This document shows, piece after piece, positions 1 through 64,000 of a stretch of 64,000 nucleotides of DNA; position 1 is the first letter of the stretch, and every line of letters starts with the position of its first letter. A program made the translations under genes and the position numbers. The DNA comes from Acidobacteriota bacterium (lineage in GTDB: Bacteria > Acidobacteriota > Thermoanaerobaculia > Multivoradales > Multivoraceae). The stretch is from contig JAJCXN010000048.1 of assembly GCA_029263415.1 (NCBI GenBank), positions 75,169 to 139,168 on the forward strand. Direction: 5' to 3'. A model generated the notes under the pieces. That model saw only the letters and a program-made list of their open reading frames with translations. It had not been told where the DNA came from and made no database searches.

Positions 1-2114
1 AAGCGAACACCTCGCGGCGCTGGCGCAGACAGTGGACAAGACACACCGAAGGTTCGCTTCTGCGACACTTCGCGCTGCTACTAGCGGCAACAGTGCTATT
101 AGCGGTGGCGGCAGCGGGACCGTACTCGATCGGCAGTGTGACGGCTCAGCTTGAAGACCGCTCGATCGTGCTGTTGATCGATGCGTCGCTGAGCATGGCG
201 GCGAAGGATGTACCTCGGAGGGTGGTGGCTGATACTCAGCGACAGGCGGGCATGGATGTCGCCCACGAAGCGGCAACTGCTGACGGCGACACCGAAGACG
301 AATACATCTCGCGCCTGGACGCCGCCAAAGAGACTGCGCTGGCGCTGCTGCACGCCGAGCCCAAAGCACGCTTCGCCCTGGTGACCTTCAGCGGCGCGGC
401 GGTGATCCACAGTCCACCTACTTACGATCACCTCGGACTTGCCTCGCTGCTTCGCACACTGCGCCTGCACATCGACGTACCGACATCAGGCACGCGGTTC
501 AGCACTGCATTCGAGGCGGCGGCTCGGCTGGTGGCCTCACGCGAGGAGTCGGTGGAAGTGGTGCTGTTGAGCGATGGCGAACTGCCGGAGGTCGACGCAG
601 TGGACGAGGGTCTGCGTCTGCTTGAGCTGCGCGGCACGTTGGTCCATGCGATTGGTATCGGCGGGACTGACCCGGTGAACCTTCAGGCCTATCGCCTCGA
701 CGACATGCTGTGGAACGAGGATGAGAACCGTATTGCTACGTCGTTTCAAACCAGCCGCGTCGACGCAGAACTGCAGCGCATTGCCCAGCGCACCCGAGCG
801 GCATTCGTGGTACCTCAAGAGGGCGACGAGCTCGCACCGCTGCTCACAGCGCTCGAGAGCAACGTGCGAGCACGCGGACCGCAGATGCAAGGCGAGCGGG
901 ATTTGGCCTGGATACCGTTGCTGTTGTTCGCACTTCTCTTTCTACATGAGACGCTGTGGCTGGCGAAACTCGGCAAGACGCGGTGGATCGACGGTGTGCG
1001 TGAAGGCTCCGGGCCGCCAGGAGCTTCTGGGTGGCCGCTCGAGGCCGGTAACGGTTCTTTGACTACTGGGCCTCGAATTGGCGTCGGTGCCAGAGGGGGC
1101 ACGAGGCGCGGCGGCGGGAAAGCAGCGCTCGCGTTCGCACCGTTCCTGCTACTTGCCGAGTGCCCCGAACCCCTCGGCACCTCGTTCCGAGTGATCGGCG
1201 CAACCAGCCTCAACGAGGTCGGTCGCGAGTACGCCAAAGAAGAAGAATGGGTGGCAGCTCAGCTCGCGCTCCGTCACGCGGCAACGCTGGGTTGGCGGCA
1301 AGAAGTAAGCCGCACGAATCTGGCAACGGTACAGCTGAACGCGACACCTGATACCGAGCCACCATGGAAAACCGAAGAACCAACTCTAGACCCGCGAGTG
1401 GGCGCGAGGGTGGCGCACGAAACCTTCGAGCGGGTGTTGGAAGTGCATCCTCGGTATCGCCCCGCACAACACGGTGATGGCGTGGCCCTCTACCGCTGGG
1501 GCACGGAAGAACTCGATGTCGAAGCGTGCGAGAGAGAACGCACGCGTGTGCTCTGGGAGCAGGCGACGGATCGCTTCAAGGACGCCGGTCGATTGGCGCT
1601 CTGGTTCACCAAAGGGCGGCAAGTGGCGCTCTTGGCCCGCGGCAACGAAGCCGCAATGTTCGATCGGCTGGCGGAGCTCGACGCAATCGACAAGCGGTGC
1701 GAAGCGCCACCACCGCCAGAACCGGCGCAGCAACCACCGCTCGAACCTCCTCCGCCGGAAGACTCGGAAAGCCAGCCAGAGCCGGGAGACAGCGACGTAG
1801 ATGAGGGCGGAGAAGGCGGCGCGAACGGCGAGAGCGGCGAGAGCGGCGAGAGCGGCGAGAGCGGCGAGAGCGGCGAGAGCGGCGAGAGCGGCGAGAGCGG
1901 CGAGAGAAAATCTGACGACCAGCGGCAAGGGGGTGGCGGCGGGGGTGGAGGCGCTGAGGGAGGCCTTAGCGACGAGGAGAAGGAACAAGTCGCCGCAGCC
2001 TTGGAGCGGGTTCTCGGGGAGTCGCAACAGGCGCGGGGCTATCACCAACTGGGGCGATCGCAGCTGAACCCGGACAATGCGCGGGCGGGTCAAGGTCAGG
2101 TGCGGAAGTGGTGA
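1..2114 (+). CDS. von Willebrand factor A (vWA) domain protein, BatB-like; 5' end lies outside the window
   Basis: Track ORF 93..2114 has no in-frame stop back to base 1 (codons start at 3), so the N-terminus is upstream. MIDAS-like motif IVLLIDASLSM near the visible N-terminus. One TM helix (WIPLLLFALLFLHETLWL). C-terminal acidic low-complexity tail with (GES)x9 followed by poly-Gly. Confidence 0.75.
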   Translation, partial: ANTSRRWRRQWTRHTEGSLLRHFALLLAATVLLAVAAAGPYSIGSVTAQLEDRSIVLLIDASLSMAAKDVPRRVVADTQRQAGMDVAHEAATADGDTEDEYISRLDAAKETALALLHAEPKARFALVTFSGAAVIHSPPTYDHLGLASLLRTLRLHIDVPTSGTRFSTAFEAAARLVASREESVEVVLLSDGELPEVDAVDEGLRLLELRGTLVHAIGIGGTDPVNLQAYRLDDMLWNEDENRIATSFQTSRVDAELQRIAQRTRAAFVVPQEGDELAPLLTALESNVRARGPQMQGERDLAWIPLLLFALLFLHETLWLAKLGKTRWIDGVREGSGPPGASGWPLEAGNGSLTTGPRIGVGARGGTRRGGGKAALAFAPFLLLAECPEPLGTSFRVIGATSLNEVGREYAKEEEWVAAQLALRHAATLGWRQEVSRTNLATVQLNATPDTEPPWKTEEPTLDPRVGARVAHETFERVLEVHPRYRPAQHGDGVALYRWGTEELDVEACERERTRVLWEQATDRFKDAGRLALWFTKGRQVALLARGNEAAMFDRLAELDAIDKRCEAPPPPEPAQQPPLEPPPPEDSESQPEPGDSDVDEGGEGGANGESGESGESGESGESGESGESGESGERKSDDQRQGGGGGGGGAEGGLSDEEKEQVAAALERVLGESQQARGYHQLGRSQLNPDNARAGQGQVRKW
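1827..1908. repeat. 9-bp tandem repeat (ggcgagagc)x9 inside the vWA gene, encoding (Gly-Glu-Ser)9
   Basis: Perfect 9-nt tandem copies visible in the sequence at 1827-1908. It translates as GESGESGES... in the + frame and as AALAALAAL in the antisense artefact ORF 1386..2150. Confidence 0.8.
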
Positions 2115-2224
2115 GCGCACCCTGTGCGGCGCTGGAGCTTCGAGAGCCACCTTGACCAGGGGGCTCTCAGTTCTTCATCACACCAGCCCCAGTCCGGTGA
2201 GCGATTGTTTGCTCATTCGCAAAG

Positions 2225-3184
2225 CTAGTCCACGACTAGCTCCACAGCACAGGCCGGGTCGATGACGTAGGCACTCGAATCACCAGAAGTTAGGCTGACC
2301 GTGTAAGACCCTGCGGCGGTATAGCTCCGGTTTCTGAGGTTGTGCCACCAGTAGCCATCAGCATCGAACCGAAACTGATTGCCGTGGGAGGCTCGGCCGG
2401 GCGCCAAGGCTTGGCTGGTCACATCGATAGGTTGGTCCCCTGAGCCGTCGTTGTAGGTCACCTGGAGGACTGGCCGGGCGACGAGGGTGGTGTCGGTCAA
2501 GTCCGTGCCGGAGTCATCCTGAAGGATGACTCTCAAAGGCAGGGATCGGCGGTGGCGCACAACAACCGGTCCGGTAGCTGCAGGCGGGCCGAATCCGTTG
2601 CAAGTGACCTGCGTTGGACGCTCGCCAGCAAAGCCAACGTTGTCTACGGTGAAACCGTCATTGCACTCAATCTCGACCAAGGCGATCTCTGCCGCAAAGA
2701 GCGCATGGAAGGCGACGCCGGTAAGACTGGTCTGCGTTTCGATCAAGGTGCCACTAGCATCGTAGGCGCGCACTTCAACCTGCTCAACCCCTTGACCTGC
2801 CCCATCTCCTGGCTGGCCTTGATGAACCTCGAAGCTGACCTCGTCCGGCAAGTAGGGCAACTCGAATTCCAGCGAGAGCACTCCGTTTCTGTTTGCCTGT
2901 GAAGGGTCGACGATGAAGGCACCGAAGCGATCGGCGCAATCGGTGGCGGAGCCGTTCGAAGTCACGCCCCTGCCGTCAGCAGGGGCGACGATGTCTCGAC
3001 AGTCGTTGGTCGGATTCCCCGGGCCTTGAGGGGAGCCGAAGATTTCGACTCCGTCAAAGCTACCGTTGTTGGGGCCGAGCGGGGCCGACTCAAAATCGAT
3101 CACCTTTTGAAACCGTTCGGCCGTTGCAATTGAGGTCTGTAGGACGACAATGAGAAGCATCGAGGCGGGTCTTGTTACAAGCAT
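2225..3184 (-). CDS. secreted hypothetical protein
   Basis: Track ORF 2225..3370. I chose the start at MLVTRPASMLLIVVLQTSIATA (a signal peptide) with AAGGA about 10 nt upstream. The N-terminal 62 codons of the track ORF lack a signal. No recognisable catalytic motif. Confidence 0.55.
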   Translation of the reverse strand: MLVTRPASMLLIVVLQTSIATAERFQKVIDFESAPLGPNNGSFDGVEIFGSPQGPGNPTNDCRDIVAPADGRGVTSNGSATDCADRFGAFIVDPSQANRNGVLSLEFELPYLPDEVSFEVHQGQPGDGAGQGVEQVEVRAYDASGTLIETQTSLTGVAFHALFAAEIALVEIECNDGFTVDNVGFAGERPTQVTCNGFGPPAATGPVVVRHRRSLPLRVILQDDSGTDLTDTTLVARPVLQVTYNDGSGDQPIDVTSQALAPGRASHGNQFRFDADGYWWHNLRNRSYTAAGSYTVSLTSGDSSAYVIDPACAVELVVD

Positions 3185-3483
3185 TGAACGTGCATCCTTC
3201 TTCTGTAGAAGAGTTGGCCAGAAATCAAGTTTTCGGGCGTGTTTGGCTTTGTCTCGCCCGCCTTCCAGCGGGGTCCGAGAGGAGACATTGACGAAGGCCT
3301 GTGCCTTGTCGAAGGGGTTGATAGCACTGGCCCGGGAGCCCTCGCAACGAGAATGGTGGGAGATGATCATCGCTGATCATTTCTGTACCTAGGGCCCGCT
3401 GTGACCCATGGGCGAACCTGGAATTTTCAATCCCGTCACGGCCGATTCTCTGGGCGTCGAGCAGGGGCTCCCTACTCACTCAA

Positions 3484-5547
3484 CTACCGGAACTGCGAGT
3501 TCTCAAGTCTCTGGCTGCGCACATCGATCAGTTCAAGGTGCGATCGAACAACTGGATTGAAACGGGACTCTCGTTGGGCGGCTGCTAGCGCCTCAAGAGC
3601 GACCAGCCGCGCCTTCCCGGACTCACCGGTTCGCGCCAACAACTCGGCCTCGAGCGACCGGAGCATAGGCCGAGCCTCGGAATTGGAGCCTTGTTCCTGT
3701 CGCACCATCTCCAGAAGGTCCGTCGCCAAGATCAGTCCGTTGGCTTGCAGCAGCTCCAAGCCCCAGTACCTAATGTAGTCGGGACCACCGCTTGCCAGTT
3801 GGCGCGCGACTTCGTCGCTTTGATTGATGCCCGCTCGCCAAAGCACGTACGCCCTCAGTGCGACTTCGTATTGACCTATGCCAATCTGCCGGCTGGCCGA
3901 TGCGATATCGCTTAGAGCCTGGTCGAAATGGCCGAGATCGACGCGCGTCAGCGCCAACCCGCGGAGCAATTCCCAAGCGGGCCGGCTCTTGGTGCTTTCC
4001 GTGCTGTCGCTCATGAGGCCGCGTTGGTACCAGGTGGCCGCTTCTTCGAAGTTGCCGGCAACGTGAAAAGCGGCAGCGATCTCGAAGGCGTGTCGGTACT
4101 TTCCGAGATTGTCGCTTCTAATTGCGGCAGCGTGTTCTCGTGCTTCGGAGGTTCTGCCGGCTAAGGCCAACATCCGCACTTCTAAGTGCCTCAACCAATC
4201 CAGAAGATTCGGAAAGCCCGCTGCAACAACCAGCTCGATTGCCTGCTGGATCGGTGCCACGCAGAGAGCGAAGGCTCCCCGTTCGGCGTAGCGATTCGCG
4301 TCGCGTGCCAACTCATAGGCGCTGTTCCTAGCCGCGAGCCTTTGTTCTCGCGGGAGATCGGACGCCTGTGACATGTCGAGTCCATCGAAGTCGATGACCT
4401 TGCCAGTATCGTTTCCAGCGATGATGGTGATGGTCCGCGCTTGCTCGTCTATCGACAGGCACCGCCCGCCCGCTCGGCAACCGATCGGCTGACCAAGGGC
4501 ATACCAGGCAAGACCACCGGATGCGGCAGGGCCGAAGTCGTAGTTGGGCGAACCGGCTCCTCCAGCAGACAGACCCAGCTCATGCAAGCGAGGCTTGAGC
4601 CAAGTGGCAGCGAGTCCTGACCGCCAACCCATCAGATTGTTCTGGCCCTCGAACAGCAGCAAGTCTGGACTGCCATCCCGGTCCAGATCAAGAGAGCCGA
4701 CGAAATCGTGGTGCCCGGTGGATGCGTAGAGCATGCTGACTCGGTTGCGAAGGGGCTCGTAGAGAACCGAATAGGCGGGCCAGTTGGGAGTGTGCCGAAA
4801 CGTCGCGAGCAGCTCGTGCACTCCATCAGTGTCGAAGTCGATGGCCTGGAGCCGGCCCGTATACTGGTTGGAATAGCTGCGGAAGAGTTTGTCGGCTTCG
4901 AATAGCAGCCTGGCTGGCTGCATTGGCGCGCCTGTGTTTGGCTCGAAGAAGACTAGTTCAGGCGTCGCAACGTGGCTTCTAGCCGACGTGAGTAGCCCGA
5001 CCGCCGCTAACTTCCCCTTGGAGGTGATGGTTGCCAACACCATTCTCTCCGGATCGAGTTCATGATCGCTCCAGAGCCACGGTCGATCCCTCGACACGGA
5101 GATTGAACCGTCTGCAGATTGCTTGGAATTCGAGGACCCATCTTCTGTGCTGTCGGTTCTGAGTGCGATGACGCCAATGGCAGTGACCAGGACGATCGCA
5201 GACAACGCGACGAGTAACTTCCACCGGGTTAGTGCCCTAGACCAGCCAGAGTGAAGCGCCTCTGGTTTCGATGGGAGCTGGAGCTTAGAGCTGTGAGGGC
5301 AGTCGGACTTTGAACTCGGAGCAAGTATTGAGGATCGACCTTCGTCTTGGGCCTGCATCCAGGCGTCCAGTTCGTCAGGCCAAGCGTAGTACCTCGGTTT
5401 GATCTTCGAGCCGATGGTGTGAAGCGGCAGCCCTCCCTCACGGAGGTACTTCTTGACTGTGGTTCTTGAGTCCCACCCGCAGTAGCGAGCGATCTGCTTC
5501 AACCCCTCGATCCGAGCACGACTGTTCAATTCAGGAGGGCTCATCAC
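3484..5547 (-). CDS. membrane-anchored HTH regulator (excisionase/MerR-like HTH) with FG-GAP β-propeller repeats and C-terminal TPR repeats
   Basis: N-terminus IARYCGWDSRTTVKKYLREGGLPLHTIGSKIKPRYYAWPDELDAWM resembles AlpA/excisionase-type HTH. Single TM helix (LLVALSAIVLVTAIGVIAL). FG-GAP-like repeats (FDTDGVHELLATF, DLDRDGSPDLLLFEG). C-terminal 300 aa are TPR-like (AxxYxxxGxxxEA periodicity). Confidence 0.65.
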   Translation of the reverse strand: MMSPPELNSRARIEGLKQIARYCGWDSRTTVKKYLREGGLPLHTIGSKIKPRYYAWPDELDAWMQAQDEGRSSILAPSSKSDCPHSSKLQLPSKPEALHSGWSRALTRWKLLVALSAIVLVTAIGVIALRTDSTEDGSSNSKQSADGSISVSRDRPWLWSDHELDPERMVLATITSKGKLAAVGLLTSARSHVATPELVFFEPNTGAPMQPARLLFEADKLFRSYSNQYTGRLQAIDFDTDGVHELLATFRHTPNWPAYSVLYEPLRNRVSMLYASTGHHDFVGSLDLDRDGSPDLLLFEGQNNLMGWRSGLAATWLKPRLHELGLSAGGAGSPNYDFGPAASGGLAWYALGQPIGCRAGGRCLSIDEQARTITIIAGNDTGKVIDFDGLDMSQASDLPREQRLAARNSAYELARDANRYAERGAFALCVAPIQQAIELVVAAGFPNLLDWLRHLEVRMLALAGRTSEAREHAAAIRSDNLGKYRHAFEIAAAFHVAGNFEEAATWYQRGLMSDSTESTKSRPAWELLRGLALTRVDLGHFDQALSDIASASRQIGIGQYEVALRAYVLWRAGINQSDEVARQLASGGPDYIRYWGLELLQANGLILATDLLEMVRQEQGSNSEARPMLRSLEAELLARTGESGKARLVALEALAAAQRESRFNPVVRSHLELIDVRSQRLENSQFR

Positions 5548-6046
5548 CGTGGTCTAGCCCAGCAGCGCTCTGATCTGTGAGGGTGCCGACGCTTTCGAAA
5601 GCGGCAGGAAACTCCTCTTGTGGAGGCCGCGCGAACACCCCGCCAAGCTAACGCCAGGGGGCCTGTTTTCAGACTCGCTGCTCCTGCCAAATGATTCTGT
5701 TCCCTGTGCACACGCTTTCCAGTCAGCTACGCCGCGAGTTCTTTGCAGATGCCTCAAACCGCCGACGGCAGCAGACTGCAGGAATCCCTCAAATGAAACC
5801 TATCGTAGAGTAAATCGCGCATTTTAGAGAGTGTTCGAATCGACGGAATCTCTCCGATTCGAGCCCCCCACCTGCCTCATCTGGCCGTGGTGCGTCAATC
5901 AGCGTCGCCGGCAAGCTGCTGCGGAGTTATCCGCCGGCTACTACTCCGACTGCATCTAGTACCACGACAAACCTCGACCCTCAGCGGCGCAAGTTCGCAC
6001 CACACTCAGCTGTCGAAGGCGCCGTCCCCTTATTCCTTCTCGACTG

Positions 6047-6919
6047 CTATTCCGCCAGACTCGCTTTCAGGAACCGCGCCAGCTTCCAGTGCAGCGACAA
6101 ACCGCCCTGACGGTGTACGTCCAGGTGACCTGCCCGAGGCACGCTGGCCCACTGCTTAGGTTCGGCGGCCGCCTGGTACAAGGCGTCCCCCATCGCGTAC
6201 GGAATAGTTCCGTCTTCGCTGCCGTGAATGAAGAACTTCGGCACGGTGATCTTCGGCACCTTGTCGATAGAACGAAACTTGGTACTGGCGAGCCAATGCA
6301 TTGGAACCGTGCGGAAGCGTTCCCGAGCGACGTCTCTGGTATTGGTGAAGGTCGCCTGCACCACGAGTGCCGCCACTTCGCAGTCGAGCGCCGCGTCGAT
6401 CGCCACGGCTCCGCCGAGCGAGTGGCCGTACAGCACGATCCGTGTCGGCGGCTCGCCGCGCTCCTCGGTCAAGTATCGATACGCCGCTCTGACGTCTGCA
6501 AACAATCCGCGTTCGCTCGGCGTGCCTGAACTGCGTCCATAACCACGGTAGTCAAGGGCAAAGACATTCAGCTTGAATCGGCGCAGTGCCTGGTAGGCGC
6601 CGATCTGGCTTGACAGGTTGCCTGCGTTGCCATGGCAGTAGAGCAAGGTCCCCTTCGCGCGCGGGTGCTGAATCCACCAACCATGAAGGCGCACTCCGTC
6701 GGTCGATTCGAACCAGACATCCTCAGCCTGGAGTCCGAACGGTGCCGGATCCCAGATGCCGTTGGGGTAGACCTCGGGCAGAAACATCTGCGAATGCTCG
6801 AACCGATTGCGTAGTTGACCAAGGGCGCCGACCGCGCCGGCGGTCAGGAGGCCCGGCATCGCTCGGCGCACGAGCGAAGGGGTCGGTTTTTCTTGTGTGC
6901 TTGTAGTTTCGTTACTCAT
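6047..6919 (-). CDS. alpha/beta-fold hydrolase (putative esterase or thioesterase)
   Basis: GHSLGG nucleophile elbow, HGNAGN oxyanion region, and a C-terminal His within GHLDVH. Start chosen at MSNETTST; the track start at 6961 is TTG. Confidence 0.8.
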   Translation of the reverse strand: MSNETTSTQEKPTPSLVRRAMPGLLTAGAVGALGQLRNRFEHSQMFLPEVYPNGIWDPAPFGLQAEDVWFESTDGVRLHGWWIQHPRAKGTLLYCHGNAGNLSSQIGAYQALRRFKLNVFALDYRGYGRSSGTPSERGLFADVRAAYRYLTEERGEPPTRIVLYGHSLGGAVAIDAALDCEVAALVVQATFTNTRDVARERFRTVPMHWLASTKFRSIDKVPKITVPKFFIHGSEDGTIPYAMGDALYQAAAEPKQWASVPRAGHLDVHRQGGLSLHWKLARFLKASLAE

Positions 6920-7496
6920 GGTTCCACCGGGGCCTGTGAGGCCGACGATCTCAGAGTTCAAGACAACAGCTTTTGCAGCGATTTTGTTTCGAAGAAGAGA
7001 GTATTTTGCGACGACTTACCTTTGCCAGAATCCCTGTCCTCTTTGCCTCACTCTCTTCTGAGAGTGCCCGCAATCTGCTACTCGACGCGTAGAACTCTCC
7101 GGCCCTCTGCCTACTCGAGCCTCTCAGCCCACTGGACAATCACCGGCCGGCGGGAAGCCCGACTTCAGTACCGAGTGCTCCCCTTGCCTTCGAGTTCCGC
7201 CGATTGCCTTCAGTTCCGCTGATGAAGGAGGAGTCCGAGCGCGTCCGCGTATCCCGCCATACCCACTAGGAGGCGACTTTCCCGGGGGCCGTTTGGCCCC
7301 AATTGGGACCATTGACGCATGCATCTAGGGAAGGGGGGCACTGGGGTGTTCCCACACGTGACCTTTCGGGATCTATGCACAGGGTTCCTGTGCCTATCAA
7401 AGCGGGCCACAAGTACCACGCTTTCTTCAGCCGCTCAGCCGGTCGACCACGAGTGGTTCGGTCGGTCTTTGGAAATCAAAACGAGGAATACTCCTG

Positions 7497-7886
7497 ATGA
7501 ATCACCCTTGGCATGGGAAATCGCCGACTTCTTCGGCTCGACCCAAACGCAGTCGGTGGGCTGCCGGTCGCTTCCAGTGGTTGGTCTCGATCGCTGTTGC
7601 TTGTCTGCTCTTCAGCGCGGGAGGCCTTCTCAGCGAGACAGTTGGAGAGGACTTTTCTGCGCGTGCACGAGCGCTAAGGCCAGGTGAAGGCCGCTCTGCT
7701 TCAGGGTCTTTTGTCCTGGATCAGCGGAGGTCATCGGCCGCTAGCTCTTCACAGGGCGATGCATTTGTGCTCAACAGGGTGTCTTCGATGGACCCTGAGG
7801 AGCAGCCAGCCGAATCCGACTGTCTGTGTTCCGCTTCACTCTTTCAAGACGGCTTTGAATCAGGAGATATCAGCTCATGGAATTGA
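7497..7886 (+). CDS. small secreted or membrane-anchored protein ending in the C-terminal FESGDISSW motif
   Basis: GAGGA 9 nt upstream of ATG. N-terminal basic region plus hydrophobic helix FQWLVSIAVACLLFSAGGLL. Ser-rich low-complexity middle. The last residues DGFESGDISSWN match the C-terminus of the 45857..47215 protein. Confidence 0.45.
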   Translation: MNHPWHGKSPTSSARPKRSRWAAGRFQWLVSIAVACLLFSAGGLLSETVGEDFSARARALRPGEGRSASGSFVLDQRRSSAASSSQGDAFVLNRVSSMDPEEQPAESDCLCSASLFQDGFESGDISSWN

Positions 7887-9175
7887 TGAACGGCTCAAGA
7901 ACACGTGGCAGGTGCAGCGGACCCGTACTGTTGACCGTATTGTTGGCGGCAGTGATGGTCGCGTGCGGTGCGATGGCTAGTGAGTTCGAAATAGGAACAG
8001 AGTTTACGTATCAGGGCGATCTGCAGTTTGGAGGTGCTCCCGCAGAGGGCTCCTACGACTTCGAGTTTCATCTCTACGATCAAGCCGAGGGCGGCACCTA
8101 TCTTGGTCTCGTCGCTCGTGACCAACTGCCCGTGGTCGGGGGTTCGTTCGCAACAAGGCTCGACTATGGCGTAGACATGTTCTCTCGAAGCGAGGGGTGG
8201 GTGGAGATCCACGTGCGCTCGGTCGGAGTTGGCAACTACACTGAACTTTCGCCACGTCAACGGGTCTCAGGTTCGAGGGGCTCTGCTTGCACAGTCAACG
8301 GAGATCTAGTGGTCGAGGGCAACCTTGGGGTTCAGAGACCGTTACCCAACACCCCGCTCCACGTCGCCGGCGGATCGGACGCCTCCCCAGGTGGTGGCGG
8401 CGTGGTGATGATCGGCGAACCGAACACCCAGAACATTGTCATGGACACCAACGAGATCATGGCCCGCAACAATCTTCAGGCTTCAACGCTCTATCTGAAT
8501 CACGATGGTGGCGACATCAGTTTGGGTGGCTTTCTGGGCGCCGGTGGGGTTACGGTGCCAACCGCACCAATTGACACAGTGGACCAAGAAGCGACTGTGA
8601 ATGGAGGTGGGGCGATCCGAATCCGGGGTGGGCTGCAAAGCCTGCTCATTGATCGAGACGAGATCCAGGTCGGAGGGCTGGGCGCCCCAGGTGTCCTAAA
8701 ACTCAACGAACAAGGAGGCAATGTCGGCATTGCTTCGACCGCTCCGGCGGCACCCTTGCATGTCGGGGTGGGAGGCCCTGACGCGTCGCCAAGCGGCGGT
8801 GGGGTTCTGGTGTTAGGCCCCATCAGCGGCGGCAACCTGGCCTTTGACAACAACGAGATCATGGCCCGTGCCGACGGTGCGCCGAGTGCCCTTTACTTAA
8901 ACCGCGAAGGCGGCAATGTGCACGTCGGCGGTGACCTCCACATCGGCTTGGAGATCGTCAAGAAGAGTGCGTCCGAAATCGTCTATGTGAGCGTCGCCTG
9001 TTCTGCGGGCAAGCAGATACTGGGCGGTGGTTGTTTTAACAACCAGGATTCGAACCTGGAATACTCCTACCCGGCAGGTAACGGTTGGAGCTGCGGTTTC
9101 GAAGATGAGGTACACACGATCACGGTCTGGGCTATCTGCGCCGATGTAGGAGCAGCCCAGTTGATCAACTTGTAA
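7877..9175 (+). CDS. secreted repeat protein with tail-fibre-like repeats (…APLHV-G…GGG-V…NEIMAR…) and a Cys-containing C-terminal knob
   Basis: Signal peptide VLLTVLLAAVMVACGAMA. Two long internal repeats (PLHVAGGSDASPGGGGVVMIGEP…DTNEIMARNN and APLHVGVGGPDASPSGGGVLVLGP…DNNEIMARAD). C-terminal 70 aa contain 4 Cys. Overlaps the preceding ORF by 10 nt. Confidence 0.6.
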   Translation: MELMNGSRTRGRCSGPVLLTVLLAAVMVACGAMASEFEIGTEFTYQGDLQFGGAPAEGSYDFEFHLYDQAEGGTYLGLVARDQLPVVGGSFATRLDYGVDMFSRSEGWVEIHVRSVGVGNYTELSPRQRVSGSRGSACTVNGDLVVEGNLGVQRPLPNTPLHVAGGSDASPGGGGVVMIGEPNTQNIVMDTNEIMARNNLQASTLYLNHDGGDISLGGFLGAGGVTVPTAPIDTVDQEATVNGGGAIRIRGGLQSLLIDRDEIQVGGLGAPGVLKLNEQGGNVGIASTAPAAPLHVGVGGPDASPSGGGVLVLGPISGGNLAFDNNEIMARADGAPSALYLNREGGNVHVGGDLHIGLEIVKKSASEIVYVSVACSAGKQILGGGCFNNQDSNLEYSYPAGNGWSCGFEDEVHTITVWAICADVGAAQLINL

Positions 9176-9256
9176 CCCTAGACTCTCTTTGACCGGCAAA
9201 CTTGAGCCAGCCAGTGCAAGTGCGTTTTCCAAGTCCGGCCGCAGACAGGCCTTAAG

Positions 9257-9349
9257 CCCAGCGGTGTCAACGCGGGCTGCATTGCTGATCGTCAACGGCA
9301 GGCGTAGCTCAAACGAACCGTGATGAACTTGGAAGGACGCTCCGGCACC
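9257..9349. repeat. 93-nt partial duplicate of the 3' part of the redoxin/DsbD-alpha-like gene (second copy at 17053..17144)
   Basis: About 91% nucleotide identity between 9257-9349 and 17053-17144. On the minus strand the intergenic copy still translates to GAGASFQVHHGSFELRLPLTISNAARVDTAG, against GTGESFQVHHGSFELRLPLTINNAARIDTAG in the gene. Confidence 0.75.
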
Positions 9350-9383
9350 TCTGCGAAAGGTGGCAGCCGCTAACCATCAACAG

Positions 9384-11111
9384 TTAGCTCTCGCCGGCAA
9401 GCCCAAGCTCCTTCATGCGACGATACAAAGTCGATCGACCGATCTCGAGCTCGCGAGCGACGGCGGACAGGTTGTTCTCGTTGCTGCGAATGGCAACTTC
9501 GATCTCGAAACGCTCCCAACGATCGACGCGTTGTTTGAGGCTGCCGTTAGCAGGCTCTCGCAGCACTGGGACCGCCTCTCGAATGGCGGGCTGCAAATGC
9601 GAACTTTGCAGCAGTTGATCGCGCTCAACGAACAGTGCCGCCCGCGCCATCTCCCGCTCCAACTGGCGGATATTGCCCGGCCATGCATAGTCCATCAATA
9701 CCTGCATCGCGGCTTTCGAGATGCCCAGCACGCGGTTGCCGGATTTGCTCGCCTCACGCTTTAGAAAGTAAGCAGCAAGGTTGGCGATGTCGGCGCGTCG
9801 CTCGCTCAGCGTCGGCAACTCAACCCGCCAGTCAGCGATGCGGTGGTACAAATCGCGACGAAATTGGTCGGCCGCAAGCAACGCGTCGAGGTCCTGATTG
9901 GTGGCTGCGACCACCCTCACCCGCGCTGGTTTCGGTTCCTGTCCGCCCAGGCGATACACCTCTCCATCTTGGAGGACCCGAAGAATCTTCGCTTGGGTAT
10001 CCAGAGCCATGTCGCCAATCTCGTCGAGGAACAAGGTGCCGCCATCCGCGAGTTCGAACTTGCCTGCACGCGGACTGACCCCGGTGGCAACGCCCTGTTC
10101 GATACCGAAGAGTTCGGACTCCAAGAGATCGCTCGGCAACGCCGCACAATTGAGGGCAACGAACGCTCGCGTGCTGCGCGGTGACGCCCGGTGAATGTAA
10201 CTGGCCAGCAGTTCCTTGCCGGTGCCCGAGCCACCAGTAATCATCACGCTGATTTCGCCTCTTGCCACCCGAGCAGCGTCTTCGTATATCTGCTGCACTC
10301 GAGGCACCACCGTTGCGGGCGAAGGCCCCTTCGGCGGCGCCGCTTCGTTTCGCTCCGCCAGTGGGACCTGTTGGCCGTCAACCAGCGCCATGAACCGACT
10401 GGCGGACTCGACCAGCGTCAGATTGCGCTTCGCCAAAGACGCCGCCAACAACTCCACTTCTACTCGCGCACTGGGCCCTTTGATCTCAACCGGGTAACCA
10501 GACGCTGGCGGGCCCAACTCGCGCTCTGCCTGGTACAAGAGACCGCCCAGCGCGCTCGAGATTCGAACGCTACGACACGGCAGGGTCTCGAACAGGCAGG
10601 CTCCGGCGACTTGGGCAGCTTCGGCCAAAGGAGCGCCGGTTTCCAAGCACGAGAGCCAGGACGGAAGGTGGTCTAGCGGAACCCGCTCCAGTGAACCAGT
10701 GAATGCCGTGGTCGGCGCGTACGCCGTCGCCCGCGACTCCTTTGCAGGTGGCTCAAACCTGACAGCCGGCACGGAGTCATCATCGCCCACCGCCTCGAGT
10801 CGCCCTTCGACGGTGCCGACGGTAACCGCCGCACCGACTTCGACCGTGGTCGGCGCGTCAATCCTCCTACCGCTCACCATGGTGCCGTTGCGCGACCCCA
10901 AGTCCTCTATCTCGACAGACCCAGCTATCTCGGGGGACTCAGCTATCTCGGGGGACTCAGCCAGAACTCGCACTAGCGCGTGACGTCTGGAAACGGTCGG
11001 GTCTGTGAGTAGCAGGTCGCTGGACGCTTCTGAGCCGAGCGTCGATTCCCCGACTTGCAAAGAGAAAGCCTGCAGCGTTCCGCCCGATTCGAACACCAGT
11101 CGAAAACTCAT
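9384..11111 (-). CDS. sigma-54-dependent Fis-family transcriptional activator with N-terminal FHA domain
   Basis: FHA-like N-terminus (FRLVFESGG…TLGS…LLTDPTVSRRHALV). AAA+ sigma-54 activator motifs GGSGTGKE (Walker A) and ESELFG. C-terminal Fis-type HTH (LSAVARELEIGRSTLYRRMKELGL). Start at ATG 11111 overlaps the kinase stop (ATGA). The track start at 11267 would add 52 aa with no similarity to anything. Confidence 0.85.
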   Translation of the reverse strand: MSFRLVFESGGTLQAFSLQVGESTLGSEASSDLLLTDPTVSRRHALVRVLAESPEIAESPEIAGSVEIEDLGSRNGTMVSGRRIDAPTTVEVGAAVTVGTVEGRLEAVGDDDSVPAVRFEPPAKESRATAYAPTTAFTGSLERVPLDHLPSWLSCLETGAPLAEAAQVAGACLFETLPCRSVRISSALGGLLYQAERELGPPASGYPVEIKGPSARVEVELLAASLAKRNLTLVESASRFMALVDGQQVPLAERNEAAPPKGPSPATVVPRVQQIYEDAARVARGEISVMITGGSGTGKELLASYIHRASPRSTRAFVALNCAALPSDLLESELFGIEQGVATGVSPRAGKFELADGGTLFLDEIGDMALDTQAKILRVLQDGEVYRLGGQEPKPARVRVVAATNQDLDALLAADQFRRDLYHRIADWRVELPTLSERRADIANLAAYFLKREASKSGNRVLGISKAAMQVLMDYAWPGNIRQLEREMARAALFVERDQLLQSSHLQPAIREAVPVLREPANGSLKQRVDRWERFEIEVAIRSNENNLSAVARELEIGRSTLYRRMKELGLAGES

Positions 11112-14100
11112 TGCCCATCCCTCGTGATCAAACTCAGATCCAAATGTGGTGACAATTCCTGCAATTGCGCCAGAGACGCCGCCCTTGCTGCGCCCCACTT
11201 GGCTCGGGCGCTCGCACTCGGCGACAATTCGGCAAGCAGACCTTCGAGCGCGACCCGCGCCGCCCATGCTGCCGTCAGCGTAGGCTCGCGCTCGAGGATG
11301 CTACCAACGGTGGCCTCGCCCACAGTGGCGGCGCGCAGAGCCTCCGCAGCATCGACTGTGGCCAAGTACTCGGCGCGCCGACGCAAAGTCCGTGCGAGCG
11401 CCTCGGCATAGTAGGAATAGAACTCATCGGTCCGGCTCGCGCGCGCCTTGGTCAACGCCACTTCGAACGACGCCTTCGCATCGCCTTGCAACCGTGCCAC
11501 CTCACGTGCGCTCAAGAGCGCCATGCGCGCCTCGAGCACGGGAAACTCCGCGGGGTAGGTCTCGCGTAGCGGAGGTAGAAGCTCGGCCGCCTTCCTCAGC
11601 AAGGAGCCCACTGGCTGCCCGCGGTCAAGCCGCGTCCTCGCCTGATCCAGTCGAGAACTTGTCAGATTGAGCTGAGTCGTTGTTCGGTGCGGCGCTTCTT
11701 CGAGAATCTGTTCGAAGCCAGCAGCGGCTTCAGCGAAGCGTGGCTCGGCGTCGCCACCGCTGTCCGCCTCCCACAATGCTCGACTCCAAAGCATTAACGC
11801 AAGGTTGCCTCGCGCACTTCGATCCGCAGGGTCCGCACTCAGCGCGCGGCGGCAAGCGCTCTCGCTCCAGTGGTAGTACTCGGTCGGATCACTGCCGCGC
11901 AGCGACAGGTGGTACCCCCAGTGACTGCCCACGTTGCAGAGTTCGGCGGCGAGCTCTACTTCAACCAAGCCCGCGTTCAAAAGCCCGGTGGCGAAGGCGC
12001 CCTGGGCGCGCTGCCAAGCAGGCACCGGGTCCTCTCCACGGAGGCTAAGGAAGAGTCCATAGCGAGTCAGCGTTTGCCCGAGCTTGAGGTGTGAGTACGG
12101 ATCGCCGGGTCGCAAGTCAACAGCTTCCTCAAGTGCCTTCAAGGACTCCGCATACTGGCGATCCGGAGGGTCCCCTTGATCGCCAAGAAAATTACCCCAC
12201 ACCCAATGCAGACTCCCCAGGTGACTAAGCAATCCCGCATCACGGCGGACTCGCAGTCCCTTTCGTGCCAAGCCTTCCGTTGCCCGCAAGGTTGCTATCG
12301 GATCATCGCCACGGCCAGCCAAGGCGTTGGCCATTCGCCAACCCGCTTCACCAATGAGTGAATAGGCCGGAAGGTAGTCAGGGTTGCTTTCGAGCGCTCG
12401 GCCGCAAGCCGCCTGCGCGCTCGCAAAGGCGTCATCAGGCGGCAGCGCTTGCGCCACTCTAACTTCCATCGCTCGGATGTGGCCTCGACACTCCTGACTG
12501 AGAGCAGCCGGATCGCTACGACCAGCACCCACCGCGATCGCTATCGCCTCCAGGCCCTTTGCCAATGCGATCTGCGCTCCGGCGATGTGTCCCTTCGAAA
12601 GCTCAACCACGACCTCCCGCAGCCGAGCTTCTGCACGCAGCATTTCACCCTCATAAAACAGCGGGTTCGCCGCCGTCGCCGAGCTGCCGCGTTCTGCCGC
12701 CTCGTCGAATCGACCCTCGATCAAGGCCAACAAACCCGCGATGAACTGGGCCTCGTACACCCGCAGTCCCTCGGCAGTTTCCCGCGCTCCCTCGAGAATG
12801 CGAACTGCCCGGTCGGCTGTGCTTAGGCGCGCCTCCGCGACCGCGCTGGTGCGCGAGTCCGCCGACTCAAGACCTTGGGCTCGCTCAATCTCCTGACGAA
12901 ACCGCTCGGCCAGGGTGCGGCCCAATGCCAACTGGACCCCAGGACCATTCGCAGTCGATGATGCGGCCCCCTCTAAGGCTACCTCTGCCTCTTGCCAGTG
13001 ACCCAGCGCCATGAATCCGCGGCCTCGCGCGTAGTCTGCCGCCCCCCGCAGTCGAGCCGACATCGCTTGGGCACGGGCCTCGAGCGCAGCGATCTCCTCG
13101 AGCACGCGCCGCTCCTCTCCTCGAACATCATGGCGCGGGGCAAGATGAGCAAGCCGCAACGACGCTTCGAGACGCTCCACCGTCTGGCCCACTTCCTGGG
13201 CGAACGCTGCTTCGCGCGTTGAGCGGTTCTGGTTCCACACCGACCAAAGACCGAAGCCAAGCGTCACCAGCAGAGCGCTCGCAACCGCAACCGCCGCCAC
13301 TGGATTGCGCTGTGCCCTCCGCCACCAGCGCCGTGCCGCGCTGAGCGGTCGCGCGGTGACCGGCCGGCCGTCGAGCCACCGCTCGAGATCTTCACTGAGG
13401 GCCTGAGCGGTGGCATATCGCCGCTGGGGGACTTTCTCCAAACACTGTTCGGTGATCGCTCGCAGATCCATGGGTAGGTCAGGCGCCACCCGCGAAAGGG
13501 TCGGCGGATCCTCCTGCAACACCTTCACCAGTGAGCCCAGTTGTGAATCTGAAGCGAACGGTTGAACGCCGGCCAGCAGCTCGTACAAGAGAATCCCTAA
13601 GCCGAACACGTCGCTACGTCGATCCAGTCGCCGCAGATCACCTGCCGCCTGCTCCGGCGACATGTACCCTGGCGTGCCCAGGGCTTGGCCAGTCACGGTA
13701 AGGCCACGCGCAGCCGCAACAGTCTCACCTTCTGAAGGCTGCAAGCCGCGAGCGATGCCGAAGTCCAAGACGAAAGGCACTAATGCGCCGTCGTCGTGCT
13801 GCTCCACTAAGATGTTCGACGGTTTAATGTCGCGGTGAATCAGCCCCACCTCATGCGCGGCGTGCAGCGCGTCCGCGATGGTGTGCATGACCTGCACCTT
13901 GAGCTTCAGAGACCGGCCCTCGAGCGCTTCGTCCAGCGGCTTGCCGTCGATCAGTTGCATGCTGATAAACGGCCGCTCGTCCTGGTAGCCGACCTGGTAC
14001 ACCTTGGCTACGTTGGGGTGTTCGACCTTCGCTTGAGCGCGGGCCTCGCGCAGGAAGCGCTCCACCGCCTGCCGGTCATCGGAAAGGAGGTACTTGAGCG

Positions 14101-14188
14101 CAACCTCTCTGCCCAGATCCTCATCGAATGCACGGAGGACACGGCCCATGGCGCCTTCGCCAAGAGGGACTGCGGTGCCTAGCCGCAT
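11108..14188 (-). CDS. Ser/Thr protein kinase with one TM helix and a long TPR-like C-terminal region
   Basis: Hanks kinase motifs: LGEGAMGRV (Gly loop), VALK, HRDIKPSNIL, DFGIA, GTPGYMSPE. TM segment VAAVAVASALLVTLGFGLWSVW. About 650 aa of Ala/Leu/Arg-rich helical repeats follow. Confidence 0.85.
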   Translation of the reverse strand: MRLGTAVPLGEGAMGRVLRAFDEDLGREVALKYLLSDDRQAVERFLREARAQAKVEHPNVAKVYQVGYQDERPFISMQLIDGKPLDEALEGRSLKLKVQVMHTIADALHAAHEVGLIHRDIKPSNILVEQHDDGALVPFVLDFGIARGLQPSEGETVAAARGLTVTGQALGTPGYMSPEQAAGDLRRLDRRSDVFGLGILLYELLAGVQPFASDSQLGSLVKVLQEDPPTLSRVAPDLPMDLRAITEQCLEKVPQRRYATAQALSEDLERWLDGRPVTARPLSAARRWWRRAQRNPVAAVAVASALLVTLGFGLWSVWNQNRSTREAAFAQEVGQTVERLEASLRLAHLAPRHDVRGEERRVLEEIAALEARAQAMSARLRGAADYARGRGFMALGHWQEAEVALEGAASSTANGPGVQLALGRTLAERFRQEIERAQGLESADSRTSAVAEARLSTADRAVRILEGARETAEGLRVYEAQFIAGLLALIEGRFDEAAERGSSATAANPLFYEGEMLRAEARLREVVVELSKGHIAGAQIALAKGLEAIAIAVGAGRSDPAALSQECRGHIRAMEVRVAQALPPDDAFASAQAACGRALESNPDYLPAYSLIGEAGWRMANALAGRGDDPIATLRATEGLARKGLRVRRDAGLLSHLGSLHWVWGNFLGDQGDPPDRQYAESLKALEEAVDLRPGDPYSHLKLGQTLTRYGLFLSLRGEDPVPAWQRAQGAFATGLLNAGLVEVELAAELCNVGSHWGYHLSLRGSDPTEYYHWSESACRRALSADPADRSARGNLALMLWSRALWEADSGGDAEPRFAEAAAGFEQILEEAPHRTTTQLNLTSSRLDQARTRLDRGQPVGSLLRKAAELLPPLRETYPAEFPVLEARMALLSAREVARLQGDAKASFEVALTKARASRTDEFYSYYAEALARTLRRRAEYLATVDAAEALRAATVGEATVGSILEREPTLTAAWAARVALEGLLAELSPSASARAKWGAARAASLAQLQELSPHLDLSLITRDGQ

Positions 14189-14603
14189 GGCCAGCGACCG
14201 CGATCACGGGAATCGATCAAGAGCATTGCGCCAAGTGTTTCAGAACCGCGACACATGATCCGCATCTGAAACGAGAAACTCCGACCCAGGGCTAGAACTC
14301 GCGAGCCGAGCCTCGATCACGCGCCATGAGATCCCTGCCCGTAGGCTGCCCGTTCCACCTGCCTAGATCCCACCGGACCTTGAGAGATGGCGGCGCCTCG
14401 GTGGCGCCGCCCCTATTCATGTCTGAGGCAACCGCTCGGCAGCCCCGCCAACTCGCAGGCCCCCCTTGCGAAGCGCACGTGCGCTGAGTTCGGGCAGCGT
14501 GGCCTTCGATGAAGTCTCAGGGAGGCTACGCACTTCCACCCTAGCGAGGCGTTTCGAACACGGAAAGGTCGTGGCACTGGATCCTCACGAATGGGTACTA
14601 CTC

Positions 14604-14635
14604 GGGCGAGGGCGTTGCAAAGCACTCCCTCGCCC
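14604..14635 (-). terminator. GC-rich stem-loop (GGGCGAGGG … CCCTCGCCC) about 27 nt downstream of the lipoprotein gene stop; weak terminator candidate
   Basis: 9-bp perfect stem with a 14-nt loop seen in the sequence. No U-tract follows, so intrinsic terminator function is uncertain. Confidence 0.2.
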
Positions 14636-14661
14636 GCTATCTAGTCGATGTAGCCCCGATA

Positions 14662-15090
14662 TCAGCTTGAGCAGATCTCGCTCCCGCCGACGCTGAACCC
14701 AGTCACGTCCCAGCGCACGTTACCGGTTTTCTTGACGTTGACGGCCAATGCTACGGCCTCCTCGTTCACCGTTAGGGTTGCCTGTACTGTCGCGGTCTTG
14801 CCCTCACCTTGAGCGAGCTCTCCCATCGCGTAGGCGGAGGGTTTTCCTCGCACGCCGGACTTCGCCTTTTGCTCCAGTGCGCCCATGTCACCGCCGCACG
14901 CCGATTGTGCCTCCGGAGTTAGGCCGCCAAACGCCAGATCCCACATGCCCATTTGCATCGACTGAGTAAAGGCATCGGCCGCGAACTTGGCTTGCTTCGT
15001 CTCCGTTTCGTCGAGACCTCCTCCGCCGCCGCACGCTGCTACACCCACGACTACACCGAGTATCAACAACATCATTCGTTGGGTTCTCAT
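14662..15090 (-). CDS. small lipoprotein, hypothetical
   Basis: GGAGAAG 8 nt upstream of ATG. Signal peptide with lipobox LLILGVVVGVAAC followed by a Gly-rich linker. Confidence 0.6.
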   Translation of the reverse strand: MRTQRMMLLILGVVVGVAACGGGGGLDETETKQAKFAADAFTQSMQMGMWDLAFGGLTPEAQSACGGDMGALEQKAKSGVRGKPSAYAMGELAQGEGKTATVQATLTVNEEAVALAVNVKKTGNVRWDVTGFSVGGSEICSS

Positions 15091-15563
15091 CTTTCAACTT
15101 CTCCTGCGCCGAGAACGGCTACGAAGGAACTGCGGGAGTGCAATCCAAAATCGATCCTGGCCGTCCTATTGAATGGTGACGGCACACTCCTTCGCAATGT
15201 CGGTGCCAAGATGCGATCAGACTAAGCCTCACTAGACAGAGCGGCGATTGAGCGATGCCGGCTCGAGCTTCAGGCAGTCCCGACTCGTGTCACTGGCGGG
15301 ACGCCTGTTCCGTTTTCGGAACAGCTCGACGCATCGTCAACCAATCACAGGCGCCCAACAAAAAGCCTCGGACGACCCAACTGCGCCGGGCACTGGACGG
15401 AAACTCGACCGTCCGGAGACTTGGGATTGCCTCAGCGAGCGCCCCTTCCGGCCGCAACCTCGCCCCAACGCTCGAAGGTTGCGCGGCAGTCACGGCAGCG
15501 TTAGGCACGCTCCTTGCTCTTGATGTCTCCCGGCACGGGTTCTTACCCTTACAGGAGATCGAG

Positions 15564-16073
15564 ATGCGACGGATCGAATTCAAGGCTCCTCACTTTCAGC
15601 AAGGATCCCAACAACGATGCCTCGCGCTGCTCACTCTCATGATCGCGATCGCAGCCGGTGGGTGCGAGCGGGACGACCAGCTCGACCCAGCCCAGGAAGC
15701 CGAACGGGCCGCGATGTTCTATGTGGCGCTGATGGAGCACACGGAAGAACTGCTGGAGCACAACGCGGCCGACCTGCCTGAACAGATTGAGGCCGCGCGT
15801 CAGCGATCTCAGGAGCTGCTAGAGCAGGTTTCAGTTGCTTGCAAGAACCTCACAAACGAGCAGTACGGCCAGTACAGCGGGCGCCAATTCCAGCTCGAAG
15901 GCACGGTGAAATATCAAAACGCGGAGCTCGTGCAAGACCGACTGATGGCCATCTCCGGTGCCAGGCCTGAGCTCGGTCCAGTGGCGCAGCGTTTTCGCAG
16001 CATCCGCGCCTACGGAGACGTCGTCGAACTCCGGAGTCAGTTTCCCGAAGACGCCGCCCGTTTGGGCCTCTGA
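15564..16073 (+). CDS. lipoprotein, hypothetical
   Basis: Internal start MRRIEFKAPHF… with GGAG 7 nt upstream. Signal plus lipobox LLTLMIAIAAGGC. The upstream 103 codons of track ORF 15255..16073 have no signal and low complexity. Confidence 0.55.
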   Translation: MRRIEFKAPHFQQGSQQRCLALLTLMIAIAAGGCERDDQLDPAQEAERAAMFYVALMEHTEELLEHNAADLPEQIEAARQRSQELLEQVSVACKNLTNEQYGQYSGRQFQLEGTVKYQNAELVQDRLMAISGARPELGPVAQRFRSIRAYGDVVELRSQFPEDAARLGL

Positions 16074-16121
16074 TCGCATTGTTATCGCTATCCGAACAAC
16101 ACACACCTTGGAGGCCACCAA

Positions 16122-16451
16122 ATGAATAGACGTCAGCGAAATCCGTATGCACAGCACCGTTCGGCCGCGAAAATGTTGATGACGGCCAGCTGCATTAGCC
16201 TGGCCCTCTTGGGCGCATGCTCTTCGTCCCTGCCCTCCGACCCAACGGAAGCCGGCAAGCAAATCGCCGAACAACGTTGCGACTGCACCAAAGCCGAAGC
16301 GCCCTACGTCGCGAGTTGCGTCAACACAGCCTCGAGAACTCTGCAAACCGGCACCGAAAAGTACGACGCGAAGGGCCGCATAGCAATGGTCAAATCATAC
16401 GAATCAGAGTTCGAGCGGTGTCCATGGGACAAGCCCGAGTTCTATGAATAG
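16122..16451 (+). CDS. small Cys-containing lipoprotein, hypothetical
   Basis: GGAGG 7 nt upstream of ATG. Lipobox ISLALLGACSS. 5 Cys in the mature part. Confidence 0.55.
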   Translation: MNRRQRNPYAQHRSAAKMLMTASCISLALLGACSSSLPSDPTEAGKQIAEQRCDCTKAEAPYVASCVNTASRTLQTGTEKYDAKGRIAMVKSYESEFERCPWDKPEFYE

Positions 16452-16806
16452 GAAACTCGAGTTGCGAACTACCAGAGACTTCTTCGTGCCGTTACAGCCG
16501 ATCCAGTCGAGCAAGCCGAGCAAGCCGAGCAAGCTTGTCGAGAGCCTCAACGCTACGGGACGGCTTTGATCCGGACAGCTTTGATCCGGACTGCGCTTAC
16601 CGTAGCCGCCGTCCCATCGACCAACCTCGAACAACTCTCACTCCGAAGAGGAAAGCCAATGCGCTCCACACTCGTCGCTGCGGTTCGCTCTTTTCCTCAT
16701 CGCATTGCTGCAAACTTGCCTGCCAGCTACTGCAGTTGTCAGAACATCACTCTTCCGATTGACACATTTATCGGTACAGCCCTTGCCCGTCTGGCGGTGG
16801 CACAGA

Positions 16807-18033
16807 CTAGCCAGTAGGCTCGCCGTTTGGAGGTGAAGATGTGGTTTTTCCAGTCGGACCGCGCAGCCGCCGCTCAGACATTCTTTGAAAGTGTCTCCCG
16901 GCGTTGGGTTCCAGGGCGAGGCCCTGGTTGCCCCGCAGAGCAACTGGGGGTGATTCTGCAACCGGCAGTGTCCGCTCGAAGCGCTGGCCCATCGGCAGAT
17001 CGCACATTTCGTCATCGCAGGATTGCCAACGGATCTCACCAGAAATCGTCACCCCAGCGGTGTCAATCCGGGCTGCATTGTTGATCGTCAATGGCAGGCG
17101 CAGCTCGAACGAACCGTGATGAACTTGGAAGGACTCTCCGGTACCGGCAAGCGTATGAAGCTCGCTCGGCGGTCGCACCAGCGGGCGCTCTACGACGCTC
17201 TCATTCTCAGCGAGCACCACGTCCACCGCGATGGTCCCTTGTGGTGCAGGTTGCGCGTAAACGTGCCGGCCTGCAGGAACGCGGAATTGCACAACAAGAT
17301 CCCTCTGCACCGTAGCGGCGAGTGAGTCGCCGTCGAGGACGATGCTCACCTCTACCGCTTCGGGTGCTGCTGCGTCGACTCTTGCTTCAAGCATGGGCTC
17401 ACCTAGGACTGCACGTAGTAACTGCTCGGGACCCGGGCGGACGGCAAGGTTGTTTTCGAAGAACTTGTGGGTGATCGCGCCGTCCGCGCCAACCACGTAG
17501 CTGCCGGGGTAGGGAATGCCAAACCAGGGATGATCGTCCGGATCGATCAGCGTGTTTAGGATGCCGAACGATCGGATGACCGCTGAGTCTGGATCCGAGA
17601 GCAAGGGATAGCTGATGCCGTGCGCTTCGCCGAAGTCACTCAGCGCATCCGCCTCGTCATAGCTCAGCGCGTACAGCGCGACGCCCGCGGCATCGAAGTC
17701 CTTCAGCCCTTTTTGCAGCTCGACCAGCAGCGAACGGCAAGGAGGTCACCAGACCGCGGAACGGTAGAAGACAAACACCGCTGGTCTTCCTGCGCGATCG
17801 GCATGCAGATCGAAGGGCCTCGCGTCCGACGTGCTGCACTGCACGTCTGGCATGGGTTCGCCAACCTCGGGCCCAGTAGGGAAGGAACCCCGGGGATCGC
17901 TTCTCGGTCCGTTGCCAGGCTGAAAGGGCCCGATGAAGCCGTCGTGGTCCTGCCAGCCTCTGTCGGTCTGAATCGCGCGTGTCTCAAGCTCCAACTTCAC
18001 TACGTGTACTACCTCTCGTAATGGCGTGGTCAT
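16807..18033 (-). CDS. candidate selenoprotein: AhpC/TSA (Bcp/redoxin)-fold thiol peroxidase or oxidoreductase with a U-x-x-C motif, fused to a DsbD-alpha-like C-terminal domain; in-frame TGA at 17746..17748
   Basis: Track ORFs 17746..18033 and 16807..17604 share one frame (17746-16807=939). Exactly 47 sense codons and a single TGA lie between them. Read-through gives …DARPFDLHADRAGRPAVFVFYRSAVW-[TGA]-PPCRSLLVELQKGLKDFDAAGVALYALSYDEADALSDFGEAHGISYPLLSDPDSAVIRSFGIL…. The TGA replaces the first Cys of the W-C-x-x-C motif. The C-terminal 200 aa (…PAGRHVYAQP… CDDEMCDLP) resemble the DsbD N-terminal alpha domain. N-terminal start is uncertain (18033 ATG, or 17853 ATG at MPDVQCS). Confidence 0.6.
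17715..17731 (-). promoter_or_regulatory. bacterial SECIS-like hairpin 15 nt downstream of the in-frame UGA (mRNA 5'-GCUGCU-GGUCG-AGCUGC-3')
   Basis: Minus-strand RNA: a 6-position stem (G-C, C-G, U·U mismatch, G-C, C-G, U-A) closes a GGUCG loop. The loop GGUC falls at +24..+27 from the U of UGA; in E. coli fdhF, G23/U24 lie in GGUC at +22..+25. The U·U mismatch parallels the bulged U17 of fdhF. Confidence 0.4.
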
Positions 18034-18393
18034 CCGGCTGGCAAAGTGTAGCCGAAGGTCCTCGGCCTAAGACAGATTTCGTGTTTGGGTAGGACGGTCT
18101 GCCGAGACGAGCTACCCAACCACACTTCCACCTCTCTACTCCGACCTCCGCTCTTCTACTCTCTTTGTACTTCCCTACTCTTTCTGGACGCTTCCCAGTT
18201 CTTGGTCTGGTTCGATCTTCAGTCCGCGGCCCTTTGGTTACTGCTGCTCCGCCGCTCTACCCCTCTGCCGCTCTGCCGGTGCCGATCCGCCCCATTCACA
18301 AGTTGCCTGCCGGTTACCCACTGGTTGCCCACTGATTGCCTGACAAGAGAGCTATCCGTTGCGTCTCCAGGGGGCCTCTACAACCGAGTCTCG

Positions 18394-19548
18394 CTACTCG
18401 GGGATCGGACCTAGTTCTGGCAAGAACGTATGCAGCACCGCGACTTTCAACCGATGCCCACTGACTCGATAGCGATTTAGGAAAACAATCACGGAGATCT
18501 CTCGTTCGGGAAAGCGAGAGAAGCTTGTGACGAAGCCTGCAACCTGACCACTGTGACTCTGCGAGCGCAGCCCTTGGTAGTCGCGGACAACCCACCCAAA
18601 TCCGTAACCAACGGCCTCACCATCCGGCAGCAGCGTCGAAGTCCACATCGCCTTCTTGGATTCGGCACTCAGTAAAACGTCACCGCCCAGTGCGTGATCC
18701 CACTTCGCCAAGTCTCGGGCTGAGGAGAGTAGCCCGCCAGCTCCTAGCGTCGACGAGGTTTCGGTGGGCATCCGGTTGATCAGCTCGCCGGCCTTGTTCA
18801 CCCAATAGCCCGATGCGCGATTAGGGATGATCGCTTCTGGGTCCGCCAAGCGGGTCTGGGTCATTGCAAGGGGCCCAAAGATACGAGACTGCAAAACCTT
18901 CCCGAGGGGACGGCCCTCGATGCGCTCGACAAGCATGCTCAACAAGAAGTAGCCGGTGTTGCTGTAGTACCAACCGGTCCCGGGCGCAAAATCCATCGGC
19001 CGTGAATGCGCTATCCGAATGACTTCTTCGGGTGTCATCCGAAAGCGATAGACGTCATAGCTTCTGATTTCCTCGTAGTCGGGAATGCCTGATGTGTGGG
19101 TCAATAGTTGGCGCACCGTGACGCCAAGCCACTCGCTGGGCAACGTCGGGAGATAGGTGTGGATAGCATCGTCCAGGTTGAGCTGACCGTCCTGAACGAG
19201 CAACATCGCCGCTGCTGAAACAAACTGCTTGCTGACTGAGCCAATCTCAAAAACGGCGTCTTCGGAAACCGGAACCGAAAGTTCAACGTTGGCCATGCCA
19301 TACGTCCTGAGATGCACCATCTCCCCTTTCGACGCAACAGCCACCAAAGCTCCGGGAATGTTGTTCTCCTTGAGATGAGCATAAATGCGGGCGTCTAACT
19401 TCGCGAATGCCTCAGCACTAGGTTGGGCGATCTGTGCAGACAGCGAGAGGCTGCAGAACAAAGTCACACTCGCTAGCAACACGCCGACTCGAACGATCGC
19501 AGAGAAGCCTGATGGGGGCGAGTCAAAGAGTCGTTTACGGGCAGCCAT
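18394..19548 (-). CDS. serine hydrolase of the beta-lactamase / penicillin-binding (class C-like) family, secreted
   Basis: S-x-x-K motif SVSKQF, YSN-like motif YYSNTGY. Signal peptide VGVLLASVTLFCSLSLSA. GGAGA 8 nt upstream of ATG. Confidence 0.85.
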   Translation of the reverse strand: MAARKRLFDSPPSGFSAIVRVGVLLASVTLFCSLSLSAQIAQPSAEAFAKLDARIYAHLKENNIPGALVAVASKGEMVHLRTYGMANVELSVPVSEDAVFEIGSVSKQFVSAAAMLLVQDGQLNLDDAIHTYLPTLPSEWLGVTVRQLLTHTSGIPDYEEIRSYDVYRFRMTPEEVIRIAHSRPMDFAPGTGWYYSNTGYFLLSMLVERIEGRPLGKVLQSRIFGPLAMTQTRLADPEAIIPNRASGYWVNKAGELINRMPTETSSTLGAGGLLSSARDLAKWDHALGGDVLLSAESKKAMWTSTLLPDGEAVGYGFGWVVRDYQGLRSQSHSGQVAGFVTSFSRFPEREISVIVFLNRYRVSGHRLKVAVLHTFLPELGPIPE

Positions 19549-20004
19549 GAGCAGATCTCCAGTTTCGGTTGTTCAAGAGGACTCACTCCTACTTGTGGTC
19601 CACAAAGTCTTGTTCCATACAAACAGAGGCCGTATCCACTTCATCGGCCACTACAGCAAGGACGATTCGCACGGTCGAGAGTTTGCGTACAGAACGCTTG
19701 ACTCTACGCCCGACGACAACTTCGCCCAAGCAACACCCACCTGGTAACCGGGACAAACCCTTGCAGAACGCTCTTCGACCCGCTCTGCGATCCGACACTG
19801 ACCTCGTCAGCACTGAGTCAGCAGCATTACAGCCCGAGCCTTGCCGTCGCCAAGGCCAGCGGGCTCTGAGTGCACCCCACGCTCATTCTTGAAGCCCCCG
19901 TGGCCTTGGTAGTGTGTCAGCGGTTCTTCGCCCATTACCCCTAAACGGGCCCTAGCAGAACGCCGCAAGGGCGTCAGCAGTCACCCAAATCTCAGGAGAG
20001 GTTG

Positions 20005-20526
20005 ATGCAACTGCACACCTGGACAGGCATCCTCATCGTCGTCGCGATCGCTATGGCATCTTCAATCAGCCAGACGACGAACACACCGGCGCCTTCCGCT
20101 CGGCTGAGCGCAGCCACACCCTCGAGTGAGCACGCAGCGGAACCTGGCGCGAGCGGCACTCCGACCAACAGCGAGGAGCAGCTGTATCCGGCGGAGGAAC
20201 TTCAGTGGCGCGGCGGCGCAAACGGCGTCTCGACGGCCATCGCAGAGGGCGATCCCAGCCAGGCCGGAACGTTCACGATGATGCTCAAGCTCGCCGACGG
20301 TGCGTGGATACCACCGCACTTTCACAACGTAAACAAGCGCCTGATCGTGCTCAAAGGAACTCTACTCATGGGCACCGGGCAGGTGCTTCGCGAAGACGCG
20401 GTCAAAGCACTCCCAACAGGTGGCGTGGCAGTGGTACCGAAGACGAACTGGCACTACGAAGGGGGAAGGGGCGAAACCATAGTGGCTTTGATCGCTGAAG
20501 GACCCTTCGAAACGACCTTCGCCTAA
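20005..20526 (+). CDS. secreted cupin-domain protein
   Basis: GGAGAG 5 nt upstream of ATG 20005 (the track start 20002 is TTG). Signal peptide ILIVVAIAMASS. Cupin-like motif region PPHFHNVNKRLIVLKG…GG…HYEGG. Confidence 0.6.
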   Translation: MQLHTWTGILIVVAIAMASSISQTTNTPAPSARLSAATPSSEHAAEPGASGTPTNSEEQLYPAEELQWRGGANGVSTAIAEGDPSQAGTFTMMLKLADGAWIPPHFHNVNKRLIVLKGTLLMGTGQVLREDAVKALPTGGVAVVPKTNWHYEGGRGETIVALIAEGPFETTFA

Positions 20527-20795
20527 GCCGGCATGACTTTCAAGATCAAGTCAAGTAGGTAGAAGAGCCAGACTCTTCTGCAAAGAATCTTCTACAAGAC
20601 CAGAAGATGACAACCCGAGCCGGGTCGACAATGAGCTCTTGTCGTCGAACGCGACCGCCTACTCCCCCACTACATCGCTCGGCCACCAGCCGGAAGCACG
20701 GACGACACCTCAGCCGAGGTTGCTTTCATGCCGCTGCCCGGCGTTGAGTGCAGCTGCGCTCATATTGCATTTCTTCAAGGGCCCACCGTCAGTCC

Positions 20796-20869
20796 TCCCT
20801 GTCCTCTATTCGCCCCTGTCCTCCGTGTCCTCCGTGTCCTCCCTGTGCGCCCTGTGCGCCCTGTGCGCC
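20796..20869. repeat. non-coding short tandem repeats (…tgtcctccg x3 then ctgtgcgcc x3)
   Basis: Visible 9-nt tandem units in the 640-bp intergenic region between the cupin gene and the lipoprotein gene. No spacers, so not CRISPR. Confidence 0.6.
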
Positions 20870-21218
20870 ATAAGAGCTACGGAACCCGCGCTTCTACATG
20901 CGTATTCAACGGTCACGAGCAACAGTGAATATTGTGTTGAAGTCCGTCTAACGCTCTAGATCGCGTTGAAGCAGTTAGGACCACTTCTGAAACCTTCCAT
21001 CGCGGCGATGGGAGCTACCACGCAGAGCACAATATGTCGGTGCCCCCGTCACTGCCAGAACTCTGCCACCACTGAGTACAGGAGCAAAGACCATTTACGC
21101 CGAGGACAGCAACGGCAACACCAACTCGATCCCCCGCTCCTCACCGAAGACGCGTTCACCAACGGATGTGAGTCTCCGGGTTGAATGCGGTGACTGGATC
21201 GAGCCGGCGCGACGTCGG

Positions 21219-21662
21219 ATGTCCAACCATAGAAGCGTCTTGGTTCTGCTCGGCCTACTCGTCATTTCTACCCTGGCCTGCGCGGTTGAGGAGTCACCAC
21301 CTGTTGAAGAGTCACCATCTGATGAGGCGGGCAACCTCGAACAGATGGGCTTCGCTGTCTCCGCATTGTCCAGGGGAAAGGGAGTGCCGCCCGAGGCCAT
21401 GAACTCTCTCAGAGAAATCCAAGAACTCCTGGCCAAGGACAGCGCAGCAGGCAAGCTGCTTCAGTTGGAAACGATACGTCTCGGCATTGAAGGGGAACGT
21501 AGGGTTTGCGTCGTTTACAAGGACAAGTCCGTCGGCGCGGCCGCCAAAAAGAAGATCGAACGCATCGTTCAGGGAGTCGACCTAATGCAGTTCGAACAAA
21601 GCGGATGTACTACTGACGAAGCAGATCCGCTTCGATCAGGCAATGGAGGACAACCAAAATGA
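21219..21662 (+). CDS. small lipoprotein translationally coupled to the downstream astacin gene
   Basis: Signal plus lipobox VLVLLGLLVISTLAC. An 18-nt repeat encodes VEESPPVEESPS. The stop overlaps the astacin ATG (ATGA at 21659-21662). The track ORF begins at GTG 21168. Confidence 0.5.
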   Translation: MSNHRSVLVLLGLLVISTLACAVEESPPVEESPSDEAGNLEQMGFAVSALSRGKGVPPEAMNSLREIQELLAKDSAAGKLLQLETIRLGIEGERRVCVVYKDKSVGAAAKKKIERIVQGVDLMQFEQSGCTTDEADPLRSGNGGQPK

Positions 21663-22990
21663 AGAATTCAAGAACCTCGCTTCTTATCCTGATACTGACC
21701 ATGGCGTGCCTTGCCTTCACCGCATGTGATCCACCGGCTTCCGAAACTGCGACCACAACGCCATCAGATGTACCAAGAGTGACCCCCGAAGTGGGCCAAG
21801 CACGAGCGGAAACGAACGCTAGAGAAGCCCGCGCAGCGGTGGCGACCAAGACCTTCGAGGAGTTCAAGACCAGTGTCTACAAAGAGCCCGGCGAGAACGG
21901 CAAGTACGTTGTCAACGGCGACACGCCAATCGTTGACGAAAAGCACCTGCGTGAGTTCTTCGACAAACTGCAGGCTCCGGAGGAAGACGAAGATGAGGGC
22001 GGTCGATCAACCGACGCACAGGCACTCATCGTGCACACGGTAGGAGACGTGACGGCGCTTTGGAACGATGCCACAAAGGACAACCTCACCTACTGCGTGA
22101 GTGATGACTTCGGAGCTCGGCACTCCGACGTTGTTGCAGCCATGTCAGCCGCAGCTGGTGCATGGCACGATGCCGCGGATGTACGCATGTCGTATGACGC
22201 AGCAGACGATGCGGGTTGCACGGCAGGCAACGACAACGTCATCTTTGATGTTCGACCGGTCCAGGTGCACGGTCAATACCTAGCGCGCGCGTTCTTCCCC
22301 AATGAACCTCGTTTTGCGCGCAACGTGCTCATCGACGAATCCTCCTTTGACCTCGGCACCGGCAACCTCAGCCTTGTTGGGATTCTTCGACACGAACTCG
22401 GCCACGCTCTAGGCTTTCGGCACGAGCATACGAGGCCCGAGTCGGGCGCCTGCTTCGAGGACTCGAACTGGGAGCCACTAACCGACTACGACCCGTTCTC
22501 GGTAATGCACTATCCTCACTGCAACGGTCAGGGCGACTGGACCTTGACCCTCACCGAAGACGACCGCCAAGGTGCTGCTTGCCTATATGGGCCAGCACCT
22601 GGACTGGTGCTGGATCCAACAATTGTCGACCCCAGTGGATGCCGTCCAGGACTGGACGTTGGCCCCGGAACCGACCCGGTAACAGTTACCGAAAGCGACC
22701 AGTCGGTCGGGAGCGGAGAGGAAAATCAATACGGCCCGTACTCGGTAACCTCTGGATCCGTCTTCGAAGCGTCGATCGGCGGGGCCAACGCTCAGGGCGA
22801 TCCCGACCTCTATGTCCGCTTTCGTCGAGAGCCGACTAGTGAAAGATTTAACTGTCGACCGTTTCTCTGGGGCCCAGAAGAGACCTGTTCACTCGACGTT
22901 CCGGACACCGAAACCCAAGCGTTCGTGATGGTTCGTGGGTTCGCTTCCGGTGTCTACGACCTCACGGTCACACACATGCCACAGCAATGA
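21659..22990 (+). CDS. astacin-family (M12A) zinc metallopeptidase lipoprotein with C-terminal PPC (pre-peptidase) domain
   Basis: Astacin signature HELGHALGFRHEHTRPE (HExxHxxGxxHE) and Met-turn SVMHY. Lipoprotein-type signal LLILILTMACLAFTAC. C-terminal GDPDLYVRF PPC-like domain. GGAGGA 9 nt upstream of ATG. Confidence 0.85.
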   Translation: MKNSRTSLLILILTMACLAFTACDPPASETATTTPSDVPRVTPEVGQARAETNAREARAAVATKTFEEFKTSVYKEPGENGKYVVNGDTPIVDEKHLREFFDKLQAPEEDEDEGGRSTDAQALIVHTVGDVTALWNDATKDNLTYCVSDDFGARHSDVVAAMSAAAGAWHDAADVRMSYDAADDAGCTAGNDNVIFDVRPVQVHGQYLARAFFPNEPRFARNVLIDESSFDLGTGNLSLVGILRHELGHALGFRHEHTRPESGACFEDSNWEPLTDYDPFSVMHYPHCNGQGDWTLTLTEDDRQGAACLYGPAPGLVLDPTIVDPSGCRPGLDVGPGTDPVTVTESDQSVGSGEENQYGPYSVTSGSVFEASIGGANAQGDPDLYVRFRREPTSERFNCRPFLWGPEETCSLDVPDTETQAFVMVRGFASGVYDLTVTHMPQQ

Positions 22991-23110
22991 CTAGAACAAC
23001 TTCTGGGTACCGGCTGGCCGGAGGCGGTGCAATCAAAACTGCGGCAGTACGCAGGTTGATCGACACAAGGCCAATGGCTAGCCAGCTCTAGCTTCTTTGA
23101 AGGGACTCCC

Positions 23111-24922
23111 TTGACTATGCGCGCCGTCGTCCTATTCGTCTTGATCGCCGCCATGGCAGTGATCTGTTGTTCAAACGAACCCGGTCCTGAACACAACGCT
23201 TCCTCGGAGAGGGCTACGGTCGCCGTCGAGCGCCCACTCGCGGTGGATCGAGCCGAGCCTGTCAGTCGGGTAGTTTTGGAAATCGATCGCATGGCTGGCA
23301 CTCCGGAACTCTTTGTCAGCCAACAGATCGCCGGAGCCGAAGTCTCGCTCGCTGGGATTTTCAGAGAGGCCGGCATCCAGTTGGAGGCCGTGTTTGATCA
23401 GGATGACATCCCCCGACAAGACGAAGTTTCGCTGGCCCTTCTGCATCGGCTGATGGTCGAGAACAGGCGAGATGACTTGGACGCTGACGCCATCCATCTT
23501 TATGCCCTGGTGACGACTCTGGACCGGGATGACGACGAAACGCTTGGCATCATGTTCGATTTCGGAGACCAGGACGAAAACGACATTCCGCGAGAATCGT
23601 TCGCTATCTTTGCGGACGCTCATGAAGGACTAGGGCTTTCGGTCGTCGAGGGCATGCTGTTGACCGCTGCGCACGAAACGGGGCACTGTTTCAACCTGCA
23701 CCACGCAGATTGGGAAGGCACATTGTTTCAGCGAGACTCGACGATCGAAGGCTACAGCCTTGCCGACACCGTGCGCTGGAGACTCTCGAGTCGCAGCATC
23801 GATCACTTGCTGAACCATGACGCGAGGATGGTCTTTCCTGGCCAGAATAGTCTGCCTTTCGGTGTCATCGCTCAGGCTCATCTCGCAGAGCACAGCGACT
23901 GGCCCAAAGAGCAGTTCCAACTGCTCGACGCTGGGGGCACGACTGCGCTGACAGCTTCGATCAGCCGCAGCGCGGTCGCTCGTCAACACCGCGCTCCTTA
24001 CCGTGAACAGCCGTCGTCGAATGTCCGCGCTCCGCTCAACCTGAGCTTGGTCGGCTACAAACAGGCGTACCAAGTTGGTGAGCCGATCGATCTGACGGTC
24101 GAACTGTTCAACCAGAGTTCTTCTGCGGTTTCCGTACGTCCGATGCTCGACCCGGAGTACGGCTTTCTGAACATCGGCTATCGGCGACAAGGTCAACGCG
24201 AGTGGATTCCATTCCAACCCATCGTTCGTCGAGAAGCCCGCAGTACGGCACCCTCAACGATGGCGCCCAACACCGCTCTATACGGGATCGCGAGGGTCTT
24301 CTTTGGCGCGGGCGGATGGGTCTTCGATCAGCCTGGCAACTACGAGGTCATCGCTGACCTCTCATTCGACTACGAGCGTGGACGGGTTCACCTGCAAAGC
24401 GAACCCATCGTGCTCCAGCTCGCTGCCCCGGCGTCTGTCGAACAGCGTCTCGCAGTGCAAACATTGGTGCCAAGGGATTCGCAGCAGTCTGGCCGCGAGC
24501 CTGGTCTCTACCTGCTTTTACAGGGCGGCGATCACCTCGACCAAGGCGCAGCAGCGCTGAGAACGCTCGCCGAAACCGCTCCCGGTACACCACAGGCGGC
24601 TGCAGCCAACCTGGCTTTCGCGCGCAACGCTCTTGACCCGGCGACAATCGCCGGTTTGTCGCAAACAGCGCCGGACCGAACCGACGCTGCCATGATTTAC
24701 CTTAGGCAGGTGAACCCGGAGCAGGTTAGCCCATGGGCGCTAGCAACTGTTCAAGACGCCGTTGGCGATCGGCTTGAGAAGAGCGGCAACATGGAAGCCG
24801 CAGCCGAATACCGCGACTCAGCGGGAAGAACGCAAGACCGAATTCGCGTTCGTGACGTCGAGGGGTACAAGGTGCAACTGCAACAACGCTACAATCAACG
24901 ATTGGAGCGCGACGGATTCTGA
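23111..24922 (+). CDS. secreted/lipoprotein putative zincin-like metallopeptidase (HExxH), otherwise hypothetical
   Basis: Signal AVVLFVLIAAMAVICCS. HETGHCFNLHH motif (HExxH plus a third His). No family assignment possible by eye. Confidence 0.55.
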   Translation: MTMRAVVLFVLIAAMAVICCSNEPGPEHNASSERATVAVERPLAVDRAEPVSRVVLEIDRMAGTPELFVSQQIAGAEVSLAGIFREAGIQLEAVFDQDDIPRQDEVSLALLHRLMVENRRDDLDADAIHLYALVTTLDRDDDETLGIMFDFGDQDENDIPRESFAIFADAHEGLGLSVVEGMLLTAAHETGHCFNLHHADWEGTLFQRDSTIEGYSLADTVRWRLSSRSIDHLLNHDARMVFPGQNSLPFGVIAQAHLAEHSDWPKEQFQLLDAGGTTALTASISRSAVARQHRAPYREQPSSNVRAPLNLSLVGYKQAYQVGEPIDLTVELFNQSSSAVSVRPMLDPEYGFLNIGYRRQGQREWIPFQPIVRREARSTAPSTMAPNTALYGIARVFFGAGGWVFDQPGNYEVIADLSFDYERGRVHLQSEPIVLQLAAPASVEQRLAVQTLVPRDSQQSGREPGLYLLLQGGDHLDQGAAALRTLAETAPGTPQAAAANLAFARNALDPATIAGLSQTAPDRTDAAMIYLRQVNPEQVSPWALATVQDAVGDRLEKSGNMEAAAEYRDSAGRTQDRIRVRDVEGYKVQLQQRYNQRLERDGF

Positions 24923-25008
24923 CCACGTCCGCACGAGCCCCCAAGTTGGTTTAGGACTTCTCACAGGGCGGCGTCTCAACGGTTTACGGAGCCGCCAGCA
25001 AGACAGGC

Positions 25009-25893
25009 ATGCCCCACTCTCTCCCATTCACAGTGAAGCTTCTTTCGATAGCTCGGCGCGAGCTGACTGTGATGGTGCCGGTGTTATGCCTCGCGTGCAG
25101 CCCGGCTAGTTCCTCGCAACTCAACGAGCCGATCGAGCAGGCTTCGACTGCAGACCAGGCATGCCTTCGCCTGGAACCGTCAAGAGCGGACCCGGTCCTG
25201 GGAGAACCCGTACTGCTCATCGTAGGGCTTGAGAACTGCTCGTCCAATTCGTTGGTGGTGCGCAAGCTTCTCGCGCCCGAAAAAGGCCTCCTCCAGATCA
25301 AGGCCACGGCACCGGACGGCGAGCAGCTTATCTACCGCCCTCCCCTCTATAGAGACGGTCGAGGCGCACGATCAGTCCAACTTGCACCTGGAGAGACGCA
25401 CATTGATGGTGTCGCGATCTACTACGGCAGCGAGGGTTGGTTTCTGAATCGCTCCGGGAGGTGGCGTTTCACCGCGCAGTACTCCAGCGAGTGGGGCCTT
25501 CTGTCATCCGAGCCGGTCGAACTCTGGGTGAAGGAACCGACGAGTCCAGAGCAGCTACTGACCGCTCGCATCTTCATGAAGGATGAAGTCGCTCGCTTCT
25601 TCTACATGGGCGGCGACGATCAGAAAGCGGCGCAGGCAATTCAGGACTCGCTGCCAGAAAGCACTTGGAGAAAGTTCGCCGACCTAGCCGTTCAGTCGAA
25701 CAACCCCGACGCAACGCAGTTCGACCTGGAGATCCTCGCTTCGTTGCCTGATGCCGCCATCGCGGCGGCTGTCGCTGGCGATCTGAGAGATCGCACAGTT
25801 CCGCACTCAATCAAGCAGCAATTGCTGGACAAGAGTTCGAAGGGATCGCTGGTTGCAAAGTGGATCGAACAACGGTTGCCTCCTGAGTTCTAG
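25009..25893 (+). CDS. secreted hypothetical protein
   Basis: N-terminal hydrophobic signal …LTVMVPVLCLACSPASS. Same strand and tight spacing with the flanking secreted hydrolase genes. No recognisable motif. Confidence 0.5.
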   Translation: MPHSLPFTVKLLSIARRELTVMVPVLCLACSPASSSQLNEPIEQASTADQACLRLEPSRADPVLGEPVLLIVGLENCSSNSLVVRKLLAPEKGLLQIKATAPDGEQLIYRPPLYRDGRGARSVQLAPGETHIDGVAIYYGSEGWFLNRSGRWRFTAQYSSEWGLLSSEPVELWVKEPTSPEQLLTARIFMKDEVARFFYMGGDDQKAAQAIQDSLPESTWRKFADLAVQSNNPDATQFDLEILASLPDAAIAAAVAGDLRDRTVPHSIKQQLLDKSSKGSLVAKWIEQRLPPEF

Positions 25894-25971
25894 AAACGCT
25901 CCTAAGCAACACTAGCCACAAGTCGTCGGCCGAGCTACCTATCTCACCCACCGAAAGCCGGGAGGCCCACC

Positions 25972-27600
25972 ATGATTCGCATGCACCGCTGCAGTTGCAG
26001 ACTAGTCGCCCTACTGGTGGTGTGCTGTACCGCCGCTTGTAGCGCTCCGGCGGAGGACGACCCACAGGTGTCTCCCGTTGACCTGGTCGACAGTGGCCGA
26101 GTTGATTTCCACACTCATGTCTTTAACACTCACTACCTTCCAATCGAGGGCATTCTGCGACAAAGAGGGCTCTCGCAAGGAGTGGCCCGGGCCGTACATC
26201 GCTGGCTCAGCAAGCGCACTTGCCAGAACGAAGCCCTGTCGACGATGCTTCAGATCGGCCCGGAGAGCTTAGAGGTCGAGCTTTCAGCGGAAGGTGCAAC
26301 GAAGGAGACATTCGCAGCCGAGGTCCGCGCGATCATCGGTCAAGACAGCGCCTCACTGGTGGCCCCTGCAGAGAACGACGAAAGAGAAATGATGGAACTC
26401 GTCGAGCTCCTCTTGCAAACCAGTTTTGAGCCCGACGCAGCGGTTGAAGCAAGCGACGAAGAACTCGACGCAGAGGATGTGGCGGCGCTCGGCATTCCCG
26501 GGGCCTTCCGGTTTCTCAACACCATCCGGCGTTGCGAGCAACAACAGTTCGAACAACTTGTTAAGGACTATCCAGCATCGTTGTATGTGCTGCACATGAT
26601 GGATCTCGAGCACATTTTCCAATATCAGGATTCCGTCGCGCCCACCTACCCTCTAGCTGAGCAGTGGACGCGCATGGCAGATCTGGTCAACAACTTGAAT
26701 TCGCAGTCGCAACAAGCTGTCCTCCTCGCTGCATTCGATCCTTTCCGGTTCTCCCACCAAGGAAGCCTCGATGCACTCAAGGATCTGCCAGAAGCGGCCA
26801 TCGGTCTCAAGTTCTACCCTCCGTCTGGTTATCGACCCACCGGAACGACCCTGCCGCCAGACGCCCTGGATCCGCCGGCTACATCTCGCTACTCGCACCT
26901 CGCGCTTGAAAGCACCGTGCTCAAATGGCAACAGACGTTCACCGACAAGATCGGGCTCACCCAAGACGAGATCGATGCACTCGTAGGGGACGCTCCCGCC
27001 GTTCTCGACAGCATCAACAAGGTCTTCTTCCAGTGGGCCGCAGAGCAGAACAAACTCATCTTCTCGCACCAGACACCCGGTGGCTTCGAAGCAGGACCGG
27101 GCTACGGAAAGCTATTCGCCGACCCACGCTGGTGGTACCCAATTCTCCAGAAGAACCCAAGCCTGCGCCTGGTCCTCGCCCATTCGGGCAGGGACGGATG
27201 GTTTGACGATGAGGCCGAATGGTCAAACTCGTTTGGCTACAACGCTTATCGGTTGTGTGTGCTGTTCGAGAACGTGCACTGTGACTTCGGCTACTTCGAC
27301 CAGGTTCGTTCGAAGAGCAAGAGGGCTCGTTTTGAGCAACGCCTTGCCGATTTGCTGTCTCGCGAAAGCGTCAATAGTGCAGAGCTCCTGCCACAGACGT
27401 TCGAGAACACCCACGACCTGCATCCTCGATATGACTTCTCCAAGAAGATCCTGTTCGGCACTGACTGGTTTATGGTGAAGAAACGGCGACGCTTCAAGAA
27501 GATCCCGGGGGACTTGGAGAAGGTGTTCAGTTCCCCTGAACTCGCGCCCTACAAGGACGACTTCTTCGGTCGTAACGCCCGACGCGCGCTGCAACTCTAG
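25972..27600 (+). CDS. lipoprotein of the metal-dependent amidohydrolase (TIM-barrel, DxHxH) superfamily
   Basis: Lipobox LLVVCCTAAC. N-terminal metal-binding motif VDFHTHVF. Later LVLAHSGRDGW and GTDWF resemble amidohydrolase-2 metal ligands. Confidence 0.65.
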   Translation: MIRMHRCSCRLVALLVVCCTAACSAPAEDDPQVSPVDLVDSGRVDFHTHVFNTHYLPIEGILRQRGLSQGVARAVHRWLSKRTCQNEALSTMLQIGPESLEVELSAEGATKETFAAEVRAIIGQDSASLVAPAENDEREMMELVELLLQTSFEPDAAVEASDEELDAEDVAALGIPGAFRFLNTIRRCEQQQFEQLVKDYPASLYVLHMMDLEHIFQYQDSVAPTYPLAEQWTRMADLVNNLNSQSQQAVLLAAFDPFRFSHQGSLDALKDLPEAAIGLKFYPPSGYRPTGTTLPPDALDPPATSRYSHLALESTVLKWQQTFTDKIGLTQDEIDALVGDAPAVLDSINKVFFQWAAEQNKLIFSHQTPGGFEAGPGYGKLFADPRWWYPILQKNPSLRLVLAHSGRDGWFDDEAEWSNSFGYNAYRLCVLFENVHCDFGYFDQVRSKSKRARFEQRLADLLSRESVNSAELLPQTFENTHDLHPRYDFSKKILFGTDWFMVKKRRRFKKIPGDLEKVFSSPELAPYKDDFFGRNARRALQL

Positions 27601-27864
27601 CGACGCGCTCGAGCCGGTCCCCAAAACCTCTGTAGTCGATCTGCAGGCCGCTGGCGGCATCCACGCCAACTACAGAAAGACGTCGGCATGGGCGCCGAGC
27701 CACAAAGGCTCCACGCGCGCAGTTCGGAACGGTCTGATGTCTTCGAGTGGCCGTGCGCGGCCAAGTTCGGGACCGTTCGCTGGAGCTTTTAGAGCTTTCA
27801 AACTACATGTGGGCCCTGCTGTTGACTTGCCTGGCGACTAGCCCTACAACACGCTCGGCCGCCT

Positions 27865-29961
27865 TCACTCCAGGCCGTGATGCAAAATGACTCGCCGCGC
27901 CTCCTGCTCTCGACCTAGGGCTGCTAGCACTGCCACAAGTGGCCTGGCTCCTTCGTCGGCGTTCGGATCGAGACTGAGGGATTTTTCAAGAGCTTTTGCC
28001 GCGGCAGGATAGTCGCGCGTAGAGATGTGGCAGCGGCCAACTTGAAACCAAGCCCGGGCCAGGAACTCGTTGCTCGAAACAGCACGCTCGAAGTCCTTGC
28101 ATGCTTCGGCCGGTTGCCCCATCCAGCTCCTTAGTCTGCCTCGGTGGTTGTACAACCAAGCGAAGTCCCGAACAGCCACTTGAGACTCTTGCATCTCGAT
28201 AGCCTGGTTGATGACTGCGAGAGCATCGCCGGGGCGATTCTGCCTGGCGGCAACCATCGAGAGCCAGATCCTGGTTTGTTGTGCAGCGTTGAACTCTAGG
28301 GAGCCTAGGTCGGCGAGTAGGGTTTCTAGCAGCTCTTTGGTTTTCTCCAGATCGCCCCGCAGCAAATGAGCTTGGGCAAGCCGTAGTCTTGGTTCGCTGA
28401 GATCTGCGTTGGAGAACAGCTCGCTCGCGTCACTCAGCATTCGAGGCAGCTCTTTAGCGGGGTCCAAAAAGCCCATGCGGATGCTTCCAGAGGCTAGGGC
28501 TAGGCTGTCCGAGATAGCTTGTTGCGGACCAGCGGATGCAGTCAGCGGAGTTACGCTGACTGGAAACGTCGTGCGATCAGCTTGAGGTGCCAAACGCTCT
28601 TCTTCAGGCAGCGGCCGCGATTGAATCCGATGGTCCGTCATGACCACGTGCACCACATCCTGTGTGCGCCTCTTCGGCATGTGACAACTCACGCAGTCTT
28701 CGCGCTCGAAATGTTGAGCTCGATCCTCGCCTGCCAGGTTCAAGGGAGCTTGCGTCTTGCCGTCTTCGGTGTGGCACGCCAAGCACTGAGAACGAGTACG
28801 ACGGAGCGTCTCTATGCGCGCTGGTTTGTTGTGCGGGTCATGACAAGACGTACACTCCAGATCGCCTGGTTTGCTTTCAACAAAACAGGAGCTTTGCTCC
28901 AGCCGATACCCGTGATGGTTGATCTCGAACCGCTGTTGCTTGCCGTGCGCTTTGCCGTCACGGTCGCGTTCTTGCACCTCGAGTTTTAGCAAGAAGTCCT
29001 GGAGGTTCTGACCAGCTGTGAACTGATAGTCGCCCCGGTCCAGCCTTCGTTGCCCGAACACAGAGACGGATGGTTGGTGATGGCATTGGGCACAAACGTC
29101 TCGCCGCCGTTCCGCAGAGAGGTCCTTCGGATCAACGATGGTGCTGCGGACAGCGTCCCGCAGGCTGCGACGTTGCTCGGAAGTTAGCTTCGGGCCGGTG
29201 GACGAACCCTGCAGTGCCTTGGCTTCGAGCGCCTTGGCAACGTGACTTTGACCAGGACCGTGACAGCGCTGGCAGCCGATACCTTCTGGCATCTTCGCCG
29301 GGAATACTGGTGGCGCAAAGCGTTCATCCTGAAACGATGGATCCGTCGGAACGGCGTTGTGACAGAACATGCAGCCACGCTGAACGACACGCAAACCGGC
29401 CTCGTCGTTGCCACGCTCGCCTCCAGGTTTGGTGCCCCACGACGCCTCCTGGGTGTACCAGGCGAGAGGCAGCTCGAACAGCAATCCCTCGGCGCTTTGC
29501 AAGAAATACACCCGAGAAGCAGAGCCAGATCCCAGCACCCAATCTACGGGGCGCTGCCAGAGATGAATCGGTTCTCCGTCTGGGGCTGTCTGCCACTGAG
29601 AGAAAACGATCTTCTCGCCCTCGAGAGACAGGCGGTAGGTTAGGCGCCCATCTTTGATACCAGAAGAAGAAAAGTCTTCGATCCGCGAGGCGTTCTCTGG
29701 CCGGGCGAATGATCGAGCCATGCCGAGCGTTTGAAAGGACTCAGCGATCGAGGAATGGCATTCGGCACAAACCTCGTCAGCCACGAAACCGTGCCAGTTA
29801 TCTTCGCTCGCCGAGGCCTCGGCAGTGTAGGGGTTCGCGAAAGCCACGCTCCTCACTGGGAGCCGGTCGATGCCGCCGAAATCGCTTAGCTGAAACAGCA
29901 ACAAACACAAGATGGCCAGGCAGCAAGCGACTAGCAGCGGAAGTTTCGATGTCTTGGACAT
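27865..29961 (-). CDS. multihaem cytochrome c (7 CxxCH sites) with C-terminal TPR repeats, secreted
   Basis: Signal or anchor LPLLVACCLAILCLLLF. CxxCH motifs: CAECHS, CMFCHN, CQRCHG, CAQCHH, CTSCHD, CLACHT, CVSCHM. The last 200 aa are TPR-like. Confidence 0.8.
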   Translation of the reverse strand: MSKTSKLPLLVACCLAILCLLLFQLSDFGGIDRLPVRSVAFANPYTAEASASEDNWHGFVADEVCAECHSSIAESFQTLGMARSFARPENASRIEDFSSSGIKDGRLTYRLSLEGEKIVFSQWQTAPDGEPIHLWQRPVDWVLGSGSASRVYFLQSAEGLLFELPLAWYTQEASWGTKPGGERGNDEAGLRVVQRGCMFCHNAVPTDPSFQDERFAPPVFPAKMPEGIGCQRCHGPGQSHVAKALEAKALQGSSTGPKLTSEQRRSLRDAVRSTIVDPKDLSAERRRDVCAQCHHQPSVSVFGQRRLDRGDYQFTAGQNLQDFLLKLEVQERDRDGKAHGKQQRFEINHHGYRLEQSSCFVESKPGDLECTSCHDPHNKPARIETLRRTRSQCLACHTEDGKTQAPLNLAGEDRAQHFEREDCVSCHMPKRRTQDVVHVVMTDHRIQSRPLPEEERLAPQADRTTFPVSVTPLTASAGPQQAISDSLALASGSIRMGFLDPAKELPRMLSDASELFSNADLSEPRLRLAQAHLLRGDLEKTKELLETLLADLGSLEFNAAQQTRIWLSMVAARQNRPGDALAVINQAIEMQESQVAVRDFAWLYNHRGRLRSWMGQPAEACKDFERAVSSNEFLARAWFQVGRCHISTRDYPAAAKALEKSLSLDPNADEGARPLVAVLAALGREQEARRVILHHGLE

Positions 29962-30317
29962 AGTGCGGCAACTCTAAAGGACCCACTCAACAACGTGGAG
30001 AGATTTGGAACTGCAGTCCGCCTTGCTGAGGTCATCGGAACGTTGGCTGGATCTACTCAGTCCACATGGGATCGAGCTCGGAAACTGGTTGGCGCGAAGC
30101 GAGGGGATCGCTTCTAAAAGAGAGAGGTCGCAAACAGAAGAACAAACTGGGCGGGCGGAGTCGCCTACCAGTCCAATCAGTGGTCGGACCGACTCATTCC
30201 TCGACAACTTGATACCAATCACCGCCGTTTGGAAATCGGGGCCCGGCTCCGGCACAACGCTCCCACCCTGATTCACCTTCTGACCCGGCTCCACTGTTCT
30301 AGTGATCCACTGCTCCA

Positions 30318-32018
30318 GTGAGTCTCGCGTATCATCGGCGGACCTTGCGCGCCCTTGTGTCCATCTTCATCTCGCTGCTCGCCCTCACTATGGGGGCGTG
30401 CGCTACGCGGATGCCCCTCGACCCTCGCACCGCCAATACCGGCGGACTCCTGACCGCCAGCGAACGGGCGACCGACGTCATCAGCTACGACTTGACCTTG
30501 GAGTTGTTCCCGAAGAAGCGGTCCATCCGCGGCAGCGGAACCGCTCAGCTGCGGGCCATCGAACCAACGACCATCGTCGAGCTGCAACTCGACTCGCGAT
30601 TCACGATATCCGAGGTCAGGGTCGACGGCTTGGCGATGAAATTCCAACGGGACGGTGGCTCGATCATGGTCGAGTTGCGACAGCCTCTGGACGCTGGTGA
30701 AGAGTCCAGCGTTACGGTCGACTACTCCGGCAAACCATGGGTCGCTAAGCGGGCGCCCTGGGACGGCGGCTTCGTCTGGAGCAAGACTCCGGACGGACAA
30801 CCCTGGATTGCCACCGCCGTGCAGTCCGAGGGTTGCGACCTGTGGTGGCCCTGCAAGGACCATTTTGCCGACAAGCCAGAGCGCATGACGATGCATGTCA
30901 CCGTGCCGGCGGGGCTGAGCGCCGCGCTCAACGGCGTGCTCGAGTCGACGGACAAGTTGGCCGATGGCCGCCGGACCTTTCACTGGGTCGTCACCCGGCC
31001 GATCAGCGACTACAACGTCTCCTTGAATGTCGGACCGTTCGAGCGCATTGAGACGAGCTTTGAGTCGGTCAACGGCACCAAGGTACCTATTGAGTTCTGG
31101 ACCCTCAAGAGCAGCCTGGAGAAGGCTCGTAAGCTGATCGACGAGGACCTGCGTCAGCAGATCGAGTGGTTCGAGCGCACCCTTGGTCCTTATCCCTGGG
31201 GAGACGAGAAGCTGGGCTTGGTCGAGACCCCTCACCTGGGAATGGAGCACCAAACCTTGAACGCCTATGGCAACAAGTTCAAGCGCGACAACCACGGCTT
31301 CGACTGGCTGCTGCAACACGAGCTATCCCACGAGTGGTTCGGCAACCTGATGACCCACAAGAGGTCCAACGACGCCTGGCTCCACGAAGGATTCGGCAAC
31401 TACATGCAGCCGGCCTATTCGCTACACCGCTTCGGGAAGGCAGCGTACCTTCACCGGATGTACCAGGGCTATCTGCGGCTCGAAAACTGTGACCCGGTGG
31501 TGCCCGAAGGCGATCCCACAAGCGACGAGGCGTTCACCGGGGACATCTACACCAAGGGGATGTGGGTCCTGCATACTCTGCGCCGACAGATCGGCGACGA
31601 CGCGTTCTGGCGCGCCACTCGGCGCTTACTCTACGACACGGCTACGCCCTGGGAGCTGTCCTATCCGATCGAGCCGGTGTACCGGTCGACTGAGGACTTC
31701 GTGCGATTCGTCAACGAGGAAGCCGGACGCGATCTGACATGGATGTTCGATGTTTACCTCCGCGAGGCCGACCTCCCTGCTCTCGAAATCTCCCGCGCCG
31801 ACGACAACCTGAAATTGGTCTGGAACGTGCCCGGCGGCCACGAGTTTCCAATGCCGGTTCTGGTGGAGGTCGACGGCACACTGCACCAGGTCTCGATGGA
31901 GGACGGCAGCGGTTGGTTGCCGGTGGCCCAGGATGCCCACGTCGTCATCGACCCGGACATGGCAGTCCTGCGCCGGCTGCCGATTATCGGCAGCTGCGAA
32001 GAGATCAAAGCCCAGTAG
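30318..32018 (+). CDS. M1-family (aminopeptidase N-like) zinc metallopeptidase lipoprotein
   Basis: Gluzincin motif HELSHEWFGN … WLHEGFGNY (HExxH-x18-E). Lipobox LLALTMGAC. Confidence 0.85.
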   Translation: MSLAYHRRTLRALVSIFISLLALTMGACATRMPLDPRTANTGGLLTASERATDVISYDLTLELFPKKRSIRGSGTAQLRAIEPTTIVELQLDSRFTISEVRVDGLAMKFQRDGGSIMVELRQPLDAGEESSVTVDYSGKPWVAKRAPWDGGFVWSKTPDGQPWIATAVQSEGCDLWWPCKDHFADKPERMTMHVTVPAGLSAALNGVLESTDKLADGRRTFHWVVTRPISDYNVSLNVGPFERIETSFESVNGTKVPIEFWTLKSSLEKARKLIDEDLRQQIEWFERTLGPYPWGDEKLGLVETPHLGMEHQTLNAYGNKFKRDNHGFDWLLQHELSHEWFGNLMTHKRSNDAWLHEGFGNYMQPAYSLHRFGKAAYLHRMYQGYLRLENCDPVVPEGDPTSDEAFTGDIYTKGMWVLHTLRRQIGDDAFWRATRRLLYDTATPWELSYPIEPVYRSTEDFVRFVNEEAGRDLTWMFDVYLREADLPALEISRADDNLKLVWNVPGGHEFPMPVLVEVDGTLHQVSMEDGSGWLPVAQDAHVVIDPDMAVLRRLPIIGSCEEIKAQ

Positions 32019-32255
32019 GGAGCCAGTTCCTGAGGCCTCGGGCATAGGCAGCAGGCGGACTGAGCTCACCACTGCTTAGTCGGCTCAAAGAGCTTCGGCA
32101 ACGCCTGGCCAGCTGGCCAAGCAGCTCACTTGACCACGGGTATCACCTGACGCTCGTTAGCCCAGTAGCTGCACGTCCGTACACCCGGTTCAAAGAACCA
32201 TGACGATGCTCACGAGCCGGGTGGACCGCTCGCATGAGGCGCCTAGGGAGTTCGG

Positions 32256-33770
32256 CTAGAGCGATGGAAGATCGATTCGGCGGGTATCAGCATCGCCGGT
32301 ACGAAAGTAGCGGGCCATGGCTTCAGCGATTTCCTTGCTCGAAATGAGTAGATCGTCACCGTGCCCCGCGCCATGAATCAAAAGATGGTCACCGTTCGAG
32401 AATCCGGCCAGAACTTCCTCTGCATTCGAAGGTGGTGTACGGGTGTCTAGGGTGCCGCTCACCGCTAGAACGGGAACCTTCGAAACGAGATCGCTTCGAT
32501 AGGTCTCTCCAAGGTCCTGGACCGGCCAGAATGGGCAGAACGTAATCAAGTCAAGATTGAGCGCCTCTCTGATCAGCGACGTGGGTTCCTCCTCGGCGAG
32601 ACGCTCGAGTCGTTCCGGGGACGCCCCGGACGCGCAATCCATTGAGAGAGCCATGATCCCGGGCCTCCCGCCTACCCTCATGGTTACCGCGAACTTGGCG
32701 AGCAGCTCGTCGTCACCTTCAGCGATGCGCCGAATACGTTTTGCTGCTCTGAGGTAGTTCTCTCTTTCGTCGAAACCATAAAGAGCGGCCAAGCGCAGTT
32801 CCAGCGAGGTGAGGGCAACCTCCGCTTCTTCGCCCGTGGTTGGATGTTCAATCAACACTCGAGGAGCTTCTCTATCGAGACGTTCGATCCCTCTTTGCAG
32901 GTCGCTAACAAGCCCTTTCCATCCGGCCTCGGTCTCGAGCGTCTCGTCAATCGTGCGCAGGACATCATCAAAAACGGACGGCAACTTGTATGTGTGGTCG
33001 GGCCCTTCAACGCCTGCGAGAACAGCACGCTCCACGCGCTCTGGATAGTTGCGAATGTACGCAAGTGCTAGGTGGGTGCCGTAGCTGATACCAACCAGAT
33101 TGAGCTTTTCCACTCCAAGCGCCACACGCAGAGATTCGAGGTCCTCAGCGCTCTCCTCGGTTGTAAAGGCGTCCGGATGCAGCCGTCCTTGCCACTCGGC
33201 CCAACAATCACGAAGCACATGCTCGTTGATCGACATCATCGAACCCGCGTCAGCCGTCTGGTTGAGTGGGTAGCTATAGGAGCTGTCGCAGTATGGAAAG
33301 GGGTCCGTATGCCTAGTACCCCGCTGGTCAAACGCAATCACGTCGCCCGCCTCTCGCAACTTCATAAAGAAGGGGAAGCGATCGCCGGATGCGGTGTCGA
33401 CCCCTGAACCTCCTGGGCCACCCGCGAGGTAGACAATCGGCGCGGCCTCCGCTTCAGGATTGTAGGCAGGAAAGCGCACGTATCGAACCTCCACGTTGGG
33501 CTCGTTGGGGACGCCTCGTCGGGCTGGGACGGCGAGGTGGCCTAGTTCCGCTTGCACCTTGCGTGGGTAGAACCAGAAGTCCTTCTGCACGAACTGGATC
33601 GGTTCTCGAGTTAGCGGTCCCTCGACAACCGCTTCTCCGGTCACGGTGATCATCGGCATCCGGTCGCCGAGCCACACCAATCCGCGTAACACCATTAGCG
33701 AACAGAACAAGAACGCTGCTACTCGGACACCCCACCTCAGGAGGCGTCTTCGCCAACTCACGCCGCTCAT
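32256..33770 (-). CDS. alpha/beta hydrolase (S33 prolyl/tripeptidyl aminopeptidase-like), membrane-anchored
   Basis: Nucleophile elbow GISYGT, HGxxG-like YLAGGPGGSG, C-terminal HGAGHG. N-terminal anchor VRVAAFLFCSLMVLRGLVWL. Start chosen at MSGVSW (track start 33827). Confidence 0.75.
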   Translation of the reverse strand: MSGVSWRRRLLRWGVRVAAFLFCSLMVLRGLVWLGDRMPMITVTGEAVVEGPLTREPIQFVQKDFWFYPRKVQAELGHLAVPARRGVPNEPNVEVRYVRFPAYNPEAEAAPIVYLAGGPGGSGVDTASGDRFPFFMKLREAGDVIAFDQRGTRHTDPFPYCDSSYSYPLNQTADAGSMMSINEHVLRDCWAEWQGRLHPDAFTTEESAEDLESLRVALGVEKLNLVGISYGTHLALAYIRNYPERVERAVLAGVEGPDHTYKLPSVFDDVLRTIDETLETEAGWKGLVSDLQRGIERLDREAPRVLIEHPTTGEEAEVALTSLELRLAALYGFDERENYLRAAKRIRRIAEGDDELLAKFAVTMRVGGRPGIMALSMDCASGASPERLERLAEEEPTSLIREALNLDLITFCPFWPVQDLGETYRSDLVSKVPVLAVSGTLDTRTPPSNAEEVLAGFSNGDHLLIHGAGHGDDLLISSKEIAEAMARYFRTGDADTRRIDLPSL

Positions 33771-33959
33771 CGCGCACTCTTCGTAAAGTGTGCTTGCCAA
33801 TGTGACAGCAGTGCACCGGCAGTACACCTGTGGGCCGAAGCGTTGCCAGAGGAAGCGCGCGAGGGGACGCGGCGCGGGAATCGGGAAGTACGAGTTCGTT
33901 TGTGTCTCATGGTCGCAGTGTGGCCGAACGATGACCGCTGGTCTTGAACGATTCGAACC

Positions 33960-34739
33960 TTAGCGCTCGTCGTGCATCCGGCTGAGACGCTGAGCCTGCT
34001 GCCTGAAGGCTCCAGGCGACCAACCTGTTTCGAGTTTGAACTCTCGACTCAGATGACTCTGGTCGGCGTAGCCCAGATGGTCGGCCACATGTGCAAGCGG
34101 AGTTGTTCCTGCAAGCTGTTCCAGCGCCGCCCGCACTCTCGTCGCGCGCCGCACATCTCCAATAGAACAGCCAAAGTGGGTGCGGAAGACCCTTGCGAGA
34201 TAGACCGGATGTACGAGGAACTGGCGAGCAAGCGGGGTCAAGGATGGCGGATGAGGTGTGGCGTTGACAGTCTCCCAGACCTCGGTCATCCAGCTTGGTG
34301 TCTCGGCTTGCGGTTGGCGCCTCCTGTGAGCTTCGCTCACGCAACGCAGGACGCTCTCGATTGCTCCATGGGGAAAGCCATCCCGCCACTTAGAAAGTTT
34401 GAGAAGAAGTTCCAGGAGGCGCGCAGATCCCGCCCCAGAGTTGAACGCCTGTGGCTCGCGAAACCCAGCCTGACCCGTCTGTTGAAGCTTCTCTCTGTCG
34501 AACGCGACAAGCAGCATTCTCACACCCTCTGGTCCCGTTCCAGTCTCGTGCGGCTCACCTTTGGGCTTGTAGTGAATCGACCAGCGGGTGCAGCGCTGCT
34601 CGCCTACCTTGAACGATTCTCGCAACTCGCCTCGGACTACCAAGGTCACAATGTCGTAGTCGTGCACCGAAAGAGAATGGCCGCCGCCGCGATCAACGAT
34701 CCGGTCCCCAAAGTACCAACCCTGTGCAAGATTGCTCAC
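33960..34739 (-). CDS. AraC/XylS-family transcriptional regulator
   Basis: C-terminal AraC-type double HTH (…LARVFRTHFGCSIGDVRRATRVRAALEQL… HLGYADQSHLSREFKLETGWSPGAFRQ). N-terminal cupin-like effector domain. Confidence 0.85.
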   Translation of the reverse strand: MSNLAQGWYFGDRIVDRGGGHSLSVHDYDIVTLVVRGELRESFKVGEQRCTRWSIHYKPKGEPHETGTGPEGVRMLLVAFDREKLQQTGQAGFREPQAFNSGAGSARLLELLLKLSKWRDGFPHGAIESVLRCVSEAHRRRQPQAETPSWMTEVWETVNATPHPPSLTPLARQFLVHPVYLARVFRTHFGCSIGDVRRATRVRAALEQLAGTTPLAHVADHLGYADQSHLSREFKLETGWSPGAFRQQAQRLSRMHDER

Positions 34740-34923
34740 GCTGGAGTCCTACGCAGAAGACGCTCAATCGGTTGCGGGTGTTTGCCGATCGGTCATGAGA
34801 TTCAGGAAGGATCCATGCTGTGAGCAGGTGCCTGGTCTGGAGAGTGGCGAGGTGGCCGGTGGAGTGGAGAAGGTCAGTGGAGAGGGGTTGGAGATTGGTG
34901 ACTGTTTGGTCAGGGGGCAGACT

Positions 34924-34955
34924 CTTCTACAACTTCCTTCTACAACTTCTACAAC
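34924..34955. promoter_or_regulatory. three direct repeats of TTCTACAAC in the divergent region upstream of the AraC gene
   Basis: The sequence actcTTCTACAACttcCTTCTACAACTTCTACAACccc lies about 185 bp upstream of the AraC start codon. AraC/XylS proteins typically bind direct repeats. Confidence 0.25.
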
Positions 34956-35275
34956 CCCTGCCGAAGATCAGGCAAGTGCGCTTACTCTGAGCGGCGCCAA
35001 TGGCGATACACCGACGACGCGCTCGCCGAGCGTCACAACCGGAATCAGTTTGTGTACCCGCAGCCTAGCGGCCGACGTATGCCATCTGGGAAGTAGCGAG
35101 TTTGATCGCCATTCTTGAGGGAACCCAGACCAAAGGAACGCCGTGGCACCGCAACCCAAGAAATGACGCAGGTACTCAGTAGGAGCGTTCAACACAAGCC
35201 GCAAACCTTCAATGCGCCTCAGGCAGCCCATGGTTGTCGCGACGCTCGTCCTAACCTCACTCCCCTACAACTTCC

Positions 35276-35959
35276 ATGGATGGTTCTCTCTTGAAACCTG
35301 CAATCGTCCTCACTTGTATCGTCGCTATCAGTGCAGTCTCTATTCGCCCCGTGGGGGCTCAGACCGTCACCACCGGCCCTCAACAGATCGTCGACGGGAC
35401 CGGGCTCGTGGTGGGCCCGGTGCTCGACTATCGGACCACAGAAAACATCGTAATCGACTTTGCAAGGACGTCCTTCCTGATCGATGGTCAGCCAGTCACG
35501 CTGGAACTGCAAGCAGGGGTCGACGAACGTTTGTTGCAGCAAGGTGCGCCCTTCATCGTCGCCTTTCAGCTGCCAGGATGTGCTGGACAGGCGTTCTTCA
35601 CGCACGCCGATACCGGCTCATCCCTTCCTATTGACGCCTTCGCCCGCGTCGCAATGGTCAACGAGCAGCAACCTTCGCCCACTCTGCGTGGCTATCGCCC
35701 GGAGCCTGGGGCAGTCACCCAAGTAGGGTTGACCTACATGTCATTCCTTCTGTACGAAAACGGGCAGTGTGGGGCGATCTCCCTGGTGCAAGACGGAACT
35801 CCTGCGATCGCGTTCGATACCCCATTCGCGCCTCCCTACAGCATCGAAGCAGGAGCAACCGGCACCAACGTGGTAGCGGTACCCGCCGTGTCGCCACTGG
35901 GCCTTTGCTTGCTGGCGGTCTGTCTCCTGATCGCCGCTATCAAGATCCAGAGAGGTTGA
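35276..35959 (+). CDS. secreted protein with a PEP-CTERM-like C-terminal sorting-signal variant (VPAVSP–hydrophobic–KIQRG)
   Basis: N-terminal signal IVLTCIVAISAVSIRPVGAQT. C-terminus VPAVSPLGLCLLAVCLLIAAIKIQRG has the layout short Pro motif, TM helix, basic tail. Confidence 0.55.
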   Translation: MDGSLLKPAIVLTCIVAISAVSIRPVGAQTVTTGPQQIVDGTGLVVGPVLDYRTTENIVIDFARTSFLIDGQPVTLELQAGVDERLLQQGAPFIVAFQLPGCAGQAFFTHADTGSSLPIDAFARVAMVNEQQPSPTLRGYRPEPGAVTQVGLTYMSFLLYENGQCGAISLVQDGTPAIAFDTPFAPPYSIEAGATGTNVVAVPAVSPLGLCLLAVCLLIAAIKIQRG

Positions 35960-35980
35960 CGTAGCTTCGGTTCCGTCGAG

Positions 35981-36412
35981 CTACGACTCCCCGCTCACGT
36001 GAACCACCACCTTGCGCGAGCGCCCGCGCGTTCTGTGCTCCCAAACATAGATGCCCTGCCACGTCCCCAAGAGAAGCCGGCCCTCCGCGATTGGGATCGA
36101 CAGCGTGTTCGCTGTCAGCGCGGCCTTCACGTGAGCAGGCATGTCATCCGGACCTTCGCAAGTGTGCCGGTAGAGCCGATCACCTTCAGGCACGAGGCGC
36201 GAGAAGAACGCCTGTAAATCAGTTTGCACATCGGGATCAGCGTTCTCTTGGATCACCAGAGATGCAGAGGTATGGCGCAGAAAGACAACGGCCATACCGA
36301 CATGGACGCGCGACTGCCCCACCACCCTTTCGACTTCTCGGGAGATCTCCAGCAGCCCAGGCCCAACGGTCTCGACCTGCAGTTGCTCTTGGTGGTGGGC
36401 GATGTTGGTCAT
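35981..36412 (-). CDS. YjbQ/UPF0047-family protein (secondary thiamine-phosphate synthase-like)
   Basis: Conserved YjbQ stretches TSASLVIQENADPDV, DDMPAHVKAAL, LLLGTWQGIYVWEHR. Start chosen at MTNIAHH to give the family-typical 143 aa; the track ORF extends to 36604. Confidence 0.75.
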   Translation of the reverse strand: MTNIAHHQEQLQVETVGPGLLEISREVERVVGQSRVHVGMAVVFLRHTSASLVIQENADPDVQTDLQAFFSRLVPEGDRLYRHTCEGPDDMPAHVKAALTANTLSIPIAEGRLLLGTWQGIYVWEHRTRGRSRKVVVHVSGES

Positions 36413-36570
36413 TATGGCGATCGTATCGTTCGGCTTGCGGAGACCTAGCCGTGTGGCGCCTCTCCTCTCGGCCGCCGCCCAAGGACTCTGCGTGGGAACC
36501 AGCACACCCTCGCAACGGTCTTGGTCGACTGGAAGAAGCGCCTCGCAGCAGCACCTCATGTCTTGGTGAA

Positions 36571-39500
36571 CTACGGCTCGGGGAGCTTCCGTCCAGGCGT
36601 CCATGGAGCGCCCGCTGCCTCTGCTGCGGCCTCGAATGCCGGTAGCGTCGCGTCGATCATCGTCGACAGGTTGGCGAGCACCAAGGCGAACTCACGTTCC
36701 GCGATCTCGAGGCTCTCTTTGTGGGTGGTCGTCGGTCCTTGCCGGGTGTCCCACTGACTGGCGAGACGACCGGCACGGCCCAGCACCGAAGGCACGGACG
36801 CCTCGTTGAATCGGCCGAGCGTACCGTCGCCCGCGAGGCGAAGCCGCAGCGCCGCGAGTTCGGCCTCGATCTCGGAGAATCGGGTGAAGAGCCGCGACTC
36901 GATTCCTGGCGTGTCGAGGAGCGCCTGTCTCAGGTGCCTTAAGCGGTCGGCGGCGCGACCGATCTCACGAGCCGAGCCTCTCGCCTTGCGCAGCAGTTCG
37001 GCCGTGCGCAGCTGAAACGCAGAGATGGTGGTGGGGTCCCCGGAAGGCAGAGCACCCTCAGCCATCGCCTGCACCTCGAAGGTCTGTGACTCACCGAGCG
37101 GATCGAGACCGTTCGTGGTGAGTACCCCCAACTCCACGCTGTAGCGACCAGGAGCTATCGGCGGCCCCTCTCCAGGAGTGGCCCAGGGCGGAGTGAAACC
37201 GGGGGTCGACAGATCCACGGGATTGGGCGGCGCGCGCCGCAGGTTCCACGCCACTCGGTGCAGTCCCGCCTTAGCTGGACCCTCGAGCGTGCGAACCGCT
37301 TCACCCTGAGAGTCGCGCACGGTCAGGAGAACAAGTGGGGCACGCTCCAGAGCCTCTTCGCGCAGGCGCTGCCACCCCGGAAACGGCACATCAGCACCGT
37401 CTTCGCGCAGCTCCTTCTCGGACTCACGACGCTCTTCTGCGGAGGTCTTGGGTGTCTCAAAGAGGTGGTAGGTCAACAACGCGCCGTGCGGTGGGTTGGC
37501 CGCACTGTAGTCAGTGCTGCCCAGAGACGGGGCGCCCTTCGCCTGGTTCTGCTGGTAGGGCACGAACTGCCAGGCGCTGCGCACTGAGAACAGCGAAGCC
37601 TCTTCATCGAGGGCTCCTTTGGCCATCTCGCGCAGCGGCGTGTAGTCATCGAGCACATACATGCCGCGCCCGAACGTGGCACCAACAAGATCGTTCTCGC
37701 GCCGCTGCAAAGCGATATCGCGAAACGAGATCGTCGGTGCACCGCTCAATCGGTGCCAGGTTGCACCGCCGTCAAGTGAAGTGTGCACACCGTATTCGGC
37801 GCCAAGAAAGAGCAGGTTCTTCTCAACGTGATCCTGCTCGATAGCCCACGCGATCTCTCCTTGGGGCAGGTCGCCCGCGATCGAAGACCACGTGCGCCCG
37901 CGGTCGTGGCTGACAAAAACGTACGGCGTGTAGTCACCGATCTTGTGGGCATCAAGCACTGCAAACACAGTGTCCGGCTCGAGCTGCGAGGCTTCCAGGT
38001 CGTTAACGAATGAGAGTTTGGGAACCCCCTCGATCTCCACCCCGATCTCAACAACGCGCCAGGCAGCACCGCCGTTCTCACTCACTTGGATTCGGCCATC
38101 GTCGGTGCCCGCGTAGAGCAGCCCTTCGACCAGCGGCGACTCCGATATCGCGGTCAGCGTGCCATAAAGCGACATCGCGCCGTTGTCATAGAGGCTGTCG
38201 ACGCTCCATACCCGATCGGCCATCTCAAGCTCGTAGCGATTGCGGTTGCGGGTCAGATCGCCGCTCACCGCTGTCCAGGAGTCACCCCGATCCTCGCTGC
38301 GCCAAAGCCTCTGCGATCCGAAGTAGATCCGGCTTGAGGCATGCGGGGAGATCTGAAGCGGAGCGTCCCAGTTGAAGCGCTCCGGCGGATCGCCGAGCGC
38401 CGGCATAGGCTTGATGTCGACGATTTCGTTGCTACGCCGGTCGTAGCGCACCAGCTCGCCACCCTGGATCTCCATGTAGGCGATGTCAGGGTTGTCCGGG
38501 TCGAACGCGCAGGAGTAGCCGTCGGCTCCCAAGGGCACCGACCAGTCGCGGTTGCGAATGCCTTCGGTGTGGCCAGTGCGCGCTGGGCCGATCAGGGTGC
38601 CGAGATCCTGGGCTCCGCCGAGCACGTTGTAGAACGGCTGCGCGTTGTCGAGGGCGAGCTTGTAGAACTGGCTGATCGGGAGATTGGGAATCTGCCGCCA
38701 CTTGTCGCCGTCGTCGTAGCTCTCGTAGAGCGACGCATCAGTGCCAGCGATCAGATGGTCGGGATCGGACGGGTCGATCCACAGGGCATGGTTGTCGCTG
38801 TGTTTCTCGCGCCCAGTGCCGAGCACGTCGAAGTTGGCACCGCCGTCGCGCGTCACGTTTATGAAGACGTCCATCTGGTAGACGGTGTCAACGTCGTGGG
38901 GCGAGGCTTCGATCTCTTGATAGTAGTGCGGGCCTGTGCCGTTCGAAATGTAGGAGTTACGCTTGGTCCAGCTCTCGCCACGATCGAGCGAGCGGTAGAA
39001 GCCACGTTCCTTTTGGCCAGCTTCGATGGTGGCGTAGACAACATCGGGATCAGCCGGGGATACCGCGAGTCCGATCTTGCCCATATCCCCTCGAGGAAGG
39101 CCGGTCTTTAGATGTCGCCAGCTCTCGCCGCCGTCGGTGGACTTGTGAATGCCCGAGCCCGGCCCGCCGGCGAGCAGCGACCAGACGCTGCGGCGACGTT
39201 GATAGGAGGCGGCGAAAAGAGTGTCGGGGTCGCGTGGGTCGAACTCGACATCGGTCACTCCGGTGTCTGCGTCGATCTCGAGCACCAGCTGCCAGCTCGT
39301 GCCGCCGTTATTGGTCTTGTAAAGCCCGCGTTCTCCGCCCGCCGACCATAGCGGCCCTTCGGCCGCTACGTAGACCACGTCACTGTCGCGCGGATCGACC
39401 AGAATACGGCCGATGTGCTCCGACCCCTCGAGCCCGCGTAACTCCCAGGTAGCGCCACCGTCACGGCTGAGGTATATCCCGGTGCCCCAGGCCACGTGGC

Positions 39501-39891
39501 GGCCACTGACGTTCTCCCCAGTTCCGACCCACACGACATCCGGGTTGGTTGGATCCAGCGCAAGAGTGCCGATCGAGTAGGAGGGCTGATCGTCGAAAAT
39601 CGGAGCCCACGTGATGCCAGCATTGACGGTCTTCCAAACGCCGCCAGAACCCGCTGCTACATACCAAACACTACGATTGTGAGGATGGACCACAATGTCG
39701 GCAATGCGCCCACCCATCAGCGCCGGGCCGATCTCCCGCAGTTCGAGTCCCAGAAGGGCCCGGTCGATCGGAGATGCCTCCTTGCTCGCGGCTGCAGTAG
39801 CGCTTGCTTGCGCGGTCGTGCTTGAGGGCAGCAACGCAAGAATTGCGAGCGAGAGTGCACAGGCCGCACTGGTCCTGGGTTGGCTAGTCAT
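36571..39891 (-). CDS. large secreted BNR/Asp-box β-propeller protein (sortilin/VPS10- or GH74-like)
   Basis: Signal LSLAILALLPSSTTAQA. Many S-x-D-x-G-x-T-W repeats (SRDGGATWE, TNNGGTSWQ, STDGGESW, SLDRGESWT, TRDGGANF, SEDRGDSWT, SENGGAAW, SHDRGRTW, SLDGGATWH). Confidence 0.8.
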   Translation of the reverse strand: MTSQPRTSAACALSLAILALLPSSTTAQASATAAASKEASPIDRALLGLELREIGPALMGGRIADIVVHPHNRSVWYVAAGSGGVWKTVNAGITWAPIFDDQPSYSIGTLALDPTNPDVVWVGTGENVSGRHVAWGTGIYLSRDGGATWELRGLEGSEHIGRILVDPRDSDVVYVAAEGPLWSAGGERGLYKTNNGGTSWQLVLEIDADTGVTDVEFDPRDPDTLFAASYQRRRSVWSLLAGGPGSGIHKSTDGGESWRHLKTGLPRGDMGKIGLAVSPADPDVVYATIEAGQKERGFYRSLDRGESWTKRNSYISNGTGPHYYQEIEASPHDVDTVYQMDVFINVTRDGGANFDVLGTGREKHSDNHALWIDPSDPDHLIAGTDASLYESYDDGDKWRQIPNLPISQFYKLALDNAQPFYNVLGGAQDLGTLIGPARTGHTEGIRNRDWSVPLGADGYSCAFDPDNPDIAYMEIQGGELVRYDRRSNEIVDIKPMPALGDPPERFNWDAPLQISPHASSRIYFGSQRLWRSEDRGDSWTAVSGDLTRNRNRYELEMADRVWSVDSLYDNGAMSLYGTLTAISESPLVEGLLYAGTDDGRIQVSENGGAAWRVVEIGVEIEGVPKLSFVNDLEASQLEPDTVFAVLDAHKIGDYTPYVFVSHDRGRTWSSIAGDLPQGEIAWAIEQDHVEKNLLFLGAEYGVHTSLDGGATWHRLSGAPTISFRDIALQRRENDLVGATFGRGMYVLDDYTPLREMAKGALDEEASLFSVRSAWQFVPYQQNQAKGAPSLGSTDYSAANPPHGALLTYHLFETPKTSAEERRESEKELREDGADVPFPGWQRLREEALERAPLVLLTVRDSQGEAVRTLEGPAKAGLHRVAWNLRRAPPNPVDLSTPGFTPPWATPGEGPPIAPGRYSVELGVLTTNGLDPLGESQTFEVQAMAEGALPSGDPTTISAFQLRTAELLRKARGSAREIGRAADRLRHLRQALLDTPGIESRLFTRFSEIEAELAALRLRLAGDGTLGRFNEASVPSVLGRAGRLASQWDTRQGPTTTHKESLEIAEREFALVLANLSTMIDATLPAFEAAAEAAGAPWTPGRKLPEP

Positions 39892-40119
39892 CGAAAGCCT
39901 CCATCTGTGGTCTTTGTGGCGCTACCGATGCTAGCAAGCCAGTCTGACCGCTCCCGTTCCCGGCGAGCATTTGCGTCGGCCGATGGCAATACCTCGAGGA
40001 TCCAGAGTCGCTGTTCGCCGACAGACAGCGCCGCGACCTCTCGTGCCCTCCCAGCTAGGGTGCCACCCTCCTGCAAGACATCGCTCACCACCTTCAGCGG
40101 ACCCTCTCTGCATCTTTGC

Positions 40120-40584
40120 CTACTCGCAGCAGGTCCGAATCGGCCTCGCGCACATCTCGCCGACGTACAAAACCGAGAGCCGGGCGGAAGCCTTCGTCGA
40201 CACTTCGGAGTTCGGCGTCGAAGTTGAAGTGTCGTCCCGAGCGCTCGATTCGTCGTTGGTCACCAAGGCGCCGATCGAGTACCTCCCAAGCTTGCCAGTC
40301 AGGCGGGTACCCACACTCGGATCGAGAATGCGGCGGGTGAAGACGAGGTTGATCGGCGTGTGAAAGAAGTCCGCGTTCTCGAGGAAGAATGGACGGCGCT
40401 CAGGGAAGAAGACCTTGAAACGTTGATTGGCTGTAACCTGAGGTTCGCCGGACTCGATCTGGCTAAAGTCTGGATTGATCGTCGCGTCGAGTACGAAGCG
40501 GTCGTTGAACACCGCCCTTAAATCAGCGCCCCCGTCCCTGGCACCCATATCCTCACCAGTTGCCAGCCGACGACAACACGTCAT
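40120..40584 (-). pseudogene. isolated fragment resembling the central part of DUF5916/CBM9-associated outer-membrane family proteins; likely gene remnant
   Basis: Only 154 aa. DATINPDFSQIESGEPQVTANQRFKVFFPERRPFFLENADFF looks like an internal conserved block of a much longer family. No matching N- or C-terminal parts in adjacent frames. Confidence 0.35.
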
Positions 40585-40866
40585 CGCGAAGTCGAAGGCT
40601 ACCTTCCGTGCCTGGATCTTGCCCGATGTGAAACGAGAACCTGGTTCCTCAAGGATCTCTCCTCTAGGTCACGCGACGAGAGACCACGCCTTCGCCAGTC
40701 GTGGAAGCCACATCGGGGAAACACGGAGCAAACGACACACACTAGAAACAGCTCCCTTGGCCTGCTCCGACTCGATGAGCGCCGATCTCATGAGCTTTCC
40801 TTCGCAAAGAAGGCCGCCGTTCCCACTAGGTACACGACATCCCTTTCAAGCCTCGATTCTCACGAC

Positions 40867-41595
40867 TCAGTTGACCGAGAACGAGAGGAGTTCAACCGGG
40901 GTGTTGGTTCCGCTCTCGGGATCGATGATCAAGGAATTGCCGACATCGGCGATGCAGTCAAAGGTGGCGGAATTCGGTACTGAAGACGTCGAGGTGCAAC
41001 CCATGAGGAGGGACACCACACCCGACGTCCAGCCGAGGTCGGCGAGGCTGATCGAGCACTCCACCGCGGTGTCCGGGCCGGCGCACACCGGAAACAGATC
41101 CAGGCCGGCGGTGCTGCTGTTCGCGGCACAGACAACGGAGCTCGCGACTGGCATGTCCATGGCGCAGGCGCTTGCGGACGAGTCGCCGCAAGTGAAGAGC
41201 TGCCCTGATATGAGGTCGACCGGCGAACCCCCGAGAGAGAAACACAGGGCACGATCGACGAACCCGTTCTGGTTCACGTCGACGAGCCAGCAGCCGTCAA
41301 GCGTGTTGGCTCCGGGAACGGTAGCGTCGTCCATGTCGAACCGCAGGTAGGCGGTCGTAGCTGGTTGGCTGGTGTCGAAGTCGCTGGCGATGCAGGCGCC
41401 GGTCGCGTCCTGCTGGTTCGGGAAGTCGTCACAGGCATCGTCGGCGAAGCACGTCTCGTCCAGCCAGTCGGTGAGGTCGGCAGTCGGCGATCCGCCGGCA
41501 TCTATGGTGACGTTGTTGGATTGGCCCCGGCCCGGCGCCACCGCGACACAGAGGATGAGCGACGTTGTGATCAGCGAGGCCATGGTCCGTGACAT
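40867..41595 (-). CDS. secreted Cys-rich (13 Cys) hypothetical protein
   Basis: GGGAGA 7 nt upstream of ATG (MSRTMASL…). Signal LITTSLILCVAVAPGRG. The upstream 118 codons of the track ORF lack a signal. Confidence 0.55.
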   Translation of the reverse strand: MSRTMASLITTSLILCVAVAPGRGQSNNVTIDAGGSPTADLTDWLDETCFADDACDDFPNQQDATGACIASDFDTSQPATTAYLRFDMDDATVPGANTLDGCWLVDVNQNGFVDRALCFSLGGSPVDLISGQLFTCGDSSASACAMDMPVASSVVCAANSSTAGLDLFPVCAGPDTAVECSISLADLGWTSGVVSLLMGCTSTSSVPNSATFDCIADVGNSLIIDPESGTNTPVELLSFSVN

Positions 41596-41881
41596 TTGAC
41601 TTCTCCCTTTCGTGAAGTTTCCCGTTCCGACGATCCAGCCTCCCCGAGGCTGGCTAGGAGCGCTGGGCGCTCCTGCAGATGCTGAAATAGCCGGAACCGG
41701 AGCACCTTCAAAGCTGAATTGGGGTTTGCCCTTCGCCGGCTCCTTGCAACTACGCAATCGCCGTACGGCCCGCCGCTCGACGACAGTGTCGAATTGAGAA
41801 ATTTCCTGTTTAATAATTTTCGCAGAAGTGCACGATATTACAGTTGTCCAAGTTTTACAACTTTTTTGGCTCTCGTGACCT

Positions 41882-42562
41882 ATGCGCGTCGAATTTGCCA
41901 AGTCAAGTAAAAGGGCGCCCGCCGACGTGATCGGTGTCGTCGCAACCATGCGCGACTCCTTGTTCGACCAGCAACGCGGACACGTGTACCTCCCGGCAAG
42001 CCGCTACGACATGTTCAATGCTCAAGTTCATGTAGCCACTCACCAGCTGCCAGACCAAGCGCTATTGACAGCGATTCGGGACGCCGCGCACGCGGTCGAT
42101 TCTGCGCTGCCTCTGCTCACGCTCACGACGTTCACAAGCTTCGTCGATCAGAGTGTCGAGGTCTGGACGCTGCGCACAGGCGGCAGGCTCTTTGCCACCT
42201 TTGCCGTTGTTGCGCTCTTGCTGGTGATGGCAGGGGTCTACGGCGTCCAGGCATTCCGGATTGCGCAACGCACGCGCGAAATCGGTCTACGTATGGCCCT
42301 CGGCGCCAATCTTCGAGACACTGTCCGTTTGGTCTTAGTCGACGGACCTCGTGTAGCCGCGGTGGGTACCACGGTGGGAGTAGCTCTCGCAGGGATCGTT
42401 GCCACCCTGCTACGCGCCGTACTGGTGGACGTCAGCCCTCTCGACCCTGTGGTGATCGGGGGTGCGTGGACGACTCACATGCTGGTTGCGTTCGGGGCTT
42501 GCCTGGTACCTGCACAGCGAGCGGGGCGACTGGACCCCTTGATGGCGTTGCGCGACGAGTAA
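41882..42562 (+). pseudogene. C-terminal fragment of an FtsX-like/ADOP duplicated permease (truncated paralogue of the adjacent full-length gene)
   Basis: Contains only the last 4 TM helices and the FtsX C-terminal signature (QRTREIGLRMALGA…). No N-terminal half and no upstream partner in frame. Confidence 0.5.
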
Positions 42563-42661
42563 AGCTCACTCTCGTGAGTTGAGCCGAGTTGCAACGACTC
42601 CTGGCGTCGCGTACTCATCGGAAGTGCAAGCGAGTCTGCTAAGTGCGACCTTGCTCCGAAC

Positions 42662-45424
42662 TCACTCGGCCCGCAAGTTCTCTGCCGGGTCGGTGAGTGC
42701 GGCTCGACGTGCGGGTAAGAGAGTCGCCGTCATGGACGCGAGCGCAAGCGCCCCTACGCCGATGGCCAAGGCCTCAGGACTCATGGACTCGACTCCAAAC
42801 AGGTAGGCGCTGAGTAGACGAGTGGTGACCCAGGAGCCAAGGAGTCCTAGAACCAGTCCGGCGCCGGTCAGAAGGGCGCCGCGTGACGCCACCAATGTCA
42901 TGACGCCACGAGTGTGTGCGCCGAGAGCGATACGGATGCCGATCTCCTTGCGACGTCGACTGACGAGGTGGGACAGAGTGCCGTACAGGCCGAGCACGGC
43001 GAGGATGGTTGCGACCAAGGAGAAGGACACGAGTAGGGTCGTTCGAAACAGCGGTTCTGCGCGAGTCCGCTGAATGCGTGAATTGAGTGGTGCTAGATCG
43101 GCGGCCGGAGCGATGGGGCTGATGGTGGCCGCTGCCTCACGCACTGCATCGGTTGTGGCCGTTGAGAGCGAGAGGCCTTGGGTCGCCATGCCCATGCCCG
43201 CCCCGTCTTCGTCGCGCCGGAAGGTGATCCAAGCGCGCGGCCAATCTTCCTGAGTGTACGGACGGTAGATCGCCGGCTGGTAGCCGTCTTCTACGCGGTT
43301 GTGCACCACATTACCGAGCACACCGACAATCTCGACAGTGTCGAGTCGGTCATCGTCTCGGCTTAGCCGCAAGCGTTCGCCAACAACGTCGATGTTGCCG
43401 AAATGCTGGGTTGCAAACGTCTCGTTGACCAGCGCGACCTGGGCCGAGCCGGAGCTGTCTGCAGCGCTGAGTCCACGACCTCTGAGTAGTGGAATGCGCG
43501 CTACTTCTGGAAAGTTGGGCGTGATTACGTAGCCGGCAGTGCCTGTTGTCATTTCTTCGAATGACTGCCCCTCGAGCAGAATGGCCGGTGCCCAGTTGGG
43601 ATCCTGAAACGGGAGGTTGGAGCTGGCGGCGACCTGTGTGACTCCAGCCGCTGGGACTGACCCGACCGCCTCGAGCATGGCGTCCCAGCGTCGCCACAGA
43701 TTGCCGACGTCTTGTGGTCCACTCTTGAGAGGCGCTGAAAAGGTCCAGAGCCCTTTCGGTTCGAAGCCAGGGTCGAAGCTGGCGACGTTGAGGAACGACA
43801 CCATCAGGAGGCTGGCACCAACGAGCAACATCACTGCGATCGCGAGCTGGCAGACAACAAGTCCGCTGCGCAGCTGCGACGGGGCCGCCACAGCTTGTGC
43901 CCGGCTCCGCAGCCCTTCGAGGGAGAGGCCCGTTCCGAGTCCCCATGAAGCGAGCACTCCTACCAATAGACCAAGAAGGCTCGACATCAGCAGCGCGAGA
44001 CTCACCACCCGAACATCGAGGGCAACCTCGGCAAGACGCGGCATGCTTTGCGGGCTCAGCCGAACGAAGGCACCGACGCCTAGCCGAGCGAGGCCAACGC
44101 CGATCAGGCCGCCGCATAGGGCTAGGGTCACAGACTCTGTGATCAACAGTAGGCTGAGCCGAGCCCGACCCGCGCCAAGGGCTTGCCGAACCTCGAACTC
44201 CCGGCGACGAGCGAGAGCTCGCACCAACATCAGGTTGGTTGAGTTGAGTAGAGCGACTAGCATCAGCAATCCGGCGGCACCGAAGAACAGGCCGAGCAGA
44301 CGCGCTGCTCCGCCGATGGTTTGGGCTTTCAGGCCGTTGACGCCGACGCCGAAGGCTCGGCCATCGTGGATAACGTTTCCGTCGGGAAACTCTTCTGCGA
44401 GTTCTACGGCGAGTACGTCCATCTCTTCGCGCGCGGTCTCGAGAGTGGCGTGGGGCGCTAGGCGCCCGAGTACGAAGAGCGAACGCATGCCTCGGTTGAG
44501 GTAACGAGGGCTGCCCTCTTTGAGCGGCCACCAGATGTCTGGAGTTTCGTTGCGGATGGCCTCGGGGAGCTTGAAGTCAGGCGCCAACACACCGACGACC
44601 ACTTCCGCCGCCCCGGCCTGACCGGGCTCACCGAGGATCGATGAGTCAGCGCCGTAGCGGTCCCGCCAAATTGAGTAGCTGAGCAGTCGCACCGGAGGGG
44701 CGTTCGCCTCGAAGTCTTCCGCTAGGAATGAGCGGCCAAGATGCATCTTGACGCTCAAGAGTTCTAAGAACCCAGCCGTCACGCTGGCGGCTGAACCGAT
44801 CTCCAAACCGCGGCCAACGTCGGGCAGGAGGGCGCCGCGAGATTCGAGAGCGGCAAGGTGGTCGAAGGACGTGGCTCTTTCTCGCCAGTCGGCGAAGTTC
44901 CGTACAGAGACCCCTGCCAAGCGTCGTAGCCCGGCGGCATCCTTGCGCCAAGGTTGATCCGGAAAAGTGGTACCCAGAGCCATCAGCCGGTCGGCCGCGG
45001 CATAGGGAAGGGGGCGCAGCAGGACGGTGTCGACGACACTAAAAATGGTGGTGGTTGCTCCGATACCTAGACCGAGGGTGAGCAGAACGGCCGACTTGAA
45101 GCCGCGGCGTCGGAAGAGAATGCGTAGGCCTGAGTGGACGTCTTCGAGTGCGTTGTACATAGCGGATTCCCGTGGTTTGATGGGAGCAGCCGCGCGGCCT
45201 CGCGCTGCTCGTGTGGCCGGCCGCCACCAGTAGATCGTGGTGGAGAGGGTGTCGCGGAGGTGGGCTAATGAGGCTCGCAAGGTAGCGTTGGTGGACCTGT
45301 CGATGCTTTCGTCGAGATCACCTCTTAGGCTCTCAGCGCCTTTGCTCTCGCCCAGAGTCCGAGCTAGCCATTGGCAAAGGCGTAAAATCAGTCGCGCTAG
45401 ATACTGTGTGAACCCAGTGTTCAT
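42662..45424 (-). CDS. ADOP-family duplicated permease (FtsX-like, MacB-type, two permease modules)
   Basis: 920 aa with two FtsX-type 4-TM modules and large periplasmic domains. N-terminal ADOP-type region. The start ATG overlaps the PadR stop (ATGA at 45421-45424). Confidence 0.85.
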   Translation of the reverse strand: MNTGFTQYLARLILRLCQWLARTLGESKGAESLRGDLDESIDRSTNATLRASLAHLRDTLSTTIYWWRPATRAARGRAAAPIKPRESAMYNALEDVHSGLRILFRRRGFKSAVLLTLGLGIGATTTIFSVVDTVLLRPLPYAAADRLMALGTTFPDQPWRKDAAGLRRLAGVSVRNFADWRERATSFDHLAALESRGALLPDVGRGLEIGSAASVTAGFLELLSVKMHLGRSFLAEDFEANAPPVRLLSYSIWRDRYGADSSILGEPGQAGAAEVVVGVLAPDFKLPEAIRNETPDIWWPLKEGSPRYLNRGMRSLFVLGRLAPHATLETAREEMDVLAVELAEEFPDGNVIHDGRAFGVGVNGLKAQTIGGAARLLGLFFGAAGLLMLVALLNSTNLMLVRALARRREFEVRQALGAGRARLSLLLITESVTLALCGGLIGVGLARLGVGAFVRLSPQSMPRLAEVALDVRVVSLALLMSSLLGLLVGVLASWGLGTGLSLEGLRSRAQAVAAPSQLRSGLVVCQLAIAVMLLVGASLLMVSFLNVASFDPGFEPKGLWTFSAPLKSGPQDVGNLWRRWDAMLEAVGSVPAAGVTQVAASSNLPFQDPNWAPAILLEGQSFEEMTTGTAGYVITPNFPEVARIPLLRGRGLSAADSSGSAQVALVNETFATQHFGNIDVVGERLRLSRDDDRLDTVEIVGVLGNVVHNRVEDGYQPAIYRPYTQEDWPRAWITFRRDEDGAGMGMATQGLSLSTATTDAVREAAATISPIAPAADLAPLNSRIQRTRAEPLFRTTLLVSFSLVATILAVLGLYGTLSHLVSRRRKEIGIRIALGAHTRGVMTLVASRGALLTGAGLVLGLLGSWVTTRLLSAYLFGVESMSPEALAIGVGALALASMTATLLPARRAALTDPAENLRAE

Positions 45425-45831
45425 CTTGCTTCTCCTCCGGACTCACTCGTCTCGAGCCGAGAATCCAGTGTACGGAGAGTGTTGAGCAGACCGTTTGACA
45501 TCCGCTGGAAGCGGTCCGCTGCTTGCGCCAGAGCCTGCACTCCACTCGGTTCCAGGCGGATCAGTTTTTTGCGACGGCCACCCCTCTGGGGAGTTGCTTC
45601 GCCAAACCTTGAAGCCACGAGGCCGTGGACCTCGAGACGGTCGAGGACTGTGTACAGCGCGCCCGGAGCAACTCGGCGCCCGGTGCGACTCTCGATCTCG
45701 TCTCGAATTCCCTTGCTGTAGCAGGCGTCGGGACGTTCATTCTGCAGATGAAGAAGAGCAAACAGAACTACCTGCTCGAGTTCACCTAGGGTCTTGATAG
45801 TCGAAGCAGAGGAAGGGTCGGAGTTCGCCAT
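45421..45831 (-). CDS. PadR-family transcriptional regulator
   Basis: Winged-helix PadR signature LGELEQVVLFALLHL…YSKGIRDEIESRTGRRVAPGALYTVLDRLEVHGLV. Translationally coupled to the ADOP permease. Confidence 0.8.
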   Translation of the reverse strand: MANSDPSSASTIKTLGELEQVVLFALLHLQNERPDACYSKGIRDEIESRTGRRVAPGALYTVLDRLEVHGLVASRFGEATPQRGGRRKKLIRLEPSGVQALAQAADRFQRMSNGLLNTLRTLDSRLETSESGGEAR

Positions 45832-45856
45832 TTAACCTACAACGTAGGAATCGACT

Positions 45857-47215
45857 GTGGGTTGCACGAACCATCCTTTCTGGTTGCTTCCTTGTTGCTT
45901 CGCGAGCGTAGCTCCCAGCGCGCTCACTCTAGTAGCCCCACTGCCAACGATTACCGAGTCGTTGCGAATTGTCGGGCCCGGACTCGGCTTTAGCATCCTC
46001 GGTCGGGATGACGTCCGTATCTTCACAATCGAGATTCCAACCCTGGGTATCGACGATGATGTGGAAATCGAGAACCTCATCATGGGCTTAGGAAACGCGA
46101 GCAGCATGGGCGGCGCCATCTCTGCTCACAACGCAGATCTGGCGTTGCGTGATCTCGAGATTTCCTTTTGCACCGTGGATTCTGGACCGGGAGGCGCGGT
46201 CCACCTCGAAGACGGCAATCTACAGATCTATGACAGTACGTTCTTCTTAAACGCAGCCTCGGGACCGGGTATCTCCGAAGGCTTGGGCGGTGCGGTCTTC
46301 GTCAGGGACGGCGGGATAGTGCGCATCCATGGCTCGCTATTCTCCACCAACGAATCGCAGCGAGAAGGTGGTGCCATTTATGTGACTTCCGCCGACCTGA
46401 TCGAGATCGACAGGACGACCTTCACCAATAATGAGTCGCAAAGTAATCGAGGAGGCGCCGTCGCCGCCAGTGCGACGATGATGGAGGTTCGGCGTAGCCA
46501 CTTCGCGATCAACAAGGCTCAGGGGAGCCAAGCGGCCGGAGGCGGGCTCGGGGTCACCAGCACCCCGGATCTCCTTCTCGAGGACTCCACATTCGAGGGG
46601 AATCGAGCAATCTTCGACGGAGGTTTGTCCATCAATGACACGGCTGCCGTTGGCCGCAACCTAACCTTCGATGGCAACCTGCTGCTGAGTGTCAATGGGG
46701 TCGGGCAAGCCATCTCGGTGCTTTTCAGCTCGCTCGAGTTCGAGCGCGCAACGATCACGACTCATCTGGCGGACCAGCCTGTCATCAACATCACCAGCGG
46801 CGGATCTTCGGTGAACTTCGCCAACAGCATCCTCTACAATCCTTCGGCGAGCGAAGAGTGCCTGGGCTCCGGTTTCAGTACGACCGGATTCAACATCTTC
46901 GAGGATACAACCTGCGGGAATGCGCCCGACGACATGATCGGCACCGACCCTTTGCTCGAGGCTCTGAACGACAACGGCGGGCCCGTGCCGACACGTTTCC
47001 CCACCTCTAACAGTCCCGCGATCGACACCGGCAGCGATCATGATGGCGGGGGTTCAGGACCTTTGTGCCTGCCGACCGACGCACGTGGAATTTCCCGACC
47101 TCGAGATGGAGACGGCAACGGTTCTGCGATCTGCGACCGAGGTGCTGCCGAGGCCTATCCGAGCGAAATCTTCGCCGATGATTTCGAGAGCGGCTCGATC
47201 AGCAACTGGATCTGA
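45857..47215 (+). CDS. right-handed parallel β-helix (PbH1) repeat protein ending in the C-terminal FESGSISNW motif
   Basis: Repeated GGA[IV]… blocks (GGAISAHNADL, GGAVHLEDGNL, GGAVFVRDGG, GGAIYVTSADL, GGAVAASAT…). C-terminal DARGISRPRDGDGNGSAICDRGAAEA, then …FADDFESGSISNWI. The start codon is uncertain (track start is GTG). Confidence 0.65.
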   Translation: MGCTNHPFWLLPCCFASVAPSALTLVAPLPTITESLRIVGPGLGFSILGRDDVRIFTIEIPTLGIDDDVEIENLIMGLGNASSMGGAISAHNADLALRDLEISFCTVDSGPGGAVHLEDGNLQIYDSTFFLNAASGPGISEGLGGAVFVRDGGIVRIHGSLFSTNESQREGGAIYVTSADLIEIDRTTFTNNESQSNRGGAVAASATMMEVRRSHFAINKAQGSQAAGGGLGVTSTPDLLLEDSTFEGNRAIFDGGLSINDTAAVGRNLTFDGNLLLSVNGVGQAISVLFSSLEFERATITTHLADQPVINITSGGSSVNFANSILYNPSASEECLGSGFSTTGFNIFEDTTCGNAPDDMIGTDPLLEALNDNGGPVPTRFPTSNSPAIDTGSDHDGGGSGPLCLPTDARGISRPRDGDGNGSAICDRGAAEAYPSEIFADDFESGSISNWI

Positions 47216-47406
47216 GGCGCATCGCTTGCCGAGCCGCAAGGTCTAAGCTCGCGGCGCCGAACCCAGCGCGCCGAGACACGGCGCCGCTGCAGAAGCGGGC
47301 CACGCCGAAAGACAGGTAATCTCAAAGCCGGGCTCTTCCGGTTCGGCCGAAAGCGCCCGTGTGTAGCCGAAGCAAACACCAGAATGTCGCGGGGCCGGGT
47401 GAGCTG

Positions 47407-48126
47407 ATGAGCGAACAAGTACAAGCCTCCACCGGGAGACTTCAGCGGGCAGCACGCCGGATCATCTTCAGCTTGCTCGTCGTCTCATCAAGTGGCGCTG
47501 CCCTGGTGTGGTGGTCTTACCCCGATGTCCGTTCCTTAGCCACAGCACAGCCAACATCGACGGCTTTCATCGAGTTCGCGGTGGCGAGAGGCGGAAATGT
47601 TCGCTGGACATGGGTACCGGATGCGCGCATCGCTCCTTCGTTGCGCAAGGCGGTGGTCACCGCCGAAGACCTATCCTTCTTCTCGCACAACGGATTCGAC
47701 CGGCACGAGGTGCAAGCCGCGATCGAAGAAGCCTTGGCTGGTGGACGAGTGCGCGGGGCATCGACGATCACCCAGCAACTCGCCAAGAACCTGTGGCTGA
47801 GTCCGTCGCGCAACCCGATTCGTAAGCTGCGCGAGCTGCTGCTAACGCGATCGTTGGAGAAACACCTGAGCAAGCGCCGGATTCTCGAGCTCTATCTGAA
47901 CGTTGCGGAGTTCGGCCCCGCAACGTTCGGAGCTGAGGCTGCTTCGCAGCGGTACTTCGGCAAATCGGCGAGTGACCTCACACAAGAAGAAGCTGCGCAA
48001 CTTGCTGCGAGTCTTCCCGCGTCGTCCTGGCATCCTGGAGTTACCAGTCAGCGCTACCAGGCGCATCTCGGCCGCCTGCGAACGCGGATGCAGCAGCTCG
48101 ATTGGCTCGACCAGTTGGTTCGGTAG
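47407..48126 (+). CDS. mtgA: monofunctional biosynthetic peptidoglycan transglycosylase (GT51)
   Basis: GT51 signatures: EDLSFFSHNGFD, RGASTITQQLAKN, LELYLNVAEFG. N-terminal anchor IIFSLLVVSSSGAALVWW. Confidence 0.85.
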   Translation: MSEQVQASTGRLQRAARRIIFSLLVVSSSGAALVWWSYPDVRSLATAQPTSTAFIEFAVARGGNVRWTWVPDARIAPSLRKAVVTAEDLSFFSHNGFDRHEVQAAIEEALAGGRVRGASTITQQLAKNLWLSPSRNPIRKLRELLLTRSLEKHLSKRRILELYLNVAEFGPATFGAEAASQRYFGKSASDLTQEEAAQLAASLPASSWHPGVTSQRYQAHLGRLRTRMQQLDWLDQLVR

Positions 48127-48426
48127 ACACGTCTGCTTCGCCCCCGCTTTGGCGCTGCAACACAACCCCCAAGACAACGATGCCCGGCACTTCGGAAAGA
48201 CCCTAGTACCGAGACTCACACGCAGTCTCCAGAGAAAAGCGGGTCGCACGCTTCTGCAAGACCAAGCCGCAACTCTCGGTCGAGGCCCCGCAAACCGGTA
48301 CTCCGACCTCGCGGGCGGGCTCTCTTGGGGAACCCGCATTTCTTCGGAAACTTGCCCCGCGCCCGGGAACATCCGCGCTCTGCTCCGTATTCAGATGAGT
48401 CAGAACCTAGAAACCTCGCGAAAACC

Positions 48427-49020
48427 ATGTCGATCACCTCACACCCCTCTATCTCTCGGCTCCTCAGCGCATGGGGTGCTAGTCACCCCTCTGCTCTCAA
48501 CCAACTGCTCGGTCGAGTCCAGAGCCATCTACGCAAACAGGCAAGGGTCCTTCTCGCACGCGAACGCCAGGGCCATACCCTGCAGCCCACCGCGCTCGTC
48601 AATGAAGCGTTCCTACGCCTGTTTCGACAGCGCAATGTTAGGTGGAACGACCGTGAACATTTCTTCGCCGTTGTCGCCATGACCATGCGGCGTGTATTGG
48701 TCGATGCGGCCCGTCGACGGACGGCAGTCCGAAGGGGAGCAAGACCGCTCAAGATCTCGCTCAGCGACGTCGAGCCCGCACACGAGACCGATCTCGAAGT
48801 CCTAGACCTGAATCGCGCGCTCGAAGATCTCGCTGAACTGCACGAGCGTCAGGCTCAAATTGTGACCCTCCGCTACTTCGGGGGCTTGGCAGCTCCGGCT
48901 GTGGCTGAAGCTCTCGACATCTCGGTTTCGACGGTGGAATCGGACTGGCGGATGGCTCGTGCGTGGCTACGGCATCGTTTGACCAACCAGTCCGCCGAGA
49001 AACTGGAACCAAGGCCTTGA
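48427..49020 (+). CDS. ECF (group IV) sigma-70 family sigma factor of the Ser/Thr-kinase-associated type
   Basis: N-terminus SRLLSAWGASHPSALNQLL…ERQGHTLQPTALVNEAFLRL is typical of kinase-partnered ECF sigmas. Region 4 HTH …IVTLRYFGGLAAPAVAEALDISVSTVESDW. Confidence 0.8.
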   Translation: MSITSHPSISRLLSAWGASHPSALNQLLGRVQSHLRKQARVLLARERQGHTLQPTALVNEAFLRLFRQRNVRWNDREHFFAVVAMTMRRVLVDAARRRTAVRRGARPLKISLSDVEPAHETDLEVLDLNRALEDLAELHERQAQIVTLRYFGGLAAPAVAEALDISVSTVESDWRMARAWLRHRLTNQSAEKLEPRP

Positions 49021-51887
49021 GCTCCGAGCGGCATCGCCGATTAACTGAACTCTTTGCTGCTGTCGCTGATGCGCCGTCCGCTGAACGGCACCATATCCTT
49101 CAGTCAATTGAACATGACAAGAGTCTGATTGCCGATTGTCTAGAGCTGCTCGCGGCGGACGATGCGTCACCGGGAGACTTCTTGGCCCCTGGCAGCTTGA
49201 GGTTCGAGGAGTCCACCAGCGACGTGTCTGAACCGCCATTCCAAATTGGAGACCAGCTCGATAACTATCGAATCGTTGAACTGCTGGGGCGTGGTGGCAT
49301 GGGCTGCGTGTACCGCGCAGAAGACCCCTCGCTGCGCCGAGACGTCGCCATCAAAACGTTGGCCAAGGCTAGTGCCGACGAACGGCAACACAGTCGATTC
49401 CTGGAAGAGGGCCGGAGTCTCGCTGCGCTTGATCACCCGAACGTGGTCACGGTGCACGCGGTTGGCGAGGCTCCAACCACCGGCGGCTCGACGGCGCCAT
49501 ACCTAGTCATGGAGTTAGTACACGGCCAACGTCTCGACCAAGTTGCTGGTACCGATGGGCTAAGTCTCCAGAAGTTCTGCAACGTGGCCCGAGATCTTCT
49601 CAGCGGGGTGGCGGCCGCTCATCGTTGCGGGATTGTGCACCGCGATCTCAAGCCATCCAACGTCATGATCACGGAGTTGGGCCAGACCAAGGTGCTCGAT
49701 TTCGGTTTGGCACGAACAGAATCGCCTCGGCCAAGCCGCTCGTACGCCGACGAAGCCACCAAAGACGGCGCGCTGATCGGAACCATTCCGTTCATGTCAC
49801 CGGAACAAGTCTCTGGCCAGCCCGCAGATCGACGCTCGGACGTCTTTTCACTGGGCAGTGTTCTCTACTTCGCAGCAACGGGGCGATCCCCTTTTGCGGG
49901 CTCAGACGATCTTGCGACGCTGAGCAACATCCTGACTAAAGACCCACCCGCTTTGAGGACCATCCGGCCCGACCTATCGCGGAGTCTCGAATCGCTCATC
50001 GAACGAGCTCTTTCGAAGGCTCCGGAGGAGCGCTACTCGAGCGCCGACGACATGAGATCGGCACTGGATCAACTGGCATCAAGAGCCAACCGCCCTTGGA
50101 AGCGAGGCTGGGTTCAAGCAGCTGCAGCAGCAATGCTGTTTGGCGTGCTCGGCTTGACTTGGATTTTCGCTACAGCTGCCGACGACTCGCCGCTCACAGC
50201 CATCGAAGGGCGCGCCAATCTCAACATGCAGCCTCTGACCACCAGCGGCACGGTGATCTCAGCGGCCCTCTCGCCCGACGGTCAGCGATTTAGTTATGTG
50301 GAGTCTGTCGACGGGCTCCAGGGCCTCTACGTCCGCAACGTAGCCGGTGGTCCCAGCCTCGAACTAGTCCCTCCCCGTCCCATCGCATTTTGGGGTCATT
50401 CCTTCTCGAGTGACGGCACACAGGTCTTCTACGGGCTACGAGGTGATCCTGATCGACCAGGGGGAGCGTACTTCCAGATCTCAACCCTTGGCGGTTCGCC
50501 GCAACACCTCGTTGATGGCATTGACAGCACGCCTGCAGTCTCACCGGACGGCTCACAAATAGCTTGGTACCGACTTCACCCGGACGGCGAAGATGAGTTG
50601 CTGATTGCGGATCTCGCCAGCGGCGAAGAGCGGCGCGTCGCGAGCCCACAGGGGCCCTATCGCTATGGCCCTACCTTCTTTGGTGGTGTGGCATTTTCGC
50701 CCAACGGAAAGCGCATCGCAGTTGCAGAGATCCACCCCGCAGGCGAGCCCGGTCGCATTGCGCTGATCGATATTGCCACTGGAACTGAACGCTGGAGCGT
50801 CACTGACCCCCGATGGACGATGATGGGACAGGTGGCTTGGGCGCCGGATCATCAGGCACTGCTGGTGGTGGCTGGCGGCAAAGCAACCTCAAAGGACATC
50901 TGGCGAATCCCGCTGTGGAGCGGCGATCCGGTTCGGCTCACAGTTGATCTCAACAGCTACCGAACCGTCAGTCTCTCTCGCAACGGAGACCGCCTGGTCA
51001 CCGTACCTTCACGACTCGAGTCTGGTCTATGGAGCGGCGAATGGCCTCCACGCGGCGAAGCAGAACGGGTGACGCGCGAGCGCCCCGGTGCCTATGCGGG
51101 GATCGACTACAGCTCAGACGGTGCCTTGGTCTTCACCCAGGGTGGAAGCCTTCAGCTAGTCAAGAAGAACCAACAGCGTCCCACCTTCGTCATCGACGAG
51201 CCTGGCACCATCTCAACGCCTCACATCACTGAGCAAGGCTCCGCCCTCTACGCAAAATCGCGCACTGCCGGCAATGCTCCGATCATTCGCGAGGTTGACC
51301 TGCAAACCCGCATCGCTCGTGACGTTGTACAACTTCCGCAAGATGCCTACCCGCTTCGTTTGTCGTATACGCAGAACGCGGTCTATTCCTCGAACACGGC
51401 GGGCAATCGCATGTATAGGACTCCGCTAGACGGCGGTCCCACGACCCAACTCGGTGAGTCCGGCTACCTACCATTCGTTTCCCCGGATGGTGACCAGTTG
51501 GCTTACTACCAATTCGTCTCAACGGCAACAGTGGGGCCAAGCCGGATCGTGGTGCGCTCGCTGACCAACAGTGGAGGCATCGATGACGCGGTCCCACCCA
51601 TTCTGATCGAGCATCTCGCTGCCACGTTTCCCCGCTCCTTTCTTCGCTGGACTCCAAATGGTGATGCCCTGCTAGTCAACACCGCGGCGGGCGACCGGGC
51701 CAACCTCTGGCGCTTACCGCTCGACGGAAACGCAGCCGAACGGCTGACGGATTTCACCGAACAAGACCTGCTCGCGGCGGACTTCTCTCCGGACGAATCT
51801 CGTTGGACCTTCTTGAGAGGTGGCAGCCTGCGCGACGCAGTCTTGATTGAAGGAGCCCTCGGACCACCAAGCGAACCTTCCCAGTAG
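48963..51887 (+). CDS. Ser/Thr protein kinase with C-terminal TolB/PD40-like β-propeller
   Basis: Kinase motifs LGRGGMGCVY, VAIK, HRDLKPSNVM, DFGLA, GTIPFMSPE. TM helix AAAAMLFGVLGLTWIFA. Six or more PD40-like repeats. Start is either ATG 48963 (57-nt overlap with the sigma gene) or TTG 49016 overlapping the sigma stop. Confidence 0.85.
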   Translation: MATASFDQPVRRETGTKALSSERHRRLTELFAAVADAPSAERHHILQSIEHDKSLIADCLELLAADDASPGDFLAPGSLRFEESTSDVSEPPFQIGDQLDNYRIVELLGRGGMGCVYRAEDPSLRRDVAIKTLAKASADERQHSRFLEEGRSLAALDHPNVVTVHAVGEAPTTGGSTAPYLVMELVHGQRLDQVAGTDGLSLQKFCNVARDLLSGVAAAHRCGIVHRDLKPSNVMITELGQTKVLDFGLARTESPRPSRSYADEATKDGALIGTIPFMSPEQVSGQPADRRSDVFSLGSVLYFAATGRSPFAGSDDLATLSNILTKDPPALRTIRPDLSRSLESLIERALSKAPEERYSSADDMRSALDQLASRANRPWKRGWVQAAAAAMLFGVLGLTWIFATAADDSPLTAIEGRANLNMQPLTTSGTVISAALSPDGQRFSYVESVDGLQGLYVRNVAGGPSLELVPPRPIAFWGHSFSSDGTQVFYGLRGDPDRPGGAYFQISTLGGSPQHLVDGIDSTPAVSPDGSQIAWYRLHPDGEDELLIADLASGEERRVASPQGPYRYGPTFFGGVAFSPNGKRIAVAEIHPAGEPGRIALIDIATGTERWSVTDPRWTMMGQVAWAPDHQALLVVAGGKATSKDIWRIPLWSGDPVRLTVDLNSYRTVSLSRNGDRLVTVPSRLESGLWSGEWPPRGEAERVTRERPGAYAGIDYSSDGALVFTQGGSLQLVKKNQQRPTFVIDEPGTISTPHITEQGSALYAKSRTAGNAPIIREVDLQTRIARDVVQLPQDAYPLRLSYTQNAVYSSNTAGNRMYRTPLDGGPTTQLGESGYLPFVSPDGDQLAYYQFVSTATVGPSRIVVRSLTNSGGIDDAVPPILIEHLAATFPRSFLRWTPNGDALLVNTAAGDRANLWRLPLDGNAAERLTDFTEQDLLAADFSPDESRWTFLRGGSLRDAVLIEGALGPPSEPSQ

Positions 51888-51964
51888 GGCCGCTGCAGAA
51901 AAACCAAGGGGTTTAAGAGCGCCTTGCGCGTGACTGGTTAGGAACCATCACGCGGGAGTCGCTC

Positions 51965-52495
51965 ATGCCATCCAGTAGCCATCGTCACCATCGCTCCGTC
52001 GCAGCCACTCTCGTGATTCTTGCGTTGATCGCGGCAAGTCAAACGGAACCCGCCAACGCCGAGCCAGGCGTCGGCGCTAAGGTCCCTCACCGCAAACGAC
52101 CACCTCTACAAGCCAAAGGTCTAGACCCTCGCCAGCTCGTAAAAGTCCGAGCCGCCCAACGGCTCGCCGATCGGCGACTCGAAACCAGAACAGAGTGTTC
52201 AACACTGTTTGATGACCTCGACCAAACCGGTCCCGCTGCCCTGAACGCAATGGTGGTTGATCTGAACGCTGACCCCAGTGTTTGCCAACGAGGTGTTGCG
52301 GCTACCACCCAAGTGCATGGCAATTCAGTGAGTTTGTGTCGGCAGTGGTTGCCACGGCTCGATCGGCATCAGCTGGCGATGTTGCTGATCCACGAAGCCC
52401 TACACCATGCGGGACTTGGCGAGGCACCAACCGACCCTGAAGCTCCGACCTCTCGAGCCATCAATCGCATGGTGTCTAAGCGGTGTGGGCTTTAA
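51965..52495 (+). CDS. small secreted protein with HExxH motif (LLIHEALHH), hypothetical
   Basis: Signal VAATLVILALIAASQTEPANA. HEALHH is the only motif. 4 Cys. Confidence 0.45.
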   Translation: MPSSSHRHHRSVAATLVILALIAASQTEPANAEPGVGAKVPHRKRPPLQAKGLDPRQLVKVRAAQRLADRRLETRTECSTLFDDLDQTGPAALNAMVVDLNADPSVCQRGVAATTQVHGNSVSLCRQWLPRLDRHQLAMLLIHEALHHAGLGEAPTDPEAPTSRAINRMVSKRCGL

Positions 52496-52695
52496 CCCCC
52501 TCGGGTTAGGGCATCTCGGACAAACGTGGCGTGTCTCAGAAGGTGGCGTCCCAGAAATAGGTGCGGGGCAAGTCTGCAGATCAACATTCATTTCATGGTC
52601 TCGCTCTCCTCGGAGGACTGAAGAACCGAGACTCCATGTCTCCGCGATCGAGAGCCCCGCATATGCGACCACAGGGGGCCAGGCCAAAGCCCGAC

Positions 52696-53196
52696 TCAGC
52701 CAGACTTTCTGAGCACCACGTTCGCTTGTGACGCGGCCTCAACGAACTTCATCGGATCCAGATGAAAGTCAGCGTACACGACCACCCCTTCGGGATCGAT
52801 CACGGTGAACCAAGGAGTCCCGGAGGTGCGATAGTCGCCCATCAGTGTTGAATAGGTCTCACCTGCTTGCCGAACATCGTGGCCAAACGGAATTTCGAGA
52901 CCGTACTTGTCCTGGTTCAAACGAAGCTTGTCGACCGTGTTGATCTCGGCACCTTCGAACACTGTTTGCACCGCGGCAAATCCGAATCCCCGATCAGGCA
53001 GTTCTTCTACCAAGCGTTTCAGCGTTGGGAAGCCGCTGGAATGACAACCCGGACACCAGTGTTGAAAGCAGTAGAGGATCTTGAAGCCATCCCCAAGATC
53101 AGCCAACACCAATGGCTCGACCTCGTTGCCAGTTCCGTCAATCCAGTGAGTCACGCGTAGCTCCGGTGCCTCTTTGTGCAGCAAACCCATCTGCAT
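52696..53196 (-). CDS. thioredoxin-fold thiol:disulfide oxidoreductase (TlpA/redoxin-like), third gene of the msrB-msrA operon
   Basis: WCPGC active site in YCFQHWCPGCHSSGF. Start ATG overlaps the msrA stop (TGATG). The track ORF extends to 53307 across the msrA 3' end. Confidence 0.75.
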   Translation of the reverse strand: MQMGLLHKEAPELRVTHWIDGTGNEVEPLVLADLGDGFKILYCFQHWCPGCHSSGFPTLKRLVEELPDRGFGFAAVQTVFEGAEINTVDKLRLNQDKYGLEIPFGHDVRQAGETYSTLMGDYRTSGTPWFTVIDPEGVVVYADFHLDPMKFVEAASQANVVLRKSG

Positions 53197-53768
53197 CAGG
53201 ATCTCCCCTTCGAACCAAAGCCCGTACCTTGTGATCCAGCTGGGCTCTGCAGAGCGCTGCTTGCATCGAGCGTAGGCAGCACCCAATCGGGCCTCGGAAA
53301 GTGACACGTATAGCCATCCGGATACCGCTGCAAGTAGTCCTGGTGTTCAGGCTCGGCTTCCCAGAAATCGCCGACCGGCTCCACCTCAGTGATCACCTCG
53401 CCTGGCCAGAGACCAGAGGCCTCCACCTCGAGAATGGTCCGCTCCGCAATCTCTCGTTGCTCATCGGTGACGGTGTATATCCCCGAACGATACGAAGACC
53501 CTCGATCATTGCCTTGTTGGTCGATCGTCGTCGGATCATGGATTTGAAAGAAGAGTTCCAGGAGATTTCGATAAGAAGTCTCTTCCGAATCGAAGAGGAT
53601 CTCGATCCCTTCGGCGTGAGACCCGTGATCGCGGTAGGTAGCGTTCGGCACGTCGCCACCGGTGTAACCGACTCGGGTCTCAATGACCCCGGGAAGCTCT
53701 CGAATCAGATCCTGCATTCCCCAGAAACATCCGCCCGCCAGAACTGCGCGTTCGGTGGTCATGCTCAA
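53196..53768 (-). CDS. msrA: peptide-methionine (S)-S-oxide reductase MsrA
   Basis: GCFWG active-site motif in [11 protein letters not shown]. Conserved YHQ-like region ([11 protein letters not shown]…HAEGI). Start overlaps the msrB stop (ATGA). Confidence 0.9.
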
Positions 53769-54211
53769 ACCTCCTCCACTTGGTTCAGATACTCGCCGTA
53801 GCCCTCGTCTTGCATGTCCTCGCGGGCGATGAACCGGAGAGAGGCTGAATTGATGCAGTAGCGAAGGCCGCCTTGGTTCGCTGGACCGTCGGTGAAGACG
53901 TGACCAAGATGGCTATCGCCATGCACACTGCGCACTTCAGTGCGGCTCATCCCATAGGACGTGTCTCGCAATTCGTTGACGAAGGCTTCAACAATTGGCT
54001 TGGTAAAACTCGGCCAACCGCAGCCTGAGTCGAACTTGTCGGAGGAGGCGAAGAGGGGTTCGCCAGACACGATATCGACGTAGATACCAGCCTCCCGATT
54101 CTCAAGGTATTCGCCGGACCCAGGAGCCTCTGTTCCACTCTCTTGCGTCACTCGACGCTGCTCGTGGGTCAGCCCTGCGAGCGCTTCCTTCGTTCGGGTG
54201 TATTCCTTCAT
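53765..54211 (-). CDS. msrB: peptide-methionine (R)-S-oxide reductase MsrB
   Basis: SelR signatures GCGWPSF, HLGHVF, RYCINS (catalytic Cys, not Sec). Confidence 0.9.
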
Positions 54212-54823
54212 AGTTCCTCCTTAGCCGATCTCAGCATCAGCGTAGCTCATTGCAACAGTCGTCTGACTTCGCGCGGTCCTCTAGGAAACCAGCGAAAGAA
54301 CAGACCGGATAGGACGCCGCACATGAACAAGAACGCGTGGCGTCAATCGACGCTCAAACACGGTCCCAGCGGTGGGCGCCCTTTTGGGTAAGAAGCGGTG
54401 GCCTGGCAAATCCTGCCAAGGGTTCATAGACGCATGAAGCCGCCGGAGGCCTCCGGCTTCAGCCTTGGCTTGAGTCCAGCATGTCTTCATGTCTTACGCG
54501 TTTCCATGAATACGTTGCGCGTGAGAACTTAGATCTACCACAGTCCTAGTCAAAGCCGGCAGTGTGTCACCCGCGCGAAGCCACCGGGGGACGGAGGCGA
54601 CAGCTTGACCACCTAACGAGGAGTTGTGCGAGCCGGCCACTTCTACAAACCTCCAAGGCCTAAGCTGCTGAAGAACGCTCTGACCCTCTCGCTCTCGCTC
54701 TCAGCGCTGATCCTCTCGCTCTCTCGACTCCCCGCACTCGGATACACTGATCCTCGTTCGAGAGCTGTTGCCGGCCGACGGAAGCATCCTTCCTTCGCAA
54801 GCCGATTCCGAAGTAGGTACAAG

Positions 54824-55552
54824 ATGTCTGATCAAGCTGCCGTTTCAAGTTCTGTGTCCGCTGGCGAACGGAGATTGGGTGGAATAGCAGGAGTGGGTGC
54901 AGCGCTGTGCATCCTGACTTTCGTTGTGATCAACGCAAAGATCGGTGGCCTATTCTCGCCTGAAGTCCTCAGCGGAGCGCCGATTGACCCGTGGGTTGCG
55001 AGGGTGCAAGCTCGACCCCTCTTGGCAGGTCTCGGCATGCTCGCGCCGGCGGTGGGATTCTTTTTGCTGTTTGTCTTCGGGTTGAGCTTGTCTCGACAAG
55101 TTCCGCGCGATGACTGGCGCAGGACGGTCGCCTTGTCTGGCTACGCCTTGGCCACCCCAATAGCTGTCATGGGCTTCTTGTCGGCCGGCAGCCTCGTGAA
55201 ATTGATCGCGGCCCCGGCAGGCGCTACCCTCTCGGAGGCGACGCTCGCTGCAGTCGAGTTGGAAATGAACCAATTCATGCGCGGAAGCTTCGGCGTTGGT
55301 CCGTTGCTTGGCATTGTCCTGGGACATGGGGGGATCGCCTGGAGTGCCCTTCGTTCTCGTGCGCTGCCGAGTTGGCTTTGTTATTGGGCGTTGTTCAACG
55401 CCGGCTTGATGTCGATTGGGACGCTCGGTCTAGTGTGGCCAGCCCTTCTAGTCGCTCAGAGCGCAGCACCGCTCAGCATGTTGTGGATGGGCACAACCGG
55501 AATGTATCTGTTGCTGTCATCCCATTCAGCGGTCCGCACTCTCAACGGCTGA
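54824..55552 (+). CDS. polytopic membrane protein (DUF4386-like), hypothetical
   Basis: Start chosen at MSDQAAV. Six predicted TM helices. The upstream 66 codons of the track ORF are CT-repeat-derived low complexity (LSLSLSALILSLS). Confidence 0.5.
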   Translation: MSDQAAVSSSVSAGERRLGGIAGVGAALCILTFVVINAKIGGLFSPEVLSGAPIDPWVARVQARPLLAGLGMLAPAVGFFLLFVFGLSLSRQVPRDDWRRTVALSGYALATPIAVMGFLSAGSLVKLIAAPAGATLSEATLAAVELEMNQFMRGSFGVGPLLGIVLGHGGIAWSALRSRALPSWLCYWALFNAGLMSIGTLGLVWPALLVAQSAAPLSMLWMGTTGMYLLLSSHSAVRTLNG

Positions 55553-55789
55553 ACATGGCGGCGAGGGCTTGCACACCGTAGCGCCCTTGCCATTAGCGAT
55601 CGCTCTACTCGCCTTCCTTGCCCGCCGACCACTGCACCGACACACACTCCCGACCATCCATGCGGAGCTACAGCCCGCACCTTGTCAGCACGGTTCTTCT
55701 TCGTCGCCCTGCAACCGCCCCGATGAACTTGTGGTTCCGCTCTCAGCACATACCGGACGCTCCGAGTTCTCGGAGCACCGTGCAAGGCA

Positions 55790-56509
55790 TTGTCTCTTGG
55801 CATCTGGCATCATCTATCCGTGATCCCAACCGCGCTGACTAGCACCCTCACCAACGAACACCCGACGGCTCGCCTGACCGGCTCGCCGTCGCCGTGGGCG
55901 GCCTGGAATCTTCGGTTCAATCCGTTCGGAGAGCCCTCCTCGGAGGACGTACCTGGGTTAATCGTCGAGAACGTGGATGACCTACAAGCCTGGGTCGAAA
56001 CACCAGGGCATGCGCTTCAATTGCTGGGCGACAAAGGGCGCGGCAAGACTGCCCGACTCAGAGCGCTCGAGCCACGGCTTCAGATTCCATACGTCTACCT
56101 AGGAGAGGGTGAGCCGATTCCCTACCTGCCGCGCTGCGGTGGTCTGTTGCTTGACGAAGCGCAGCGGCTACCGCGAGGCCAGCGCCGTCGACTGTTCAAC
56201 GAGATCGATCAGCTCGCCCTTTCCTCCCATGAAAATCTGGAGAGGGACTTGAGTGCTGCCGGCTGGGAGGTGCGCACCGTGCACGTGGGCGGCTTTGAGA
56301 CCTCCCAACTCGACGTGATCCTCACGCGGCGTTTGGAGTGGGCGCGCCGAGGGCCGGGTCCGCTGCCTCAGATCCGCACGCAGACCCGGGACACGCTGAC
56401 ACGGCACCACGGTGACGACCTTCGTGCCATTCTTGACGATCTCTATGAGCGCTTTCAGAAAGCAATCGCGCTCGCTGAACACAACCAGGAGCGCCATGTC
56501 AAAGTGTGA
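55790..56509 (+). CDS. small P-loop NTPase (ExeA/AAA-like), hypothetical
   Basis: Walker A GDKGRGKT and Walker B LLLDEAQ. About 200 aa core with no additional domains. Start codon non-ATG (TTG) per the track. Confidence 0.55.
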   Translation: MSLGIWHHLSVIPTALTSTLTNEHPTARLTGSPSPWAAWNLRFNPFGEPSSEDVPGLIVENVDDLQAWVETPGHALQLLGDKGRGKTARLRALEPRLQIPYVYLGEGEPIPYLPRCGGLLLDEAQRLPRGQRRRLFNEIDQLALSSHENLERDLSAAGWEVRTVHVGGFETSQLDVILTRRLEWARRGPGPLPQIRTQTRDTLTRHHGDDLRAILDDLYERFQKAIALAEHNQERHVKV

Positions 56510-57656
56510 CCTCACCATCGAACTGGATCAGTCAACTGATGTGTTTCACCCTGGGGACGAGATTTCGGGACACGTCGTGGTTCGAACCGACCAAGACGTT
56601 CGGTGTGATGGGCTAGATGTCGAGTTGAACTGGCGTACCCATGGCCGCGGCAGCGTGGCAAGCGGTGACGCACAGACCATCCGCTTGTTCGAGGGCGAGT
56701 GGGCCGACCTCACCAACCTTCGATATTCGTTTCAGTTCACAGTCCCTGGTGGCCCAGTGACTTACCACGGCCACTACCTCAACGTGGCCTGGACGGTGCG
56801 GGCGCACGCGGACATCCCGTGGAAGTTCGATCCAAAGGCGGAAGTCGAATTCGCGCTCACATCTGGGCCTGAGACCGAACAGAGAGCAAACTGGGAGAGC
56901 CAGTTCGCAGGGGGATACCAACCAGACCTTTCCGAGCTCATTGCGGATGCTCAGCGCATGGGAGAGTCGGACTCAAGCGCAACGGGTGGTGCGAGCAGTC
57001 GCCAATCATGGAGCGAGATCAAGAGCAAGACCTTTGCTAGTCCCGCGAGCACGGCAATTGGCCTTGGCTGTGTTGGCATTGGCTTGCTTTTGCTGCTCGG
57101 CTTCGTCGGCCTGTTTGGTGCTTGGGCGTGGGACGGCGTCCACAAAGCCAGCGCGGGCGACTGGGGTGGTGCGATTCCGGGACTGATCGTTGCGGTGGTG
57201 ATGGTGCTCATAGTGCTCGGATTGACCTGGGCGATCGTTTCGCAGCGCATGCTGAAGTCGCGCTTCGGAACGATCGATCACGGCATTGAACCTGACCGAG
57301 CAGAGCCCGGCGAGGGTGTCTCTGTCCGGGTGTCCTTCACTCCCGAGAAGGACACCTTGATCAATCGGTCGACCGTACAACTCGTAGCATTCGAAGAGGT
57401 GGTCAGCGGCTCAGGGACGAACCGGAAGACCCGCCGACATTCAATCCACGATCAAGAGTTCGAACTCAGCGCGGAGCGCAGGCTCATGGCTAGGCAGCCA
57501 GTCATCTTGGAAACCGAGGTGGTCATCCCGGCAACCGCCCCGCCCTCGTTCAAGGCTCACAGGAACGAGCTGACGTGGAAGATCATTACCCACGTTGACA
57601 TCGCCCGCTTCCCAGACTGGGGCGAAACGAAGACCGTTGTGGTGATGCCTCATTAG
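56496..57656 (+). CDS. membrane protein with an arrestin/Spo0M-like N-terminal β-sandwich, a two-helix TM hairpin and a second β-rich domain
   Basis: AGGAG 4-5 nt upstream of ATG (MSKCDLTIELDQ…). CDLTIELDQSTDVFHPGDEISGHVVVRTDQDV…LDVELNWRTHG pattern resembles arrestin-N/Spo0M. TM hairpin IGLGCVGIGLLLLLGFVGLF / IPGLIVAVVMVLIVLGLTWAI. Overlaps the upstream NTPase gene by 14 nt. Confidence 0.5.
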   Translation: MSKCDLTIELDQSTDVFHPGDEISGHVVVRTDQDVRCDGLDVELNWRTHGRGSVASGDAQTIRLFEGEWADLTNLRYSFQFTVPGGPVTYHGHYLNVAWTVRAHADIPWKFDPKAEVEFALTSGPETEQRANWESQFAGGYQPDLSELIADAQRMGESDSSATGGASSRQSWSEIKSKTFASPASTAIGLGCVGIGLLLLLGFVGLFGAWAWDGVHKASAGDWGGAIPGLIVAVVMVLIVLGLTWAIVSQRMLKSRFGTIDHGIEPDRAEPGEGVSVRVSFTPEKDTLINRSTVQLVAFEEVVSGSGTNRKTRRHSIHDQEFELSAERRLMARQPVILETEVVIPATAPPSFKAHRNELTWKIITHVDIARFPDWGETKTVVVMPH

Positions 57657-57854
57657 CAGGTCATAACAGTGCGTCAACCACACTATTTCTCCCAAGCTCT
57701 CAAGGCCGCTAAACGCAGCCTTCCTTCAAAACAGCACGCATCTCGCGCACACTTGGCTTGCTACGCCAACGCCGGCCCGTCGCTGCGGAGTCCTGCTGCG
57801 GAGATCTCCGCGGACGACTGCTCGACCACGAGATCACTTTCTCCAATGACTGTC

Positions 57855-58862
57855 TCATTGAGCGATCGCGGTGGGATGAATCCCCTCTCCAACCACGAAG
57901 CGCGAACCCACAGCACCAACGACCGCTGACGACCGGTTCAATCCTAAGCCGGTCCTTAGGCGCATCAGCGGCTCGATCCCCGTGCAATGTCCCGCCATCA
58001 GGTGGTCGAGGCCGATCTGTCGAAGCCGGTCGGCCGTCCAACCCAGGGTCTCTTCATCTGCATTGAAGAGGTGCATTCCGCCCATCAAGGCGTGAATTCG
58101 CTGGTTGGAGTTCCTTTCTCGAACCTGCTCAAGCAGGTTCACCGCACCGGAATGCCCGCAGCCCAACAAGACCACCGGCCCGTTCTCGGAAACGATTGTG
58201 AGACCTTGACTCTCTGGGACGAAATCGACCTTCCACTCGCCGTCGATCTCTACCTCGATCGACAACGGGAAGTTCCGCTCGTCGTGTTTTCGTTCGACTG
58301 GGCCGGTCAACCAAACTCCAGGCTGCACTTCGGCTGCTGCGTCGTACTCAAGGACCTCGATACCCATCTCGATCAGACTGACGCGTACAGCGCTCATCTG
58401 ATTGATCTTGCTCGCCATGGCTTGTTCCGCGTTCCCTCCCACCCTACGACGAGGAAGAAAGATGCCCGCAGCGACGTGCACACGCTGTAGCGTACCCGCT
58501 TCTTTCAGCTTGCTCGCCAGTGGAACGAGACCACTGGTGTGATCGGAGTGAAAGTGGCTAAGAACAATGTCTGAGACGCAAGTCAGATCTACATTCAAGA
58601 CCTCGGCGTTCCGGATCACAGTGTCGGGATAGCGGCCGGTATCGAACAGAAGGCAATGATCGTCGGCCTTCACCAGCGCTGCGAAGCCCCACTCCCCCAC
58701 CGTAGCGCCATCGGCAAGATTGGAAGACAGGATCGTCACCTCAACCGACTTCGCCACGTGCCGCGCTGACTCCTCGAGAGAACGCTCTGTCGGATTCAAA
58801 AACGCGGCGACCGCCAAAAGGAAGAAGGGAACGAACGATGAAACGATGGGCTGAGCAGTCAT
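57855..58862 (-). CDS. secreted MBL-fold metallo-hydrolase
   Basis: HxHxDH motif LSHFHSDHTSG, downstream His/Asp ligands (GCGHSG). Signal FVPFFLLAVAAFLNP. Start chosen at MTAQPIV (track start 59042). Confidence 0.75.
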   Translation of the reverse strand: MTAQPIVSSFVPFFLLAVAAFLNPTERSLEESARHVAKSVEVTILSSNLADGATVGEWGFAALVKADDHCLLFDTGRYPDTVIRNAEVLNVDLTCVSDIVLSHFHSDHTSGLVPLASKLKEAGTLQRVHVAAGIFLPRRRVGGNAEQAMASKINQMSAVRVSLIEMGIEVLEYDAAAEVQPGVWLTGPVERKHDERNFPLSIEVEIDGEWKVDFVPESQGLTIVSENGPVVLLGCGHSGAVNLLEQVRERNSNQRIHALMGGMHLFNADEETLGWTADRLRQIGLDHLMAGHCTGIEPLMRLRTGLGLNRSSAVVGAVGSRFVVGEGIHPTAIAQ

Positions 58863-59119
58863 GGGCTCTCCAGAGGCAGCAATCGACGGACTCCCGACAA
58901 TGTCGTTCGCAACAGCATCCAAAACATTACAGGGCACCTGACTCCGCATCGCGACTCCCTCAACGAACCACGGAAAGGGTCCCAATTCGAACGGCAGTCG
59001 CACCGGAGTCGGACTCCAACATAGCAAACCACTCGTTTCCAACCCCCGAAGTCACGGGGCCACAAGAGCGGGCAGCCCCGAGTGTTCGCGCGCCAATCGT
59101 CACAGGCAGACCCCGAGTC

Positions 59120-60466
59120 CTAGTAGGTCAGCGCCTGACGGTCGACAACGCGTCCTCGATGGACCACAGCGACAATCCTCTGGGTGTTCCGGATGTCTGC
59201 CAACGGGGAACGGTCGAGTACAACAAATGATGCAGTGTCGCCAACAACGAACCCCGCCGAGCGACCGAGAAAGTCGCCTGCCAGAGTGGTGGCGGCAGCG
59301 AGAGCCTTCCAACGGGTGAGCCCTGCTCGCTCCAACCAGAGCATCTCGCGGTGCACAGAGTAGCCCTGAAAGACGCCAAACCCTCCAGCATCTGTCCCAG
59401 TCAGCAAGAGCACTCCCGCCGCGTCGAGCTGGCGTACGCTACCGAGCCGAGCACTCTTGTCCTGCTCGAAGGAGGCGAGTTCGGCAGCCACCTTGTGGCG
59501 GTAGGCCGGGTCTCGGTACTTTGCCAGCAGACTAGGGCTCGCGACCGTACGCAGTAAGTCATTCTCGAGAAGCTCTGGTTCCGCTACAAGCGCTGGTCGA
59601 TCCAAGTAGACACTCAGGGTCGGAACGACCACCGTCCCGCTCTTCTTGATCGCCTCGATGACGTCCCTAGGAACAAGCTCGGCAGCGCCATCTGGGCCAT
59701 GAGTGATCGCAGTTGCGCCAGCCTCCGCAGCGTGGCGGGCGAACTCCCAGCTGCCGACATGAACCATGGTTTTGAGCTCTAGGGCAGTGGCTGTCTGGAT
59801 CGCAGCCTCCAGTGTTGCCCGGTCGATTGTCGGCATCGATCCCTCGTGGTAAACGATCTTGACAACGTCAGGTCGTTTCAAGGCGAGCTGCGTTATTTCT
59901 CGTATTGCATCTTCTGGGGTGTCAATGACCCGGGTCGGAATGGGGTACTCAGTGCAGTGCCCGTCGCTTGCCGTCAAACAGGGACCCGCGGCAAAGAGAT
60001 CAGCGCCAGCCACCGCCCTAGGGTCGCTGCGCTGGCGGTCACGCTGCGCCAGGATCACGGCCTCTAGACCAAACAGGTCCAGCACACCCACCACTCCGAC
60101 TGCAAGCGCACGCTTCAACGAGCCGCCGGTACCGAAGAACTCGCCCCGCCCGGAGGGACTACCGTTACCGTACGTATGACTATGCAGGTCGTGGAGGCCA
60201 GGAATCACAAACAGTCCGGAAGCATCCAGTGTTTCACCGTCAAAGCCAGACGGCCTCTGTGGTCCGAGTGCTGCCACCTTGCCGTCGAGAATCCAGACGT
60301 CTGCGCGCCGGACCGTCTCCGTCCGCGGGTCAACCAGAGCGGCGCCTGCGATATGCAAGTCGCCCTGCGCCTGCGCTGGCGCCGCTAGCGGGAAAGAGAC
60401 GAGCAGAGAGATCCACATCGGCAGGGTGTAGAAGCTGCCCCACAAGTATGCAGAGGCTTGTCGCAT
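59120..60466 (-). CDS. secreted amidohydrolase-family protein
   Basis: AAGGA 7 nt upstream of ATG (MRQASAYLW). Signal ISLLVSFPLAAPAQA. Metal-binding HDLHSH near the N-terminus and amidohydrolase-like C-terminus (…GTDAG…). Confidence 0.75.
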   Translation of the reverse strand: MRQASAYLWGSFYTLPMWISLLVSFPLAAPAQAQGDLHIAGAALVDPRTETVRRADVWILDGKVAALGPQRPSGFDGETLDASGLFVIPGLHDLHSHTYGNGSPSGRGEFFGTGGSLKRALAVGVVGVLDLFGLEAVILAQRDRQRSDPRAVAGADLFAAGPCLTASDGHCTEYPIPTRVIDTPEDAIREITQLALKRPDVVKIVYHEGSMPTIDRATLEAAIQTATALELKTMVHVGSWEFARHAAEAGATAITHGPDGAAELVPRDVIEAIKKSGTVVVPTLSVYLDRPALVAEPELLENDLLRTVASPSLLAKYRDPAYRHKVAAELASFEQDKSARLGSVRQLDAAGVLLLTGTDAGGFGVFQGYSVHREMLWLERAGLTRWKALAAATTLAGDFLGRSAGFVVGDTASFVVLDRSPLADIRNTQRIVAVVHRGRVVDRQALTY

Positions 60467-60669
60467 GATGGATCCTTGAGAGTTCACAGCTACCAACCAG
60501 GACGGAGGAACCTTCTAGAAAGTTCACTCGCCCCCTGGGTTCTCAAGGTTCGTACGCTTCGCTAGAAGGCGCCGGTGGAAACTCTTCTTCAAGTCACTTG
60601 CTGACCTCTTGGCTAGTTCAGGTGCCCTCTAGCACTTGTTGGTGCACTCAGAACTCTCTCGGATGCTGC

Positions 60670-61482
60670 TTAGCGCGTAGCTGTCACCACATATCCACGA
60701 ATCTTGCCGTTGACCGCACCGGTGCCGAATCGACATTGAATGGCCGCAGTGGCTGCCTCCACAGCTTCTCCGAGCCTTGAGGAAGCACGGGACCGAATCT
60801 CTTCGTAAAGTGGCGTTCCGTGGCAGTAGGCGATCGCCACGTCAACAGCCCGCGGCGCCAGGCTTCGCGCCTCGACCGCTTCGGTCTCGATGTTGTCGAA
60901 CCCCCCTTGAACGAGGTGCCGGCGAATCTCGTCTTCGTCGTGGTAACCGTGGGGAGTGCGGGCGAGAAACAGCGGCGGGTCCTCGGGAAAGAGCATGCCG
61001 ATGGCTTCGGTGACGACATCCGCGAACTCATTCGCCTTGATCTGGTCCCAGACGTTGAAGATGAATCTCCCCTCTGGACGAAGAACGCGATGCGCTTGTG
61101 TGTAGGCACGGACCTTGTCGGGAAAGAACATCACTCCGAACTGGCACAGGACCGCGTCGAAAGAACCGTCCTCGAAGGGCAACTCGAGGGCATCGATCTG
61201 GCGCCACGAAACTGCTCGGCTTGTCTCAATGGCGGTGGCTCGATCCAGCATCGCCTCATTCAGATCAGAACCCACGATTTCCACAGACGGTGGCAGATTG
61301 CGAGCAAGTGCTCGCGTGACCACCCCGGTGCCCGCAGCGAGTTCCAGCACACGACCTTCCGTCAAGTCGCGAAGGCGTTCAACCAGATCGGCGGCGTACG
61401 ACTCAAAGATCAACGGCACCAGGTAGCGATCGTAGATCTCGGGTACCGAGCCTTCAAAAACGGCGTCCGTGGGAGAAGTCAC
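60670..61482 (-). CDS. class I SAM-dependent methyltransferase
   Basis: Motif I VLELAAGTG. Motif post-I/II (DLNEAML, FDAVLCQFGVMFF). Confidence 0.85.
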   Translation of the reverse strand: MTSPTDAVFEGSVPEIYDRYLVPLIFESYAADLVERLRDLTEGRVLELAAGTGVVTRALARNLPPSVEIVGSDLNEAMLDRATAIETSRAVSWRQIDALELPFEDGSFDAVLCQFGVMFFPDKVRAYTQAHRVLRPEGRFIFNVWDQIKANEFADVVTEAIGMLFPEDPPLFLARTPHGYHDEDEIRRHLVQGGFDNIETEAVEARSLAPRAVDVAIAYCHGTPLYEEIRSRASSRLGEAVEAATAAIQCRFGTGAVNGKIRGYVVTATR

Positions 61483-62011
61483 AACAACACCTTCGTTCTC
61501 TCTTTTTAGGAGTATCTTGGGCTTCCGCCGTCACTGAGTTTTCATTCTTGGACTGACTGTCTTCACGACTTGCTCCTGCGCCGGCAGGCTGACGGTTCGC
61601 AACCGCATCAACTGATCACCCAACATGACCTAAGGCCCCTACGAGCCGTCCCTAGCGGCCCCTGGTCGTCTTGCCGCTTGGACAAGGAGACGGGGAAACA
61701 GCCGACTCATGGCGCCAAGACCTCTTCACACGACGCCCAGACCCGGCCCGGAGTTCCGCCGATCGAGAAAGCGTACCCCAAGACAATGGCCGGAAGCACA
61801 CCACGGCGACGACCAACATCCCGAAGGCCGTAGAGACGGTTCGGATCGTTCGATCGCGAGCCTGCAGGGTCATGTCTGTGGCAGGCCGTTTAGACGGAGC
61901 ACTTCCGTCAACCCGACCGAGCCCCGAACGAGGACCGGGACCGTCGCTGACTAGCGCACGTTGTCAACAGTTCTATTCGTGCGCGGTCTCCCTCACGAAT
62001 CGAGATACCCG

Positions 62012-62575
62012 CTAGCTCAGAAAGCTCGCTGCAAAACGGACCCAGAGGAAGATCAACGTGATGCAGCCTGTCATCCAACAGGCAAAGCGCCACTTGACGT
62101 TGTTGAAGGCAATATAGACAGTGGCGTGTACTAACCTGGTCAAAACAAAGAGCCACGCCAAGCCGAGCTGCGCGTCATCGCGCCAACCGGTTGCGATCAT
62201 GAGTAGACAAACCACATAGAACAGCGTTGGCACTTGCATCAGGTTGTTGAACGTACGGGCCGGGCGTTCAATCCACTCGATGGGAACGTCTGATGTGTAG
62301 TCTTCGTAGTACTTTGCCGAGACAAGCCCGCGGAGAACGCCGCCGTTGCGGGCCACAACCATGAGCAACCAGACGACCCCGGTAAGACCGACCATCGCGA
62401 GGATGGGACCAACTAGATCATCCACGGCGCGCAGGCCTTGGGCAGATCGAACGACTGAGAACGAGACCGCTGCAGTGAACAGCGTAAGCACAGTAGCTAC
62501 TCGGAGGTAGTCGTTGAGCGTTGGCGACGGGTATTTCTGAGGCCCCGGCGGGCGGCTGCCATCAGAGTTAGTCAT
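62012..62575 (-). CDS. MAPEG-family membrane protein (putative)
   Basis: 187 aa, 4 predicted TM helices, R/Y-containing loops typical of MAPEG. Assignment by overall pattern only. Confidence 0.5.
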   Translation of the reverse strand: MTNSDGSRPPGPQKYPSPTLNDYLRVATVLTLFTAAVSFSVVRSAQGLRAVDDLVGPILAMVGLTGVVWLLMVVARNGGVLRGLVSAKYYEDYTSDVPIEWIERPARTFNNLMQVPTLFYVVCLLMIATGWRDDAQLGLAWLFVLTRLVHATVYIAFNNVKWRFACWMTGCITLIFLWVRFAASFLS

Positions 62576-63002
62576 AAGGGCTACTTTCCACTTCTCGCAC
62601 GGGAGATCCCCACTCTTGAGTTAACACTGTCACTGAATCGTCGACAGCTATCCTGTTCCTGCAACCGCATCCTTGGCACTGGAGCAGAATCAACTCTAGC
62701 TGACCAGCCGGCTGACCGACGACCAGTCTCGAGTGGAGCTGTGGTCGAGAGGAGAGCGTGGTTCGGGCCAGGGCCCCAGCGACTGAATAGCGAAGGCAGC
62801 ATCCCATCAACGGGGGCAGCTGGCTGAGGCGCGAACGCGGAGCGGTGGCGTCGATGAACGAGCTGGTAGTGCAAGCCGGCGCCCACTAGGAACGCGCCGA
62901 TCGCGCCGCGGACGCCGAGGTTTCGGTAGCGGTGGCGTCGTTGCTGGCCTAGCCAGCGAGAAGGAAACGACCCTCACTCGGTGCGCTAAGCTGGGTCCCA
63001 GA

Positions 63003-63422
63003 ATGCAACAGGAAGAGGAACAGCGGCAGGTACGGCAAGCGATGCTCGACTGCCGTTACCACTTGCAGCTGCGCATCAGCGACCGGGCGTTTCCCTCGGT
63101 CAGCGACCTCGAAGAGGGCGATCATGTCGCTCGATTCAGGGGGGCCGTAGTTGCCCTGTTTCGTCAGCAAGTCGCGGATCTCGAGGTTGGTAGCCCTCTC
63201 GCCCTCACAATCGAACACTGCGTCCGGCAAGAGCATTTCGGCCGGTTCGCCATGATTGGAGGTTTCACGGTTATGTCCGACCCCCTCGAAGAGATCGAGG
63301 TCTTGGAAGTCGTGCTCAACTCGAGGCTGCAAGTCCCATGCGGCCTAGTGCTACCGCTTCAGGCTCCAACCGATCACCCCCAGATCCAGGGGCCAGGGCT
63401 CGATTGGATGGCGCACAGCTGA
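63003..63422 (+). CDS. hypothetical protein (weakly supported; antisense alternative 62949..63332 not excluded)
   Basis: 139-aa ORF with high third-position GC, immediately upstream of the monooxygenase gene on the same strand. No motif recognised. Confidence 0.3.
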   Translation: MQQEEEQRQVRQAMLDCRYHLQLRISDRAFPSVSDLEEGDHVARFRGAVVALFRQQVADLEVGSPLALTIEHCVRQEHFGRFAMIGGFTVMSDPLEEIEVLEVVLNSRLQVPCGLVLPLQAPTDHPQIQGPGLDWMAHS

Positions 63423-63561
63423 TGGATCTGCTTGAGCACCGAACGGCGCGCACGGCCGTCAGAGCCCTGGCTGGCAAGTCGTGGAAGCATAGACGCCGCG
63501 CGACGATCCGGTCGTGGAAGAATGCAACGCCGCAACCAAAGCCCCCGAAGGAGTAGCTTCC

Positions 63562-64000
63562 ATGAGATCCGACGAGACCGAGACCCAGGCACAAGTAGAC
63601 ATCGACGTGGTCGTTGTGGGCGCGGGAATGGCTGGGCTCTACATGCTGCATCGGCTCCGGGGCGAGGGCATTTCTGCCATCGCACTCGAATCTGCGGACG
63701 ACGTGGGCGGCACCTGGTACTGGAATCGTTACCCGGGCGCCCGCTGCGACATTCAGAGCCTCGACTACCAGTACTCGTTCGACCCGGAGCTGGCCAAAGA
63801 GTGGCAATGGAGCGAGAAGTACGCCACCCAGCCTGAGATCCTCCGCTACTTGCAGCACGTCGCCGAGCGCTACGACCTGAGGCGCGACATCCGCTTCGAG
63901 ACGCGGGTCAAGGGTGCGACTTGGGACGAAGAAGCAGGGCTCTGGCGTATCCGCACACAGGGCGCTGGATCAGAGGCCGACGGCGAGATCTCCTGTCGGT
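63562..64000 (+). CDS. Baeyer-Villiger (flavin-containing) monooxygenase, 3' end outside the window
   Basis: GGAG 9 nt upstream of ATG. FAD-binding GAGMAGL. BVMO fingerprint GGTWYWNRYPGARCD. Open to the window end. Confidence 0.8.
   Translation, partial: MRSDETETQAQVDIDVVVVGAGMAGLYMLHRLRGEGISAIALESADDVGGTWYWNRYPGARCDIQSLDYQYSFDPELAKEWQWSEKYATQPEILRYLQHVAERYDLRRDIRFETRVKGATWDEEAGLWRIRTQGAGSEADGEISCR

What the first reader, a model, noticed from the sequence alone, without database searches (positions are those of the whole stretch)
9384..14188. Ser/Thr kinase-TPR protein translationally coupled to an FHA, sigma-54-dependent activator
The Hanks kinase gene (11108..14188) ends with TGA overlapping the ATG (ATGA at 11108-11111) of a regulator that combines an N-terminal FHA phosphothreonine-binding domain, a sigma-54 AAA+ activation domain and a Fis HTH. 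This is the PpkA/Fha- or Myxococcus-type logic: a kinase phosphorylates a partner protein, an FHA domain reads the phospho-Thr, and transcription follows. Here it is wired directly into an enhancer-binding protein. The regulator also carries an 18-nt tandem repeat (AESPEIAESPEIAGSVEIE) in the FHA-AAA linker. The target sigma-54 promoter is not evident in this window.
Basis: partly seen in the sequence, partly recalled or inferred. Interest (0 to 1): 0.55.

Follow-up and report, generated by a model that had tools for sequence, protein, structure and literature searches.

The report
Receptor kinase paired with FHA-type sigma-54 activator
A membrane Ser/Thr kinase gene overlaps the start of a sigma-54-type transcription activator from a distinct, uncharacterised family in which two "essential" signature residues are replaced, and its likely DNA site and target promoters lie about 1 kb away in the same window.

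Summary
The two genes and the ATGA overlap are real. The kinase (11108-14188, minus strand) is a Hanks kinase with one membrane helix and a ~700-residue helical C-terminal part. The regulator (9384-11111, minus strand, 575 aa) reads FHA, family-specific middle domain, sigma-54 AAA+ domain, Fis HTH. Homologues fix its start at the overlapping ATG.

- The 18-nt repeat lies inside the FHA domain, not in the linker. It adds 12 residues to a hairpin and is unique among 118 relatives.
- GAFTGA is replaced by GVATGV; A-T-G-V is invariant in 118/118 relatives.
- The phosphate-binding Arg of the FHA "GR" motif is Ser in 105/118.
- Candidate targets are present. The two best -24/-12 matches in 64 kb sit divergently at 15193-15208 and 15503-15518, before small lipoprotein genes. 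A perfect palindrome, CTGTTCCGTTTTCGGAACAG, lies 120 bp upstream of the first.

The palindrome-plus-promoter arrangement recurs in two relatives' loci, with a weaker form in a third, and in 0 of 159 control loci.

A homologous kinase lies directly upstream in three other loci, once with a TGATG overlap, and nearby in three more. Several relatives lack it.

Verdict: a plausible kinase-controlled sigma-54 module; a new variant of a known kind. Phosphothreonine reading by this FHA domain is unproven.

The parts
11108..14188 (-). Receptor-type Hanks Ser/Thr kinase gene, 1026 aa
   Evidence: ORF. Pkinase 8-266, E 1.1e-39. GxGxxG, VALK, HRDIKPSN, DFG and SPE motifs are read directly from the translation. 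A 100%-identical protein lies on a 400,760-bp public contig.
13391..14167 (-). Kinase catalytic domain (residues 8-266), predicted cytoplasmic
   Evidence: Pfam. Best NCBIfam similarity is to PknB-type kinases, below the curated cut-off.
13235..13303 (-). Single hydrophobic membrane helix (about residues 296-318), preceded by the basic stretch RRWWRRAQR
   Evidence: Kyte-Doolittle scan: the only 19-residue windows above 1.7.
11111..13234 (-). C-terminal part of ~700 aa, predicted extracytoplasmic, with weak TPR-like hits (putative sensor)
   Evidence: TPR_11/TPR_19 hits below the Pfam cut-off. Homologous over 30-50% identity to the C-terminal parts of kinases P0122-P0139.
11108..11111 (-). ATGA: the kinase stop TGA overlaps the regulator start ATG, with a GAGG Shine-Dalgarno-like element 10-13 nt upstream
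   Evidence: Sequence. Start confirmed by homologue N-termini. An analogous TGATG overlap occurs in L173.
9384..11111 (-). FHA / middle domain / AAA+(GVATGV) / HTH enhancer-binding-type regulator, 575 aa
   Evidence: Pfam. 120 full-length homologues listed at 45-62% identity. AlphaFold2 model, mean pLDDT 91.9.
10758..11111 (-). FHA domain (residues 1-118), non-canonical: Ser27 stands in place of the 'GR' arginine
   Evidence: Pfam FHA E 3.9e-13. Foldseek matches to CT664, FhaA and GarA FHA structures, target TM-scores 0.85-0.92. The GarA/OdhI 'AGRH' aligns to the query 'LGSE'. Column counts.
10907..10961 (-). 18-nt tandem repeat, 3.1 copies, encoding AESPEI-AESPEI-AGSVEI. It is a 12-residue insertion in an FHA beta-hairpin.
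   Evidence: TRF score 82. 25 residues lie between H44 and D70, against 13 in 112/118 relatives. Low pLDDT at residues 51-61.
10707..10709 (-). Codon of Thr135: invariant (118/118) at the end of a disordered, otherwise variable linker. Candidate phospho-acceptor (inference).
   Evidence: Column counts. pLDDT below 50 for residues 129-136.
10371..10700 (-). Family-specific alpha/beta middle domain (residues 138-247; two helices, four strands, two helices)
   Evidence: AlphaFold2 secondary structure. No Pfam or PDB sequence match. The profile finds only 98 clusters among 1.84 billion representatives, mostly at about residues 120-260 of 500-620-aa proteins, otherwise in shorter products.
9567..10304 (-). 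Sigma-54-interaction AAA+ domain and lid (residues 270-515); Walker A, Walker B and Arg residues intact
   Evidence: Pfam. Foldseek to NtrC1, ZraR, FlrC and FleQ AAA+ domains, target TM-score about 0.9, 40-46% identity. Invariant columns.
10077..10094 (-). GVATGV in place of the GAFTGA loop motif
   Evidence: A-T-G-V is invariant in 118/118 relatives.
9405..9515 (-). Fis-type HTH (residues 533-569)
   Evidence: HTH_8, E 5.5e-09. STLYRR is conserved across the family.
15305..15324 (.). Perfect 20-bp palindrome CTGTTCCGTTTTCGGAACAG: candidate binding site (UAS) of the regulator
   Evidence: Unique in the window. Near-identical palindromes occur in L085 and L173 at the same distance from -24/-12 elements.
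15193..15208 (-). Candidate sigma-54 promoter A: TGGCACCGACATTGCG. It lies 120 bp from the palindrome centre and about 100 nt upstream of the lipoprotein gene ATG.
15503..15518 (+). Candidate sigma-54 promoter B: AGGCACGCTCCTTGCT, divergent from A, about 45 nt upstream of the ATG at 15564
   Evidence: Weaker support: it lies 202 bp from the palindrome and no relative shows this second promoter with a palindrome.
14662..15090 (-). 142-aa predicted lipoprotein gene (signal peptide plus Cys), the likely direct target. The kinase gene follows 473 nt downstream.
   Evidence: ORF. GGAGAA RBS. No Pfam hit.
15564..16073 (+). 169-aa predicted lipoprotein gene, a possible second target, followed by a 109-aa lipoprotein ORF at 16122-16451
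   Evidence: No Pfam hit.
14603..14636 (-). GC-rich hairpin just after the lipoprotein stop codon, without a U tract. It may partly insulate the kinase operon.
   Evidence: For the 111-nt stretch 14560-14670, MFE is -40.7 kcal/mol, z = -2.0.

Best explanation
The locus is a two-gene signalling operon. The first gene encodes a membrane-spanning Hanks-type Ser/Thr kinase with a large C-terminal sensor part. The second encodes an enhancer-binding-type activator. The two are translationally coupled.

The activator belongs to a distinct lineage of about 100 clusters at 50% identity, named mostly from Acidobacteriota MAGs. Its layout is: non-canonical FHA domain, disordered linker with an invariant Thr, family-specific alpha/beta domain, AAA+ domain with GVATGV instead of GAFTGA, Fis HTH.

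Proposed mechanism:
1. The regulator binds as an oligomer to the palindrome CTGTkCC-N6-GGmACAG at 15305-15324.
2. From about 120 bp upstream it uses ATP hydrolysis to open sigma-54 holoenzyme at the -24/-12 promoter at 15193-15208, and perhaps also at the divergent one at 15503-15518.
3. This turns on small lipoprotein genes. By read-through it may also turn on its own kinase-regulator operon.
4. The kinase gates this step by threonine phosphorylation. Either the FHA domain docks on the autophosphorylated kinase, or the kinase phosphorylates linker Thr135 and the FHA domain captures it in cis or in trans. Either event would release the N-terminal module's hold on the AAA+ ring.

Shown: genes, domains, start codon, overlap, family-wide motif changes, recurrent kinase linkage, and the recurrent palindrome-plus-promoter architecture.

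Inferred: DNA binding at the palindrome, sigma-54 dependence, the direction of control, and any phosphothreonine binding.
For: Genes and coupling:
- ORFs, domains and overlap.
- Start codon fixed by 118 homologues.

Active enzymes:
- All kinase catalytic motifs are present.
- Walker A Lys, Walker B Asp-Glu and the conserved Arg residues are invariant.
- The AAA+ fold matches sigma-54 activators at target TM-score about 0.9.

Kinase linkage:
- A homologous ~1000-1040-aa kinase lies directly upstream on the same strand in L090 (40-nt gap), L091 (67-nt gap) and L173 (TGATG overlap).
- It lies 2.5 kb upstream in L175 and 3.4 kb downstream in L083. A different kinase is divergent in L085.
- 15 contig lengths are shared between the regulator and kinase hit lists.
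- Among generic activator loci, 5 of 82 have a kinase within 10 kb.

Sigma-54 targets:
- The only two matches with at most 1 mismatch in 64 kb share one intergenic region, divergent, each before a gene with a good RBS.
- A perfect palindrome lies between them.
- The same palindrome sits 118-134 bp from a -24/-12 element in L085 and L173, and more weakly in L082.
- Palindrome (at least 13 of 14 positions) plus promoter occurs in 3 of 10 family loci and 0 of 159 control loci covering 1.78 Mb.

Precedent for GVATGV:
- DVUA0100 of D. vulgaris carries GVATGV, is 49% identical in the AAA+ domain, and sits in type III secretion operons with predicted divergent sigma-54 promoters (PMC4641369).

Phospho-switch hints:
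- Thr135 is invariant in a disordered linker, with Leu/Val most common at +3 (61 of 118).
- The FHA fold is close to GarA, FhaA, EmbR and DgcB.
Against: - The Phe of GAFTGA is replaced by Ala, invariantly. From published mutagenesis of PspF and NtrC, recalled from my own knowledge, that Phe is needed for sigma-54 contact.
- The FHA 'GR' arginine, the main phosphate ligand in canonical FHA domains, is Ser in 105/118 relatives.
- No rpoN gene is present in the window, and the rest of the genome could not be read.
- The overall count of -24/-12 matches in the window equals chance. Only their placement is unusual.
- The palindrome was not found in L083, L084, L086, L090, L091 or L175.
- The kinase is absent near several family members, and the two closest kinase homologues lack a regulator.
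- Some loci inspected were chosen because a kinase was expected there, so the 7/10 figure is biased. Unbiased picks give 2/5.
- Thr135 sits at the N-cap of the first helix of the middle domain, which could explain its invariance without phosphorylation.
Confidence: 0.55

Rival explanations
1. The regulator is a sigma-54-independent transcription factor. With GVATGV it can no longer engage sigma-54. It would act as a repressor or sigma-70-type activator that uses its AAA+ domain only for oligomerisation, as described for TyrR or Rhodobacter NtrC. The -24/-12-like elements would then be chance.
For: - Phe to Ala at the key loop position is invariant in 118/118 relatives.
- Among 80 generic activators, GAFTGA-like motifs dominate and GVATGV appears only twice.
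- The overall number of -24/-12 matches in the window is at chance level.
- rpoN was not seen in the window.
Against: - The loop is under strict purifying selection, and the ATPase residues are intact.
- The -24/-12 elements sit at a fixed 118-134 bp from a shared palindrome in three to four family loci, and in none of 159 control loci.
- DVUA0100, which also has GVATGV, lies within operons with predicted sigma-54 promoters (PMC4641369).
Confidence: 0.15
2. The FHA domain is not a phosphothreonine reader. It serves as a phospho-independent protein-protein or oligomerisation module, as in type III secretion ring proteins of the YscD type. The kinase would control the regulator by direct phosphorylation elsewhere, or only by stoichiometric binding. 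In relatives without a kinase, another input would act through the middle domain.
For: - The 'GR' arginine is Ser in 105/118 relatives and Arg in only 1.
- The query also hits Yop-YscD_cpl, E 3.8e-10.
- The best PDB match, the CT664 FHA domain, likewise has Gly-Ser.
- Many family members have no kinase nearby.
- The conserved family-specific middle domain could be the real sensor.
Against: - Ser41, His44, Asn75 and Gly76 are invariant. Arg42 is present in 114/118 and Thr77 in 116/118. The equivalents of Ser41, Arg42 and Asn75 contribute phosphate contacts in FhaA-type domains (my own knowledge).
- The Pfam FHA score is higher than the YscD score.
- Recurrent linkage is to one kinase family.
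- Thr135 is invariant, with a hydrophobic +3 residue in about half of the relatives.
Confidence: 0.2
3. The adjacency has no regulatory meaning. Two unrelated genes happen to be packed with overlapping stop and start codons, in a genome rich in Hanks kinases.
For: - A second Hanks kinase lies in the same window at 48963-51887, so kinases are abundant here.
- The closest kinase homologues have other neighbours.
Against: - The same kinase family sits directly upstream of the same regulator family in three further, divergent loci, one of them also overlapping.
- 15 contigs are shared between the two hit lists.
- An FHA domain next to a Ser/Thr kinase is a recognised functional pairing, for example PknH-EmbR (my own knowledge).
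Confidence: 0.05

Closest known systems
FHA-domain enhancer-binding proteins of Myxococcus xanthus (Jelsbak, Givskov and Kaiser 2005, PNAS 102:3010; cited in PMC12288465 and PMC4320627; the paper itself could not be read)
   Same: Both combine an N-terminal FHA domain with a sigma-54 AAA+ domain and an HTH. Both carry the proposed link from Ser/Thr kinases to sigma-54 transcription.
   Different: - This family has GVATGV instead of GAFTGA.
- It has Ser instead of the FHA 'GR' Arg.
- It has an extra family-specific middle domain.
- Source names point mostly to Acidobacteriota.
- A canonical FHA-activator found here for contrast (L147) has GR and GAFSGA.
- Whether the M. xanthus proteins share these changes was not tested.
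DVUA0100, type III secretion regulator on plasmid pDV1 of Nitratidesulfovibrio (Desulfovibrio) vulgaris Hildenborough (PMC4641369)
   Same: - Both have GVATGV in the L1 loop.
- They are 49% identical across the AAA+ domain and both are 575 aa.
- Divergent -24/-12 elements lie next to the regulator's own operon.
- A Ser/Thr-phospho enzyme is a neighbour: there a SpoIIE/PP2C phosphatase.
   Different: - DVUA0100 has no FHA domain and no middle domain.
- Its targets are type III secretion genes, not lipoprotein genes.
- Its regulon is itself only a computational prediction.
PknH-EmbR of Mycobacterium tuberculosis
   Same: A membrane Hanks kinase gene lies next to a transcription activator that carries an FHA domain (arrangement recalled from my own knowledge). 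The EmbR FHA domain is a structural match.
   Different: - EmbR is a SARP-type, sigma-70-class activator with a C-terminal, canonical FHA domain.
- Here the output is an AAA+ sigma-54-type motor, and the FHA domain is N-terminal and lacks the Arg.
GarA/OdhI and Bdellovibrio DgcB (FHA domains that capture a phosphothreonine in their own disordered tail)
   Same: An FHA domain is flanked by a disordered segment with a conserved Thr. The folds match: GarA target TM-scores 0.75-0.91, and the DgcB FHA domain at 0.85.
   Different: - The conserved Thr lies C-terminal of the FHA domain, not N-terminal.
- The output is an AAA+ activator.
- Phosphorylation of Thr135 is untested.
PpkA-Fha1 of the Pseudomonas aeruginosa H1 type VI secretion system
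   Same: A Hanks kinase and an FHA protein are encoded together.
   Different: That system acts post-translationally on a secretion apparatus. It does not work through a DNA-binding AAA+ activator.

Membership tests
Bacterial enhancer-binding proteins (sigma-54 activators, PF00158) | AAA+ domain with Walker A GxxGxGKE and Walker B DE | tested here: met
   GGSGTGKE and FLDEIGDM are present. K299, D363 and E364 are invariant in 118/118 relatives. Pfam E 9.8e-59.
Bacterial enhancer-binding proteins (sigma-54 activators, PF00158) | GAFTGA loop motif that contacts sigma-54 | tested here: not met
   The motif is GVATGV. A-T-G-V is invariant in 118/118 relatives, so Phe is replaced by Ala. Thr and the second Gly are retained.
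Bacterial enhancer-binding proteins (sigma-54 activators, PF00158) | AAA+ fold of solved sigma-54 activators | tested here: met
   Foldseek to NtrC1, ZraR, FlrC, LuxO and FleQ: target TM-score 0.85-0.92, rmsd about 2 Å, 38-46% identity.
Bacterial enhancer-binding proteins (sigma-54 activators, PF00158) | C-terminal DNA-binding HTH, with an upstream activating sequence about 80-150 bp from a -24/-12 promoter | tested here: met
   HTH_8, E 5.5e-09. A palindrome lies 120 bp from TGGCAC-N5-TTGCG, and this recurs in relatives. Binding itself is untested.
Bacterial enhancer-binding proteins (sigma-54 activators, PF00158) | Activation of sigma-54 holoenzyme; rpoN present in the genome | not testable with these tools
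   No rpoN signature was found in the 64-kb window. The rest of the 400-kb contig and genome could not be reached.
FHA domain (PF00498), phosphothreonine-binding | FHA beta-sandwich fold | tested here: met
   Pfam E 3.9e-13. Foldseek to CT664, FhaA and GarA: target TM-scores 0.85-0.92.
FHA domain (PF00498), phosphothreonine-binding | Conserved Gly-Arg, whose Arg binds the phosphate | tested here: not met
   Gly26 is invariant. The next residue is Ser in 105, Ala in 10, Thr in 2 and Arg in 1 of 118 relatives. It aligns to the Arg of GarA/OdhI 'AGRH'.
FHA domain (PF00498), phosphothreonine-binding | Conserved Ser-x-x-His and Asn-Gly | tested here: met
   S41, H44, N75 and G76 are invariant in 118/118. 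R42 is present in 114/118.
FHA domain (PF00498), phosphothreonine-binding | Binding of a phosphothreonine peptide | not testable with these tools
   This needs biochemistry.
Hanks-type (eukaryote-like) Ser/Thr protein kinase | Gly-rich loop, VAIK Lys, HRD catalytic loop, DFG, and APE/SPE | tested here: met
   GEGAMGRV, VALK, HRDIKPSN, DFG and MSPE are read from the translation. Pkinase E 1.1e-39.
   Only one or two TPR hits, all below the Pfam gathering score: TPR_11 at 24.8 bits against a 26.8 cut-off, and TPR_19 at 24.3 against 25. Homologues carry more TPR family hits.
GVATGV subgroup of activators (DVUA0100-like) | GVATGV loop and higher AAA+ identity than to generic activators | tested here: met
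   49% identity over 229 residues to DVUA0100. GVATGV is also found in a GAF-type activator of a Myxococcota MAG (L010). It appears in only 2 of 80 generic activators.
Conserved kinase-regulator gene pair | The same two families are neighbours in relatives | tested here: met
   Directly adjacent in L090, L091 and L173, and nearby in L175, L083 and L085. Not universal: L082, L084 and L086 show no kinase, and L088 and L174 show no regulator.

The most novel reading that the evidence does not exclude
This is a self-contained lineage of sigma-54 activators in which both textbook contact residues have been rewritten: the Phe of GAFTGA and the phosphate-binding Arg of the FHA domain. Even so, it still drives -24/-12 promoters from a palindromic site at a fixed distance of about 120 bp, under direct control of a dedicated receptor Ser/Thr kinase.

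If true, three things follow:
- The GAFTGA Phe is not universally required to remodel sigma-54 holoenzyme, or this lineage contacts it differently.
- The FHA domain reads its phospho-ligand, possibly its own linker Thr135, by a non-canonical pocket.
- Hanks kinases would replace histidine kinases as the input to sigma-54 transcription in Acidobacteriota-type genomes.
Probability: 0.35. Interest if true: 0.65.

Novelty: new variant of a known kind. Interest (0 to 1): 0.5.

Why it matters
- FHA-bearing sigma-54 activators have been known since 2005, but as far as I know their kinase partners, DNA sites and targets are mostly undefined.
- This locus offers a ready-made cognate pair, with overlapping genes. 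It also offers a predicted operator (CTGTkCC-N6-GGmACAG), a predicted target promoter at a fixed spacing, and a candidate phospho-site (Thr135). The whole signal path can therefore be tested with a handful of constructs.
- An entire family keeps an intact ATPase and an invariant GVATGV loop. This bears on a long-standing assumption about how these motors grip sigma-54.
- If the kinase-to-activator link holds, it documents a route from Ser/Thr phosphorylation to sigma-54 promoters outside Myxococcus.

Tried and rejected
- Collection scans gave no family members. The genome-contig scan used generic AAA+ patterns and returned ordinary activators. The metagenome-contig scan with the N-terminal profile returned ordinary FHA proteins. 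I used both sets only as controls.
- The 52-codon N-terminal extension (start at 11267) is rejected by the homologue N-termini.
- The middle domain was searched against Pfam and PDB sequences and matched nothing. Foldseek on the N-terminal model was dominated by FHA hits, so the middle domain's fold class remains unassigned.
- The neighbouring proteins in the window (432 aa, three small lipoproteins, 687 aa, 381 aa) were compared by tblastn with the loci of relatives. There was no homology, so there is no conserved regulon by gene content.
- No Rfam family matches 9000-16500.
- The sigma-70 promoter scan found nothing convincing before the kinase gene.
- The palindrome was searched for elsewhere in the window. 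Only chance-level matches with 3 mismatches turned up.
- L175 has divergent -24/-12-like sites but no such palindrome.
- rpoN box and further activator motifs in the window: none.
- The Jelsbak 2005 paper is not held in the library.
- My raw figure of 7/10 family loci with a kinase is inflated, because some loci were picked through the kinase hit list.

Full report
**1. What is in the sequence**

On the minus strand, ORF 11108..14188 encodes 1026 aa. The longest ORF at 9384..11267 encodes 627 aa. The kinase stop TGA and an in-frame ATG of the second ORF form ATGA at 11108-11111, with a GAGG element 10-13 nt upstream.

Pfam finds these domains:
- Kinase: Pkinase at residues 8-266 (E 1.1e-39), plus only sub-threshold TPR hits.
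- Regulator, read from the ATG at 11111 (575 aa): FHA 24-99 (E 3.9e-13), Sigma54_activat 270-429 (E 9.8e-59), AAA_lid_14, and HTH_8 533-569.

NCBIfam gives only sub-threshold similarity to named activators and to PknB-type kinases, so neither protein is an equivalog of a named one.

The kinase has all catalytic motifs. It has one hydrophobic helix at about residues 296-318, preceded by a basic stretch. This fits a cytoplasmic kinase domain and a ~700-residue outside part.

**2. Start codon and the repeat**

There are 120 listed full-length homologues of the regulator at 45-62% identity. Where a source names them, they come from Acidobacteriota, Thermoanaerobaculia, Vicinamibacteria and 'Deltaproteobacteria' MAGs. 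All full-length ones begin M-x-[LF]-R-L at the position of the ATG at 11111. A public gene call on an independent contig gives the same 575-aa product. The 52 extra codons are therefore not used, and the overlap stands.

The 18-nt repeat is real: 10907-10961, 3.1 copies. However, it encodes residues 51-68, inside the FHA domain.
- In 112 of 118 relatives, 13 residues separate His44 from Asp70. The query has 25, the longest in the set. Two other relatives have shorter insertions at the same place, and L173 has one too.
- Alignments to solved FHA domains show the same 11-12-residue gap.
- The model has low confidence there.
- The hairpin lies at the end of the fold opposite the peptide-binding loops (my own knowledge of FHA structures). 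The insertion is therefore probably tolerated rather than functional.

**3. Family-wide peculiarities**

In the 118-sequence alignment:
- The GAFTGA position reads x-V-A-T-G-V, with A-T-G-V invariant. Walker A Lys, Walker B Asp-Glu and the conserved arginines are also invariant.
- In the FHA domain, Gly26, Ser41, His44, Asn75 and Gly76 are invariant. The residue after Gly26 is Ser in 105, Ala in 10, Thr in 2 and Arg in 1. In canonical domains this residue is the phosphate-binding Arg.
- GarA/OdhI 'AGRH' aligns to the query's 'LGSE'. The best PDB match, the CT664 FHA domain, also has Gly-Ser.

A canonical FHA-activator met by chance (L147) has both GR and GAFSGA. The two changes therefore mark this lineage rather than FHA-activators in general.

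Thr135 is invariant (118/118) at the end of an otherwise variable, disordered linker, with Leu or Val most common at +3.

Residues 138-247 form a confident alpha/beta domain. It has no Pfam or PDB sequence match. Its profile finds only 98 clusters among 1.84 billion representatives. Most matches lie at about residues 120-260 of proteins of 500-620 aa, and the rest are shorter products that look like fragments. It is thus essentially exclusive to this architecture.

**4. Is GVATGV compatible with sigma-54?**

- The AAA+ fold matches solved sigma-54 activators at target TM-score about 0.9.
- GVATGV has one literature precedent. DVUA0100 of D. vulgaris is predicted to activate divergent sigma-54 promoters of type III secretion operons (PMC4641369).
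- I located that gene on pDV1. It is 49% identical to the query across the AAA+ domain, has no FHA domain, and is followed closely by a Cache-HAMP-SpoIIE phosphatase gene.
- A GAF-type activator in a Myxococcota MAG also has GVATGV.
- Among 80 generic activators, GAFTGA-like motifs dominate and GVATGV occurs twice.

**5. Targets in the window**

The total number of TGGCAC-N5-TTGCW matches is at chance level. However, the only two with at most 1 mismatch lie in the same 473-bp intergenic region, about 1 kb upstream of the kinase gene, and they are divergent.
- Site A is TGGCACCGACATTGCG (15208 to 15193, minus strand). It lies about 100 nt before a 142-aa lipoprotein gene with a GGAGAA RBS.
- Site B is AGGCACGCTCCTTGCT (15503-15518, plus strand). 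It lies about 45 nt before a 169-aa lipoprotein ORF with an AGGAG RBS.
- Between them lies a perfect palindrome, CTGTTCCGTTTTCGGAACAG (15305-15324), unique in the window. It is 120 bp from the -12 element of site A.

**6. The same architecture in relatives**

- L085 (regulator P0053, 49% identical): CTGTTCCGGAAATGGAACAG lies 134 bp from TGGCACCAACCGTGCT, which precedes a Kelch-repeat gene by about 50 nt.
- L173: CTGTGCCGCCGGCGGCACGG, as read on the promoter strand, plus a second adjacent site, lie 120 and 99 bp from CGGCACCGGCGTTGCG. That element precedes a beta-helix-like gene divergent from the kinase-regulator pair.
- L082 (the closest relative): two imperfect sites lie 118 bp from GGGCACGGTTCTTGAT, which stands before the regulator gene itself.

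With at least 13 of 14 palindrome positions plus a -24/-12-like element 60-170 bp away, 3 of 10 family loci qualify. None of 159 control loci (1.78 Mb) does. The strict palindrome with up to 2 mismatches has no hit in the controls.

The pDV1 type III secretion intergenic region also shows two divergent -24/-12-like sites.

This is the main positive evidence that the family acts at sigma-54-type promoters, and it identifies its likely operator. The palindrome was not found in six other family loci. The neighbouring genes are not homologous between loci.

**7. Is the kinase link conserved?**

- Directly upstream on the same strand, a ~1000-1040-aa kinase homologous along its C-terminal part occurs in L090 (40-nt gap), L091 (67-nt gap) and L173 (TGATG overlap).
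- It lies 2.5 kb upstream in L175 and 3.4 kb downstream in L083.
- A different Pkinase-TPR gene is divergent in L085.
- Fifteen contig lengths are shared by the two hit lists.
- No kinase is seen in L082 (a contig of only 4.7 kb), L084 or L086.
- The two closest kinase homologues have no regulator beside them.
- Generic activators have a kinase within 10 kb in 5 of 82 loci.
- Several family loci were chosen through the kinase list. Unbiased picks give 2 of 5. The link is frequent and specific in kind, but not obligatory.

**8. Mechanism**

The best-supported reading is a receptor kinase gating an AAA+ activator. The activator binds the palindrome and activates the adjacent sigma-54 promoter or promoters.

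A GC-rich hairpin without a U tract follows the lipoprotein gene. Read-through into the kinase-regulator operon, giving positive autoregulation as predicted for DVUA0100, is therefore possible but open.

How the phospho-signal is read is the weakest step. The FHA domain may dock on the phosphorylated kinase, as in PknH-EmbR. Alternatively it may capture phospho-Thr135 of its own linker, in a GarA- or DgcB-like switch. The missing Arg means that neither can be assumed.

**9. Verdict**

This is a new variant of a known kind, the FHA-bearing sigma-54 activators. It comes with a concrete, testable operator, promoter and kinase set. Interest is moderate.

Noticed in passing
window 48963-51887 (+): A second Hanks-type kinase gene (974 aa). 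Its Pkinase domain is followed by PD40/beta-propeller repeats. It is unrelated in its C-terminal part to the kinase studied here.
   Followed up: partly
window 7877-9175 (+): A 432-aa predicted secreted protein, convergent with the regulator gene. It has two long internal repeats (…GGxDASPxGGGV…NEIMAR…LYLN..GG…) and a Cys-rich C-terminus. It has no Pfam hit and no homologue in the relatives' loci.
   Followed up: partly
L172 (pDV1) 23574-27840 (-): The GVATGV activator DVUA0100 is followed by a 124-aa ORF and then a Cache-HAMP-SpoIIE (PP2C-type) phosphatase. GVATGV-type activators without an FHA domain may therefore also be under Ser/Thr-phospho control.
   Followed up: partly
L083 5554-8359, L091 1573-4455, L173 6967-7761, L085 1617-5435: Genes next to family regulators and their kinases, often behind -24/-12-like elements, repeatedly encode large secreted repeat proteins: Beta_helix, Peptidase_S74 and Kelch. 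They are not homologous to the lipoprotein genes in the window.
   Followed up: partly
L173 6967-7998 (-): The public gene call for the beta-helix-like gene seems too long at its 5' end. A GAGGAG RBS and a GTG near 7761 follow the -24/-12-like element, and the called start would bury the promoter and the palindromes inside the gene.
   Followed up: no
L175 8795-8830: A short tandem repeat (GTGTTCGA, about 4 copies) lies in the leader region of a small minus-strand gene. That gene sits in a divergent intergenic region with two -24/-12-like sites next to another family regulator.
   Followed up: no
window 14603-14636: A GC-rich 13-bp-stem hairpin lies directly after the 142-aa lipoprotein gene and has no U tract. 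The 111-nt stretch around it folds somewhat better than shuffles (z = -2.0).
   Followed up: partly
window 93-2114, 18394-19548, 21659-22990, 36571-39891, 42662-45424: The wider context consists of envelope or secreted-protein genes: a VWA protein, a beta-lactamase-fold protein, an M10 metalloprotease, a 1106-aa Sortilin/BNR protein and a MacB/FtsX-type permease. No rpoN gene and no second activator lie in the window.
   Followed up: partly
window 16807-17604 (-): An ORF with a DsbD_N domain and a truncated AhpC/TSA match at its N-terminus. This may be a mis-started or fused thiol-disulfide protein gene.
   Followed up: no

Follow-up and report, generated by a model that had tools for sequence, protein, structure and literature searches.

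The question raised by this locus is whether a TGA lying in the redox motif of a predicted thioredoxin-fold protein encodes selenocysteine (Sec) or ends a gene. The window, that is, the whole stretch of 64,000 nucleotides that was analysed, contains two ORFs in one minus-strand frame, 17746..18033 (95 aa) and 16807..17604 (265 aa). They had been described from the letters alone as being separated by one TGA (17746-17748) followed by 47 codons without a stop, and both the coordinates and this interval were confirmed. Reading through the TGA gave ...FVFYRSAVW-[TGA]-PPCRSLLVELQ..., and apart from the TGA the 397-codon frame contained no further stop or frameshift. The features of the locus, named according to the reading that we favour, are as follows.

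16807..18000, minus strand: predicted selenoprotein gene, complete, 397 codons plus a TAG stop, one frame with a single internal TGA
17746..17748, minus strand: UGA, the strongly supported Sec codon, residue 85 counted from GTG and 96 from ATG; TGA in 51 of 51 orthologous loci
17737..17739, minus strand: Cys codon TGC of the U-P-P-C motif, presumed resolving Cys
17467..17865, minus strand: AhpC/TSA domain (Prx-like, thioredoxin-fold), which holds the UxxC motif
16975..17310, minus strand: DsbD-alpha / ScsB-alpha-like (DsbD_N) domain
17002..17019, minus strand: conserved Cys pair C-x4-C (W-Q-x-C-D-D-x-x-C-D-x-P) of the C-terminal domain, TGC codons at 17019..17017 and 17004..17002
16807..16809, minus strand: TAG stop of the predicted selenoprotein gene
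17715..17731, minus strand: bacterial SECIS-type hairpin, 5' arm 17731..17726, loop GGUCG 17725..17721, 3' arm 17720..17715
17729, minus strand: window-specific A-to-T change (Gln to Leu), which leaves the SECIS stem with a central U·U mismatch

The start codon is probably the GTG at 18000..17998, from which the translation (MKLELETR...) aligned with the N-termini of homologues (MQPELETR...); a GAGAGG motif was located 11 nt upstream of it. Initiation at the ATG at 18033, which is less likely, would lengthen the protein by 11 residues that are not conserved. A scan of 16500-18450 for promoter and terminator consensus sequences found nothing. The sequence-only reading had included neither the C-terminal DsbD_N-like domain nor the probable GTG start nor the atypical mismatch in the hairpin.

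TGA is an ordinary stop in this DNA, where it ends 25 of the 49 long ORFs. The 60% GC window has a couple of hundred in-frame TGAs that are flanked on both sides by 40 or more open codons, so that the mere joining of two open stretches by a TGA carries no significance. What goes beyond chance is that a domain spans the TGA, that the TGA falls in a redox motif, and that the same codon is TGA in 51 of 51 loci. The read-through product of 408 aa matched PF00578 (AhpC/TSA) across the TGA, at aa 57-189 (E=1.1e-24; 87.2 bits, where the cut-off is 26), which bears out the earlier placement of W-U-P-P-C inside an AhpC/TSA domain. When the window was scanned for other selenoprotein candidates with an in-frame TGA, only noise was found apart from the one at 17748.

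The homologues were then informative on whether the position is Cys or TGA, a comparison that had been suggested together with the Sec reading. TGA was found at the identical codon in all 51 orthologues (species-representative genomes from ~six phyla) and a Cys codon in none of them. The carriers were Gammaproteobacteria, Alpha- and 'Delta'-proteobacteria, Acidobacteriota, Verrucomicrobiota, and Actinomycetota MAGs, and the orthologue motif around the TGA read FRSAVW-U-PPCR(S/T)QLV(E/Q)LQ. In the set of 52 sequences (the 51 orthologues plus the window copy), PPC directly followed the TGA in every translation, and in the corresponding DNA alignment the Cys codon of U-P-P-C had an invariant TG (columns 10-11) with C as its third base in >90%. 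The tblastn matches crossed the TGA in 53 genomes, covering query residues about 15-389. Cys occupied the aligned position in distant full-length relatives only (29-39% identity), as WCPYC, WCPFC, WCSFC or WCAFC, and for the Sec-using subfamily the Cys form was not found above about 40% identity. Moreover, two intact TGA-containing paralogues (L009 and L011) were present on the chromosome OY761542.1, and two TGA-containing copies (L010 and L028) in MAG NP949. Column entropy at codon positions 1/2/3 was 0.62/0.48/1.47 upstream of the TGA and 0.68/0.57/1.48 downstream, with the same frame on both sides; thus, coding-type variation, with the third position far above the first and second, continues in one frame across the TGA.

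Just past the TGA lies a hairpin with a 6-bp stem and an xGUxx loop, which starts 14 nt past the TGA, at the distance that is canonical for a bacterial SECIS, and places the GU of the loop 22-23 nt past it. RNAalifold arrived at the 6-bp stem unaided, and 99.3% of the stem cells were paired across the 52 sequences. At stem pair 21/31 we found GC in 37 sequences, AU in 10, GU in 4, and A·C in none, and the observed score was reached in 0 of 500 shuffles; the 10 compensatory changes from G-C to A-U were at synonymous sites and spread over two sequence groups. Most of the stem pairs are fixed by conserved amino acids, and independent covariation was seen at this one pair only. Third-position entropy dropped to 0.94 bits at the hairpin, against about 1.5 elsewhere, and synonymous variability was lowered in the 12 codons past the TGA. 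The fold of the surrounding 91-nt region had no extra stability relative to shuffled sequence (z=0.01); within it, the short hairpin alone matters. Neither an Rfam search of the whole window at the gathering threshold nor one of 17640-17800 that allowed E values up to 10 returned a SECIS or other relevant family. The SECIS-like hairpin that had been noticed beforehand therefore exists at 17715..17731 and is conserved in the family, but the window copy is a weak one with a U·U mismatch, the sole broken 20/32 pair among the 52 sequences. It retains 5 of the 6 stem pairs and the GGUCG loop, and folds at -5.8 kcal/mol, whereas the family consensus reaches -11.1. Because of the U·U mismatch and a hairpin about 5 kcal/mol weaker, the efficiency of Sec insertion in the window copy may be reduced.

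Taken with the conservation of the TGA, the frame, and the Cys-containing relatives, the hairpin upholds the proposal of a selenoprotein whose UGA replaces the first Cys of WCxxC. That UGA 17746-17748 is a genuine Sec codon is strongly supported by these comparisons of sequences, from which we also infer the actual insertion of Sec in the source organism.

Other explanations of the TGA were considered. One base change would suffice to turn TGC into TGA at the catalytic Cys codon, either as a pseudogene mutation or as a miscalled base, and gene callers do treat the locus as a truncated gene. An accident of this kind would nevertheless have to recur at the same codon in 51 of 51 orthologues from several phyla, none with Cys, while purifying selection kept the frame on both sides of the TGA and the hairpin was conserved; a separately built Logan contig (run SRR15505518) was also identical to the window over 15715..19604, TGA included. 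The comparative data thus effectively refute a pseudogene or an assembly error, the chance of which we consider negligible. It is very improbable that the UGA is read as some other amino acid, through reassignment to Trp or Gly or through near-cognate read-through. Trp does stand at this position in two distant relatives (P0184 and P0353), and reassignment of UGA to Trp in some bacteria is described in PMC13462651. However, TGA is a regular stop of the long ORFs of this 60% GC window, an altered code is not indicated in carriers from so many phyla, the position is the redox-active Cys of the homologues and is followed by a covarying SECIS-type hairpin, and a Trp in WxxC would abolish the redox centre. 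Finally, the locus might give two products, with the TGA terminating an N-terminal peptide of 84 aa and an internal start giving a separate C-terminal protein, as most homologues have a Met 14 codons past the TGA that gene callers use. Yet at least eight other loci, like the window, have a different residue (such as Leu or Ile) in place of this Met, and the next start of the window is a TTG at 17604, 47 codons downstream. The 12 codons between the TGA and the Met position are the most conserved of the gene (entropy 0.25/0.03 at positions 1/2) and read PPCR(S/T)QLV(E/Q)LQ, and with such a split, strand beta-1 and helix alpha-1 of the thioredoxin fold would end up in different products. We regard such a division as hardly conceivable. 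Both code reassignment and two separate genes were rejected in view of the TGA stops, the hairpin, and the conserved codons past the TGA.

A different possibility is that the family is a true selenoprotein family of which the window copy is impaired or decaying, so that translation would mostly terminate at the UGA owing to the U·U mismatch or to lost Sec machinery. The central stem pair is broken in this copy only among the 52, with the weaker folding energy given above, and decayed copies exist elsewhere, such as L052. The Pfam scan of 40 window ORFs found no selA, selB or selD in the 64-kb window, nor were any found in the roughly 7-kb loci of the homologues, and the tRNA scan of the window and 53 homologue loci found no tRNA-Sec; on this point the sequence-only reading, which had seen none of these genes in the window, came to the same outcome. 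On the other hand, the ORF is otherwise intact over its 397 codons, and five stem pairs and the loop persist. Among the sequences of alignment A1, of which the window is a part, the window keeps every invariant residue, including the Cys pair and the VIRSFG motif. The SECIS of E. coli fdhF has a bulged U, and small irregularities of this kind are tolerated there. An impaired copy is therefore unlikely, though less so than the explanations above. Possession of this gene makes the host a probable user of Sec, and to judge from an ADOP permease the host is probably an Acidobacteriota MAG. As for the surroundings, no conserved gene neighbourhood was found across the 52 loci, and the only widely shared 'neighbour' was a spurious antisense ORF.

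The Pfam search placed a DsbD_N domain downstream of the AhpC/TSA domain. Because the C-terminal domain gave no match when its sequence was compared with the PDB, its identity needed a fold comparison. Its two cysteines, C339 and C344 in the numbering from ATG, were invariant in A1, and the Cys-pair positions were at least 90% conserved in A3, an alignment with Cys-form relatives. The protein ends about 45 residues beyond the alpha-like domain with no further Pfam domain, and a conserved N-terminal extension of roughly 45 residues is found in this subfamily. Inspection of the sequence found no hydrophobic N-terminal or internal segment and no signal peptide, the absence of which would suggest a cytoplasmic location.

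Very probably, then, the locus is one gene for a soluble two-domain selenoprotein of ~397 aa, in which the UGA would be decoded as Sec with the help of an internal hairpin and a U-P-P-C centre would take part in an electron relay. A SelB-type hairpin inside the coding sequence, its stem formed by the codons for (Q/L)-L-V-E-L-Q, would direct Sec decoding at UGA 17746-17748. The Sec would be the attacking residue of the U-P-P-C motif, which by analogy with a modelled Cys homologue (34% identical to the window ORF in alignment A3, and not the window protein itself) may sit at the N-terminus of the first helix of the Prx-like thioredoxin fold. The selenolate could attack an oxidised substrate, such as a disulfide, a sulfenic acid or a peroxide, and the Cys three residues on would resolve the intermediate, giving a selenenylsulfide. 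The DsbD-alpha-like domain would then swap electrons with the selenium centre via its C-x4-C pair and couple it to an external reductant or partner. The overall arrangement would be a covalently linked version of the pairing between DsbD/ScsB alpha and a thioredoxin-fold client. Homology and the model of the homologue suggest this function and the intramolecular relay, and what we infer here includes the substrate and the direction of electron flow.

By its sequence, the gene belongs to a selenoprotein family that has been catalogued since 2004-2008, the Prx-like (UxxC) family, and is not new in this respect. The Sargasso Sea study (PMC1088965) called the family 'Prx-like protein', the Global Ocean Sampling (GOS) study (PMC2398784) called it 'Prx-like 1', and Table 1 of a 2026 review (PMC13188914, crediting its ref. 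12) has it as 'Prx-like thiol:disulfide oxidoreductase'. The window protein was 60% identical over 286 aa (E=1e-126), C-terminal domain included, to JCVI_READ_1092963245529, which is listed under the '#Prx-like 1' selenoproteins in Dataset S1 of the 2008 GOS study (PMC2398784). PF00578, an in-frame bacterial SECIS, and marine bacterial carriers are common to both, and there is no essential difference. The C-terminal DsbD_N-like domain and the N-terminal extension are unmentioned in PMC1088965, PMC2398784 and PMC13188914 (the word 'DsbD' is absent from the GOS main text). The fusion to a DsbD-alpha-like domain is thus modestly new, and so is the finding that all close homologues retrieved from the databases are truncated calls. 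We tentatively suggest, with somewhat less than even confidence, that the Sec-containing Prx-like / DsbD-alpha-like fusion represents a distinct undescribed subfamily that has spread horizontally and acts as a soluble two-centre relay without DsbD-beta. This suggestion covers Sec at 51 of 51 loci in the sampled clade, and marine and possibly sponge-associated bacteria of at least six phyla.

Three known groups of proteins are close enough to be compared. The window protein shares with DsbD and ScsB the alpha (DsbD_N) domain with its redox Cys pair. The thioredoxin-fold clients of these alpha domains are DsbD-gamma and CcmG and, in Caulobacter, TlpA-PprX and PrxL (PMC3322552). ScsB keeps PrxL and PprX reduced, which is a precedent for an alpha domain reducing Prx-like proteins, and PrxL is itself Prx-like with no peroxidase activity (PMC3322552). 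In contrast to these systems, the window protein fuses both modules in one soluble polypeptide with neither a membrane (beta) domain nor a signal peptide, its thioredoxin-fold centre would use Sec, and its Cys spacing is C-x4-C. The Prx fold is shared with BCP/PrxQ and AhpE-type peroxiredoxins (M. tuberculosis BcpB 5epf and AhpE 5id2). Unlike true Prx, however, the window protein does not have the Pxxx(T/S)xxC signature: it reads F-Y-R-S-A-V-W-U, with Ala at -3 and Phe at -7, and its motif is UxxC of the TlpA-like W-C-P-P-C-R type rather than TxxU, the Sec form of true Prx. Because the motif is TlpA-like and the Prx signature is absent, peroxidase activity is not assured. The SelL-related proteins (NF040769) and eukaryotic selenoprotein L share the Prx-like thioredoxin fold with Sec in an xxC/xxU motif. 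NF040769 was the best NCBIfam match, but its score of 36.9 bits is below the cut-off of 120, which excludes the window protein from the SelL-related group. The motif of SelL is UxxU, and the DsbD_N domain is absent from SelL. Nothing in these results changes known selenoprotein biology, and the fusion of UxxC with a DsbD-alpha-like domain offers a compact soluble system in which to study selenenylsulfide-disulfide electron transfer.

The family has been obscured in the databases. The best 120 database homologues were all gene calls of about 284 aa that covered 64-70% of the protein, and every close homologue retrieved from the protein database was a truncated call, few of them named ('AhpC', 'DsbD family', 'hypothetical'). 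All of the aligned homologue calls (16 of 16) started at the Met 14 codons past the TGA, the telltale pattern of gene callers that take a Sec codon for a stop. In such calls the active site and one third of the thioredoxin fold are missing. The family is not covered by any NCBIfam model, and a dedicated one would repair hundreds of records.

The two open reading frames (ORFs) on either side of the candidate selenocysteine (Sec) codon are as follows.

17746..18033, minus strand: ORF upstream of the TGA, 95 aa
16807..17604, minus strand: ORF downstream of the TGA, 265 aa

The sequence-only reading had placed them in one minus-strand frame with a sole intervening TGA, and coordinates, frame and the 47 stop-free codons beside that TGA (17746-17748) all matched. 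Read-through gives ...AVFVFYRSAVW-[UGA]-PPCRSLLVELQKGL..., and a Logan contig built separately from run SRR15505518 was identical to the window sequence over 15715..19604. TGA is an ordinary stop in the window, terminating 25 of the 49 long ORFs. At its GC content of 60%, a TGA linking two open stretches is nothing rare; the weight rests on the position of the TGA and on comparative data. Homologues begin with MQPELETR..., which matches MKLELETR... of the window when read from a GTG at 18000 with GAGAGG ahead of it; therefore, the gene probably spans 16807..18000 (397 codons), with Sec as residue 85. No conserved gene neighbourhood was found, and no promoter or terminator consensus was detected near the gene.

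Searching 5.8 billion proteins, we retrieved 525 relatives, of which the top 120 were 62-100% identical to the query, were all about 284 aa long and covered only 64-70% of it; all 16 of the aligned homologues began at a Met 14 codons past the TGA. Such calls are the expected output of gene callers that halt at a Sec codon. Whether homologues carry Cys or TGA at this position had been left as a check by the sequence-only reading. Among 185,579 species-representative genomes, we obtained 53 loci whose tblastn matches crossed the TGA (query residues about 15-389), and the aligned codon was TGA in 51 of them and Cys in none, within the nearly invariant context FRSAVW-U-PPCR(S/T)QLV(E/Q)LQ. The column entropies at codon positions 1, 2 and 3 were 0.62, 0.48 and 1.47 for the 20 codons before the TGA and 0.68, 0.57 and 1.48 for codons +13 to +60 past it, so that both flanks are constrained as coding sequence in a single frame. 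A full HMMER scan over 1.84 billion cluster representatives brought up more distant relatives (29-39% identity). Because those called at full length, some of them named 'redoxin domain-containing protein [Dehalococcoidia bacterium]', have Cys at the Sec position (WCPYC, WCPFC, WCSFC, WCAFC), a classical Sec/Cys correspondence holds across these alignments; the Cys forms also share the C-terminal domain with the window protein.

Several sequences departed from these patterns. The remaining 2 of the 53 loci were a fragment (L054) and a decayed paralogue (L052), which is a second copy, full of stops, in an Azotimanducaceae MAG. In loci L051, L021 and L050, additional stops or a shortened ORF occur 3' of the Sec codon, which may mark pseudogenes or reflect errors in long-read assembly. 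Two distant relatives, P0184 (SWWPFC) and P0353 (DWWPYC), have Trp at the Sec/Cys position, which may reflect either a genuine TGG codon or gene-calling software that rendered TGA as Trp. In P0134, a relative of 616 aa, the whole Prx-like plus DsbD_N module is tandemly duplicated; copy 2 has Ser at the position (DWSSYC), and copy 1 begins just past it and probably represents a Sec form whose call was truncated.

A SECIS-like hairpin downstream of the TGA had also been proposed. We found that the Q-L-V-E-L-Q codons form a hairpin in all 52 aligned sequences (51 orthologues and the window copy), with the stem GCAGCU/AGCUGC and a 5-nt loop, xGUxx. It begins 14 nt past the UGA and places the loop GU at 22-23 nt, compared with 20-21 nt in E. 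coli fdhF. RNAalifold predicted exactly this stem (99.3% of cells paired), and no Rfam model matched it. In five of the six stem pairs, the conserved peptide largely dictates the bases, which makes these pairs little informative. The other, pair 21/31, has synonymous sites on both sides (CAG/CAA, CUG/UUG) and was GC in 37 sequences, AU in 10 and GU in 4, with no A·C; none of 500 shuffles matched its covariation score, and the ten A-U cases were split over two sequence groups, LVQLQ and LVELQ. Third-position entropy falls to 0.94 bits across the 12 codons past the TGA, which fits an RNA constraint on top of the coding constraint. Thus, the hairpin, the TGA at 51 loci, the two-sided coding constraint and the distant Cys forms support the proposal that this TGA encodes Sec. 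The window's own hairpin is weakened: an A-to-T change at 17729 (minus strand) turns Gln (CAG/CAA) into Leu (CTG) and puts a U·U mismatch in mid-stem, found in this copy only (1 of 52), and the predicted stability is -5.8 kcal/mol versus -11.1 kcal/mol for the family consensus. This mismatch leaves room for the window copy being inefficient or decaying, which we consider unlikely.

A Pfam search of the read-through protein, with the stop replaced by Cys, identified three domains.

Residues 57-189: AhpC/TSA, E=1.1e-24, match spanning the TGA
Redoxin, E=1.1e-15
Residues 242-353: C-terminal DsbD_N, 31.9 bits (cut-off 25)

The DsbD_N domain was absent from the sequence-only description; its Cys pair, W-Q-x-C-D-D-x-x-C-D-x-P, is invariant. 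No NCBIfam model exceeded its own cut-off, the top one being 'SelL-related redox protein' (36.9 bits versus 120). An AlphaFold model was made from a 49-sequence alignment for P0139, a full-length Cys homologue, and was confident (pLDDT 93.5, pTM 0.89). The model places C68, the Sec equivalent, after strand 56-61 and before helix 69-80, where the active site of a thioredoxin fold canonically sits. The protein lacks the Prx signature Pxxx(T/S)xxC, reading FYRSAVWU in the window, and the redox motif is of the TlpA-like WCPPCR type; judged by these motifs, the family is therefore 'Prx-like', and its members are not proven peroxidases. The window product has no signal peptide or hydrophobic segment and is thus probably cytoplasmic; signal peptides are present in some distant Cys forms.

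The family is already catalogued, and the window gene is one more member. The Global Ocean Sampling (GOS) study listed the family as 'Prx-like 1, pfam00578, UxxC', with 225 selenoproteins in it (PMC2398784), and 'Prx-like thiol:disulfide oxidoreductase, PF00578, UxxC/UxxU' counts as a high-confidence family in a 2026 review (PMC13188914). JCVI_READ_1092963245529, under '#Prx-like 1' in GOS Dataset S1 (FWUPPCRSQLVELQKF...ISGEVLWQTCDDDVCDLP...), matches the window protein at 60% identity across 286 aa, sharing UxxC, PF00578 and the C-terminal domain. No description of the DsbD_N-like fusion was found; the main text of the GOS study never mentions 'DsbD' and names other fusions (PMC2398784). Neither was a full-length annotation of the family found, the few named homologues being 'hypothetical', 'AhpC' or 'DsbD family'. 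The alpha-domain Cys pair of DsbD and ScsB hands electrons to thioredoxin-fold clients, and ScsB of Caulobacter holds PrxL, which is Prx-like, and the peroxiredoxin PprX in their reduced forms (PMC3322552). By analogy, the best inference is that the selenolate would attack an oxidised substrate, Cys+3 would resolve the intermediate to a selenenylsulfide, and the fused alpha-like domain would exchange electrons with this centre.

Carriers were labelled Pseudomonadales / Azotimanducaceae / K189A (Gammaproteobacteria), Alphaproteobacteria, 'Deltaproteobacteria', Thermoanaerobaculia, Limisphaerales and Acidimicrobiales / Poriferisodalis. Names such as 'Candidatus Poriferisodalis' may point to sponge or marine sources for some of them. 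The window protein is 70-73% identical to those of MAGs labelled Gammaproteobacteria, 'Deltaproteobacteria' and Thermoanaerobaculia (loci L002-L053), and such identity across different labels suggests horizontal spread. TGA-containing paralogues occur in pairs in two MAGs: L009 and L011, which lie on one chromosome, and L010 and L028. The selA, selB, selD and tRNA-Sec genes were found neither in the 64-kb window, as noted earlier, nor in the homologue loci.

Other features of the window include a Cys-based redox cluster (52696..54211, minus strand), in which no in-frame TGA was found, and 47359..48682, possibly a PBP1-type gene with a frameshift or mis-assembly.

53765-54211, minus strand: msrB (PF01641)
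53196-53768, minus strand: msrA (PF01625)
52696-53307, minus strand: AhpC/TSA-like redoxin with an ordinary HWCPGCH motif
47359-48126, plus strand: transglycosylase ORF (PF00912)
47903-48682, plus strand: overlapping ORF in another frame, following the transglycosylase ORF
42662..45424, minus strand: duplicated permease of the ADOP family (TIGR03434; 657.6 bits, cut-off 622.3), a family typical of Acidobacteriota; on this tentative placement, the window probably comes from an Acidobacteriota MAG
27865..29961, minus strand: multihaem c-type cytochrome fused to TPR repeats, with paired CXXCH, decahaem-like

Follow-up and report, generated by a model that had tools for sequence, protein, structure and literature searches.

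The locus lies on the minus strand of the 64-kb stretch of DNA analysed here (the window) and carries a reading frame that runs through an in-frame UGA (Table 1). Counted from the ATG at 18033, this frame is 409 codons long and ends at a TAG (16809-16807); comparison of its N-terminus with orthologue fragments places the GTG at 18000 at the position that aligns with the orthologues' Met start. Around the UGA, the minus strand reads ...GTC TGG TGA CCT CCT TGC CGT TCG CTG CTG GTC GAG CTG CAA..., and 3' of this codon the frame stays intact for 312 codons. The public annotation of the locus holds only a 265-aa piece, P0001 (16807-17604), as a separate gene. The database entries for the gene are likewise only fragments cut at the UGA: proteins of about 284 aa begin at the first Met 3' of the hairpin described below, and fragments of about 83 aa stop at the Trp preceding the TGA. 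Such pieces on either side of the TGA are characteristic of an in-frame stop shared by the whole family. When the N-terminal 74 residues, with Cys replacing Sec, were used as a query, no full-length Cys form was found among close homologues, and the only matches were 14 short fragments, all of which stop at the Trp that precedes the TGA. A tblastn search with seven neighbouring proteins of the window revealed no synteny shared with 68 orthologous loci.

Table 1. Features of the predicted selenoprotein gene and of its candidate SECIS element (positions in the window; numbers with a plus sign count the U of the UGA as +1).
Feature	Position	Strand	Basis or details
Full selenoprotein reading frame through the UGA (predicted)	16807-18033	(-)	translation
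In-frame UGA, predicted selenocysteine codon, U of the UxxC (U-P-P-C) redox motif	17746-17748	(-)	TGA kept in orthologues
AhpC/TSA (Redoxin) thioredoxin-fold domain with UxxC motif	17467-17853	(-)	PF00578 E=3.3e-23; PF08534 E=6.4e-14
DsbD_N-like domain, two invariant cysteines (WQxCDDxxCDxP)	16975-17310	(-)	PF11412 E=1.1e-7
Upper hairpin of the putative SECIS, +18 to +34	17715-17731	(-)	fold, covariation, RNAalifold consensus
5' arm of the hairpin	17731-17726	(-)	
Loop of the hairpin	17725-17721	(-)	
3' arm of the hairpin	17720-17715	(-)	
Loop dinucleotide G25-U26, putative SelB contact, counterpart of fdhF G23/U24	17723-17724	(-)	invariant in 67/67 distinct sequences
U20 of the U·U mismatch (partner U32 at 17717)	17729-17729	(-)	A-U in 66 sequences, U·U in 1
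Lower helix of the window's fold, enclosing the upper hairpin	17699-17743	(-)	+6 to +16 (17743-17733) pairs with +38 to +50 (17711-17699)

Both domains of the encoded protein are recognised by Pfam profiles, the AhpC/TSA domain with 82.4 bits against a PF00578 cut-off of 26 and the DsbD_N-like domain with 32.3 bits against a PF11412 gathering cut-off of 25. In the latter, C279 and C284 are invariant among the 18 sequences of alignment A1. The fold family is that of the TlpA/ResA-type thiol:disulfide oxidoreductases (PDB 3OR5 and ResA, 1ST9). In 3OR5, a solved thioredoxin-fold protein, the active-site string is W-C-P-P-C-R-S, and the putative selenocysteine aligns with the first Cys of this string. 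By this alignment, the UGA codon stands where a CxxC redox motif has its nucleophilic Cys, the classic Sec/Cys site. The present protein differs from 3OR5 and ResA in its predicted Sec for Cys, in about 50 extra, conserved residues at the N-terminus, and in the fused DsbD_N-like domain. No hydrophobic signal sequence is obvious by eye at its N-terminus.

The protein shares AhpC/TSA homology and a thioredoxin-like UxxC motif with the "Prx-like" selenoproteins, in which UxxC replaces the TxxU of true Sec-peroxiredoxins (Sargasso Sea 2005; GOS survey 2008, where one group is termed Prx-like 1). Dataset S1 of the GOS survey (PMC2398784) contains the string ...TRSAVWUPPCRTQLVELEKGM... and nine further instances of AVWUPPC, making ten occurrences, of which at least two lie within the "#Prx-like 1" block (parts 27-31), near parts 28-29. 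The near-identical read SAVWUPPCRTQLVELEKGM, which lies near part 31, where "#Prx-like 2" starts, probably also falls in the "#Prx-like 1" block. Judged by this motif, the gene can be assigned to the "Prx-like 1" selenoprotein group that was catalogued in 2008 (GOS, PMC2398784). Two differences concern the C-terminal DsbD_N-like domain: it is not named for GOS Prx-like 1 ("DsbD" has no occurrence in the GOS main text), and it carries CxxxxC, whereas the part fused in the Prx-like 3/Unknown_3 proteins carries CxxC. The best NCBIfam match is NF040769, a SelL-related redox protein that also has a UxxC/CxxC Prx-like fold; the protein is not a member of that family, since its score of 36.9 bits lies below the cut-off of 120, and the NCBIfam profile search found no model specific to the family.

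Downstream of the UGA, after a spacer of 14 nt, lies the 17-mer GCTGCTGGTCGAGCTGC (GCUGCU-GGUCG-AGCUGC). Its arms form the pairs G18-C34, C19-G33, G21-C31, C22-G30, and U23-A29, with a U20·U32 mismatch among them, and they enclose the loop G24 G25 U26 C27 G28. The GGUC is therefore found at +24 to +27, exactly as numbered in the sequence-only reading, which had proposed that the hairpin is an fdhF-like SECIS. A search for a better fold that disrupts the hairpin left this proposal standing: the hairpin is present in the minimum-free-energy fold of 17750-17690 and in that of most local contexts (+1 to +50, +55, +60, and +75; -12 to +75; and -30 to +90), and it loses to an alternative fold in two, by 2.9 kcal/mol in +1 to +45 and by 1.2 kcal/mol in -100 to +150. 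On the single sequence, however, the hairpin is not better than chance. The z-score of the fold is -0.16, 85 of 200 shuffled sequences fold equally well or better, and 255 of the 1832 TGA triplets in the window (13.9%; G+C content of the window, 60%) are followed, at an allowed distance, by a hairpin that is just as good and has GU in its loop. Single-sequence thermodynamics was consequently set aside as evidence either way, and the hairpin is significant only because of the comparison with orthologues.

This comparison rests on 68 loci from species-level genomes of several phyla (Pseudomonadales, Acidimicrobiia, Thermoanaerobaculia, and other MAGs), which together with the window give 69 sequences, 67 of them distinct. 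TGA occupies the same codon in all 68 loci, in the context RSAVW-U-PPCR, and the coding sequence is conserved on both sides of it, as RS[AV]VW-TGA-PPCR[STAV]QLV[EQ]L[QE]. The spacer is 14 nt long, without indels, in 69/69 sequences. Within the stem, 99.5% of the sequence-by-pair cells pair, compared with only 0-38% in slid-register controls. Compensatory changes occur in two of the six pairs (G-C/C-G in one, G-C/G-U/A-U in the other). At pair 18-34, 50 sequences have GC and 16 have CG, a swap that represents a single evolutionary event within one clade. Pair 21-31 is GC in 48 sequences, AU in 12, and GU in 7, but never A·C, A21 occurring only together with U31; on a neighbour-joining tree, its state changes at least 11 times. 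RNAalifold independently recovered the same hairpin as its consensus. The stem is thus conserved in the orthologues that keep the TGA, as the proposal of a SECIS had called for. The loop positions +24 and +27, which flank the invariant GU, are complementary in 61 of the 67 distinct sequences and covary, with at least 15 state changes. Taken together, these patterns point to a real, evolutionarily conserved selenocysteine-insertion signal.

The same cannot be said of the extended lower stem, which was rejected as a conserved feature: only 43.6% of the orthologue cells pair in the window's register, much like the slid controls. The lower helix appears to be lineage-specific and not conserved in register. 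The window ranks 8th of the 69 sequences for stabilisation beyond the isolated hairpin.

The E. coli fdhF SECIS, with which the hairpin had been compared, is a 40-nt element with a minimal 17-nt upper hairpin (nt 15-31), in which G23 and U24 are exposed and U17 is bulged (PMC8659212). The fdhF sequence used for the comparison, TGACACGGCCCATCGGTTGCAGGTCTGCACC..., is found at 100% identity in the fdhF gene of 5419 of 5426 E. coli genomes, and it bears out the sequence-only description of GGUC at +22 to +25 and of a U17 in the stem, this U being the third of the hairpin's 17 nucleotides. Both elements are coding-region hairpins just 3' of a UGA; in each, the upper stem-loop spans 17 nt and has six pairs, the loop contains a GGUC whose G and U are the conserved exposed bases, the bases flanking this GU are complementary (G22/C25 in fdhF), and a variable lower helix extends back towards the UGA. 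Moreover, the stabilities of the isolated hairpins are alike (-4.2 kcal/mol for fdhF and -4.3 kcal/mol for the window). The presumed fdhF-like geometry holds for the GGUC in the loop but not for the spacing: the hairpin begins 14 nt from the UGA rather than 11, so that the GU lies 2 nt further downstream (+25/+26 as against +23/+24). In the element studied here, the 3' side of the loop also includes one additional unpaired base (+28).

The U·U mismatch had been taken as the counterpart of the bulged U17 of fdhF, and this idea did not survive the comparison. The feature is a mismatch, not a bulge, and is private to the window: in 66 of the 67 distinct sequences, position +20 is an A paired with U32, and the family consequently lacks an fdhF-type bulged U in the 5' arm. 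In the window, the A-to-U substitution at +20 changes CAG (Gln) to CUG (Leu), and the same U20 recurs in SRR15505518 as assembled independently by Logan (L069). Because of this substitution, the window's hairpin is the weakest of the 69 (-4.3 kcal/mol against a median of -8.8 kcal/mol).

Measured against the general bacterial SECIS model (bSECISearch, summarised in PMC13188914), the element satisfies every published constraint. In this model, an apical loop of 3-9 nt caps an upper stem of 4-16 bp, the first two bases of the loop include a G that mostly has G or U after it, the apical loop lies 16-37 nt from the UGA, and the minimum free energy is at most -7.5 kcal/mol (PMC13188914). Here, the hairpin lies in the coding region directly 3' of the in-frame UGA, the loop has 5 nt and the stem six positions (five pairs and the U·U in the window, six pairs in the orthologues), G25-U26 are loop positions 2-3, the distance from the UGA to the loop is 20 nt (+4 to +23), and the +1 to +60 fold that includes the hairpin has an energy of -17.4 kcal/mol, the isolated 17-mer alone giving only -4.3 kcal/mol. 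There is no structural difference from the bacterial consensus; the window copy has one internal mismatch, which is absent from the orthologues. Rfam gave no matches at gathering thresholds in the whole window, and near the UGA site, with E-values up to 10, it gave only snoRNA noise and no SECIS model; since Rfam has no SECIS match here, the orthologue alignment, which is clean and supported by covariation, could seed one.

A further question is whether the UGA might be read through, or reassigned, without selenocysteine, either by a hairpin-stimulated insertion of near-cognate Trp or Cys or under a variant code. The stimulation of stop-codon read-through by downstream structures is a general phenomenon, and the selenocysteine machinery is not seen in the window: a Pfam scan of 40 of 48 selected ORFs, together with ARAGORN, detected no SelA, SelB, SelD, or tRNA-Sec in the 64 kb, so that selenocysteine use by the source organism is not directly evident from it. 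ARAGORN likewise found no tRNA-Sec, and only one tRNA-Ser, in the flanks of 60 orthologue loci. Against this, the position of the codon is exactly that of the nucleophilic Cys in the CxxC motif, the element agrees with the SECIS model down to the invariant GU of its loop, and members of the family have already been classed as selenoproteins. Moreover, a scan of the window for read-through TGAs gave 130 raw candidates, almost all noise, among which inspection left only the TGA at 17748-17746 as lying in a real gene with a clean redox motif; this single case argues against a reassigned code. Read-through without selenocysteine is, on balance, very unlikely.

Another possibility is that the hairpin is kept only by way of the peptide that it encodes, with no selection on RNA structure. 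The peptide Q-L-V-E-L-Q is nearly invariant, which explains part of the sequence conservation, and the protein also constrains G25-U26, as these are the first two bases of the conserved Val codon. This explanation is at odds with the behaviour of synonymous sites. At +30 and +33, third positions that take part in the stem, entropy is zero (Glu is GAG in 56/56 and Leu is NUG in 65/65), whereas the third positions in the loop and flanks (+6, +9, +15, +24, and +27) vary freely. The entropy of four-fold sites close by is 1.7-1.9 bits, and a different Glu codon is divided between 33 GAG and 31 GAA. In addition, Leu22-24 is always CUN, with C22 paired with G30, in 16 sequences the replacement of Gln by Glu at +34 goes together with a synonymous G-to-C change at +18, and A21 is found exclusively with U31. 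Conservation through the peptide alone is therefore highly improbable.

The idea that the TGA is a true stop, in a pseudogene or a split gene, and that the hairpin is a chance G+C-rich fold, can draw on the z-score of -0.16 and the 13.9% of TGA triplets with an equivalent hairpin, on the public annotation of the downstream part as a gene of its own, and on the mismatch in the window's hairpin, but it is already largely refuted, and scarcely credible, given the TGA that 68/68 species-level genomes share at this codon, the protein-level conservation on both flanks with 312 intact codons downstream, the covarying stem and frozen synonymous sites, and the separation that a stop would impose between the catalytic UxxC and the remainder of the fold.

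The hairpin is very probably the upper stem-loop of a bacterial SECIS within the gene for a Prx-like thiol-disulfide oxidoreductase selenoprotein, in which a UxxC thioredoxin fold is joined to a DsbD_N-like domain. The proposal that it recodes the in-frame UGA is upheld by the universal TGA, the 99.5% pairing, the compensatory changes, the RNAalifold consensus, the invariant GU, and the frozen synonymous sites. According to this scheme, the ribosome would place the UGA (17748-17746) in the A site, with the lower helix already melted, and the 6-bp upper hairpin, 14 nt downstream of the UGA, would then be positioned at the mRNA entrance. SelB·GTP·Sec-tRNA(Sec) would bind the apical loop via the exposed G25-U26, selenocysteine would be delivered in place of termination, and translation would go on for 312 codons. 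We infer that SelB binds the hairpin, that the source organism inserts selenocysteine at this codon, and that its genome carries selA/B/C/D. The mechanism of selenocysteine insertion is the known one, about which nothing new is learned here.

What the finding bears on in practice is mainly annotation. The gene is mis-annotated and encodes a peroxiredoxin-like selenoprotein of an already catalogued type. Hundreds of its orthologues have been entered in public databases as two pieces split at the UGA, which means that a widespread marine and environmental selenoprotein is being systematically mis-called.

A bolder reading, which we consider doubtful, is that this SECIS is unusually rigid and close to invariant in sequence (GCAGCU-S-GU-S-G-AGCUGC) in the same gene across several phyla, with a closing +24/+27 pair that presents a flipped-out GU to SelB, and that it is a portable element. 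If this were true, very different SelB proteins might recognise the element, which would make it a naturally portable bacterial SECIS, and the copy in the window would be a natural mutant in which an above-average lower helix compensates for the U·U mismatch in the upper stem.

On the minus strand, the mRNA around the in-frame UGA reads ...GUC UGG UGA CCU CCU UGC CGU UCG CUG CUG GUC GAG CUG CAA..., and the sequence, pairing and loop position that the sequence-only reading gave for the hairpin after this stop agree with it (see the table; the U of UGA is +1, and negative numbers lie upstream). That reading took the hairpin for a SECIS element recoding the UGA, an identification that is strongly supported by its conservation and covariation in orthologues.

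Features of the UGA-containing gene, its hairpin and its predicted domains
Feature	Window position	Position in mRNA	Strand	Detail
Read-through frame	18033..16807		minus	409 codons, one frame through UGA
N-terminal extension	17854..18033		minus	about 50-60 residues, conserved
In-frame UGA	17748..17746		minus	
17-mer hairpin	17731..17715	+18..+34	minus	GCUGCU-GGUCG-AGCUGC
Hairpin pairs				G18-C34, C19-G33, U20·U32 (mismatch), G21-C31, C22-G30, U23-A29
Loop GGUC		+24..+27		
Window lower helix		+6..+16 with +38..+50		10 bp
AhpC/TSA-Redoxin thioredoxin-fold domain				PF00578, E=3.3e-23
DsbD_N-like domain				PF11412, 32.3 bits (cut-off 25)

Judged from the window sequence alone, the hairpin is not beyond chance: the 61-nt fold that holds it has a z-score of -0.16 against dinucleotide shuffles, and a hairpin of equal quality (a stem of six positions, no more than one of them an internal mismatch, a loop of 4-6 nt whose first positions include GU, and a permitted distance) follows 255 of the 1832 TGA triplets (13.9%) in this window of 60% G+C. 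The hairpin is present in the MFE structure of most local contexts but is beaten by 2.9 kcal/mol in +1..+45 and by 1.2 kcal/mol in -100..+150. Since the hairpin is no better than chance in the single sequence, the case for it rests on the comparative evidence.

Of the 548 relatives retrieved in a protein search, the top 120 are nearly all of about 284 aa, and all 17 aligned relatives start at a Met matching query residue 50, just past the hairpin. With the N-terminal part as query, every match was a fragment, of about 83 aa apart from one of 63 aa, and nearly all stop at the Trp preceding the UGA. This pattern on either side of the UGA shows that gene prediction breaks up the family as a whole at an in-frame stop, as the fetched DNA confirmed: TGA occupies exactly the same codon in 68 of 68 loci from species-representative genomes, within the motif RS[AV]VW-TGA-PPCR[STAV]QLV[EQ]L[QE]. 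In the window, the gene call is a 265-aa piece starting at TTG 17604 (minus); the upstream piece, when called at all, is annotated 'hypothetical protein'. No close Cys form usable as a negative control was found in the search with the N-terminal part.

The carriers are Pseudomonadales, including 'Azotimanducaceae', and Acidimicrobiia/Microthrix, together with single Thermoanaerobaculia, Limisphaerales, Gemmatimonadota, alpha- and deltaproteobacterial MAGs. Two of the loci, L042 (Acidimicrobiaceae MAG) and L044 (Gemmatimonadota MAG), are assigned to different phyla and differ by 1 nt in the 87-nt region around the UGA, which suggests a binning error or a very recent transfer and calls for caution about the number of phyla in which the family seems to occur. 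Some genomes have two copies of the gene, each with TGA and hairpin (L007/L008 in OY761542.1, L012/L026 in PBRP01, and L057/L058 in PBMG01, the last pair identical over the 87-nt region). In L068 (~3001..3240), TGA and hairpin are kept and the frame ends about 30 codons later (...VFALSGTASPFLAPT*), which may reflect a frameshift, a pseudogene or an assembly error. The 63-aa protein P0121, from a 436-bp contig, joins a downstream-fragment start (MKDFDAAGVAVYALSYDE...) directly to an N-terminal fragment (...LPDVRCS...FYRSSVW) and is probably a chimeric or tandem-copy assembly.

The alignment of -12..+75 is gap-free and contains 69 sequences, 67 of them distinct. The covariation sought in orthologues that keep the TGA was found: over the six stem positions, 99.5% of cells (one sequence at one pair) are paired, against 0-38% for registers slid by 1-3 nt, and two pairs change on both sides. 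At pair 18-34, 50 sequences have G-C and 16 have C-G, the latter form joining a Gln-to-Glu replacement at +34 to a synonymous substitution at +18. Pair 21-31 is G-C in 48, A-U in 12, G-U in 7, and never A·C. According to a neighbour-joining tree from about 200 downstream residues, the 18-34 swap happened once, within one clade, and pair 21-31 underwent at least 11 state changes. The remaining pairs are invariant, the only unpaired cells being a C·C at 18-34 (locus L027) and the U·U at 20-32 of the window, and RNAalifold, unguided, predicts the same hairpin. Moreover, entropy is zero at the paired third positions +30 (Glu, GAG in 56/56) and +33 (Leu, NUG in 65/65), whereas four-fold sites at +6, +9, +15 and further away have 1.7-1.9 bits and another Glu codon of the gene is GAG in 33 and GAA in 31. 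These frozen paired synonymous sites next to free neighbours show that selection acts on the RNA helix as well as on the peptide QLVELQ.

A further, small hairpin in the RNAalifold output has the UGA in its loop (alignment columns 4-27; ~17757..17734, minus); here the GG of the Trp codon pairs with the CC of the second Pro codon. Nothing indicates that it is real: it contains only invariant codon positions and G-U variation, with no pair changed on both sides.

In the loop, G25-U26 is invariant; the dinucleotide also begins a conserved Val codon. The flanking +24 and +27 (window 17725 and 17722; alignment columns 36 and 39), both synonymous third positions, are complementary in 61/67 sequences (GC 42, CG 17, AU 1, GU 1), changed state at least 15 times on the tree, and mirror G22/C25 around G23-U24 in fdhF. 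Watson-Crick pairing there would leave a loop of only 2 nt; for sequences with C24 and G28, the predicted fold has a seventh pair with a GUG triloop. The geometry may involve a flipped-out GU bound by SelB or, in the C24/G28 variants, a 7-bp stem with a triloop.

In bacterial SECIS elements as described in PMC13188914, the upper stem has 4-16 bp, the loop is 3-9 nt long with a G within its first two positions and, as a rule, G or U next, 16-37 nt lie between UGA and loop, and the MFE is -7.5 kcal/mol or lower. The window element lies within all of these limits (loop 5 nt, stem 6 bp, GU at loop positions 2-3, spacing 20 nt, -17.4 kcal/mol for the +1..+60 fold); neither of two Rfam searches gave a SECIS-family match. 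What the sequence-only reading stated about E. coli fdhF agrees with the E. coli genomes, where TGACACGGCCCATCGGTTGCAGGTCTGCACC... is 100% identical in the fdhF of 5419/5426 and has GGUC at +22..+25, and with a review (PMC8659212) in which the upper hairpin of 17 nt (nt 15-31) lies 11 nt away from the UGA and has a bulged U17 and loop bases G23/U24. Strict fdhF geometry is not supported for the window element, the spacer being 14 nt in every family sequence. The isolated window hairpin (-4.3 kcal/mol) is as stable as the fdhF minimal hairpin (-4.2).

The analogy of the U·U mismatch with the bulged U17 is likewise not supported, and the mismatch is no family feature: +20 is an A paired with U32 in 66/67 distinct sequences, and U occurs only in the window, through a change from CAG (Gln) to CUG (Leu). 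This U is no single-assembly artefact, since the window agrees throughout 4,853 bp with an independent Logan assembly of run SRR15505518. Owing to the mismatch, the isolated window hairpin is the weakest of 69 (median -8.8 kcal/mol). The lower helix, due partly to a second private change (CUG versus AUG in most others at +43), does not keep its register across the family (43.6% of cells pair) but puts the window in 8th place among the 69 for stability gained beyond the hairpin; with it, the total energy is about equal to the family median (-17.4 versus -16.4). Compensation for the mismatch by this helix is possible but unproven.

In the protein, the UGA context is FYRSAVW-U-PPC. A search against solved structures aligned U with the first Cys of an identical WCPPCRS in the thioredoxin-family protein 3OR5, which puts U where the nucleophilic residue of a CxxC motif stands, the classic Sec/Cys site; the other close structural matches are ResA-type oxidoreductases. 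The DsbD_N-like domain has two invariant cysteines in WQxCDDxxCDxP. The N-terminal extension (consensus ETRxxxxDxGWRDHDGFxGPxQPGxGPRSDPxGxFPTGPxVG) matched no Pfam family and is not hydrophobic by eye, although the periplasm is the normal location of DsbD_N domains. NCBIfam has no model for the family (top match SelL_rel_redox, 36.9 bits, cut-off 120), and no conserved gene neighbourhood was found. Elsewhere in the window, adjacent minus-strand AhpC/TSA-family and methionine sulfoxide reductase A (PMSR) ORFs (52696..53307 and 53196..53768), overlapping by ~110 nt, form another small redox cluster with no in-frame TGA; two large Ser/Thr kinases, an FHA-sigma54 activator, a TPR-multihaem cytochrome and a duplicated MacB/FtsX permease occupy 9384..14188, 27865..29961, 42662..45424 and 48963..51887, a set of genes that hints at Acidobacteriota or Myxococcota.

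No selA, selB, selD or tRNA-Sec gene was found in the 64-kb window, and no tRNA-Sec next to the 60 orthologue loci scanned; from the sequences, we infer that SelB would bind the hairpin and that Sec would be inserted at the UGA. 'Prx-like' selenoproteins, which are distantly homologous to Prx and have a UxxC like that of thioredoxins, have been reported from the Sargasso Sea (22 sequences; PMC1088965), and the GOS survey lists 'Prx-like 1' (pfam00578, UxxC, 225 sequences; PMC2398784), its main text not naming a DsbD_N-like fusion partner. GOS Dataset S1 holds ...LVFTRSAVWUPPCRTQLVELEKGM..., near-identical to the Acidimicrobiia orthologues over the active site and hairpin region, besides nine other occurrences of AVWUPPC, at least two of which are in reads inside the 'Prx-like 1' block; the family was therefore already catalogued. 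The window gene is an ordinary case of a known mechanism; it belongs to a known selenoprotein family whose members annotation pipelines continue to split at the UGA, which affects hundreds of database entries.
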